In this document: positions 1 through 32,000 of the stretch, piece after piece
Position numbering within the stretch: position 1 is the stretch's first letter
Layout of the letters: each line of letters opens with the position of its first letter
NCBI GenBank assembly: GCA_028710695.1
Contig: JAQTTP010000005.1
Location: 30,981 to 62,980, forward strand
Source: Candidatus Iainarchaeum sp.
GTDB taxonomy: Archaea > Iainarchaeota > Iainarchaeia > Iainarchaeales > 0-14-0-20-30-16
DNA length: 32,000 bases
Direction: 5' to 3'
Translations under genes and position numbers: made by a program
Notes under the pieces: generated by a model
The model's input: only the letters and a program-made list of their open reading frames with translations
Told to the model about the DNA's origin: nothing
The model's database searches: none

Positions 1-882
1 AAACTGAGCTAAATCTAACTTTTTTGGATCCTCTAAAGTAACACATCCAGATCCGTATCCGCCATACTTTCCTTGCAGATAAGTAAGCTTTCTTTCAACA
101 TCATTTATTTTTATTAAGATATTAAAATCATCTAATACAGGCATATTGCCCACATTACAAATATCAAAAGTTAAGGAGTTAATACATTTTTCCTGATGTG
201 GCACAAGATGTATTTTTTGAACAACCAAGTCTGGTGCTTTTTCTATTTTACAAGTCTGGCTACAACCATCTCCTGATTTTACACCGCCATCATCGCATTG
301 CTCACCATCATCTACAACCCCATTTCCGCAGAGCCCTGGAATACAAGTGCCTTTATAACAAATATAACTATCTCCGTAGTCTTTACAGTCTTTTGAAATA
401 TATGTCGGCCAATATTCAAGAAATACGTATTTTTTTTCTACGCCATCTTCAATTATTTTTTTACAATTAGCTTCATAAAGAACAGAACTACTTTTACAAT
501 AATCCGCTATTACTTTACAGCCCTTTTTTGCAGTAGTTAACCCATTGTCATAATAATTAAAGTCTTTAAGAGCATAACCAAAGGCCTTGTCTTTGCTCAA
601 ATAGCTTGTGCCATTATCTTTACAGGCAAAGGAAACATTATTTTCCTCTGCTTTTTCTTGAAGATATGTACAAAAAGAATCATCTGCAACAGTTACATCA
701 GAAACTATTCTACTTATTGCAATTGGATTAGTTACTTTTGTGAGGTCTTTCATCTTATTGTGATCTATAACTGGAATAAAAATATAGCTTTGTTTTACAG
801 TAAAAGAACTTAAAAATCCGAAGGCAAATATTCCTACAACTACAAGCAAAATAAGCAAGAACCCAAAATAGCCTTTATGCAA
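1..882 (-). CDS. Cysteine-rich membrane-anchored/secreted surface protein, partial (C-terminus beyond left edge)
   Basis: Absent from the supplied track because it runs off the edge. My translation of the minus strand in the frame ending at nt 1 is open for 294 codons. TTG at 882-880 precedes a hydrophobic anchor (HKGYFGFLLILLVVVGIFAFGFL); first ATG is at 753. CGNGVVDDGEQCDDGGVKSGDGCSQTC resembles the Myxococcus-type cysteine-rich repeat (DUF4215-like). The following APDLVVQKIHL segment resembles the start of a CARDB domain. Confidence 0.6.
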   Translation of the reverse strand, partial: MHKGYFGFLLILLVVVGIFAFGFLSSFTVKQSYIFIPVIDHNKMKDLTKVTNPIAISRIVSDVTVADDSFCTYLQEKAEENNVSFACKDNGTSYLSKDKAFGYALKDFNYYDNGLTTAKKGCKVIADYCKSSSVLYEANCKKIIEDGVEKKYVFLEYWPTYISKDCKDYGDSYICYKGTCIPGLCGNGVVDDGEQCDDGGVKSGDGCSQTCKIEKAPDLVVQKIHLVPHQEKCINSLTFDICNVGNMPVLDDFNILIKINDVERKLTYLQGKYGGYGSGCVTLEDPKKLDLAQF

Positions 883-912
883 AAATAATCCCTCGTATAA
901 TATGAGGGAATA

Positions 913-2751
913 CTATATATATTTCTTTACTTCGGCCCTTATAAACTCACTAAGCTCTTTCATCTCTGGCTTCTTACCGGTTTGCTTTACAATCTCTTGG
1001 ATTATTGGGCCCATCATTGGATTCAACGCAGACTCCTTTCTCTGCTTTATGAAATCTTTGTTCTTTTCCAGGTATCTTTTTATAATCTCTTTTACTCCTG
1101 CACTTAGCCCTTGTCTCTCAAACTTTTCCAAGATTTCTTTTGGGCTCAGGCCTTGCATCTGTGCTTCCAACAGAAGTTTAAAATCATTCTTATGTACCTT
1201 TCCATCCTTCTGGGCATCTAAGATCCAAACAACCTCTCCAATGCTCTCTTTATCAAGCAACAAAGTCAATTCAGCCAAAGATAGAATATCATAAAGCCCA
1301 ATATAACTCTCAAACTCTCTTGCATGATTACTCTGTGCTACCTGCTCAGAAAGCTGTTTATTTAATCCCATCGAGATATATAGTTTAACTCTTTCAGAAT
1401 ACCACCTAGGCAATTCCTTAACTTTTTTCTTCAACTCTTGTGCGCTTATTTGAATAAAAGGGATATCTGTTTCTGGATACATCCTTGCTGCCCCTGGCAA
1501 AGGCCTCATATACTTTGTAGTACCATCTTCATTTGGAGCCCTTGTCTCTTCTGGAACCCCTTTCTTAAGCATCTCAAGCCTTTCAACTATTCCCTTAAAA
1601 CAAGCTTCGGCCTTTTCCCTACTAGCCACAATCACAAAGATAAATCCATCTTTCTCTTTACAGCCCAGTTCTTTTCTTATCTTTCCAACTTCAGATTCAG
1701 TAATCCCATAATTTGGAAGCTCATCACAATGTATTAAGCCACCAACCCCGCACTTAACTTTAATAAAATCAGAAAGATCAGTTGCAAGCCTTTTATTTGG
1801 TTGTAGTTCAGTACCAAGTAGGCCTTTAGAACCTGTAACTTTGGAGCCTACAATTACTTGTCCTTTACTTAGTGCAGTCTTTATCATTTTGCTTTCTGAC
1901 TTTGCTAATAAAGTTGTAAGATCTTTAAGCTCTATTTTAGGTATTGATATTTTCTTGCCTATTTCTAGGATCTTCTCTTGTCTAATAACCTCATTCCTGA
2001 CATAAACATCGATCAAATCTAGTTCCTGAACTCCTTTTATCTCAATTCTTGCTCCGCCTTTAATTGAGATGTTAATATCCTGCCTTATAGTTCCTAAACC
2101 CCTCTTTGCAAACCCCGTAATTCTAAACAACTCACCAATTTTCATTGCCACTTCTTTTGCCTCTTCTGGGCTTTTTATATCTGGGGCAGTAGTGAACTCT
2201 ATCAAAGGGATTCCAAGCCTATCAAGGCCATACCTAACAAAGCCTTCGCCTTGCTCAATAATTTTACAAGCATCTTCCTCTAAGCAAATTGATTCTACAC
2301 CAATTTTCTTTCCATTAACTTCCAAGATTCCATCCTTTGCTACTTGCATTGTTCTCTGAAACCCCGTTGTGTTGGATCCATTTATTACCATCTTTCGCAT
2401 TATGTAGACAATATCAAAAATAGTGGCATTTGTTTTCAATGCAACCTCAAGCACAGCCTTCAAAGCCACCTTATTAAGTTCGTGTGGTGGTTCCTCATCT
2501 AACTCCACCAAACAAGCATAATCTTTGTGGAACTCGTAAATATACTCTAAATTCTTATTAAATTCCTGCAATGCCGCCTTATCAAATTCCCCTTTTTCAG
2601 AAGCAACAGGCCTAAGCTTTCTAGTAATCGAGTATTCATAAGGTCCATCATTAATATTTGAAGGACAAGAGCAGAAAAGCTTTCCCACATCAAGCTGCTG
2701 ATGGCATTCAAGCCCCACTTTCAAGCCAAGTTTAGAATAATCCAAATCCAT
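913..2751 (-). CDS. gatE: Glutamyl-tRNA(Gln) amidotransferase subunit E (archaeal GatE)
   Basis: 612 aa ORF. N-terminal LKVGLECHQQLD GatB/E signature. Length fits GatE (~610-630 aa) rather than GatB (~480 aa). ATG start. Confidence 0.88.
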   Translation of the reverse strand: MDLDYSKLGLKVGLECHQQLDVGKLFCSCPSNINDGPYEYSITRKLRPVASEKGEFDKAALQEFNKNLEYIYEFHKDYACLVELDEEPPHELNKVALKAVLEVALKTNATIFDIVYIMRKMVINGSNTTGFQRTMQVAKDGILEVNGKKIGVESICLEEDACKIIEQGEGFVRYGLDRLGIPLIEFTTAPDIKSPEEAKEVAMKIGELFRITGFAKRGLGTIRQDINISIKGGARIEIKGVQELDLIDVYVRNEVIRQEKILEIGKKISIPKIELKDLTTLLAKSESKMIKTALSKGQVIVGSKVTGSKGLLGTELQPNKRLATDLSDFIKVKCGVGGLIHCDELPNYGITESEVGKIRKELGCKEKDGFIFVIVASREKAEACFKGIVERLEMLKKGVPEETRAPNEDGTTKYMRPLPGAARMYPETDIPFIQISAQELKKKVKELPRWYSERVKLYISMGLNKQLSEQVAQSNHAREFESYIGLYDILSLAELTLLLDKESIGEVVWILDAQKDGKVHKNDFKLLLEAQMQGLSPKEILEKFERQGLSAGVKEIIKRYLEKNKDFIKQRKESALNPMMGPIIQEIVKQTGKKPEMKELSEFIRAEVKKYI

Positions 2752-2817
2752 GAAGATCCCATTTAAAATAAATATATAACAGAAGAGCAGATTTTTTTAT
2801 ATTTGTATGTCAAAAAC

Positions 2818-3885
2818 TTAAAACAGGGACTTAATTATTTTTTCTCCTGTTTTTCCGTCACCAAAAGGATTTTTCCAGGGTTTTATTTTCTTGTTGTAAT
2901 TATTATACCCACTAATAAATTTAGTATAATCTGATCCCACAAGTTTTGCAGCACCAACATCTAATGCCTGGGGCCTTTCGGTGTTCTCCCTTAATACCAA
3001 ACAAGGCACGCCAAGAATACATGTTTCCTCTTGTATCCCCCCAGAATCAGTAAGAATGATTTTTGCATTTTTCATTAAAGCAAGGCCATCTAAATAACTT
3101 ACCGGATCCACAAAAACTATTCCCTTTCCAGGTTTTAAGTTATACTTCTCAAGATTACTTTTTGTTCTTGGGTGTATAGGAAAAAGGACATTCAACCCAG
3201 TATCTTTACAAAATTGTTCTAAGTTCGCAATTTGTTTACTTAGCGCCTCTTTTGTATCCACATTCGAAGGTCTATGCATAGTTAGATAAACATATTTTCC
3301 CTTTGTTAGGCCATATTTCTTTAATGTTTTTTTCTCATTTACAAGTTTAATATTTTGCAATACTGCATCAACAACAGAATTACCAGTTACAAAAACTTTA
3401 TTCTTTTCAATTCCTTCTTTATAACAAATTTTTGCTTCAAGATCAGTTGGACAAAATAAGTAATCAGAAATATGGTCTGCCATAATTCTATTTATTTCTT
3501 CAGGCATGCCCCAATCATAGCTCCTTAGCCCTGCCTCCACATGTCCAACTTTAATATGTAATTTAGACGCCGCCAATGCTCCTGCCAGGACAGTGTTGGT
3601 ATCACCTTGAACTAATACCACATCTGGTTTTTCTTTCAGCAATACTTCTTCAATTTTTTCAAGCATTTTTCCAGTTTGTTTTCCATGTGTCCCGCTTCCA
3701 ACATTTAAGTTATATTTTGCAGACTTTAAATTCAACTCTTTGAAAAATACTTTATCCATATTTTCTGAGTAGTGCTGATTTGTATGTATTACAAAATAAT
3801 CTATATTTTTATCTTCACAAGCCCTAATAAGGGGGGCCATTTTTATTATCTCCGGCCGAGTTCCAAGTATAAAACAAATCTGCAT
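2818..3885 (-). CDS. wecB: UDP-N-acetylglucosamine 2-epimerase (non-hydrolysing; WecB/WbpI-like)
   Basis: MQICFILGTRPEIIKMAPLI N-terminus and HVEAGLRS motif typical of the epimerase_2 family. Start moved from the track's 3942 to the ATG at 3885, which is preceded by GGTGA (gtaGGTGAaatagacATG) and avoids overlap with the upstream gene's stop at 3897. Confidence 0.85.
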   Translation of the reverse strand: MQICFILGTRPEIIKMAPLIRACEDKNIDYFVIHTNQHYSENMDKVFFKELNLKSAKYNLNVGSGTHGKQTGKMLEKIEEVLLKEKPDVVLVQGDTNTVLAGALAASKLHIKVGHVEAGLRSYDWGMPEEINRIMADHISDYLFCPTDLEAKICYKEGIEKNKVFVTGNSVVDAVLQNIKLVNEKKTLKKYGLTKGKYVYLTMHRPSNVDTKEALSKQIANLEQFCKDTGLNVLFPIHPRTKSNLEKYNLKPGKGIVFVDPVSYLDGLALMKNAKIILTDSGGIQEETCILGVPCLVLRENTERPQALDVGAAKLVGSDYTKFISGYNNYNKKIKPWKNPFGDGKTGEKIIKSLF

Positions 3886-3896
3886 GTCTATTTCAC

Positions 3897-5114
3897 CTAC
3901 AAAACATAATAAAAAGGGTGTGTTTTCAAGCCAGTTAAACAATTTCTGGTATCAAATACGATTGTCTGATCTTTTATTTTTTCTTTAGTAATCTGTTCTA
4001 CAAAATTAGAGTGATTTGTAGTTAAAATAATAATCTCTGCCCAAGCAAGGCCTTCTTTTAAATTATTAAAATCACTTTTATCCAACAAATAAGGGTCATA
4101 TACTTTTACTTCTGCTTTACGCTCTTTTAATAATTGAATTATTTTATAAGCAGGGCTTTCTCTATCATCATCAACATTAGCTTTATAAGCCAACCCCAGA
4201 ACCAATATTTTCGCGCCATTATAATGTAAATTATTTTCATTTAAAACGCTTTGAAGTTTGTCTACAACAAAATAGGGAGCAGCATCATTAATTTCTCTTG
4301 CAAGAGGTACAATTTTACTCGTCTTTGTTGCTTCAGTTAAAAACCAAGGGTCTATAGCAATGCAATGTCCGCCAACACCCGGGCCAGGATACAAAATATT
4401 TACTCGAGGGTGCTTATTAGCCAAATCAATAACTTCCCAAACGTTTATTCCCAAATCATTACAAATTTTTGCAAGTTCATTTGCATAAGCAATGTTTATG
4501 TCTCTAAATGTATTTTCTGTTAACTTACAAACCTCCGCAATAGTGATGTCAGTTAAAAAAATCTTGCCTTTTACAAATGACGAATATATTTCTTTTGCCC
4601 TTAGAGCAGAGGCACTATCTAATCCGCCAATAATTCTGTCATTATTTACAAGTTCATAAAGAGTATTTCCTGGGATTGCTCGCTCCGGACAATGAACTAA
4701 GCCATATTTTTTTCCAGTTTTGTCCAAAATCGGTTTGATTATTTTCTTACAGCAATGAGGGGATATTGTTGATTCAATTATTATCAAATTATCATGATCT
4801 AAAACTTTAGAAATTGTGTTAACTGCATTAAGAACGAATGTCAAATCTATGTGGTGGTTTTTTTCAGGAGTAGGAACAGAAACAATAAAAACATCTGATT
4901 TTTCAAGCTCAGTTGTGGGGATAAAATTTCGTGTTTTTTTACTTTCTTCAAACAGATTAGCTAAGCCGAGTTCACCAAAGGGCAATTTTCCTTGATTTAA
5001 TAATTTTATCTTCTTTTTGTTAATATCATAGCCAGTTACTTTATGCCCGGCCTTTGCCAACAGCAAAGCAAATGGCAAGCCCATATAGCCTAAACCAATT
5101 ATTGTTATATTCAT
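3897..5114 (-). CDS. wecC: UDP-N-acetyl-D-mannosamine / UDP-N-acetyl-D-glucosamine 6-dehydrogenase (WecC/WbpA-like, UDP-glucose/GDP-mannose dehydrogenase family)
   Basis: 405 aa. N-terminal Rossmann IIGLGYMGLP. Catalytic-Cys context GPGVGGHCI. Adjacent to the 2-epimerase. SD AGGTGG 7 nt upstream of the ATG. Confidence 0.8.
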   Translation of the reverse strand: MNITIIGLGYMGLPFALLLAKAGHKVTGYDINKKKIKLLNQGKLPFGELGLANLFEESKKTRNFIPTTELEKSDVFIVSVPTPEKNHHIDLTFVLNAVNTISKVLDHDNLIIIESTISPHCCKKIIKPILDKTGKKYGLVHCPERAIPGNTLYELVNNDRIIGGLDSASALRAKEIYSSFVKGKIFLTDITIAEVCKLTENTFRDINIAYANELAKICNDLGINVWEVIDLANKHPRVNILYPGPGVGGHCIAIDPWFLTEATKTSKIVPLAREINDAAPYFVVDKLQSVLNENNLHYNGAKILVLGLAYKANVDDDRESPAYKIIQLLKERKAEVKVYDPYLLDKSDFNNLKEGLAWAEIIILTTNHSNFVEQITKEKIKDQTIVFDTRNCLTGLKTHPFYYVL

Positions 5115-5124
5115 AATAAACCAC

Positions 5125-6627
5125 CTAAATATTATTGACTTCTATTTTTATTTTTTTGTTCATTTTCCCCTTAAAATAATCCAAAATTAATCTCCAGATC
5201 CTATGTTCTTTTTCTATTCTCCACAATATTGGCAAATACCATGTTGTAAACAATACTGCTTGAATAATCTTTACTATATAATAGTTAATAAATCCATATA
5301 ACCAAAAGTGAGCAAGGAACCATAACAAACCATATCCCACCAACCCATAAAAAAATGGAAATAAATAGTTAAAAACTTCCTTTAAGGCCAATATTTTTGA
5401 ACCAAGTAGCTCTTTATATCCAAAATAATTTACAGTCAGGCCATAAAAAAATATAGATAACATAGTAGTATATGCAATAAATACTGGCCTTAGTTCAAAA
5501 AACAAGACTAGGCAGTTTAACAAAACAATTAGGATGATGAATATTGTACTAACTTTTATTAAAAAGAGCTCCTTATTTTTCCCAATATAATAATTTGTTA
5601 TAAGAACCGGGAAGAATAACATAGAAAAAACAAGTATGTTAATATATTCTGTGCTTAATCCATACTCAGGCAAGATAAATATTATAAAAGGTAATAAAAA
5701 AAGAACTAAAAATGCAATAAAATAAGAAAAACAGGCAATTATTTTTGTTGGAGCAATTATTAATTTTTTTAATAAATCTAATTTTGATAAATTTTGATAG
5801 ATTTGTGGTACAAATGGAACCAATAGAGTGTTTATAAACAAGTATATTATACTCCCAAAAAATAAACCAACTGCATAATATCCTAACTCCAAGCCACCAT
5901 AACCAAATAATATGAAGACTCTATCAATTCCAAAAAATATCAGGTACATAAGGCTTAACAAAAAAACCCAGAACCCACCACGAATTAACAGAATAAAACC
6001 CTTAACATTAAAAACAAGTTTTAAGTTAGATTTAACAAAGAAGTATTGATAGAGCAATACAATAATTAAACCTAACAGGGTACCAAAAAAGAACCCCGGA
6101 ACCCCAAATAATTCAACGAAAGCAACAACAAACAGGATTACCACAATACCCTGCAGAATATTTGTTTTAAAGATTGTTTTGAAATCACTCTTAGATTGTA
6201 AAATAACACCAAAAAAGCTACAGTACAGATAAATAGGTATTAAGAATCCAAGAATCAAAACAGATAATCTAGTTGAAAGGGAATAAGACAAAACAAAAAA
6301 GGCAATAATACCCGCAACCATTGAGAGCAAAGATACTAAAAATAAAAATGTAAATGTAAGGTTTGTAAAATAATCTCTTTTTTTCAAATTAGAAAATTCG
6401 TATGTCTGCCTTTTTTTTGAAAAGTTTTTTAGAGAACCAAGGTGAATATTACTTCCATAATCCAAAATCATTTGCAAGGCATTTTTTACCCCAAAAAGCC
6501 CAGGGCCCAATAAATTTGCAACTACTATACCTTGTATTATACCAAAAAAATTAAGAAAAAGCGTTGAAAACAAAACTTTAGAAGAGTTTAAAATAAATCC
6601 CTTTTTTGTTAACTTTTCTTCAGTCAT
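5125..6627 (-). CDS. Polysaccharide/oligosaccharide flippase (Wzx-like, MOP superfamily)
   Basis: 500 aa, almost entirely hydrophobic with more than 12 predicted helices. Sits inside a sugar-nucleotide/glycosyltransferase cluster. Confidence 0.7.
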   Translation of the reverse strand: MTEEKLTKKGFILNSSKVLFSTLFLNFFGIIQGIVVANLLGPGLFGVKNALQMILDYGSNIHLGSLKNFSKKRQTYEFSNLKKRDYFTNLTFTFLFLVSLLSMVAGIIAFFVLSYSLSTRLSVLILGFLIPIYLYCSFFGVILQSKSDFKTIFKTNILQGIVVILFVVAFVELFGVPGFFFGTLLGLIIVLLYQYFFVKSNLKLVFNVKGFILLIRGGFWVFLLSLMYLIFFGIDRVFILFGYGGLELGYYAVGLFFGSIIYLFINTLLVPFVPQIYQNLSKLDLLKKLIIAPTKIIACFSYFIAFLVLFLLPFIIFILPEYGLSTEYINILVFSMLFFPVLITNYYIGKNKELFLIKVSTIFIILIVLLNCLVLFFELRPVFIAYTTMLSIFFYGLTVNYFGYKELLGSKILALKEVFNYLFPFFYGLVGYGLLWFLAHFWLYGFINYYIVKIIQAVLFTTWYLPILWRIEKEHRIWRLILDYFKGKMNKKIKIEVNNI

Positions 6628-6697
6628 AGATAATTCCTACTAATTAAAGGACTCACAGTATTTTAAATTTAAGCGTTTTTTAAGTTAGTCAAAGTAG

Positions 6698-6904
6698 CTA
6701 AATCTTTATATTGTGCCTAAACCTAGCCTCTGCCGCTTTTTTCAGTGGCCAAACATCAGCAATTAACATATCAGGAATAGTTTTGTCAAGTACAGGAAAA
6801 GCCAGCTCACAGGATTCACAAATAAGGAATAAGCCGCGTTCTTTCACATCGTTTTTACATTTAGGGCAAGCAATAATTTTGAGAAGTTTTTTTGGCACAG
6901 CCAT
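6698..6904 (-). CDS. Trm112/YcaR-like small zinc-ribbon protein
   Basis: 68 aa. LLKIIACPKCKNDV...LICESCELAFPVLDKTIPDML matches the Trm112p/UPF0434 pattern (CPxC...C..C..(F/Y)P(I/V)xDxIPxML). SD GTGAT 3 nt upstream of the ATG, directly after the stop of the upstream methyltransferase gene. Confidence 0.8.
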   Translation of the reverse strand: MAVPKKLLKIIACPKCKNDVKERGLFLICESCELAFPVLDKTIPDMLIADVWPLKKAAEARFRHNIKI

Positions 6905-6913
6905 AAAATCACT

Positions 6914-7603
6914 TTATTTTTTTTGCACCTTTAATATTATTGTTGACCTAAAACGCCCAAGTAAAGGGCCCATAAAATTTAAAGGAGTACTCTCAGCATA
7001 CCTGTGTGTAACATACTTAAAACCAGATCTATCTAATAAACGACATAAGGTAAATATATCCCACGAATAAATATGGTCTAAATGGGTCCCAGTATTACGG
7101 GACTCAGAACTTATTGCTTTTAATCTTTTTTTGCCACGAAAAATTTGTCTTACTATTGAAAAAAGTGATACTGCGTTAGGGGTAGAAATAACTAAGACAC
7201 CTTTTTTATTTAATTGTGATTTAAAAGTATCTAAAAATGCCACTGGATTTGGCACATGTTCTATGACTTCTAAAAAAAGAACACAGTCAAAATCTTTTTT
7301 GTTTATTGATATCTTGCCTTTAGGAATAACTTCAAAAGAAAGATTTGGCAAATTAAATGTATTTTTTGCAATTTTTATGGCATCTGGATTAATATCTATT
7401 CCTATAACTTTTGAATTATGATTTTTTTTTGCAATTAATGCAGAGGTAATTCCAACACCACAGCCGAAATCAAGAATTTTATTACCTTCAACTAATTCAA
7501 GAGTATTTAAAATTCTAGATCCAGGAGATAAAAATAATTTTTTAACATGGGCCACCGCATCATTTAGTTCCCATTCTTTTCCATCCCAATTCACTTTAAC
7601 CAT
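6914..7603 (-). CDS. Class I SAM-dependent methyltransferase
   Basis: 229 aa. Motif I ILDFGCGVGITS, post-I IGIDI, motif II-like DCVLFLEVIEHV. Confidence 0.8.
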   Translation of the reverse strand: MVKVNWDGKEWELNDAVAHVKKLFLSPGSRILNTLELVEGNKILDFGCGVGITSALIAKKNHNSKVIGIDINPDAIKIAKNTFNLPNLSFEVIPKGKISINKKDFDCVLFLEVIEHVPNPVAFLDTFKSQLNKKGVLVISTPNAVSLFSIVRQIFRGKKRLKAISSESRNTGTHLDHIYSWDIFTLCRLLDRSGFKYVTHRYAESTPLNFMGPLLGRFRSTIILKVQKK

Positions 7604-7625
7604 TTAAATCATCCTTTTTGATATA

Positions 7626-8825
7626 TTATTTTATCACAGACTTTTTTATATGTGTTGCTATATCAATCATATTCTCTTCACTTAATCCGGGCCTATTTGG
7701 TAAAGATACTGAACATTTCCAAATATTATTTGTAACAGTTAAATCGGTTGTACGATAATTAGTATATGGTTCGCGTAAATGCAATGGCAAATAAACCCAT
7801 TCTGTTTCTATTCCTTTAGAAGCCAAAGCATTAACAAATTTAATTAAATCCGTAGACCGATTAGGAGCTTTTGATTGTTTTGCTTTTTTCAAACTAACTA
7901 CAAATTTCAAAAATGCATGATCTTTTGAGAATTCTGGCAGAGTAAGTTCATCGATATTACTAAGTCCATCCAAAAGAATTTTTGCATTCCTCTGCCTCAA
8001 TTTTACCATTTTATCTAGCTTTTTAAATTGTTCAATTGTAATGCCGGAAGAAACATTTGGGATATTAAATACATCAAATGAAAAACTATTTTTTAATAAC
8101 TTACGTTTTAGTCCATCTTTTATTGCAAAATAAGGTAAAGTATACTTACGGTATTTACCCCGAAATAAGGCCGCCATAGAATCAGAAAGCACATTTGCAT
8201 ATGTTTTATTTTTCAATTCAAAAGAATACTTTTTTTTACTTAAAAGCACACCACCATAAATTGATTCTACCGGTTTTCCAAGAGCAAAACTAAATATTCC
8301 AAAATCCCCATTAGTACCGGCCCCATCTAAACCCAAATACTGAGCAGCATCATCTATAACAAAAATGTTTTTTTCTTTACAAAAAGTTTTTATCTCCTTC
8401 CAATGCGGAGACTTACCAAATAATCCAGGGACAATAACAGCAATTGTATTTGAAGTATAATTATTTCTAATACCATCAATAGAAATATTAAAATCAATAC
8501 CAACATCAATAAACACAGGAATATAACCCGCTTGAACAATTGGCTGGACTACACCACTACAATTAAAAGAAGAAATTAAAACTTCCTTACGCCCATCTTT
8601 AGGAATCTGACCTAAAGCTAGTTGAATCGCGGACCTACCGAGATTTGTTGGATAAGAATACAAATTGGTTTTATTATTTAACATTTTCACCAGTTTTTCA
8701 GAATGTGACCCCTCAACAAGAGAATTTTCAAAAAAACAATTTTTTAAAATACCAGTTTCATTAGTATCCCAATATGGTACTAAATAAGGTATTTTATAAA
8801 ATTTGCTTAATACTTTATTTAGCAT
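7626..8825 (-). CDS. DegT/DnrJ/EryC1/StrS-family PLP-dependent sugar aminotransferase/dehydratase
   Basis: VIDDAAQ and FSFALGKPV (candidate PLP lysine) motifs. The track start at 8852 is TTG. I prefer the ATG at 8825, preceded by aaaGAGGTaattgtATG and lying 4 nt past the upstream stop. Confidence 0.72.
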   Translation of the reverse strand: MLNKVLSKFYKIPYLVPYWDTNETGILKNCFFENSLVEGSHSEKLVKMLNNKTNLYSYPTNLGRSAIQLALGQIPKDGRKEVLISSFNCSGVVQPIVQAGYIPVFIDVGIDFNISIDGIRNNYTSNTIAVIVPGLFGKSPHWKEIKTFCKEKNIFVIDDAAQYLGLDGAGTNGDFGIFSFALGKPVESIYGGVLLSKKKYSFELKNKTYANVLSDSMAALFRGKYRKYTLPYFAIKDGLKRKLLKNSFSFDVFNIPNVSSGITIEQFKKLDKMVKLRQRNAKILLDGLSNIDELTLPEFSKDHAFLKFVVSLKKAKQSKAPNRSTDLIKFVNALASKGIETEWVYLPLHLREPYTNYRTTDLTVTNNIWKCSVSLPNRPGLSEENMIDIATHIKKSVIK

Positions 8826-8829
8826 ACAA

Positions 8830-9537
8830 TTACCTCTTTTTACAAACAACAAACCGCCTGAAAGAAAAGTATTTCAAAATAGGCATACTTGAAATTAATT
8901 CATCCACCATTTTATTACAAATTATTAAGTCTAAACCTTTTTTAAGAATATTTATTCCTACACGAGGAATAATTTCAAAAGTTCTCTCTTCTACAATATC
9001 AAAACCACAAACATTTAGTGTATGTTTTAATTTTTTATTAGATACAAAAAATTGAGGCACCTTAAATCTTTTTTTTGAGTACAAGGCATTAAGGCTATGA
9101 GAAATACCACAGTCCAATATTAACAAACCCCCCTTTTTTAAAACCCTATTTAATTCTTTTATCACACTATCAAAGGCCTCAATATAATAACAAGTAGAAA
9201 AACAAGTAACCATATCAAAATAATTATTTTTAAAAGACAAATTAAGCAGGTTTCCTTGAACTAAGGTTATATTTTTTAGATTCTGTTTTTCAATAGATTT
9301 CGCAAATTCGGAAAGCATTTCTTGAGAAAAGTCAACTGCAATGATTTTTTCTGCTTTATTAGACATAGGCACAGTATATATTCCATTACCACAACCTGCG
9401 TCAAAAACTATTGATTCACTAGTAATATATTTATTTATAAGTTCTAAACGGATTTTATACAATCCGGAAGCAGCTTTCATAGTTTTTGCCATATTGGCAT
9501 AGTATTTTTTAACTTTATTTTCGTAATTCTTTTTCAT
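8830..9537 (-). CDS. Class I SAM-dependent methyltransferase
   Basis: 235 aa. Motif I VFDAGCGNGIYT, AVDFS, FDMVTCFST. ATGA start/stop overlap with the upstream gene at 9534-9537. Confidence 0.8.
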   Translation of the reverse strand: MKKNYENKVKKYYANMAKTMKAASGLYKIRLELINKYITSESIVFDAGCGNGIYTVPMSNKAEKIIAVDFSQEMLSEFAKSIEKQNLKNITLVQGNLLNLSFKNNYFDMVTCFSTCYYIEAFDSVIKELNRVLKKGGLLILDCGISHSLNALYSKKRFKVPQFFVSNKKLKHTLNVCGFDIVEERTFEIIPRVGINILKKGLDLIICNKMVDELISSMPILKYFSFRRFVVCKKR

Positions 9538-10055
9538 TTAAAAAACCGCCAGTACAGTTTAGCAAGTATCTTGGTAATTCTCCCGCCAGTTAAACTTTTT
9601 TTTGGGTTAGGAAAACTATTCATAAGTTCTTTAGGATTCCACTTAAATTTCCAATCGGCGGGCCCTGCTAAATCCAAGCCCAAATTTCCTTCTTCAATAC
9701 TTAACTTTAAAGAATTATATATTAAATAAGAAAACGCATAATATGGACTTTCAGAGTCTATAGATACTCCTTGTATAACCAAATAACCATCTTTAAATTT
9801 ATAAAGCGCAAAAGAGCAACAATATTTATTATTTATAGTATAAATTCCAAAATATCTTCTTTTAAACGGTAACTTAAAGGGGGGCATTAAAAGTCCTTTT
9901 CTTTTTCTATACTGCCTTAAGTTTTTTTTATGCTCATCAAAAATTATCTCTTTAAAGATCAATCCTTCACGAGTACCACGATTAATTTCATGCCTAATAT
10001 CTTTTGGCAAATTATTTAAATTCAACCAATCTTTTTCTAAAACTAATGTTTTCAT
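9534..10055 (-). CDS. Small FemAB/GNAT-like (Acetyltransf_6-like) acyl/aminoacyl-transferase domain protein, tentative
   Basis: 173 aa. IRHEINRGTREGLIFKEI and ...LAGPADWKFKWNPKE recall FemAB/BioF2-like acetyltransferase domains, but the protein is about half their usual length. SD GGTGAT 3 nt upstream of the ATG. Confidence 0.4.
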   Translation of the reverse strand: MKTLVLEKDWLNLNNLPKDIRHEINRGTREGLIFKEIIFDEHKKNLRQYRKRKGLLMPPFKLPFKRRYFGIYTINNKYCCSFALYKFKDGYLVIQGVSIDSESPYYAFSYLIYNSLKLSIEEGNLGLDLAGPADWKFKWNPKELMNSFPNPKKSLTGGRITKILAKLYWRFFK

Positions 10056-10090
10056 TCCATCACCAATTATGGGGGGTAACCAATTTATTT

Positions 10091-10846
10091 TTAATATCTT
10101 GATTTTTTAAGTACAAAAAACAAGGAATCTGAATTTCCTTGAAAAATCTTTCCCAACATATATAGGCAGTTATAAGTTATTTTAAAGTGCGACAATGCAG
10201 CATGTACCTTTGTATGTGGCACTATAAACCCTATACCTTTATCTTCAACAACTTTAAATCCTGCTGTTTTTGCCAATTGATAAAATGATTTTTTTGTATA
10301 AAAGTGAACGTGGTCTGTATTTTTTAAGATTTTAGGCTGTACTATATTATTCCTGAATTTACATATAAGATTTCCTTCATTTGGTACACCAACTATTAAG
10401 ATGCCTTCTTTTTTCAATAATTTGTTCATAGATTGCAAAAGACCCACATCGTCAGGGATGTGCTCCAACATGTGATGAAGAAGGATTACATCAAAAGACT
10501 CTTTTTGAAAACCCGGGTTAAAAGCATCTCTGTGAAAAAAATCAACATTTTTTACAAGTTTCTTTGCCCTCTTTACTCTTATTGGGTTATAATCAATTCC
10601 GGTTATAATGGCATTATTAATTTTTAATAAATGCTTTGTCATTGCACCGTCGCCACAGCCAATATCAAGTATTTTTATTTTCGACAACCCTTTACAAAAT
10701 CTGTTTATAATACTTAATAAATATTCAACTCTCTTCTCATGATGATGTTTATAATGCCCTTTTTCAAGATATGCGGTTTGATCACCAACATACCATTCAT
10801 TAGAGTCAAGTATTTTTTTTGTCACAATAGTTTTAGTTTTAGCCAT
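10091..10846 (-). CDS. Class I SAM-dependent methyltransferase
   Basis: 251 aa. Motif I ILDIGCGDGAMT, GIDYN, FDVILLHHMLEHI. SD GGTGAT 3 nt upstream of the ATG. Confidence 0.8.
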   Translation of the reverse strand: MAKTKTIVTKKILDSNEWYVGDQTAYLEKGHYKHHHEKRVEYLLSIINRFCKGLSKIKILDIGCGDGAMTKHLLKINNAIITGIDYNPIRVKRAKKLVKNVDFFHRDAFNPGFQKESFDVILLHHMLEHIPDDVGLLQSMNKLLKKEGILIVGVPNEGNLICKFRNNIVQPKILKNTDHVHFYTKKSFYQLAKTAGFKVVEDKGIGFIVPHTKVHAALSHFKITYNCLYMLGKIFQGNSDSLFFVLKKSRY

Positions 10847-10857
10847 AAAATCACCAA

Positions 10858-11934
10858 TTATATATTCTTTTTTATGAGTTCAATCTCATAATTTAATATT
10901 ACATTCATATTATATTTTTTAGTTACAAAAAGTCGCGCATTATTACCACTAGTTTTCCAATTTTCTTTATCCAAAATAAAAAATATGTTTTTTGCCATAG
11001 CTTCACTATTTTTTGGTAAACTTAAAAAAGCAGTTTTTCCCACAATTGTGTTATTATGAAACGGCTCAAGATCAGTAGCAATAATTGGCAAGCCGCAAGC
11101 TTGAGCTTCTATTATCGGAATAGCAAAACCCTCATGTAATGTGGCAGTAATGAAAAATTTGGCTTTATTATAATAATCTGGAAGTTTATTATGTGGTATT
11201 GGCCCAAGATAAATCAATCCTTTTTTTCTAGGAATTTCAATTGGCCCCGCACCGATAATTGCTAATTTAAATAACGGAAATTTTTGTCTAACTATGTCAA
11301 AGGTTTTTACAAGATATTCTATCCCTTTTCGCGGTATTAACGATCCAACATAAATTGCATCATACTCTTTGGTTATTTTTTGTGGCTTAAAGAGCTTACA
11401 ATCAACAAAATTCGGCACCAAATACATATTTTTCCACTTTAGCTCATCGATATACATTTTGTCAATCACAAAAGTCAAACTTACGGCATACTTTGTTATA
11501 AACTCACAGAATCTAAATAAAATCTTGTGGAAGACACCATAGTTATAAGTTTTTGCAAGACCCCTATAAGTACCATGTATTGAACAGACAAAAGGGATTC
11601 TTCTAATCTTTGAGACCAGACCTAACAATGCAGATTTAACAAAAGTAGAACCTTCAAGTGCTCTGGTAAAATTTATTTTATATTTTTTACACAATTTAAA
11701 AGTGTAGTAAGCTTGTTTTAAGAGGCTAATTAGTTTAATTTTTGAAGCGGCCACATTAATTATTTTTATATTTGGATATGAAAAAGTTACAGATCCCTTA
11801 TCCACATTTAAAATATAAACGGGCCCTAAATTATCAGCATAATATCTAAATCTGTCCATAAATTGGTCTAGATTTCCTTGTTTTACATATATACTTAGAG
11901 GGTCATTTGGTAATACTAAACAATTATATTTCAT
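10858..11934 (-). CDS. Glycosyltransferase, GT4 family (GT-B fold)
   Basis: C-terminal EGFAIPIIEAQACGLPIIATD (E-x7-E type) motif. The track start at 11946 is TTG. The ATG at 11934 forms an ATGA overlap with the upstream stop and follows GGTGAagaa. Confidence 0.8.
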   Translation of the reverse strand: MKYNCLVLPNDPLSIYVKQGNLDQFMDRFRYYADNLGPVYILNVDKGSVTFSYPNIKIINVAASKIKLISLLKQAYYTFKLCKKYKINFTRALEGSTFVKSALLGLVSKIRRIPFVCSIHGTYRGLAKTYNYGVFHKILFRFCEFITKYAVSLTFVIDKMYIDELKWKNMYLVPNFVDCKLFKPQKITKEYDAIYVGSLIPRKGIEYLVKTFDIVRQKFPLFKLAIIGAGPIEIPRKKGLIYLGPIPHNKLPDYYNKAKFFITATLHEGFAIPIIEAQACGLPIIATDLEPFHNNTIVGKTAFLSLPKNSEAMAKNIFFILDKENWKTSGNNARLFVTKKYNMNVILNYEIELIKKNI

Positions 11935-12809
11935 TTCTTCACCCAAGATTTTGCAACTTCTTCACAAGTTTTAACTTTAATTTTATTCTCACACAAAAAC
12001 TCTAAACTATCCTCAAAGCTTTTACAATTTGCTACGTCTGCAGGATCAAAATAAAAGGTTCCTACTGCATTGTGCTTTTTTATTATTTTGACGGCTTTCT
12101 TGAAAACATCCACAAAATCTCCTGATTTTGCATGCGCAGGAGGATTTGAACGAAAACAATGCCAACTGTCAAAGAGAGGAAAGTAATGTTCTGGACAAAC
12201 CATAAGGGGTAATTCTAAAACAGAGTAATTTTGATTACTAGACTCTAAAAAATTTGTTTTTGACGGATAATATGGCAAACCATATGATTTTGTTCTAGTT
12301 AACATCGTTGAACTTGAATATAAATATCCCAATTCTTCTAATAAAGGGTATACAAACTGTCCATGCAAATTACCTAAATGAGGGGTTCTAAATCCAACAG
12401 GCTTGTAATCAAAATACTTTTTGCATAATTCTTCAAATTTCACTATTTCTCTATTTTGTTCTTTTTGAGTTATTTTATTAAAAAAATTATTGTTGAATAC
12501 GGAATTAGGATGTGAATAAGTATGATTTATTATTTCGTGACCATCATCAAGAATTTTTCGATGAATTCGCGGATATTTTTCAATCCATTTACCTATGCAG
12601 GCAAAAGAACTTTTTATGTTATAGGAATTAAGCAATTCTAACAAATTAGGTAAGACACCCATATCTGGGGGCATATCACAATCAAAACTTATACTAAAAA
12701 TGCTTTCTTTTAATTTGCTTTGATTTTTTGAAAAATAATTGTTAAGCATAATAGGAGATATTGGTTTAATGACTTTACGAGCAAATTTTCTCAAAAGATT
12801 TATCTGCAT
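11931..12809 (-). CDS. Polysaccharide deacetylase (NodB homology / CE4 family)
   Basis: 292 aa. SFDCDMPPD (TFDDG-like motif 1) and GHEIINHTYSHP (H-x3-H motif 2). SD GTGAT 3 nt upstream of the ATG. Confidence 0.7.
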   Translation of the reverse strand: MQINLLRKFARKVIKPISPIMLNNYFSKNQSKLKESIFSISFDCDMPPDMGVLPNLLELLNSYNIKSSFACIGKWIEKYPRIHRKILDDGHEIINHTYSHPNSVFNNNFFNKITQKEQNREIVKFEELCKKYFDYKPVGFRTPHLGNLHGQFVYPLLEELGYLYSSSTMLTRTKSYGLPYYPSKTNFLESSNQNYSVLELPLMVCPEHYFPLFDSWHCFRSNPPAHAKSGDFVDVFKKAVKIIKKHNAVGTFYFDPADVANCKSFEDSLEFLCENKIKVKTCEEVAKSWVKK

Positions 12810-12883
12810 AATATCACAATCTCAAACATTTACTATATATAAATATAATGTATATATTATTTATATCTTATTGGTGAGATTCC

Positions 12884-14062
12884 ATGGCTTTAAAAGAAGG
12901 ATTTAAAACTAATTTGGTACAGGTTCACCCCGGAATTGTTTACATTTGTGTTTATGGGGCATATAATCCTGAACAGCCACGCATATCAAAACTCGCGGCA
13001 TCATTAGTTAAATCAAATTATAAAATAAAATGGGTTGTTTGTTCAGGCAAAGGAGAAAACATTATCGAAACAAAAGCAAAATCAAAGATCGATTATCTAA
13101 TTAAAGCCACTAAATATTTAAGAAAAACTCTTAAACCACAAGATCTTGTTCTTTGTTATGTACATATTGGTGGAATAGTCGGCTTTTTTTCAACGCTTGG
13201 CAAAAAAACAAAATTTATTTATGATTATCCAGACCCATGGGTTGGATGGTATTACTATAAAACAAAAAATGATAACTTAAATTGGAAGATTGGCAGAATA
13301 TTATTTTTCTGGTTAGAAAAATTGTTGTACAAAAGCGCAGCATATGTTACCACTGCGAGCTTTTCACAATTAGAGTTTTTGCAAAAACAACATGGCAAAA
13401 AAGAAAATTCTGCAGTAATATTAAATTGCCCAGATATTAATATATTTAATAAAAACAATAAAGACGGGGGATTAATTACTAAATTAGGATTAAATAACAA
13501 AACTATTTTAATATATTTGGGGACCATATTAGAAGAATATGGCTGTGATATTTTATTAGATGCATTTTCAGAAATTTATAAAAAAGATCCAAACACACAG
13601 TTATTATTTTTAGGAAAAGCAAAATCACCACAATTTCAAAAAGAATTAGAAAAAAAAGTTTTAAGTTATAAAATAACTAAGGCCGTTACATTTTTACCAC
13701 CTGTGTCAAAAATACAAGTTCCGCAATATTTGAATATTGCAAAAATTGGTTTTGTTCCGTTTAAAAATAGGTTTTATAATAATGTTGGCAGCCCAAACAA
13801 ACTTTTCGAATATCTGGCTTGCGGAGTTGTACCTATTGTTTCGGATATGACTGAATTTAAACACTATATTATCGACAAAAAAAATGGTTTTTTAGTTCAA
13901 CCAGAAAATGTTAAAGAATTAGTCAATAAAACTATCGAAATATTAAACAAAGATTCTGTGAAGGAAATTGTGCACCTAAATGAGAAGTTGGTAAAGGAAA
14001 AATATAACTGGGATTTACAAGAAAAACAATTTTTAAAGATAATAAAAAAAGTAAGCAAATAA
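12884..14062 (+). CDS. Glycosyltransferase, GT4 family
   Basis: 392 aa. GSPNKLFEYLACGVVPIVSD C-terminal GT-B motif. SD attGGTGAgattccATG. The only complete plus-strand gene in the window. Confidence 0.75.
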   Translation: MALKEGFKTNLVQVHPGIVYICVYGAYNPEQPRISKLAASLVKSNYKIKWVVCSGKGENIIETKAKSKIDYLIKATKYLRKTLKPQDLVLCYVHIGGIVGFFSTLGKKTKFIYDYPDPWVGWYYYKTKNDNLNWKIGRILFFWLEKLLYKSAAYVTTASFSQLEFLQKQHGKKENSAVILNCPDINIFNKNNKDGGLITKLGLNNKTILIYLGTILEEYGCDILLDAFSEIYKKDPNTQLLFLGKAKSPQFQKELEKKVLSYKITKAVTFLPPVSKIQVPQYLNIAKIGFVPFKNRFYNNVGSPNKLFEYLACGVVPIVSDMTEFKHYIIDKKNGFLVQPENVKELVNKTIEILNKDSVKEIVHLNEKLVKEKYNWDLQEKQFLKIIKKVSK

Positions 14063-14070
14063 AAAACAGC

Positions 14071-15201
14071 TTATTTCTTGCCCAATTTAGAAATACCAGA
14101 TTTTAAAATTAGATTGTATTCTTTTATGAAATCTTTTATAACTATATTCCAATCAAAATCTTTTGCTTTTATTTTTGCAGATACTGCTAATTTTTCACAA
14201 CTCTTAAAATTGTTACAGACATAAACCATTTTTTTATACAAATCATCACTGTTACCCATTTTAACTTTTAAACCGGTTTTTTCATTTTCTACATAGGGTA
14301 AACTAGTTATTATTATTTTTCCTGCAGCCATTGCTTCTAATAATGCAACTGGTTGCCCAGTTTCAAAGGATGGCAGAACAAATACATCATTGTTCATTAA
14401 AAAGGAGGGCATATCTTTAACCCACCCAAAAAAGGCCACATTTTTAGTTTTATTAACAACAACAAACTTTTCTAATTCGCTTTTCAATAAACCATCGCCG
14501 CCAATATTTAATTTAACATTATATTCTTTTGATAATTTGGTATATGCTTCAAAAAGAATTCTAAGCCCTTTTACTTCTTCAAGCCTACCCATAAAAACAA
14601 ACCTAATTTCTTTCCACGTTTTATTAGTTTTATTAAAATCACCTAAATCTATAGCATTAGTCATAAGCTTATTATTTAATTTTGGATATTTTTGCAGCAT
14701 TTCAGTCCTAGAAATTGGACTTACAAATAAAACTTTGGACGCCCTTTTTATGGCGAAATCATTTAAAAAATATAAAAACTTTTTTATTGGAAAAAACCAA
14801 CCTCTCGGCAACCCATGTGGAGTATAGACTAAGGGGACATTAAATTTATTTTTTAACAAAGCACCAAAAAAGCCACCTACTTGTCCATGCGCATGAATAA
14901 GATCTATTTTTTCTGCCTTTATTATTTCTTTAGCCTTAAAATATGCTAAAAAGTTAAATGATAGGTTTCTTAAAAAAGTATTATTAATAAATGGAACACG
15001 CCAAACTTTTATTTTTCCTGTTGTTTCATACTTACTTTGATTAGGAAATAGTCGAGTAATTATAAATATATTCTGGTTATTTTTTGCAAGAAATCTACTA
15101 AGTTTATCAACATGAATTTCTATTCCGCCAGATGGTTTTTTCTCAAAACCAGCTCCAGAATGAAAAGGCCATTCTTTTGATCCAATTAAAAGTATTCGCA
15201 T
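14071..15201 (-). CDS. Glycosyltransferase, GT4 family
   Basis: 376 aa. SFETGQPVALLEAMAAGKIIITS motif. SD GGGTGAataaATG overlaps the upstream stop. Confidence 0.8.
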   Translation of the reverse strand: MRILLIGSKEWPFHSGAGFEKKPSGGIEIHVDKLSRFLAKNNQNIFIITRLFPNQSKYETTGKIKVWRVPFINNTFLRNLSFNFLAYFKAKEIIKAEKIDLIHAHGQVGGFFGALLKNKFNVPLVYTPHGLPRGWFFPIKKFLYFLNDFAIKRASKVLFVSPISRTEMLQKYPKLNNKLMTNAIDLGDFNKTNKTWKEIRFVFMGRLEEVKGLRILFEAYTKLSKEYNVKLNIGGDGLLKSELEKFVVVNKTKNVAFFGWVKDMPSFLMNNDVFVLPSFETGQPVALLEAMAAGKIIITSLPYVENEKTGLKVKMGNSDDLYKKMVYVCNNFKSCEKLAVSAKIKAKDFDWNIVIKDFIKEYNLILKSGISKLGKK

Positions 15202-16311
15202 TTATTCACCCAACCTTTTTATAGTACTAACAACTTTAATTAAATCTTCTTTCTTTAATAAAGGATGAACCGGCAGACTTACAACTTCTTTTGCAAGTTT
15301 TTCTGAAACGGGGAAATCTCCTTCTTTATAACCCAATTTTTGGAATTGAGGATGTAAATGTAATGGTTTAGGATAATAAATTCCAGGGAATATTTCTTGT
15401 TCTTTTAATTTTGCAACAAAGGTATCCCTATTCATTGGAAATTCACTAGTTATTCTAATTGTAAACTGATGCCAACAAGGCTCATGGCCTTCCTCAACAA
15501 CAGGCAATATTAGCCCCTTTATACCCTTCAAATTTTTCAACAGGTATTTTGCATTTTTTTGCCTCTTCTGTGTAAATTTGTCCAACCTATCTAACTGAAC
15601 TAAAGCAATACTTGCTAAAACATCAGTTAATCTATAATTATACCCTAAATCTACATATGCATAATCACCAGATTGTTGCATCCCATGCTGTCTAAATCTT
15701 TTTGCCCGTTCCATAACCTCTTCCGAATTTGTTGTTAACAACCCACCTTCTCCAGACATCATATTCTTAGTCGCATATAAACTAAATGCGCCTGCATTAC
15801 CTAAATTACCTGCAAATTTGTCTTTGTATTTAGCATTATGTGATTGACAAGCATCTTCCAAAACTACAAGATTATGTTTCTTTGCAATTGCATTAATTAA
15901 ATCCATATCACAACACAAGCCATAAAGATGTATTGGCAAAATTGCTTTTGTTTTTGAAGTTATTTTTTCTTCTATTTTTGTAGGGTCAATGTTAAATGTT
16001 TTCTCGTCAACATCTACAAAAATTGGTTTAGCACCAAGCATAATTGCAGGATTTGCGCTAGCAACAAATGTAAATGGCGTTGTGATTACTTCATCGCCTG
16101 ATCCTATTCCCAAGCCATAAAGCCCAGCATGTAAAGCAGCAGTTCCAGAATTTAAAGCCACACAATATTTTGTGCCTACTTTTTCAGCAAATCTTTTTTC
16201 CAACTCTGCAACTTTTGGGCCTTGTGCAAGCATTCCTGATTTTAATACTTCCATTACTGCTTTTCTTTCTTTTACATCCAAATATGGTTTTGAAACCGTT
16301 ATTTTACTCAT
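15202..16311 (-). CDS. DegT-family UDP-sugar aminotransferase (WbpE-like)
   Basis: 369 aa. KPYLDVKERKAVMEVLKSGMLAQGPKVAELEKRF N-terminus, LNSGTAALH, EDACQSH, and SLYATKNM with the candidate PLP lysine. Sits in wbpB-wbpD-wbpE-like order. Confidence 0.85.
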   Translation of the reverse strand: MSKITVSKPYLDVKERKAVMEVLKSGMLAQGPKVAELEKRFAEKVGTKYCVALNSGTAALHAGLYGLGIGSGDEVITTPFTFVASANPAIMLGAKPIFVDVDEKTFNIDPTKIEEKITSKTKAILPIHLYGLCCDMDLINAIAKKHNLVVLEDACQSHNAKYKDKFAGNLGNAGAFSLYATKNMMSGEGGLLTTNSEEVMERAKRFRQHGMQQSGDYAYVDLGYNYRLTDVLASIALVQLDRLDKFTQKRQKNAKYLLKNLKGIKGLILPVVEEGHEPCWHQFTIRITSEFPMNRDTFVAKLKEQEIFPGIYYPKPLHLHPQFQKLGYKEGDFPVSEKLAKEVVSLPVHPLLKKEDLIKVVSTIKRLGE

Positions 16312-16324
16312 ATATTATCACTCA

Positions 16325-16819
16325 CTATTTACCAATTGGAAAACCATTTTTTCCTACTTTCTTAACTACTTTTGCGGGATTTCCAACAACCAAAGAGTAT
16401 GGGGGTACATCTTTTGTTACTACTGCGCCAGCACCAATAACACTATATTCTCCTAAAGTTATGCCACAAACAATTACTGCGCCAGCACCAATTGACACCC
16501 CGTCTTTAACTTCTGTTTTTGTTAATTTATCATCATTCCAGATCTCTGCCCGAGGATACAAATCATTTGTAAAAGTAGCATTTGGGCCGACAAAAACATT
16601 ATTCCCAATTGTAACTCCATGATAAACATTTACATTGTTTTGGAATTTACAGCCATTTCCTATTTTAACCCCAGAATCAACGTACACACAATGTCCAAAA
16701 ATACAATTCTCACCAATTTCTGTGTTTTTACATATATGAACAAAATGCCATATTTTTGTTCCTTTTCCTATTTTTGCGCCATCATCACATACTGCAGTAG
16801 GATGTATAAAATAATCCAT
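16325..16819 (-). CDS. Left-handed beta-helix N-acetyltransferase (WbpD/WlbB-like)
   Basis: Hexapeptide repeats. KFQNNVNVYHGVTIGNNVFVGPNATFTNDLYPRAE closely recalls WbpD-type UDP-2-acetamido-3-amino-2,3-dideoxy-glucuronate N-acetyltransferases. The track start at 16828 is GTG. I prefer the ATG at 16819 after aaGTGATgtttATG. Confidence 0.8.
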   Translation of the reverse strand: MDYFIHPTAVCDDGAKIGKGTKIWHFVHICKNTEIGENCIFGHCVYVDSGVKIGNGCKFQNNVNVYHGVTIGNNVFVGPNATFTNDLYPRAEIWNDDKLTKTEVKDGVSIGAGAVIVCGITLGEYSVIGAGAVVTKDVPPYSLVVGNPAKVVKKVGKNGFPIGK

Positions 16820-16824
16820 AAACA

Positions 16825-17814
16825 TCACTTAAAATTCTTTTTCAAACTCTCCAAAAGTATTATCCCATTCAAAGCATCATCTATGCTAACATATGGTTCT
16901 TCTGTGCCCGCAATACAACTTAAAAAGTTTTCAATTTCCATTAAAAGCGGTTCTTTCTTTTCAACAAGTATTTTTCTTTCTTCACCAACAGTAACGCCAG
17001 TTAATATTTGCTGATATTCTATATTCTCTTTATGTTTCCCATTTTCATAAAAGGTAATTTCCTGGGTAATATAATCTAGGCTCAACAGCCCTTTTTTTCC
17101 GCAAATATATAATTTTCTTATTTTTGTGGGAGATAAAATATCTGTAGATAAATTTATTACAATATTTTCTTTTGTCTTCATTAAAACTCTTATAATATCT
17201 GGATCTTTTTTATTTATGAAATTGTGTGTTTGTAAACAAGCATAACTTACACAATCACCCATTTTACCAAGTAAGTAATTTATTATTTCTAAATCGTGTA
17301 TTCCTAAGTCTGTTAGAACATCTACATCTACTACACCTGGTGGATATGGCCCTTGCCTCAAGATATTAATATAAAAAATTTTTCCTAACTCCCCCCTAAA
17401 AACAAGATCTATTACTTTTCTTACTGCTGGATTATATCTTTCAATCTGACCAACAACACAAGTAACTCCTGCTTTTTTAATAATATCTTTAATTTCTTCA
17501 GCTTCTTTAACAGATGGTGCTGCCGGTTTTTCTAGTAAAATATTAATTTTCTTTTGAGCCACCTTTTCCACTATTGCCTTATGCAACATAGTAGGAACAC
17601 ATATTGACACCCCATCTAACTGTTCGTTATTCAACATTTCATCCAAATCATAATACGCCTTACATTTGTATTTTTCCGAGAACTCATCACATTTTTTCTT
17701 ATTAGAATCACATATTGCAACTAGTTCAACATCTGGCCTTTCAAAATAAATTCTTGCATGGTTTTTTCCCATATTTCCAACACCAATTACTGCAATTTTT
17801 GGCACATTACTCAT
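16825..17814 (-). CDS. Gfo/Idh/MocA-family NAD-dependent oxidoreductase (WbpB-like)
   Basis: 329 aa. N-terminal KIAVIGVGNMGKNHARIY Rossmann motif and EKPAAPS motif. First gene of the operon. SD gtaGGTGAttttATG. Confidence 0.78.
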   Translation of the reverse strand: MSNVPKIAVIGVGNMGKNHARIYFERPDVELVAICDSNKKKCDEFSEKYKCKAYYDLDEMLNNEQLDGVSICVPTMLHKAIVEKVAQKKINILLEKPAAPSVKEAEEIKDIIKKAGVTCVVGQIERYNPAVRKVIDLVFRGELGKIFYINILRQGPYPPGVVDVDVLTDLGIHDLEIINYLLGKMGDCVSYACLQTHNFINKKDPDIIRVLMKTKENIVINLSTDILSPTKIRKLYICGKKGLLSLDYITQEITFYENGKHKENIEYQQILTGVTVGEERKILVEKKEPLLMEIENFLSCIAGTEEPYVSIDDALNGIILLESLKKNFK

Positions 17815-17927
17815 AAAATCACCTACGTCAATTAAAAATATTAAAAAAATAGAAAGTGCTAAATCTTTGTTCGTGTAAAAAGCTCTCCGCTAAAAGACAG
17901 CCAATTAATATAACTAATAACCATTTT

Positions 17928-17947
17928 GTTTATAAAGGTTACTTTTT
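17928..17947 (-). promoter_or_regulatory. BRE/TATA-like promoter element upstream of the wbpB-like operon
   Basis: 20-mer identical to 23921-23940. It overlaps the stop codon of the GTPase gene and lies ~115 nt upstream of the ATG at 17814. Confidence 0.4.
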
Positions 17948-19136
17948 ATCTCCCACTCACAATCTCAATAACATCTCTATTCTTCAATTTGTGTTCCTTT
18001 CCAACCATCATTTTGGTCTTAACAAGAATCGCCTTTATGAACTTATTTCCCAAATCAGAGTGAATATGGAATGCAAAATCCAAAGCAGTTGATTCTGGAG
18101 GCAATAAAAAACAATCCGGAAGCACATTTCCATCTTTATCCGCCAACTTGTTTACCCCACCGGGGAATATTGCCATATAGTTCAAAAGATTGAATACAGA
18201 CTTATCCATGATCTCTTGAACTCCGGTAAATCCATATTTGCCAAGGATATTAGTTTTTATAAAATTTAAAGCTTTTGTCTGCTTCTCGCTAAGCTTTGAT
18301 TCATCTTTAATTTCAAAGCCATTGGCCCCAGGCAGATAATCTATAAGCCCAGCTTTGTCCGCTTCCTTCAAAGCAAGTTCGCTCTCAGCAGAAACAGGAA
18401 CTATAAGTAACTCAGGATATTTCTCCTTTATTCTCTTAATATTGTTCTCCGCAGTAGGCAAGTCAACCTTATTTGCAGCAATAACTATTGGCTTTGATAG
18501 CTTTCTAAGATTTTTTACAAATGTTTTTTTCTGATCTATATTCCATTCAAGCATCTGTTTAGGATAATTCTTTATTACTGCCTCAACATGGTAACGCTTT
18601 ATACTTAGCCCAGAAACCATCTCTGCCAATGCATCTTCTATTTTCATTTTCTTAGCTGCCTGGGTCTTTCCGGATTTATCCCAATTAGCTTCTAAGATTC
18701 CAAAAATCCACATATCAAGCTCAAATTCTAAGAATTCAATGTCTTTTAGAGGATCATAGCTTCCCATTGCCACAGGCTCTCCTTTCTCATTTACAGAGCC
18801 TGCAATGTCAACTACATGGATCAAAGCATCAGCCTTTCTCAAATCATCTAAGAATTTGTTCCCTAAACCCTTACCCTCGTGAGCACCAGGTACAAGGCCA
18901 GCAACATCAACAACTTCTACTGGCACAAACCTTATGCCCTTTTTACAATATCCTACTCTTGGGTTACATTGTACCCCAAGTTCTTTATCCACACATTCAA
19001 CCCTTACAAATCCAACTCCTTTATTCGGTTCAATAGTTGTAAAAGGGTAGTTTGCTGCCTCAGCCTTTGCCATGGTTAAGGCCTTAAAAAAAGTACTTTT
19101 TCCTACGTTTGGTTTTCCTACAATACCTACAAGCAT
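17946..19136 (-). CDS. Obg-like GTPase (Ygr210/DRG-type) with C-terminal TGS-like region
   Basis: G1 GKPNVGKS, G3 DVAGLV, G4 NKVD. The track start at 19160 is TTG. ATG at 19136 gives MLVGIVGKPNVGKS directly and follows gagaGTGAaactaATG. Confidence 0.8.
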   Translation of the reverse strand: MLVGIVGKPNVGKSTFFKALTMAKAEAANYPFTTIEPNKGVGFVRVECVDKELGVQCNPRVGYCKKGIRFVPVEVVDVAGLVPGAHEGKGLGNKFLDDLRKADALIHVVDIAGSVNEKGEPVAMGSYDPLKDIEFLEFELDMWIFGILEANWDKSGKTQAAKKMKIEDALAEMVSGLSIKRYHVEAVIKNYPKQMLEWNIDQKKTFVKNLRKLSKPIVIAANKVDLPTAENNIKRIKEKYPELLIVPVSAESELALKEADKAGLIDYLPGANGFEIKDESKLSEKQTKALNFIKTNILGKYGFTGVQEIMDKSVFNLLNYMAIFPGGVNKLADKDGNVLPDCFLLPPESTALDFAFHIHSDLGNKFIKAILVKTKMMVGKEHKLKNRDVIEIVSGR

Positions 19137-19214
19137 TAGTTTCACTCTCTTAGATTCCAATCCCTACTCTAGTTATATTATATAAAAATAGCAAAAATAA
19201 TAAAAAGGAGGCTT

Positions 19215-19685
19215 TTATTCTTTTACAATTACACAAATTTCCCCAATAAAACAATCTTTATTTAGGATGTATTCCAGGATATATTCCTTACCAAGCCTAT
19301 GTGCCTTACTAGCTTTAACTTTTACTTCACAAATAACTGCTTTATTCTTTATTAGTATTGGTTTTTTGGTAAATATTGTAAAACTCTTGCTTATAACTTC
19401 GCCAAGTTCTTCTTTTGTCTTTTTGTTTTTTAAACAAAAAAAGGCAACTAAGGACTGTGAGATAATAGACAATGCAGAATTAATATGTAAATTAATCCCA
19501 AAAGGATTATTCTTATCTTCAAAATATTTGGTAAAAATGGCCTTAGTTTTTATTGATTTCTTTGTCAGATCCAAAAAACACAGATTAAAATGTTCTTTTT
19601 TTACACCTTTAGATAGATACAATGATTGTATATTTTCGTTTAATAAACTATTTTTTTTAGGTACACAAAAAACCATACTAATCAT
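19215..19685 (-). CDS. Hypothetical protein coupled to porB (weak resemblance to hotdog-fold/PaaI-like thioesterases)
   Basis: 156 aa. Its ATG overlaps the porB TGA (ATGA at 19682-19685). NPFGINLHINSALSIISQSLVAF loosely recalls the N.xG..HGG....L.D motif of PaaI/4HBT proteins, with HGG replaced by HIN. T-rich terminator-like run follows its stop. Confidence 0.45.
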   Translation of the reverse strand: MISMVFCVPKKNSLLNENIQSLYLSKGVKKEHFNLCFLDLTKKSIKTKAIFTKYFEDKNNPFGINLHINSALSIISQSLVAFFCLKNKKTKEELGEVISKSFTIFTKKPILIKNKAVICEVKVKASKAHRLGKEYILEYILNKDCFIGEICVIVKE

Positions 19686-20617
19686 TTCTTTCCCAACACT
19701 TTGAATTCTTTATCCACTTCTTCCTGGACTTTTGCTATCAAGTTTTTCCTTAACTCTGGCTTGAACAAGTGGGCATAAAGCTTGTGTGATTTAAGATACT
19801 CTTCTACAGGCAGGGCCTTCTTTGGGTTATAATTTATCTTGTATTTTCCGCCCTCGATCTCATACAAAGGCCAAAAGTTCGTCTCTGTTGCAAGCCTAGC
19901 AACATCATAAGTCTTAGAACTTGGGAACTTCCACCCATAATTACAAGGCATTAAAACGCTCAAGAATTTCGGGCCCTCATAGCTCAAGGCTTTCTTTATT
20001 TTATAAATAAAATCATCTAAATATGCAGGATTTGCTTGTGCTGCATAAGGAATATTATGTGCAGCCACAATAGACATTATGTCCTTCCTCTTCTGTGCTT
20101 TTCCAGTACTCTCTAAGCCCGCAGGAGTAGTGGTTGTACTTGCTAAATAAGGTGTTGACCCACTTCTTTGCATTCCTGTATTAGAATAAGCAGCATTGTC
20201 ATAAAGAACATATAAAATATCATGCCCTCTTTCAAGCATTCCTGACAGGGCTTGTAATCCAATATCTACTGTCCCCCCATCACCTGCAAAAACAATGAAC
20301 TTATACTTTTTCTTTAATTCTCCTCTCTTTTTCCTGGCAGCATATGCCCTTTCTACACCCGCAAGAGTAGAGGCAGAGTTTTCAAAAGCATTATGTATAC
20401 AAGATACTCCAAAGCTTGTATGGGGCCATATTGTGCTAGTAACTTCTAGGCATCCAGTAGCAATAGACACCACGGGCTCACAATCATCAGGCACATTTCC
20501 AAGCACAGTTCTAACTATTGTGGGTATGAAACATCCAGAACAGGTTCTATGCCCTGGCCCAAAACCTTCTTTCCCTTTTTCCCAAATCTTCTGCAATTCG
20601 TTGCCTTTTACATCCAT
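19682..20617 (-). CDS. porB: Pyruvate/2-oxoacid:ferredoxin oxidoreductase, beta (TPP-binding) subunit
   Basis: GHRTCSGC Fe-S cysteines and GDGGTVDIGLQAL TPP-binding motif. The track start at 20626 is GTG. I prefer the ATG at 20617 after aaGTGATttttATG. Confidence 0.88.
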   Translation of the reverse strand: MDVKGNELQKIWEKGKEGFGPGHRTCSGCFIPTIVRTVLGNVPDDCEPVVSIATGCLEVTSTIWPHTSFGVSCIHNAFENSASTLAGVERAYAARKKRGELKKKYKFIVFAGDGGTVDIGLQALSGMLERGHDILYVLYDNAAYSNTGMQRSGSTPYLASTTTTPAGLESTGKAQKRKDIMSIVAAHNIPYAAQANPAYLDDFIYKIKKALSYEGPKFLSVLMPCNYGWKFPSSKTYDVARLATETNFWPLYEIEGGKYKINYNPKKALPVEEYLKSHKLYAHLFKPELRKNLIAKVQEEVDKEFKVLGKK

Positions 20618-20632
20618 AAAAATCACTTTGCC

Positions 20633-21772
20633 TTAATTTTTTAGATCTTTCCTCAGCCCATAGAACTGGAACTTCTTTTGCTTCCCTTTCAAGAATTTGC
20701 CCACTAGATCTTTGGCTTCTTCTAGCCCAAAGTCTCTTCCGCCAATTCCATAAACAACATTATAGAACTCTCTTCCCATACCTTGGAACTCTAAACCCAT
20801 TGGCCCAAACTCTGCGCCATGGCTTATTGCCCTATCCAAAACAATTATCTTTTTGCCTTTAAGCTCTGCCCTTAACTCATTATAAGGAAACGGCCTATAA
20901 ACTCTTGGTCTCAAGCACCCAACTTTTTTTCCTTTTTTTCTCAATTCTTGGCAAGTCAACTCTATTGCTTGATAAGAAGAGCCCATTGTTACAAAGACAG
21001 TATTTGCATCTTTTAACCCGTAAGACTCATATAAGCCATAATTTCTTTTTGAAAATTTCTCAAATCCTTTTTGAATTCCAAGTATTGATTTTGATGAGTT
21101 TGCAAGATCTCTCCACTGCCTTTCTCTTACTTCTATATTAGAATCAGTTAAAGAAACATTTCCAAAAGTTATTTTTGAATCAAGCATGTTCGGCCACTTT
21201 GGTTTCTTTCCCACAAAATTCACAGCCTGTTTGGTGGACAAAGTATCAATCACCTGCTCTCCATGGGTAGTATAGAATCCATCCATCATTACCATTACTG
21301 GTATTTTTGTTTCCTCAGTAATCTTCACAGCCATTAAAGTAGTGTCATAAACTTCCTGCACATCTTTACAATAAATTTGTATCCAGCCAGAATCTCTTGC
21401 CAAAAAACTATCGGAATAATCACAATGCAGAAGAAGTGGAGCACCTATTCCTCTATTTCCCACAACCATAGTCATAGGCAGTCTCAATCCCGCAGCAATA
21501 TAAATCACTTCAATCATATATGCCAAACCTTGAGATGCGGTAGCAGTAAACACTCTTGCACCTGCAGCACTTGCTCCAATACAAGCAGACATTGCACTAT
21601 GCTCCGATTCTGCAAGAATATTTTCAGTAGTAACTTTTCCATCAGCAACATATTTTGAAAAGGTTTCAATGATCTGTGTTTGGGGGGTAATAGGATATGA
21701 TGCACAAACATCAGGGTTTATCTGCATCATTGCATATGATACAGCATAGTTTCCGTTTATCAGAGCCCTCAT
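20633..21772 (-). CDS. porA: Pyruvate/2-oxoacid:ferredoxin oxidoreductase, alpha subunit
   Basis: MRALINGNYAVSYAMMQINPDVCASYPITPQT is a typical PorA N-terminus. The track start at 21820 is TTG inside porD. ATG at 21772 follows GAGGGTGtaaagATG. Confidence 0.88.
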   Translation of the reverse strand: MRALINGNYAVSYAMMQINPDVCASYPITPQTQIIETFSKYVADGKVTTENILAESEHSAMSACIGASAAGARVFTATASQGLAYMIEVIYIAAGLRLPMTMVVGNRGIGAPLLLHCDYSDSFLARDSGWIQIYCKDVQEVYDTTLMAVKITEETKIPVMVMMDGFYTTHGEQVIDTLSTKQAVNFVGKKPKWPNMLDSKITFGNVSLTDSNIEVRERQWRDLANSSKSILGIQKGFEKFSKRNYGLYESYGLKDANTVFVTMGSSYQAIELTCQELRKKGKKVGCLRPRVYRPFPYNELRAELKGKKIIVLDRAISHGAEFGPMGLEFQGMGREFYNVVYGIGGRDFGLEEAKDLVGKFLKGKQKKFQFYGLRKDLKN

Positions 21773-21774
21773 CT

Positions 21775-22044
21775 TTACACCCTCTTCATTTCTATTACTT
21801 TCTTCAAATAATTTGCACAAATTCCACAGCCCTTACAAAACTTATAATCTATGTGTGAATACTTTCCACCAACATAAACTATTGCTGCTTCCGGACAATA
21901 TAATGCAATTTCAACATGTTTATTCATTTCCTCTTTGTCTTTAACAACAGGAATCTCTTTTCTCCAAGATCCAGTTTGATATTCTTCTGATTCACTTGCA
22001 AGTATTCTTGCACCCAAATCCACTTTCTTAATTTCTTTAACCAT
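21775..22044 (-). CDS. porD: Pyruvate/2-oxoacid:ferredoxin oxidoreductase, delta (ferredoxin-like) subunit, with degenerate cluster motifs
   Basis: GSWR...CPEAAI...IDYKFCKGCGICAN matches PorD, but there are only 4 Cys in total. ATG at 22044 follows aaGTGATttttATG; the track start at 22053 is GTG. Confidence 0.8.
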   Translation of the reverse strand: MVKEIKKVDLGARILASESEEYQTGSWRKEIPVVKDKEEMNKHVEIALYCPEAAIVYVGGKYSHIDYKFCKGCGICANYLKKVIEMKRV

Positions 22045-22049
22045 AAAAA

Positions 22050-22586
22050 TCACTTAAATTGGGTATATGCCTCATTTAAAGCTTTAAGATTTCCGTCCAA
22101 TAATTCTGGTTTCTTTGATAAGGTTTCTTTTACTGCTTTTTCTAAATTTGCAAATTTAACACAAGTTGTCATCTTCAAAAGAGCGCCAAGCATAACTACT
22201 CCAGGAAGGTCCTTTTTCAAGTATTTATTTGCAATTCCAGATGCATCGATGAATACACTATTTTTTATTTCTGGATTTATTTTTCCATTTATCAAAAGTT
22301 TTGCTTTCTTTTGGTTCAAAATTAAATTCTTGGTGTCAAGTTGTGATAACAAAGAGCCATCCAAAACAACTACATAGTCTGCTTGCGTTATGGATGCTTG
22401 GTCTTTTATTTTTTCTTTAGAAATTTTTACAAAAGCCCTTACTGGTGCACCACTTCTTTCTGGGCCATACTCAGGAAATGCTTGCACTTCCAAGCCTTGT
22501 AAAAATGCTGCTTTTGCAAGTATTTCTGCAGCAGTTTTTACACCTTCTCCGCCACGACCCCAGAACACAAAACTAGTATAAGACAT
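22050..22586 (-). CDS. porG: Pyruvate/2-oxoacid:ferredoxin oxidoreductase, gamma subunit
   Basis: 178 aa. GRGGEGVKTAAEILAKAA motif. First gene of a gamma-delta-alpha-beta operon, the typical archaeal order. Confidence 0.85.
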   Translation of the reverse strand: MSYTSFVFWGRGGEGVKTAAEILAKAAFLQGLEVQAFPEYGPERSGAPVRAFVKISKEKIKDQASITQADYVVVLDGSLLSQLDTKNLILNQKKAKLLINGKINPEIKNSVFIDASGIANKYLKKDLPGVVMLGALLKMTTCVKFANLEKAVKETLSKKPELLDGNLKALNEAYTQFK

Positions 22587-22747
22587 AGTACCACTTATAT
22601 AACTATAAACAAGGAATAATAAAGAGATTAATGTTTAAATACCTTTCTGGATTTTGCAAATGGGGAAAATATCAGCAATAGTTAAGAACAGAATTAAATT
22701 CAAAAAGCATATTAATAGAAGAAAAATAATTTTGTGACTTTATTATG

Positions 22748-23395
22748 TCACTCTTTTCTGACAATTGTTATTGTCCAGCCTCTTTTACCATAACCCTTGT
22801 AATATTCTTCAACTTTAAAGAATTGCGATAGTAGATTAGTCATATTTAACCGATCTATCATCTGAACATACGGCTTAGTCTGATCTTTCTTTTGTTTTAT
22901 TTTTTTATCATCATCATAATCTGCAGTATTCGAGGAGTATACTAAACCATATCCACCTTTCTCTAAAATATCCGACATTTTTTCTACAACATATGGCGCC
23001 ATTGAAGAATCAAACTGGTTCAAAAAAGATCCAGCTACCAAACCGTGGAATTTTTCTTCAGGTTCCCATTCTAAAAAACAGTTGTTGTAGAACTTTGCTT
23101 TAGGGCTATTTTGTTGAGCATGTTTTATCATTTCTTTAGACACATCAACACAGGACACATTAAAGTCATACTTAAAATGTTCTGTAAGTATGAACGAGTT
23201 TAATCCAACTCCACATCCAAGGTCAGCAATTCTTGCACCAGTTCCAAAATTAGAGTGAACCTTTTCTGCAAATGGTTTTATCACTTTGTATTGATTGTCT
23301 ACGAAATTTACCCACCTAGAGTTATAATCGTCGGCCAACAAATCGTAGTACTCCACCAATTGTTTTTGGCTTTTGTTAATTTGTTTTCCGCACAT
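22748..23395 (-). CDS. Class I SAM-dependent methyltransferase (apparently leaderless mRNA)
   Basis: 215 aa. Motif I IADLGCGVGLNS. No SD. A TTTATAAA box ends 21 nt upstream of the ATG. Confidence 0.75.
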   Translation of the reverse strand: MCGKQINKSQKQLVEYYDLLADDYNSRWVNFVDNQYKVIKPFAEKVHSNFGTGARIADLGCGVGLNSFILTEHFKYDFNVSCVDVSKEMIKHAQQNSPKAKFYNNCFLEWEPEEKFHGLVAGSFLNQFDSSMAPYVVEKMSDILEKGGYGLVYSSNTADYDDDKKIKQKKDQTKPYVQMIDRLNMTNLLSQFFKVEEYYKGYGKRGWTITIVRKE

Positions 23396-23416
23396 GTTTA
23401 TAATATAATTTCAATA

Positions 23417-23427
23417 TTTATAAAGGG
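23417..23427 (-). promoter_or_regulatory. TATA box (CCCTTTATAAA on minus strand) for the leaderless methyltransferase gene
   Basis: The box ends 21 nt before the ATG at 23395. No SD in between. Confidence 0.5.
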
Positions 23428-23672
23428 CTTGGTTTTATGTATAGAAAGACCAAAAAAAAGCACACGGAAACAAATCGATTTTTGCAAGTAGATGTCAAAC
23501 GGGAACAAACTTTCCCGTTAGAGTTGGCGCCATTTATGGCGCGGGTTATGGAAAATAAACAATTTGACTTTTTTTGTTCTTTTTTTATCCACCTTAGATT
23601 AATTAAAACTAGAATATCCCAAATCCTTTGGGTTTGTGGATATGCCCCCTTTTCTTTTTTGGTGAACTTATG

Positions 23673-23698
23673 CTTTTTTCTTTTGGAAAAGAAAAAAG
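23673..23698 (-). terminator. T-rich run plus 12+12 nt palindrome (CTTTTTTCTTTT GG AAAAGAAAAAAG) directly 3' of the candidate ncRNA
   Basis: Minus strand reads ...CCTGCCACTCTATTCTTTTTTCTTTTCC.... Oligo-T tracts act as archaeal terminators. The palindrome can form a long hairpin on either strand. Confidence 0.45.
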
Positions 23699-23706
23699 AA
23701 TAGAGT

Positions 23707-23899
23707 GGCAGGTAAAACGGTATACACAAGAGCATCTGGGACTACGGATATATACTCCCGGAATTGACCGCGCAAAAGACAGCAGATAAAATCTGCCCCA
23801 ACATACAGCAAAGCACATGGCATGAAGCCAGAACGCTTGTTTGCATATCCTCACTGCGCCGTTTGCAAATCTCACGAGGAGATTTAGAGGTTACCTACC
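23707..23899 (-). ncRNA. Candidate structured non-coding RNA of unassigned family (~193 nt)
   Basis: About 47% G+C by hand count (95/200 over 23701-23900) in an AT-rich locus. GGTAGGTAA (23899-23891) pairs with TTACCTGCC (23715-23707) to close the domain. Internal perfect hairpins at 23867-23885, 23782-23796 and 23818-23830. A TATA box lies 22 nt upstream and a T-run/palindrome immediately downstream. The ORFs called here look like noise. Confidence 0.45.
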
Positions 23900-23920
23900 G
23901 TATAAATATTATACAAACTG

Positions 23921-23940
23921 GTTTATAAAGGTTACTTTTT
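23921..23940 (-). promoter_or_regulatory. BRE/TATA-like promoter element (minus strand AAAAAGTAACCTTTATAAAC) for the candidate ncRNA
   Basis: TTTATAAA at 23922-23929. 22 nt separate the box from the first G of the terminal stem, which fits archaeal TATA-to-TSS spacing. The 20-mer is identical to 17928-17947. Confidence 0.5.
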
Positions 23941-24014
23941 TTATGTAGAATTTGGGCAGAAAGAAGTCAGGAATCAAAAAAAGTTAAAAACTAAAAAGAA
24001 AAAGAATAACTTTT

Positions 24015-24035
24015 TAGTTAACATAGGCAAGTAAA
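24015..24035. repeat. 23S processing-stem arm (3' trailer); inverted repeat of 27062-27082
   Basis: tagttaacataggcaagtaaa versus the reverse complement of 27062-27082 (tagttagcataggcaagtaaa): 20/21. The single difference gives a G.U pair in the RNA. Confidence 0.7.
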
Positions 24036-24087
24036 ATGCTAAAGATTGCTAAAAGTTTTTAGCTAAGATTCTAAACTGAATCTCTAT

Positions 24088-24125
24088 TTGTGTAGTCTAT
24101 GATTTCGTGTGTAGTCTTTGATTTT
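24088..24125. repeat. Two-copy tandem direct repeat (period 19) in the 23S 3' trailer
   Basis: gtgtagtctatgattt (24090-24105) and gtgtagtctttgattt (24109-24124), 15/16 identical, starting right at the 23S 3' end. Confidence 0.6.
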
Positions 24126-27059
24126 AAAGGTCCTCTTATGCTATTAGTACTGGTCAGCTGAATATCTCGCCGAAGCTCGATACTTACACTTCCAGCCTAT
24201 CAACCCAGTCTTCTACTGGCGCATTAGTCTGTCCGAAGACAGAGTGACGATCTATTTTCAGGGGGGACTTCAAGCTTAGATGCTTTCAGCTTTTATTCCT
24301 TACGGCGTGGCTACCCAGCGCTGCCCTCCCGGACAACTGGTAGACTAGAGGCCGCGACCTTTTGTTCCTTTCGTACTAGAAAGATCTTCCCTTCAGATCA
24401 TCAACAGTCCCAACAGATAGTAAACAAACTGGCTCGCACCGTTCTTAACCCAGCTCACGTACGGCTTTAATGAGTTAACCCCTCCACCCTTGGCTGCTTA
24501 TGCACAGCCAGGATGCCATGAGCCGACAACGAGGTAGCAAACCGCGGGGTCGATATGTACTCTTGCCCGCGACAACCCAGTTACCCCCAGGGTAGCTTCA
24601 CTATCAGACCAGACTGCCACCAAAGCAGTACTGACGATCATTAAGCCCTTCTTTCGAATCTGCATTCCTTGTTTTGCAGAACACAGTCAAGCCTGCTTTT
24701 GCCCTTACACTCGACAGGATGTTCCTAACACCCCTGAGCAGACCTTTGGGTTCCCCTGATACCTTTTCAGGGGAGTACCGCCCCAGCCAAACCACCAACT
24801 CTGCAGGTGTCCCCCTTTCGGGGTGAGTCTTAGAATTTCTAAAGGTTAGTGTCCCATTGACGTCTCCACAGTTCCTGACGAAACTGCTTCGAAGACTACT
24901 AACTACGCTGCACATCAAAAATTCTAAAACAGCAACAGATTGTGGTAAAGTTCCGTGGGGACTTCACCTCCCATTGGGACGCCGTGGCATATTCACCACG
25001 CAGTGGGTTCGTCGAGTTATAGTTAGGGACAGTGGGAATCTCGTTACTCCATTAATGCAAGTCGGCATTAAACCGACAAGGTATTACGCTACCTTAAGAG
25101 CCTCAGAGTTAGGCCCGCTCTTTACCAGCGCTTAGACCCCTTGAAAAGGGTTTTCACGTACTGGCAGTGAGCAGAAGTCGGCCCCTATACTAATCTTTTC
25201 AGACTCGCAGGGACCTACGTTTTTGATAAACAGTCGGACTCCCCTTGTTAGTGTCACCTACAGTTTACACAACTGCAGGCACCCCTTATACCAAAGATAC
25301 GGGGCTATTTTGCCGAATTCCCTTAACTATATTCTCTCGATACGCCTTGGCCTTCTCAGCCAGGGGCACCTTTCCCGGTTCTCGGTACGATCTGATGGAA
25401 TCCTTATGATCTTTCTTTTCATGGTTACCAGGTGTGAAAAACAGCTTTCGCCCCATCACCTCTTAAAGCCCTTCTCGTCATTATAACTCTCCAGGCTTAT
25501 ATTAGGATTGGATATTCTGGGAAGAATACGTTTTCTAACCCAATAAGTCAAAAGATCATCTATTGTTACCAAGTTGTATCCATCAGGTACAGGAATATGA
25601 ACCTGTTTCCCTTTCCCCCCACTCGTGTTACGATGGGGGTTAGGATCGACTAACCCTTAGCTGATGATCAGTGCTAAGGAACCCTAGCCCTTTCAGCGGA
25701 GAGGGTTCTCACCTCTCATAGCTATTACTACCGCTAGGATCAATATTCCATATAGGTCCACAAGAACTCACGCCCTTGCTTCTGCCCTATAAGAAAACCT
25801 TCTTACAAGATATTACATACAATGCAATCTGCATGGTATCGGTGGTCTGTTTTAGCCCCGTATATTTTTGGTGCCCTCACTCTCGGAAGGTGAGTTGTTA
25901 CACACTCTTTAAATGATAGCTACTTCTGAGCTTACATTCCCTCTGTCTTAGAGTAAAGACGCCCTTTATTTGCACTTAACAGACACTTTGGGACCTTAAC
26001 CACGCGCAGGGTTGTTTCCCTTTCGGACCGGAAGCTTACCCCCCGGATCCCAACTCCAACCTTCTTAGACAAATGGCGATTCGGAGTTTAACAAAAAAGC
26101 CGAGGATCTCTCCCCAATACTTTTTGATCAGTGCTCTACCCACCATTTCGTCTCAGGTCAAGCTAACCTTAGAGCTATTTCAGAAGGAGCCTGCTATCAC
26201 CAAATTCGCATAGATTATCGCTCCCACTCCCAGGTCACCTAAACAGTTAGTCTAGAACTAGAAACGGACCTCCACCCCTTTGTAAAAGGGTTTCATCCTG
26301 CCCAGGAGTAAATCATTTGGTTTCAGGTCTGGTATCTGTGACTAAAGACGGATTAGCATCCTTGTCCTCACTAAAAGTTGCGACAACTCGGTTTCCCTAC
26401 GCCTACGAGGTTTAACCCCTTAAGCTTGCCACAGACACAAATTCCCTAGCCCGTGCTTCGTGACGAACGACGTAACACTGTACAGAGCGCTTCGTTACCT
26501 TAGGCGCTCTACCTTTTGTGCCGCGTCCACCTATTACCATTTGGTTTCAGGTGCTTTTAACTCCCTACCAAGGGTGCTTTTCAACTTTCCCTCACGGTAC
26601 TCGTTCGCTATCGGTCTTGGAAGAATGTTTAAGATTGGGGGTTGGTAACCCCCGTATTCATACGCAAATGCCAATGCGTATTACTCTCGGTTACTATCGG
26701 ATCTTTCTCTCTTATAACTAAGGGGCTATCACCCGCTATGGCGCTTCTTTCCAGAAGTCTTCGTCTTAAAGAGTTAAGACCCTAACTAGACCTCACCACA
26801 TCTCCCACTAATTTCTTAGAGGGATTCAGTTTGTCTTCTGCCCTTTTCCTTCGCCAGTACTAGGGGCATCGCGATTGCTTTCTTTTCCTGCAGGTACTAA
26901 GATGCTTCAATTCCCTGCGTCTCCCCCCCTTTCGGGGTAATTCGGGTATCTCTGGTTCAATGGTTGCGTGCACCTCGCCAGAGCTTTTCGCAGCTTGCCA
27001 CGCCCTTCTTCGGCTTCCAAGCCAAGTCATCCACCAAATGGTTCACTAGGACCCTTAAC
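24124..27059 (-). rRNA. rrl: 23S (LSU) ribosomal RNA
   Basis: Minus strand begins ...GTTAAGGGTCCTAGTGAACCATTTGGTGGATGACTTGGC... and ends ...GCTGACCAGTACTAATAGCATAAGAGGACCTTTAA. The 5' TTAAGGGTCCT and 3' AGGACCTTTAA pair as helix 1. Ends are approximate (+/- ~10 nt). Confidence 0.92.
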
Positions 27060-27061
27060 AC

Positions 27062-27082
27062 TTTACTTGCCTATGCTAACTA
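27062..27082. repeat. 23S processing-stem arm (5' spacer); inverted repeat of 24015-24035
   Basis: Lies 3 nt outside the inferred 23S 5' end; its partner lies ~88 nt beyond the 23S 3' end. Confidence 0.7.
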
Positions 27083-27168
27083 TGTGTGATATAAATATCA
27101 CGAGTTACGCCAGAACAAAAAAACTTGTTCTAACTACTCATAACTCTCGGAAAGTCCATATTTACATA

Positions 27169-27276
27169 TGGACTCAGCGGGAATTGAACCCGCAGCCTCG
27201 GCCTTACTCGCAGCCCCAGAATAAATTCTGGAGTATTGATGCAAGGGCCGCGCTCTCCCAGTTGAGCTATGAGCCC
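27169..27276 (-). tRNA. tRNA-Ala (anticodon UGC) with a 35 nt intron at the canonical 37/38 position
   Basis: Minus strand GGGCTCA TA GCTC AACTGGGA GAGC G CGGCC CTTGCA [intron] A GGCCG AGGCT GCGGG TTCAATT CCCGC TGAGTCC A. It has the G3:U70 alanine identity pair and discriminator A73. No encoded CCA. Confidence 0.9.
27205..27239 (-). other. tRNA-Ala intron (35 nt)
   Basis: Removing TCAATACTCCAGAATTTATTCTGGGGCTGCGAGTA restores a 7 nt anticodon loop CUUGCAA and the 5 bp anticodon stem CGGCC/GGCCG. The intron holds a CCAGAA/TTCTGG hairpin. A UGCG segment could pair with U34-A37. Confidence 0.75.
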
Positions 27277-27289
27277 GTAGACTGTTATT
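27277..27289. repeat. 16S processing-stem arm (3' flank); inverted repeat of 28883-28895
   Basis: gtagactgttatt is the exact reverse complement of aataacagtctac at 28883-28895 (13/13). It directly abuts the tRNA-Ala 5' end. Confidence 0.7.
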
Positions 27290-27310
27290 AAACAATTACG
27301 AAAATTCAGA

Positions 27311-28791
27311 AGGAGGTGATCCGTCCGCAGGTTCCCCTACGGACACCTTGTTACAACTTAGCCCTCCTCACGAAACAAGAAATCGAACTACCATTGAAGT
27401 AGCCCTCATTCTAGCCTCATTCGGGTGGCTTGATGGGCGGTGTGTGTAAGAAGCAGGGACACATTCACCGCGTGATAGTGACACGCGATTACTAGGGATT
27501 CCAGCTTCATGAGAATGAGTTACAATCCTCAATCCGAACCTAGACCGAGTTTCACGGATTACCTCCCCCTCTCGAGTTCGATACCCATTGTCTCGGCCAA
27601 TGTATGCCGCGTGTTGCCCAGAAGATTCGGGTCATACAGACCTATCGTCGCCCACCCCTTCCTCTAGATTGCTCCAGCTGTCCTTTCATAGTGCGCCCTT
27701 CCGAAGAAAGACTAGCAAAAGAAAGCATGGGTCTCGCCCGTTGCCTAAGTTAATAGGACACCTCACGGCACGAGCTGACGATGGCCATACAGCACCTCTC
27801 AGCGTGTCAGGTAACCCCATCAGAGTGACCATCATCCTGCTGTCGCCCCTGGTAAGTTTCTTTGGCGTTGTATCCGATTAAACCGCAGCATCCACCCCTT
27901 GTGGTGCTTCCCCGCCAATTCCTTTAAGTTTCAGCCTTGCGACTATACTCCTCAGGCAGCAGACTTAACGGCTTCCCTACGGCACCCCGCAAATCCAAGA
28001 TTAACGGGACACCTAGTCTGCAACGTTTACAGCTAGGACTAACCGGGTATCTAATCCGGGTCGCTCCCCCAGCTTTCATCCCTCACCGTCAGGTCCGTTC
28101 TCGTAAGTCGCCTTCGCTACTGGTGGTCCTCTATGGATTATCACATTTCACCGCTACCCATAAAATACCACTTACGTCTCCCGGCCTCTAGTCAAGTAGT
28201 ATTCTCTGCAATTCAACAAGTTAAGCTTGTCAATTTCACAAAGAACACACTAAACAGGCTACGGATGTTCTAGGCCCAATATCCACGAGTACCACTTGTG
28301 GAGCACGTATTACCGCGGCGGCTGGCACGTGTCTTACCCTCCACTTATTCGCCAAGTTATTTACACTTGACAAAAGCTAGAAAACTAGCACTAGGAATCC
28401 CCCTATCGCGCTTTCGCGCATTGTAGAATTTTCGCGCCTGCTGCACCCCGTAGGGCTAGGGGCCTTTTCTCAGTCCCCTTCTCCGGGCTCCCCCTTGCAG
28501 GGCCCGTACGGATCTCAGGCTTGGTGGGCCATTACCCCGCCAACAACCTAATCCGACGCAGACCCATCCTAAGGCGCCAGCAAGAAAAGGCTTGCTGACT
28601 TTAATAAAAAGAGCATCCCAGCTTCAATTTACTATGAGGTATTACTCTCAGTTTCCCGAGCTTAACCTCTCCTCAGGGTAGGTTGTCCACGTGTTACTGA
28701 GCCGTTCGCCGAAGGTATCCATATACCTTCCAGACTTGCATGGCTTAGTCGAATTCCTATAGCAGTACTCTCCAGCGGGATCAGCTGGAAT
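27311..28791 (-). rRNA. rrs: 16S (SSU) ribosomal RNA, archaeal type
   Basis: 5' end ATTCCAGCTGATCCCGCTGGAGAGTACTGCTATAGGAATTCGACTAAGCCATGCAAGTC. Internal GTGCCAGCCGCCGCGGTAA. 3' end ...GTAACAAGGTGTCCGTAGGGGAACCTGCGGACGGATCACCTCCT. Length ~1481 nt. Confidence 0.93.
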
Positions 28792-28882
28792 CATATCGCA
28801 ATATTAGTCTAAAAACATTCAGAAATTGGTTTAATTATACACACATTATATTTGGTTAAAAAACTTTCGTTGTGTTCTTACC

Positions 28883-28895
28883 AATAACAGTCTAC
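28883..28895. repeat. 16S processing-stem arm (5' leader); inverted repeat of 27277-27289
   Basis: Perfect 13 bp complementarity bracketing the 16S gene. Neighbouring ACAACGAAA / TTTCGTAATTGT segments could extend it with a bulge. Confidence 0.7.
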
Positions 28896-29018
28896 ATCCT
28901 ACCTAAAATACCTTAGGTAATCATGGGATGGTTCTCAAAAAATGAGAAAACCAACAAAAAAGCACAGCAAAAATCTTTTGCTATGAAGTTTTTATAAAAT
29001 ATAAAGGGACACAAAAGC

Positions 29019-29030
29019 TTTATAAAGGTT
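29019..29030 (-). promoter_or_regulatory. Candidate rRNA operon promoter (AACCTTTATAAA on minus strand); a second TTTATAAA box lies at 28991-28998
   Basis: Same AACC-TTTATAAA element as at 17928-17947 and 23921-23940. It lies ~200-230 nt upstream of the 16S 5' end, leaving room for the leader arm of the processing stem. Confidence 0.45.
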
Positions 29031-29121
29031 TTCGGCTTATTCATTATGTAGATTGAAGTGTCAAGGCTAATTTTTAGTTCATTATTTTAGTCACAAAGTA
29101 AACAAATTAGTAAAGTTTTGT

Positions 29122-30168
29122 CTATTCCGCCACAACTCTATTTCTTCCTTGTTCTTTTGCCTTATACAATCTCTCATCCGCCAAAGACACCAAAAGGTCA
29201 GGACTTGCTTCCTCAGCTTCATTAACACTAGCAACCCCTATACTTATAGTTACTTTACCTACCGAGAACTCAGAGTTATCTATTGCTGACCTAAGCCTCT
29301 CCCCAACAAGCTTTGCACCTTCTTTGTCACAGCTTAAGAGAACAATAAATTCTTCTCCACCCCAACGACAAAGGAAATCTTGGCCTCTTCCAGGTCTATT
29401 TCTTAAACTACTAAACAGAATCTTTGCTAATTTTCTAAGAACTATATCCCCGTTAAGGTGGCCATAGGTGTCATTGATGTTCTTGAAATGGTCTATATCT
29501 ATTATTAATAAGGAGAATACTGCTTTGGTTTTTTTGTAATCTTCTAACTTGTCATTAAAGTTTATTTCAAAAGAACGTCTAATCGAAACTTTAGTCAAAG
29601 GGTCCAACTGTTTGTCTATTACAGATGCAATAAACCGCCCAATAGATGCAAAATATATTGCAGAGATTAGAAGCATTGTCTTTATGTCTTCTCCATACTT
29701 TAATTTTTTTAGTAGAAGATTCTTGCCTTTTATTATTACAATTCCAATAACAGAATCATTGAATACAAGAGGAACCAATAGAGTGCTTTTATCAAACACC
29801 GAGTTAATTAGAACTTTAGTATATCTAAAATTATGTGGTACCATATTATAGGCATAAATTATATTCTTCTTGCCTTTTGGATAAAAATAGATTATTTCTT
29901 TGTCCTCAATTGATTTTAGAATATAATAATTCTCAGGAGTTATCTGATTCAAATCCATTTCTTCCAAATGGCTTGTAGTCTTAGTTCTATTCGCCAAACA
30001 TACAAGAGTATCTTTATCCAGCAAATAAACTCCAATATTTTCTACATCCTTCAGGGTATCCATTATTAATTCCGATACTCTGCTTAAGTTGGTTTCATAT
30101 TTAGAACTCAAGAGTGTACTCAGGGTATAAAGTTCTTTTGCAAGGGCCCACCCCCAAATTTTTTGCAT
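29122..30168 (-). CDS. GAF-like sensor / GGDEF-domain diguanylate cyclase (GGEEF active site, RxxD I-site)
   Basis: Numbering from the track ORF: DPLT (aa 192-195), IIDIDHFKNINDTYGHLNGD (225-244), RGQD (264-267) five residues before GGEEF (273-277; nt 29347-29361). The N-terminal ~160 aa end in LLVPLVFNDSVIGIVIIKG, which looks GAF-like. The track start at 30177 is GTG. The ATG at 30168 follows tAGGTGtcattaATG, which overlaps the transporter's stop. Confidence 0.85.
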   Translation of the reverse strand: MQKIWGWALAKELYTLSTLLSSKYETNLSRVSELIMDTLKDVENIGVYLLDKDTLVCLANRTKTTSHLEEMDLNQITPENYYILKSIEDKEIIYFYPKGKKNIIYAYNMVPHNFRYTKVLINSVFDKSTLLVPLVFNDSVIGIVIIKGKNLLLKKLKYGEDIKTMLLISAIYFASIGRFIASVIDKQLDPLTKVSIRRSFEINFNDKLEDYKKTKAVFSLLIIDIDHFKNINDTYGHLNGDIVLRKLAKILFSSLRNRPGRGQDFLCRWGGEEFIVLLSCDKEGAKLVGERLRSAIDNSEFSVGKVTISIGVASVNEAEEASPDLLVSLADERLYKAKEQGRNRVVAE

Positions 30169-30177
30169 TAATGACAC

Positions 30178-31401
30178 CTATAGGAAGAATGAAAAAATAA
30201 ATAAAATTATTAGAACTAAAACGTCTACATATAACATAGCACGATATAGTTTATATATTCTCCCCCCAAGTGTCGAAAATGATTTTGTAAAGATTAAAAA
30301 TAATAACAAAAATAAGAAAGCACAGAATATTGTCAGATATGATCCAAATACAGTATCCAAAAACTCAATAACTGCTACAGAAAATAAAGACGGAATAGCA
30401 AGAACTATCAAAACTACAAGAGCAATCAATGCAACTTTTTTTATCTTCACTTTGTAATAATCTACAAAGGATGCAACTACAAGCTCGAACAAGGAAATTG
30501 CCGAAGTAAATGCTATCAAAAAAATCAGCAAGAAAAATATTGGACCCAAGAAAACTAGATCTTTAAAGGCCATAGTCAAAACATCAAAAACCAATCTTGG
30601 CCCAGAAGCCAGGTCCAAACCATAACTAAACAAAAAGGAATAGATAATAATTCCAATCAAAACTGATATTAAAATACTAGAAAAAACTACGGCCCCAATT
30701 GTAAAGTTTAGGTTTTCTTTTTTTGAATAACTTGCATAAGTTAGCAGAATCCCAAATCCCAAAGACAAAGAGAACAGAGCATGTGCAAACGCAAGAACGA
30801 TCGTCTTCAAAGATATTGCAGATGCATTAAAACTAAACATATATTTCACCGCAGTCCCAAAGCCTGGGCTTGCCACAGCAAAATATAATAAAACAAATAA
30901 AAATATCACAAACAGCACAGATGAAATATAGTTAACTACATTAACCCCTTTCTTAAGTCCAAATCTTACTGCCAAATAAATTAAAAATACAGTAATAAAA
31001 AAAGCAGCAAACATCAACACGCTTCCAATATAGGAATCAAATGACATAAAGCCGGCAAAGGAAGTAAAGAAATAGCCCAAAGTCCAAGAAGTCACAACAG
31101 AATAGTAACTAAGCACAATAAGTGAAACAAAAATTAAAAACAAAGGAATAAGTAAGACATATTTTGATCTGAACTTTTCCTTAAATAAGCAGATAATAGT
31201 AGTTTTATATTTCTGACCTAAATACATTTCAAAAAAGATCAAAGGAATTCCAAGAATTAAAACAGCAAGAATGTACAAAAACAAGAAGGCAGAACCGCCA
31301 TTACTTCCCATCAAATAAGGAAAACGCCAAACATACCCAAGCCCGATTACTGATGCAATTATATCAAGAAATAATGCTAGTTTCCCAATATGTTCACGCA
31401 T
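30178..31401 (-). CDS. Sodium-dependent transporter, neurotransmitter:sodium symporter (NSS/SNF) family, short form
   Basis: 407 aa, about 11 hydrophobic helices. TM1 signature SVIGLGYVWRFPYL (family consensus GLGNxWRFPY) and TM6 FSLSLGFG. ATG at 31401. Confidence 0.82.
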   Translation of the reverse strand: MREHIGKLALFLDIIASVIGLGYVWRFPYLMGSNGGSAFLFLYILAVLILGIPLIFFEMYLGQKYKTTIICLFKEKFRSKYVLLIPLFLIFVSLIVLSYYSVVTSWTLGYFFTSFAGFMSFDSYIGSVLMFAAFFITVFLIYLAVRFGLKKGVNVVNYISSVLFVIFLFVLLYFAVASPGFGTAVKYMFSFNASAISLKTIVLAFAHALFSLSLGFGILLTYASYSKKENLNFTIGAVVFSSILISVLIGIIIYSFLFSYGLDLASGPRLVFDVLTMAFKDLVFLGPIFFLLIFLIAFTSAISLFELVVASFVDYYKVKIKKVALIALVVLIVLAIPSLFSVAVIEFLDTVFGSYLTIFCAFLFLLLFLIFTKSFSTLGGRIYKLYRAMLYVDVLVLIILFIFSFFL

Positions 31402-31464
31402 TACATATATATTTCATATACATATATATTATTATTAGTAAAGACGAATAAAAGAGGAAAGAGA

Positions 31465-32000
31465 ATGATTCCTGATTTTCTGAAGAAACATTATCTTTTG
31501 ACCACATTCTTTTTTATATTTATTTTTTTGCCATATCTAATCCTAGAAATCTATGATTATAGTGGACTGTTCAGCTTATTTACAAGGCTTCTTTGTTTTT
31601 CTTCGCTTTTTGTGTTTTGCATAGTTTTGTCTAAATACTTAGAACATAAAAACAAGGCAATAAAAATTACTTTATTTTTTCTATTCTTCTTATATTACCT
31701 CATCACATATGTATTTGCAATATATCTAATCTTCTCAAGAACACCATTTAAAATTATGATTACTATTGAGCTTGGGTTGAATTCAATAACACATGGAATG
31801 GTTGGGATTTTAGGATACTTTAACATTACCCTAGTCCTTATTGCTGTAGTTCTTTTATTTTTACTTACTGGCCACTTCTTCAGAAAAATAACAAAAGATA
31901 TTCACAAAGAGTTTGGAGGAAAGATAATTGGCTTATTACTTCTTGTAAATGTTGTATTCTTAGTAACTGGAAATGACTTGGTAGTTTCTGCAGTAATAGA
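31465..32000 (+). CDS. Polytopic membrane protein, partial (continues beyond right edge)
   Basis: Not in the track because it runs off the edge. ATG at 31465 follows aaaGAGGaaagagaATG. Open to the window end and translates to several hydrophobic helices (MIPDFLKKHYLLTTFFFIFIFLPYLILE...). Confidence 0.55.
   Translation, partial: MIPDFLKKHYLLTTFFFIFIFLPYLILEIYDYSGLFSLFTRLLCFSSLFVFCIVLSKYLEHKNKAIKITLFFLFFLYYLITYVFAIYLIFSRTPFKIMITIELGLNSITHGMVGILGYFNITLVLIAVVLLFLLTGHFFRKITKDIHKEFGGKIIGLLLLVNVVFLVTGNDLVVSAVI

Follow-up and report, generated by a model that had tools for sequence, protein, structure and literature searches.

Positions 23707-23899 on the minus strand of the 32,000-nucleotide stretch of DNA analysed here (the window) probably form a gene with transcription of its own, whose product is a stable and highly structured non-coding RNA from a family that lies outside every library tested. 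Counted from one end of its closing stem (P1) to the other, the gene is 193 nt long, and its actual 3' end is probably located a few nucleotides beyond this, at a T-run; we infer the expression, ends and stability of the RNA from the DNA sequence. The region was originally predicted to be a stand-alone structured RNA gene, and this reading is supported by the conserved promoter spacing, an oligo-T tract, strong covariation and the lack of any Rfam match. Each sequence element named in that prediction (the promoter box, the P1 pairing, three hairpins, the T-run and a palindrome) is present where it had been placed. So far the family has been seen only in the Iainarchaeota (Diapherotrites, DPANN), a single phylum. 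The host of the window, a Candidatus Iainarchaeum MAG, belongs to the DPANN archaea, an uncultivated group with reduced genomes whose non-coding RNAs have received little attention. To our knowledge, large, intricately folded RNAs with genes of their own are rare and almost all known examples do fundamental jobs. The known large RNAs comprise rRNA, tRNA, RNase P, SRP, the group I and II introns and a handful of bacterial orphans.

The G+C content of the region stands out from its AT-rich flanks, as predicted (0.46-0.47 over 23700-23899 versus 0.24-0.35). The folding z-score of the RNA gene region is -2.81 on the minus strand and -1.17 on the plus strand. The base pairs themselves carry a strand sign, since 11 of 12 variants keep a G:U pair in the Z helix and helices f and t are rich in G:U, pairs that would become C.A mismatches if read on the opposite strand. 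A covariance model of the 3' domain finds one copy of the RNA in the window, and neither repeats nor paralogy with the 16S or 23S genes were found within it.

The putative promoter, a purine-rich BRE-like stretch with a TATA box that fits the archaeal consensus, occupies 23921-23940 (minus strand), the box itself (TTTATAAA) being located at 23929-23922 as proposed. It lies 22 nt upstream of where the closing stem starts, and the distance from TATA box to P1 is kept at 20-23 nt in six short-form variants (the window, L001, L002, L012, L004 and L046). The exact box CCTTTATAAA is rare, with only four copies on the minus strand of the 32 kb, which precede an ORF at 16825-17814, the neighbouring methyltransferase gene, the RNA gene and the 16S operon. 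On the 3' side, an oligo-T tract (T6 C T4; 23687-23697, minus strand) begins 10 nt past P1 with a T6 run (23697-23692) and is the likely transcription terminator. Archaeal transcription is terminated by oligo-T, and T-runs follow the RNA in all variants whose 3' flank was read (L001, L002, L012, L022 and L046). The original prediction coupled this T-run with a 12+12 palindrome (23673-23698, strand not assigned) as the terminator. The T-run stands as the conserved signal, but the palindrome lies within an insertion of about 200 nt in the spacer between the RNA and the methyltransferase gene that is absent from the 93%-identical L001. Conservation of the termination signal thus rests with the oligo-T, and on this comparison the palindrome falls outside the conserved gene. 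The locus shows the features expected of a stand-alone archaeal non-coding RNA, namely a BRE/TATA element at about -26, an oligo-T terminator and a conserved structure with compensatory changes.

Twelve sequence variants, including that of the window and with about nine clearly distinct, were gathered from genome and metagenome contigs by way of the adjacent methyltransferase gene and a single pattern scan; many of them were reached through that one gene. DNA sequencing runs in which these organisms are present include SRR22315508, SRR22216446 and SRR11050168. They span 135-200 nt with indels that are not multiples of three, or 135-300 nt when the long forms (L009, L013, L022, L042 and L049) are counted at full size; these carry a structured 5' extension of about 170 nt and have their only good promoter about 170 nt upstream of the core. 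True copies score 57-82 bits with the covariance model of the 3' domain versus at most 24 bits for chance pattern matches, and L049, which was outside the training set, scores 70 bits. Three matches on viral contigs from a relaxed pattern scan were rejected as chance, having no a/a' complementarity. A more distant methyltransferase homologue (P0016) has a different context, and the RNA was not found there.

All 12 variants share one linear arrangement: P1 - Hb5' - GUGA - t5' - U - Z arm - a5' - hairpin d - Hb3' - f5' - t3' - GKA - a3' - G - f3' - P1. Within the covarying core of five helices 94.4% of cells are paired, compared with 33-49% in slid-partner controls, a comparison that favours the structure because it was derived from the same sequences. 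Both sides change in 19 of 31 core pairs, and none of 500 shuffles reached the observed value on any of five measures. Two helices beyond the core, Hb and P1, pass permutation tests. The conservation on which the original prediction hinged is thus present, the helices being kept in relatives with compensatory changes in the closing stem and the hairpins.

The closing stem P1 is formed by GGUAGGUAA (23891-23899) and UUACCUGCC (23707-23715; this and all following elements are on the minus strand), or in DNA letters by GGTAGGTAA (23899-23891) and TTACCTGCC (23715-23707), giving 9 bp with one G.U. It closes a domain of about 193 nt as had been proposed, and it recurs in relatives as GUGGGUAA/UUAUCCAC, GUAGGGUAA/UUACCCUAC, GGUGGG/CCCACC and GUGUGG/CCACAC. 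The cognate duplex energy is -12.25 versus -9.71+-0.64 for permuted strands, with 2 of 5000 permutations as low. An extra arm, hairpin Ha (AAAUCUC CUCGU GAGAUUU, 23867-23885), is restricted to close relatives (the window, L001, L002 and L012) and varies to AAAUCC..GGGAUUU in L002 and AAAUCCUA..UAGGAUUU in L012. Helix Hb, in which GCAAACGGCGCA (23855-23866) pairs with GCUGUCUUUUGC (23772-23783), closes domain I. Its sequence is wholly different from variant to variant, yet its mean duplex energy is -9.0 as against -4.25+-0.68 with permuted partners (0 of 5000 as low).

A GUGA linker (23851-23854), invariant in 12 of 12 variants, leads from Hb to helix t, whose 5' strand GGAUAU (23845-23850) pairs with AUAUCC (23746-23751), the six bases with which the "loop" of hairpin f begins. 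In helix t 98.6% of cells are paired, with both-side changes in five of six pairs. The Z arm (23801-23844) is closed by GCAA (23841-23844) with AUGU (23801-23804); 95.8% of its cells are paired, an A:U pair becomes G:C in L012 and the fourth pair is U:A, U:G or C:G. Enclosed in it is a variable arm of 19-46 nt. Helix a joins UGGGGC (23795-23800) to GUCCCA (23737-23742), again inside the f "loop", and is 100% paired in all 12 variants through five versions (GGGGC/GUCCC, GAGAC/GUCUC, GGAAC/GUUCC, GAAGC/GCUUC and GGGAC/GUCUC). Hairpin d (AGAU UUU AUCU, 23784-23794) falls within a nearly invariant GAUUYUAUC. Helix e (GCGG, 23768-23771, with CCGU, 23717-23720) occurs in close relatives only, and its pairs are nearly constant, the sole change being G:U to G:C, which gives it weak support. 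In helix f, CGGGAGUAU (23752-23760) pairs with AUGCUCUUG (23727-23735), 88.6% of cells are paired and both sides change in 9 of 11 pairs. The 16-nt "loop" that f encloses (23736-23751) is made up of t3' (23746-23751), an invariant G-K-A linker (23743-23745), a3' (23737-23742) and a single G (23736).

The main feature of the fold is that this "loop" pairs with the two upstream single strands that flank the Z arm, forming helices t and a. By connectivity these pairings create two four-way junctions, f-t-Z-a and Hb-t-a-d, which have both 6-bp helices t and a in common. Going by this connectivity alone, the molecule would form two coaxial stacks lying side by side (f/t/Hb and Z/a/d), and the crossovers that join them would be spaced by about half a turn of A-form helix. 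The invariant positions (GUGA, GKA, the U, the G and the GAUUYUAUC hairpin) would then sit at the junctions and may make up the functional site. We know of no natural precedent for such a double four-way-junction core. The closed domain of the original prediction is retained, but it is not a simple set of hairpins, the triple-crossing pseudoknot core having been overlooked. Its three hairpins fared in a similar way. All are present (AAATCTC/GAGATTT as Ha, and TGGC/GCCA in the variable arm inside Z, changing to TGAC/GTCA in L002), but the outer G-C pairs of GCAGAT/ATCTGC compete with a better-supported pseudoknot helix, and only its AGAU/AUCU part is conserved as a hairpin.

Several other structural readings were tried and rejected. 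In an RNAalifold model built from three sequences, GUAGUCCCAG stayed unpaired in a loop and GUGAGGAUAUGCA was matched with UGCUUUGCUGUAUG; this model was superseded by the t, Z and a pairings. The distant forms could locally form a GNRA hairpin (AGUUG-GUGA-CAACU), which was rejected because it shrinks to 3 bp in L013 and L022, the window type lacks it, and its bases are consistently engaged in Hb and t. An internal GUGGGU is a candidate partner for the 3' ACCCA in only some variants, L046 and L022 favouring a 5'-terminal partner. The 3' UCUGCA of a terminal CAGA/UCUG stem that might close the 300-nt long forms belongs instead to a CUGCA..UGCAG hairpin. The stretch CCGUAGUCCCAG resembles GCCUGUAGUCCCAGC, the Alu-domain motif of 7SL SRP RNA; its GUCCCA is a strand of the covarying helix a and becomes GCUUCA or GUUCCA in relatives.

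The conserved neighbour of the RNA is a downstream gene for a SAM-dependent methyltransferase, not 23S. The two follow one another on the same strand in all but one of the 12 variants, while on the upstream side the neighbour varies between 23S, an ORF of no known kind, a TrmB-family gene and a HEAT-repeat protein gene. This constant order could point to a functional or regulatory tie, which our preferred reading discounts. On that basis the RNA might be a cis-acting leader, a riboswitch or protein-binding element that controls the methyltransferase gene through termination at the oligo-T, and ligand-binding aptamers typically have such a complex pseudoknotted core, with invariant nucleotides at its junctions. 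We nevertheless consider a leader unlikely. The spacer between RNA and ATG amounts to 95-310 nt, contains one or more T-runs and in the window tolerates the 200-nt insertion. A conserved BRE/TATA-like box about 25-35 nt before the ATG suits a leaderless mRNA, so that, on the sequence evidence, the arrangement of a cis-riboswitch (a place in the 5' UTR with no promoter between aptamer and ORF) was not found. L021 retains the RNA with no methyltransferase gene directly downstream, and the closing stem formed by the 5' and 3' ends and followed by a terminator resembles a complete RNA. Also counting against a leader, the enzyme itself is a generic small-molecule-type class I methyltransferase that in L009 lies in an N-glycosylation-type gene cluster; having no RNA-methyltransferase signature, it was set aside as a clue to function. 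A self-processing ribozyme of a new kind, which would cut itself from longer transcripts, is less plausible still. The promoter about 170 nt upstream of the core in the five long forms would require release of the core from a precursor of about 300 nt, and small ribozymes typically have multiply pseudoknotted cores of this kind, with invariant purines at the junctions. However, the RNA matches no known self-cleaving family and offers no identifiable cleavage site; in the short forms, the window copy among them, the promoter lies directly at P1 and no processing is needed, and the long forms may simply be longer RNAs. That the region is something other than an RNA gene (a short coding gene, the remnant of a gene or a GC-rich stretch arisen by chance) is scarcely credible. 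ORFs of 51, 54 and 88 codons do overlap it, but the two longer minus-strand ORFs that overlap it, of 88 aa (23609-23875) and 105 aa (23418-23735), have no Pfam match, the indels among homologues disregard the reading frame, nothing similar occurs among the rRNAs or in the rest of the window, and the pairwise compensatory substitutions refute the reading in practice.

It is likewise very improbable that the RNA is a highly divergent version of a universal RNA, to which Rfam models are blind in fast-evolving DPANN lineages. A minimal RNase P RNA would be the most plausible such candidate, with SRP RNA or an expanded 5S less so. All five RNase P proteins are encoded by Diapherotrites (PMC4919917), so that an RNase P RNA must exist. 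The size of 135-300 nt falls within the range of the minimal type-T RNA of Thermoproteaceae, which is also stand-alone with its ends joined in a closing stem. In RNase P RNA, which in archaea removes 5' leaders from pre-tRNA together with the proteins Pop5, Rpp30, Rpp21, Rpp29 and L7Ae, the strands that flank a hairpin pair with two adjacent downstream segments in the crossing order P2 - P3 - P4 ... P2' - J2/4 - P4', and t5' - Z - a5' ... t3' - GKA - a3', closed by P1, crosses in the same manner. Unlike the most conserved helix of RNase P, P4, the helix in its position here (helix a) covaries freely. The enclosing helices Hb and f have no counterpart, and the aligned core contains neither a CR-I (GAGGAAAGUCC) nor a CR-V (ACAGAA..GGCUUA) type sequence, the conserved regions that make up an invariant P4 in RNase P. 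Rfam models for archaeal types A, M and T gave no match. The long forms begin with ACAGAAU, but with no GGCUUA after it and no complementary partner. The idea of an expanded 5S (as in Halococcus) draws on the GC-rich composition, the terminal helix of about 9 bp and the position 3' of 23S, where many archaea have 5S. This "5S slot", part of the original prediction, holds for the window and its three closest relatives but is not a conserved context, as in more distant relatives the RNA lies between a TrmB-family regulator gene and the methyltransferase gene with no rRNA called nearby. The 5S model (RF00001) gave no match at the gathering score or at E<=10, the latter for the window copy and seven relatives. 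The 5S architecture, a three-way junction of helices I, II-III and IV-V with loops A-E and no pseudoknots, differs from that found here, where t, a and f cross and the helix order is another, and no loop C/E-type sequences were seen by eye in the window copy. Recognisable 5S genes are present in other DPANN genomes (PMC8561730). For SRP there is no Rfam match, and the core has no helix 8 hairpin (GNAR tetraloop with AGCA/GGA symmetric loop). The only helix-8-like stretch, in the 5' extension of L009 (GCAA loop and AGCU), is not conserved in L013, L022 and L042 and varies to ACAA/AACU/AAUU. RNase P, SRP and 5S gave no match at E<=10 in any variant scanned.

Among other families, neither ARAGORN nor the Rfam tRNA model detected a tRNA or tmRNA cloverleaf, and neither box C/D (RUGAUGA/CUGA) or H/ACA boxes at the termini nor a hairpin-pocket-ACA architecture was found. 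The only snoRNA matches, at chance level, lie on the opposite strand of the L009 spacer. Rfam as a whole returned no family at gathering thresholds or at E<=10 for any variant scanned, in agreement with the original view that the RNA fits no known family, and we found no account of such an RNA in the literature on RNase P, 5S, SRP, non-coding RNAs, ribozymes and riboswitches of DPANN and Iainarchaeota. Parallels in kind are offered by large orphan RNAs that comparative genomics brought to light, such as raiA, OLE, ROOL and GOLLD, and by Hgc of AT-rich archaea, which are likewise GC-rich, conserved and covarying intergenic elements with complex folds, narrow taxonomy and no assigned function at discovery. 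Those families are in Rfam, yet none matches the present RNA, and all but Hgc are bacterial whereas this RNA is archaeal. Riboswitch aptamers and small ribozymes (SAM-II/V, ZTP, HDV-like and twister) also combine crossing helices with invariant junction purines. Compared with them the RNA is larger, differs in helix order from each, has no Rfam match and possesses its own promoter, terminator and closing stem.

Our preferred reading is that the gene encodes a member of a previously undescribed family of stand-alone structured RNAs, inferred to be a protein- or ligand-binding scaffold or a ribozyme. Such an RNA would not be a leader of the neighbouring gene but would act in trans as a folded particle, binding a protein or a small ligand or being itself catalytic. 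More tentatively, and with considerable doubt, it may represent a new catalytic or ligand-binding class in Iainarchaeota, and perhaps more widely in DPANN, with an active or binding site made from two four-way junctions that interlock (a natural "double-crossover" RNA fold). Its role might then be a housekeeping one that proteins fulfil in other organisms, or that other organisms lack, with a possible link to the adjacent SAM-dependent methyltransferase. The finding would supply a testable new class of RNA from DPANN and a marker gene that current annotation of Iainarchaeota genomes has overlooked. It would also offer a natural fold where two strands, stapled by a single hairpin loop, give two four-way junctions half a helical turn apart, an arrangement relevant to RNA structure and nanotechnology. 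Proof that the RNA is a ribozyme or receptor would add to the few functions known for natural RNAs in archaea.

The AT-rich genome that carries the window belongs to the phylum Iainarchaeota (Diapherotrites), within DPANN, and the product of its GatE gene (913-2751) is identical to NCBI protein MDD4983819.1 from a 'Candidatus Iainarchaeum sp.' MAG. An archaeal rRNA operon lies on the minus strand of the window and comprises 16S (28791-27311), an intron-containing tRNA in the 16S-23S spacer (27276-27169) and 23S (27058-24124); no 5S rRNA gene was called in the window. An ARAGORN scan of the window returned zero tRNAs, and because the program misses the spacer tRNA, whose span varies from 108 nt in the window to 165 nt in the related locus L001 (5956-6120) and 177 nt in L002 (5332-5508), this tRNA appears to contain a long intron of variable length. 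The L001 23S contains a group I intron (8170-8430; Rfam 94.9 bits) that is absent from the window 23S, and since the L002 23S spans 3665 nt (5651-9315) compared with 2935 nt in the window, it too seems to hold insertions. Just upstream of the operon, a gene (29122-30177, minus strand) specifies a protein of 351 aa in which a GGDEF diguanylate cyclase domain is recognized (E = 3e-40); to our knowledge such proteins are uncommon among archaea.

T-runs at approximately 24005-23965 separate this operon from the candidate RNA gene (23707-23899, minus strand, 193 nt), which has a G+C content of 46-47% against 24-35% in its flanks. All of the sequence elements claimed in the original prediction were located at the positions given there, including the three internal hairpins, the box TTTATAAA (23929-23922), a closing stem in which GGTAGGTAA (23899-23891) pairs with TTACCTGCC (23715-23707), a T6 run (23697-23692) and a 12+12 palindrome (23698-23673). 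On the window minus strand there are exactly four copies of the box CCTTTATAAA, before an ORF (16825-17814), the downstream methyltransferase gene and the RNA gene, and approximately 230 nt ahead of 16S; as every copy precedes a gene or the rRNA operon, it is the standard promoter box of this organism. Folding of the minus strand is more stable than that of shuffled sequences (z = -2.81), which is not the case for the plus strand (z = -1.17). Neither of the two longer minus-strand ORFs that overlap the candidate (88 and 105 aa) matched a Pfam family.

A homologue search anchored on the methyltransferase gene (23395-22748, minus strand), which encodes a 215-aa class I SAM-dependent enzyme, matched two GTDB genomes, L001 and L002 (93% and 76% protein identity to the window, respectively), in which the RNA likewise lies between 23S and this gene. 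Distant homologues (42-44% identical), one of them from 'Candidatus Diapherotrites archaeon CG08', are found on contigs where the RNA is directly upstream of the methyltransferase gene on the same strand, no rRNA gene was called, and a TrmB-family regulator gene usually occupies the other side of the RNA. When metagenome contigs were scanned once with a sequence pattern, 23 loci matched; nine of these were true copies, two of them new variants (L021 and L022), and 14 were chance matches in coding DNA. The 12 sequence variants known in total fall into four size classes: approximately 135 nt (L046), 155 nt (L004), 193-200 nt (window, L001, L002, L012 and L021) and 300 nt (L009, L013, L022, L042 and L049). 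The predicted position after 23S holds in the window, L001 and L002 but is not a conserved context; since the methyltransferase gene adjoins the RNA in 11 of 12 variants, it is this gene that is the conserved neighbour. In L012 the 3' end of 23S and the RNA gene are separated by a 171-codon ORF (442-957), which has no Pfam or NCBIfam match.

Comparison with these relatives, a check suggested by the original prediction, showed that the helices covary. A first consensus fold from three sequences already contained nine compensated pairs and placed the conserved GUAGUCCCAG within a hairpin loop of 16 nt, which is wholly taken up by pairing when all variants are compared. The last six loop bases (GYYYCA) pair with UGRRRC, just 5' of a GAUUYUAUC hairpin, to form helix a, which exists in five sequence versions and is completely paired in 12/12 variants. 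The first six pair with the six bases after an invariant GUGA, forming helix t (versions include GGAUAU/AUAUCC, CAACUU/AAGUUG, CAAUUU/AAAUUG, CGACCU/AGGUUG and CGAUGU/ACAUCG). The Z arm, which separates t5' from a5', has a GCAN/NUGU base and a variable insertion of 19-46 nt, and the predicted TGGC/GCCA hairpin forms its tip; two further elements occur in window-type copies, hairpin Ha and the short helix e. In a MAFFT alignment of the natural sequences, helices t, Z, a, d and f show 94.4% standard pairs, compared with 33-49% after the partners are shifted by 1-3 columns, and both sides change in 19 of 31 pairs; none of 500 shuffles reached the observed value on any of five measures, two of them phylogeny-robust, and a separate covariation test of the 3' domain on its own gave the same picture. 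The strands of Hb, in which the 12 nt before GUGA pair with the 12 nt after hairpin d, and of the closing stem P1 are too variable to align, and cognate duplex energies were therefore compared with permuted partners: -9.0 kcal/mol versus -4.25+-0.68 for Hb (0/5000 permutations as low) and -12.25 versus -9.71+-0.64 for P1 (2/5000). Against a covariance model built on the 3' domain, every true copy scores 57-82 bits, among them L049 (70 bits), which was left out of model building, whereas chance pattern matches reach no more than 24 bits; the model finds one copy in the window.

The elements follow the order P1 - Hb5' - GUGA - t5' - U - Z - a5' - d - Hb3' - f5' - t3' - GKA - a3' - G - f3' - P1, such that helices t, a and f are mutually crossing. 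Strand tracing gives two complete four-way junctions that have helices t and a in common, f-t-Z-a (linkers of 0, 1 (U), 0 and 1 (G) nt) and Hb-t-a-d (linkers GUGA, GKA, 0 and 0); the invariant nucleotides (GUGA, GKA, the single U, the single G and GAUUYUAUC) are all at junctions or in hairpin d. As Z3'-a5'-d5' and f5'-t3' are continuous without linkers, the simplest reading of this connectivity would be two side-by-side coaxial stacks, Z/a/d and f/t/Hb, with two crossovers 6 bp apart, approximately half an A-form turn.

The RNA is a member of a family whose double-junction pseudoknot fold is unusual and has no match in Rfam 15. As predicted, it fits no known family: an Rfam scan of the window gave no match at gathering thresholds or at E<=10, and 5S, RNase P RNA, SRP RNA, tRNA and guide RNAs find no support, as neither model matches nor their defining motifs are present. 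RNase P RNA merited the most careful comparison: Diapherotrites genomes carry genes for each of the five RNase P proteins (PMC4919917), and t/Z/a cross in the order of P2/P3/P4. Nevertheless, the RNA lacks CR-I and CR-V, its equivalent of P4 is free to vary in sequence, and nothing in RNase P RNA corresponds to Hb or f. The 5' extension of L009 contains a GCAA...AGCU that recalls helix 8 of SRP RNA and is not kept in the relatives of L009. A copy of rRNA sequence was also ruled out, the RNA was not found in the viral contigs scanned, and we found no description of such an RNA in the literature.

In the 300-nt class the sole good promoter, a TATA box, precedes an extra structured 5' domain of approximately 170 nt (L009 9590-9760; L013 190-350; L022 939-1100; L042 133-300; L049 ~580-745), which begins with ACAGAAU 22 nt past this box in all five. 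The domain covaries separately, for example in hairpins UAUAACUU/AAGUUAUA versus UACAAUCU/AGGUUGUA and CUUUAAAUU/AAUUUAAAG versus CUUCUGA/UCAGGAG; it has no Rfam match and no counterpart in the window, and may be a separate RNA or part of a processed precursor.

Between the RNA and the methyltransferase gene there are in every case T-runs and, 25-35 nt ahead of the ATG, a conserved box resembling a promoter, an arrangement typical for leaderless mRNAs of archaea. Immediately 5' to this TATA-like box is a conserved element, ATACATAAAACCA in the window type (23396-23445) and TATGTATAACCAAAAG in the distant type (L004 ~9950-10000, with matching sites in L009, L013, L022, L042 and L046), and a related ACATAA element precedes the TATA box of the RNA; the methyltransferase element may serve as an extended BRE or bind a regulator, and a TrmB-family gene often adjoins. 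The spacer ranges from approximately 95 to 310 nt, and in the window contains a ~200-nt insertion (23503-23705), absent from the 93%-identical L001, that shows no significant structure (z = -1.24) and no repeat elsewhere within the window. The predicted palindrome, although present, falls inside this insertion and is not a conserved part of the gene; the insertion also contains the perfect hairpins CCCAAA-GGA-TTTGGG, GCGCCAT-AA-ATGGCGC and AACGGGAA..TTCCCGTT. This segment may stem from a plain insertion, a small mobile element or another small RNA.

Persistent adjacency makes a functional tie to the methyltransferase possible, either through cis-regulation or with the RNA as substrate. However, the T-runs, the gene's own promoter-like box, the spacer insertion, L021, in which the RNA is kept with no methyltransferase gene directly downstream, and the generic, small-molecule-type nature of this class I enzyme, the gene for which adjoins glycosyltransferase and STT3 genes in L009, argue for the RNA as an independent gene. 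The predicted orphan, stand-alone structured RNA gene is thus essentially borne out by sequence conservation, covariation, promoter and terminator signals, strand, single copy in the window and taxonomic setting, and we infer from the sequences that the RNA would be expressed and stable and would act in trans.

Follow-up and report, generated by a model that had tools for sequence, protein, structure and literature searches.

Does a signalling enzyme regarded as essentially bacterial belong to the chromosome of an archaeon, and if so, what might it do there? The question is raised by a 32,000-nucleotide stretch of DNA from Candidatus Iainarchaeum sp. (the window), in which a gene for a GGDEF domain protein lies between a gene resembling NSS family transporters and an archaeal rRNA operon. 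The original prediction described an intact diguanylate cyclase in an archaeal genome, and treated c-di-GMP signalling as essentially bacterial and archaeal GGDEF domains as very rare, a view that recent reviews share. GGDEF proteins are almost absent from archaea, and matches in metagenome-assembled genomes (MAGs) still await confirmation on contigs of archaeal origin (PMC10249747, PMC10086821, PMC5847659). Furthermore, no archaeon has yet been found to contain c-di-GMP (PMC10249747). GGDEF matches in DPANN and Asgard MAGs are already in print, with more than 300 BLAST matches (PMC8646023), and GenBank labels the protein considered here (MDD4983842.1) as 'GGDEF domain-containing'. What is new is a well-validated archaeal member. 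A literature phrase search on archaeal diguanylate cyclases and archaeal c-di-GMP found no paper, and the literature search returned none that connects Iainarchaeota or Diapherotrites with diguanylate cyclases; one groundwater study merely counts diguanylate cyclase genes, with ultra-small bacteria and archaea pooled.

The best explanation of the locus, which we hold to be probable as a whole, is a genuine chromosomal DPANN gene pair that is inherited vertically in a narrow clade with 16S rRNAs 92–98% identical, and in which an NSS protein is coupled with a GAF-GGDEF cyclase that would report on the transporter's solute.

Archaeal location of the gene pair

An rRNA operon in the order 16S-tRNAAla-23S (24124-28791) lies directly downstream of the cyclase gene on the same, minus strand. 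This operon is a physical marker, and the cyclase gene therefore sits on archaeal DNA. Rfam identifies an archaeal 16S rRNA (27311-28791, minus strand; SSU_rRNA_archaea, 1358 bits), an archaeal 23S rRNA (24124-27058, minus strand; LSU_rRNA_archaea, 2564 bits) and, between them, a 108-nt tRNA-Ala(UGC) (27169-27276, minus strand; 57 bits) whose anticodon is followed by an insertion of 37 nt. ARAGORN reported no tRNA in the window, and this intron-containing tRNA-Ala was recovered by Rfam alone. An archaeal operon next door and a tRNA intron at position 37/38, both claimed beforehand, are thus borne out. The cyclase stop codon and the 16S gene are separated by an AT-rich spacer of 330 nt (28792-29121, minus strand), which contains the TATA-like boxes TTTATAAA and TTTATATTTTATAAAA and presumably holds the promoter and leader of the rRNA operon.

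The two protein markers put forward as archaeal, GatE and POR, are found in the window as well. GatE has a GatB_N domain together with a GAD insert, and the alpha, beta and gamma subunits of POR have Pfam matches. The GatE (MDD4983819.1) and the cyclase (MDD4983842.1) of the window are identical to proteins recorded on the same 62,980-bp 'Candidatus Iainarchaeum sp.' MAG contig, and the host is confirmed as an archaeon of Iainarchaeota, a DPANN phylum. Beyond the gene pair, on the plus strand, a divergently transcribed gene for a multi-pass membrane protein begins at 31486 in an open frame that leaves the window (31486-32000); its 171-aa fragment has no Pfam match. The equivalent position in two of the related loci (L008 and L005) is occupied by a Sulfatase-family (PF00884) membrane protein of 582-583 aa.

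GGDEF domains come overwhelmingly from bacteria, the closest named matches outside this family are bacterial too, and contamination of archaeal contigs has been warned of (Galperin et al. 2018, Romling 2022). These points would suit an assembly or binning artefact in which a bacterial GGDEF/NSS fragment was misjoined to an archaeal contig. The recurrence of the locus effectively refutes this explanation. The order NSS-GGDEF-archaeal 16S, with the 16S gene a few hundred nt beyond the cyclase gene, is present in five lineages, down to 59% protein identity, on at least 13 contigs that were assembled independently. The contigs with this linkage, which include L001-L004, L006, L008, L009, L012, L014, L016, L020 and L026, are all metagenomic and come from NCBI, ENA, JGI and Logan data, with different samples and different assemblers represented. 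On L001, an archaeal-type family-B DNA polymerase is encoded among the upstream genes, and no bacterial homologue of the cyclase exceeds 49% identity, the alignment covering the GGDEF domain alone. In addition, the cyclase gene resembles its neighbours in composition (GC 0.342 and GC3 0.30, compared with 0.323±0.036 and 0.254±0.054 for the genes of the window), and its codon-usage distance lies below the window mean, in agreement with the proposal that the gene is ameliorated.

The pair diverges together across these lineages. Identity to the window is 93, 87, 64 and 59% for the GGDEF protein and, in parallel, 91, 85, 57 and 58% for the NSS protein. The 16S rRNA, compared in three lineages, tracks protein identity only roughly: the lineages with 87, 59 and 64% GGDEF identity have 16S identities to the window of 98.2, 94.0 and 92.4%, respectively, the last over the first 700 nt. 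The dN/dS ratio is ~0.05 for the NSS gene, for the cyclase gene and for each half of the cyclase, at dS of ~0.85-0.97; both genes are under strong purifying selection.

Catalytic and sensor halves of the cyclase

The cyclase ORF (29122-30168, minus strand) encodes 348 aa and ends in a stop codon at 29122-29124, while the open frame extends to 30177. A GTG start, giving 351 aa, was rejected: an exact look-up of that form was empty, and the start codon was settled as the ATG at 30168 because the 348-aa form that begins there is on record. The orthologues all begin with MQK or MQN and are 348-352 aa long.

The C-terminal half is the GGDEF catalytic domain (29125-29604, minus strand; residues 189-348). 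The Pfam GGDEF profile (PF00990) matches residues 191-347 with E=3.4e-40, covering profile positions 3-161 of 161, and TIGR00254 matches with 149 bits (cut-off, 37.4). Solved diguanylate cyclases, 45 of them, match at E<=1e-10, with PleD, WspR, DgcZ and DosC among them. The catalytic signatures that the original prediction placed at 29122-30168 are all present in the translation, which contains DPLT, IIDIDHFKNINDTYGHLNGD, RGQD and GGEEF. The A-site motif GGEEF, read from the sequence at 29347-29361 (minus strand; residues 270-274), is invariant across five orthologues and an extended alignment of nine sequences. The RxxD inhibitory-site motif, also read from the sequence, is RGQD (29377-29388, minus strand; R261-G-Q-D264) and is followed by FLCRW and then GGEEF, which places it exactly five residues upstream, as had been stated. 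This motif aligns with PleD R359-D362. Four of five lineages have RGQD, RNHD, REQD or RGQD at this site, and the most distant has KNLD, with Lys in place of Arg. The RxxD allosteric inhibitory site is present in many diguanylate cyclases, although not in all.

Alignment of cyclase residues 218-347 with PleD 320-450 provides the basis for assigning individual residues. We take D224, N232, D241, GGEEF, K338 and R342 to correspond to D327, N335, D344, GGEEF, K442 and R446 in the published PleD numbering, and these PleD residues to be the metal, guanine and phosphate ligands. D224, N232, D241, G270-F274, K338 and R342 are invariant in the cyclase orthologues. GGEEF, D224, D226, N232 and D241 are invariant even in relatives of ~30% identity (the nine-sequence extended set), whereas K338 and R342 are not. 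The Ser that defines Hypr enzymes is absent; the segment reads GHLNGD, with an invariant Asp241 at the position of PleD D344, which argues for GTP specificity and against cGAMP synthesis of the Hypr type. Domain and catalytic residues together support an intact diguanylate cyclase, predicted to synthesize c-di-GMP from two GTP.

Many bacterial GGDEF proteins are catalytically silent, and the domain might serve in vivo as a GTP or c-di-GMP sensor, as a regulator of the NSS protein, or as a producer of cGAMP, pppGpG or another dinucleotide instead of as a c-di-GMP synthase. The close association with a single transporter is what one would expect of a dedicated regulatory subunit, and the lack of any c-di-GMP detection in archaea (PMC10249747) fits such a role. 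Phosphodiesterases and receptors were likewise not seen nearby: EAL and HD-GYP domains are absent from the scanned ORFs of the window and the Pfam-annotated flanking genes of related loci (~130 kb), PilZ is absent from the scanned proteins of the window and ~130 kb of related loci, and Rfam finds no c-di-GMP-I or c-di-GMP-II riboswitch at the gathering threshold in the window and 19 loci. However, degenerate GGDEF domains usually lose GG(D/E)EF along with metal or guanine ligands. Here, GG(D/E)EF and the ligands are invariant down to 59% identity, GGEEF, D224, D226, N232 and D241 persist to ~30%, and the catalytic half has a dN/dS of 0.05; a Hypr product is further opposed by the missing Ser and the Asp at the PleD D344 position. 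A role other than c-di-GMP synthesis is thus unlikely, and the domain is better read as a probable c-di-GMP synthase.

The N-terminal sensor half (29605-30168, minus strand; residues 1-188) opens with a conserved helix in which LLSSKYETNL is invariant. It is predicted to continue with a GAF-fold core, at about residues 24-150, and then with a long helical linker (residues 162-188) that runs straight into DxLT. An AlphaFold2 model of residues 1-192, built from only five sequences and of moderate confidence (pLDDT 73, pTM 0.75), was compared with the PDB by Foldseek, and all 50 best matches listed are GAF domains (E ~1e-5, probability 1.0, TM 0.45-0.69). Sequence profiles do not reach significance. 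The Pfam GAF models PF01590, PF13185 and PF13492 do not match the full-length cyclase at E<=0.01. With the sensor half alone, the best GAF_2 score in Pfam is only E=0.071, in two of five orthologues, followed by SpoVT_C at 0.13, and a PDB sequence-profile search reaches fRMsr/GAF chains only at a non-significant E=0.05-0.6. The proposed GAF-like sensor ahead of the GGDEF domain is therefore upheld by predicted structure, while the GAF sequence models stay below threshold. The top fold matches are fRMsr proteins, but an fRMsr-like enzyme was rejected for lack of the catalytic Cys residues: the fRMsr-type GAF cysteines are not conserved, with C57 alone present and missing from some lineages.

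Detectable relatives of this sensor domain are confined to GGDEF proteins. A profile search of 1.84 billion representative proteins returned only P0003 and five others, and four of those five are placed, either on contigs of DPANN archaea or within a cluster with a DPANN name. P0241 and P0242 adjoin an archaeal-type TIM, P0244 adjoins Pus10 and topoisomerase VI A/B, and the P0243 cluster contains a protein that NCBI names 'Candidatus Micrarchaeia archaeon'. The GGDEF domain itself is closer to bacterial domains (45-48% identity) than to those of the sensor-sharing DPANN proteins (27-40%). For this reason a single archaeal GGDEF clade with the Micrarchaeia-type relatives was rejected; the link to them is through the sensor domain only, and a single ancient archaeal family is unproven.

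The transporter-like partner, its coupling and the origin of the pair

The upstream gene of the pair (30178-31401, minus strand) encodes a 407-aa protein resembling transporters of the NSS (SLC6/LeuT-fold) family. It matches the Pfam SNF profile (PF00209) at E=1.4e-31, as expected from the original assignment to an NSS transporter, and NCBIfam Na_transp with 74.7 bits (cut-off, 50). Among solved structures the best match is MhsT (4us3), at E=3e-37 over residues 6-382. The NSS core motifs are invariant in the orthologue alignment: GxG..WRFPY in TM1, FSLSLGxG in TM6 and FTSxxS in TM8. The Na2 site is kept within AFTSAIS, where T299 and S300 are invariant and align with the SS of MhsT; this TM8 site corresponds to LeuT T354/S355. 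The canonical Na1 Asn of the GLGN motif is absent. Tyr23 takes its place here, and the alignment as a whole has Y, Y, Y, H and L at this position. We take this TM1 Asn to be LeuT N27 and MhsT N31, with residue roles assigned from the published structures of both proteins. Devoid of this residue, the NSS partner may not be a conventional transporter.

The two genes meet in a junction (30169-30182, minus strand) that reads ...CTA TAG GTG TCA TTA ATG, with the NSS TAG stop at 30178-30180, the cyclase ATG at 30166-30168 and a gap of 9 nt between stop and ATG. This leaves no space for a promoter or terminator between them. An SD-like AGGTG, complementary to the anti-SD at the 16S 3' end (...GGATCACCTCCT), overlaps the NSS stop codon exactly as claimed, and 6 nt separate it from the cyclase ATG. 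The arrangement is kept in all lineages. The six orthologous loci compared have gaps of 9, 9, 9, 9, 8 and 5 nt, and in every one of the six an SD-like motif (GGTG, GTGAT or GGTGA) overlaps the NSS stop, even where the stop codon differs. The NSS gene immediately precedes the cyclase gene in every lineage found, and the two are separate ORFs throughout. These features support co-transcription and translational coupling of the two genes, and their order suggests a module that would join solute uptake to a second messenger.

The named relatives of both proteins outside the clade are bacterial. Those of the cyclase belong to Planctomycetota, Treponema, Lachnospiraceae and Aquificota, with ~45-48% identity in the GGDEF domain, and the identity of the NSS protein falls to ~35%. 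The spread of the pair is narrow, covering two GTDB species and eight JGI contigs. Both facts would agree with an orphan bacterial operon, recently transferred and merely tolerated without an integrated role. We give little credence to this account. Strong purifying selection has acted on the pair, which has been kept in place down to 59% protein and 92-94% 16S identity, its composition is fully ameliorated, and neither gene has a close bacterial donor. Moreover, detectable relatives of the sensor domain occur only in GGDEF proteins, of which those placed belong to DPANN contigs or a DPANN-named cluster.

A proposed module and its known counterparts

By analogy with solved bacterial enzymes, the cyclase would be soluble and cytoplasmic and would dimerise via the helices flanking its GAF domain. 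A small ligand in the GAF pocket could shift the long linker helix with DxLT at its end, and this shift would bring two GTP-loaded GGDEF domains together to form c-di-GMP. Product bound at the RxxD site would then limit the output. Co-transcription and translational coupling would ensure that the NSS protein and the cyclase are made together, and the most likely role of the cyclase is to report on the NSS transporter's solute, probably an amino acid. Either its GAF domain would sense this solute after import, or the cyclase would dock onto the transporter itself.

A wider reading can be offered tentatively. In it, c-di-GMP is a real messenger in at least some DPANN archaea, and an archaea-restricted GAF-GGDEF family of Iainarchaeota and Micrarchaeia is active. 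Within the Iainarchaeum clade, the NSS protein would serve as a 'transceptor' reporting external amino acids, possibly derived from a host, and the signal would be read by receptors unlike PilZ, EAL or the riboswitches, or the dinucleotide would be released onto neighbouring bacteria. If true, Archaea would thereby gain their first c-di-GMP pathway. The locus supplies the contig-level confirmation that reviews ask for, with an intact cyclase gene and, 330 nt downstream of it, an archaeal 16S gene, an arrangement repeated in many independent assemblies. It also gives the field a concrete soluble protein of 348 residues and a defined input hypothesis, which make the question of archaeal c-di-GMP directly testable. 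Should the enzyme be active, c-di-GMP signalling would extend to the third domain of life, in genome-reduced and possibly symbiotic cells, and one would ask which receptors read the signal where the classical ones are not evident.

A comparison with known systems places the pair between several of them. The cyclase shares with the bacterial sensor-GGDEF cyclases PleD, WspR, DgcZ, DosC and IsPadC the signature residues, the RxxD motif and a sensor helix ending in DxLT. The GAF domain of IsPadC, a phytochrome-linked diguanylate cyclase (5llw), is among the Foldseek matches of the predicted sensor fold. The cyclase differs from these bacterial enzymes in its archaeal host and in a sensor too divergent for the Pfam GAF models. 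To our knowledge, Dictyostelium DgcA is the only characterised non-bacterial diguanylate cyclase; Chen and Schaap are said to have proven its activity experimentally in 2012, with c-di-GMP acting as a secreted morphogen. Both are GGDEF enzymes outside Bacteria with presumed bacterial ancestry, but the activity of DgcA is experimentally proven, whereas that of the archaeal enzyme is predicted from sequence.

The NSS protein keeps the TM1, TM6 and TM8 motifs of MhsT and LeuT. In contrast to them, it has 407 aa compared with about 445-520 aa, replaces the Na1 Asn with Y, H or L, and has S or N at the position of MhsT Asp263 and LeuT N286. The combination of a transporter-fold membrane protein with a diguanylate cyclase output, the 'transceptor' logic, is found in Sd-Amt1 (8qj3; PMC11152129), and the GGDEF domain of Sd-Amt1 matches the cyclase at E=1.7e-19. 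Sd-Amt1 is one polypeptide of Amt, HAMP and GGDEF domains, while Iainarchaeum has two separate, coupled genes that pair NSS with GAF; the cyclase has no Pfam match to HAMP.

GGDEF proteins have been attributed to archaea before, DPANN included. They comprise Methanocella arvoryzae CAJ37382, a REC-degenerate-GGDEF protein of Ca. Micrarchaeum acidiphilum (PMC5847659), and the Asgard and DPANN MAG matches (PMC8646023). By their published descriptions, these earlier proteins are either degenerate or explicitly unverified with respect to contamination. The Iainarchaeum cyclase, in contrast, combines an intact motif with linkage to an archaeal 16S gene on many contigs and with purifying selection.

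A complete GGDEF domain behind a divergent GAF-like sensor

The cyclase is encoded on the minus strand at 29122-30168, the limits given by the original prediction. The ORF list extends the gene to a GTG start (29122-30177, 351 aa), but all orthologues begin with MQK or MQN and span 348-352 aa, and a database record exists for the exact 348-aa product with an ATG start and none for the 351-aa form, which together set the shorter limits. An identical GenBank entry, MDD4983842.1, is already named 'GGDEF domain-containing'.

The catalytic half matches its family strongly. Residues 191-347 match nearly the whole Pfam GGDEF profile (E=3.4e-40), NCBIfam TIGR00254 scores 149 bits, and 45 solved diguanylate cyclases match the protein at E<=1e-10. 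Read directly, the translation contains every GGDEF motif that had been listed from the sequence: DPLT, IIDIDHFKNINDTYGHLNGD, and RGQD followed by five residues (FLCRW) and GGEEF. Pairing with PleD, based on the alignment range and the published PleD numbering, places D224, N232, D241, G270-F274, K338 and R342 at PleD D327, N335, D344, G368-F372, K442 and R446, respectively, all invariant in the orthologues. The inhibitory-site motif RxxD (R261-D264, PleD R359-D362) is kept in four of the five lineages, the fifth having KNLD instead. Since an Asp occupies the D344 position, a Hypr enzyme, which makes cGAMP, is disfavored.

For the sensor half, a Pfam scan of the cyclase finds no domain over residues 1-190; when the N-terminal half is scanned alone, GAF_2 gets no better than E=0.07, in two of five orthologues, and a profile search of PDB sequences with the same half returns weak matches to fRMsr/GAF chains only. 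The AlphaFold2 model of residues 1-192 (pLDDT 73, pTM 0.75, from an alignment of five sequences) is laid out as helix, helix, two strands, helix, five strands and a long C-terminal helix (162-188). Each of the 50 matches that Foldseek lists from the PDB is a GAF domain, with E near 1e-5, probability 1.0 and TM no higher than 0.69; among them are fRMsr, phytochrome GAFs, PtsP-GAF, the Lcd1 GAF with cAMP and the phytochrome-linked cyclase IsPadC. The label 'GAF-like' is therefore right on structural grounds only: the predicted fold bears it out and the Pfam GAF models do not. The linker helix of the modelled sensor leads straight to DxLT, and in helix-regulated bacterial cyclases the linker helix is likewise joined directly to this motif.

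Relatives of this sensor are few. A profile of the N-terminal half, run against 1.84 billion representative proteins, recovers its own family and five further proteins only (E 4.5e-8 to 2e-4), each with a C-terminal GGDEF domain and an intact GGEEF (5/5). Two of them, P0241 and P0242, are encoded divergently from an archaeal-type triose-phosphate isomerase (NF003302, 232 bits; 421-1074 of contig L015 and 551-1201 of L017). P0244 is encoded on a 32.6-kb contig beside Pus10, topoisomerase VI A/B and a Dim2-type KH protein, and one relative falls in a cluster named 'Candidatus Micrarchaeia archaeon' by NCBI. These gene neighbors and the cluster name place all placeable relatives in DPANN archaea. 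The triose-phosphate isomerase neighborhood is a second conserved gene setting, unlike the NSS pairing. One ancient archaeal family of sensor-GGDEF cyclases is plausible from these comparisons; the GGDEF domain of the Iainarchaeum cyclase is nevertheless nearer to bacterial domains (45-48% identity) than to those of its sensor-domain relatives (27-40%).

An archaeal host and a reproducible junction

The archaeal context claimed for the locus is borne out. Rfam places an archaeal SSU at 27311-28791 and an archaeal LSU at 24124-27058, both on the minus strand with the cyclase, and between them a 108-nt tRNA-Ala(UGC) (27169-27276, minus strand) in which 37 nt are inserted directly after the anticodon; ARAGORN, run on the whole window, reported no tRNA. 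GatE, with a GatB_N domain and a GAD insert, is present and 100% identical to MDD4983819.1, which shares with the cyclase entry MDD4983842.1 a single 62,980-bp contig under the name 'Candidatus ainarchaeum sp.'; the next named relatives of GatE are from Candidatus Diapherotrites at about 46%. The alpha, beta and gamma subunits of POR were also found. Iainarchaeum is classified in Iainarchaeota, kingdom Nanobdellati (DPANN).

The spacer tRNA of sister lineages spans 165-177 nt, reflecting an intron longer than that of the window. The 23S of the 93% lineage (lineages are named by cyclase identity to the window) holds a group I intron (RF00028, 95 bits; L012 8877-9137, L020 5782-6042, L026 4667-4927) and that of the 59% lineage a LAGLIDADG homing-endonuclease ORF (L001 15388-15888); the window's 23S (2935 nt) has neither.

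The possibility of a contig joining bacterial and archaeal DNA was checked on independent assemblies. Among 5.8 billion proteins, only four other full-length cyclase clusters occur, at 93, 87, 64 and 59% identity, and they are carried by contigs of NCBI MAGs, of assemblies from ENA and JGI, and of Logan assemblies built from separate runs. MAGs with the gene pair include GCA_964480435.1 and the binchicken_co387_141 assembly (contig CAZMCX010000004.1). The NSS gene lies directly upstream of the cyclase gene wherever the contig reaches far enough, and an archaeal 16S detected by Rfam lies a few hundred nucleotides downstream in L001-L004, L006, L008, L009, L012, L014, L016, L020 and L026. The recurrence of this order across independent assemblies and diverged lineages reproduces the junction and excludes a chimeric contig. 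At the 16S level the 87% lineage is 98.2% identical to the window, the 59% lineage 94.0% and the 64% lineage 92.4% (first 700 nt compared), so the pair has been inherited vertically across roughly genus-to-family-level divergence. The clade is rare, with two GTDB species and eight JGI contigs.

Local variation accompanies this order. The 64% lineage has one class-I SAM methyltransferase gene between the cyclase and 16S genes (L005 5848-6564, L006 1646-2380); the window has a methyltransferase gene at 22748-23395, across the rRNA operon from the cyclase, and the two are compared by position only. Contig L001 carries a family-B DNA polymerase gene upstream of the pair. Several lineages have, close to the pair or to the rRNA operon, ORFs of 61 residues that are alike in length and without a Pfam hit (L001 8306-8491, L004 958-1143, L005 1296-1481, L016 7972-8157).

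Probable coupling to an unusual NSS protein

The upstream gene (30178-31401, minus strand, 407 aa) matches Pfam SNF at 1.4e-31, in line with its assignment to the NSS family. The proposed coupling to the cyclase gene is also supported by sequence: the gap from the NSS stop to the cyclase ATG is 9, 9, 9, 9, 8 and 5 nt in six loci, and in all six the stop codon is overlapped by GGTG, GTGAT or GGTGA, also where TGA replaces TAG. These motifs are complementary to the 16S 3' end (GGATCACCTCCT). The cyclase (93/87/64/59%) and the NSS protein (91/85/57/58%) lose identity to the window in parallel. Short gaps, Shine-Dalgarno-like motifs and parallel divergence make co-transcription and translational coupling, as read from sequence, well supported.

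Both genes have dN/dS of 0.05 between the window and the 93% lineage (Nei-Gojobori; dS 0.85 for the cyclase, 0.97 for the NSS gene), as does each half of the cyclase, evidence that both are probably functional. Cyclase GC (0.342), GC3 (0.30) and codon usage lie inside the range of 25 window genes, which confirms the ameliorated composition first proposed.

The best solved relative of the NSS protein is MhsT (3e-37). Outside the clade, identity is about 35%, to NSS proteins some 445 aa long; those that carry names are from Bacteroidota, and the 407-aa protein is about 40 residues below its nearest relatives. In the orthologues, the motifs of TM1, TM6 and TM8 do not vary, nor does the Thr/Ser of the Na2 site. 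The Na1 Asn position holds Y, Y, Y, H or L, with Tyr at residue 23 in the window (codon 31333-31335). The replaced TM1 Asn corresponds to LeuT N27 of the GLGN motif, an otherwise highly conserved Na1-site residue. Tyr at this position and the short length could reflect altered ion coupling or a sensor role; the protein may couple transport to a single sodium ion or to protons, or may be a 'transceptor' with a sensor-like role.

A proposed mechanism and its precedents

The cyclase would act as a soluble dimeric GAF-GGDEF enzyme. Ligand in the GAF pocket would shift the linker helix and align two GTP-loaded catalytic domains to yield c-di-GMP, with feedback through the RxxD site. Since the cyclase is probably co-expressed with the NSS protein, the suggested signal is the solute that protein carries or the state of the transporter itself. 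We infer the enzyme activity, ligand, NSS-cyclase interaction and output.

The c-di-GMP circuit is incomplete in the DNA examined, the window and related loci: EAL, HD-GYP and PilZ are absent from the window ORFs scanned and from the annotated flanks of related loci, and Rfam finds no c-di-GMP riboswitch in either. Bacterial exopolysaccharide synthesis is a classic c-di-GMP target, and the window holds, linked to the cyclase by position only, a 15-kb surface-glycan cluster (2818-17814) some 11 kb past the rRNA operon. Its genes code for a UDP-GlcNAc 2-epimerase, UDP-sugar dehydrogenase, Wzx-like flippase, two DegT aminotransferases, three SAM methyltransferases, three GT1/GT4 glycosyltransferases, a polysaccharide deacetylase, hexapeptide acyltransferase and GFO/IDH oxidoreductase. 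An ORF entering at the window's left end (1-912, minus strand) has a Cys-rich segment (…CIPGLCGNGVVDDGEQCDDGGVKSGDGCSQTCKIE…), and its product looks like a secreted repeat protein.

Galperin et al. 2018 (PMC5847659) knew of one GGDEF domain among finished archaeal genomes and queried bacterial-type regulators in archaeal MAGs as possible contamination. Braun et al. 2021 (PMC8646023) reported >300 BLAST hits, many in Asgard and DPANN MAGs; Romling 2022 (PMC10086821) wrote that GGDEF presence 'need[s] to be confirmed in archaeal contigs', and according to a 2023 review (PMC10249747) no c-di-GMP has been detected in archaea. A literature search turned up no study of an archaeal diguanylate cyclase and none that connects Iainarchaeota with c-di-GMP. 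Through this cyclase, a long-standing open question becomes a bench experiment.

The original prediction is thus correct as an observation and largely right as an interpretation. The cyclase adds a new and unusually well-authenticated member to a known family, in a domain of life where this is unexpected, and is distinguished by its divergent GAF sensor and conserved NSS partner; the locus is not a new kind of system. Sd-Amt1, an Amt-HAMP-GGDEF protein (PDB 8qj3; PMC11152129), is an earlier example of a transporter fold giving input to a cyclase, although it joins in one fusion what the NSS protein and the cyclase divide between two separate genes.
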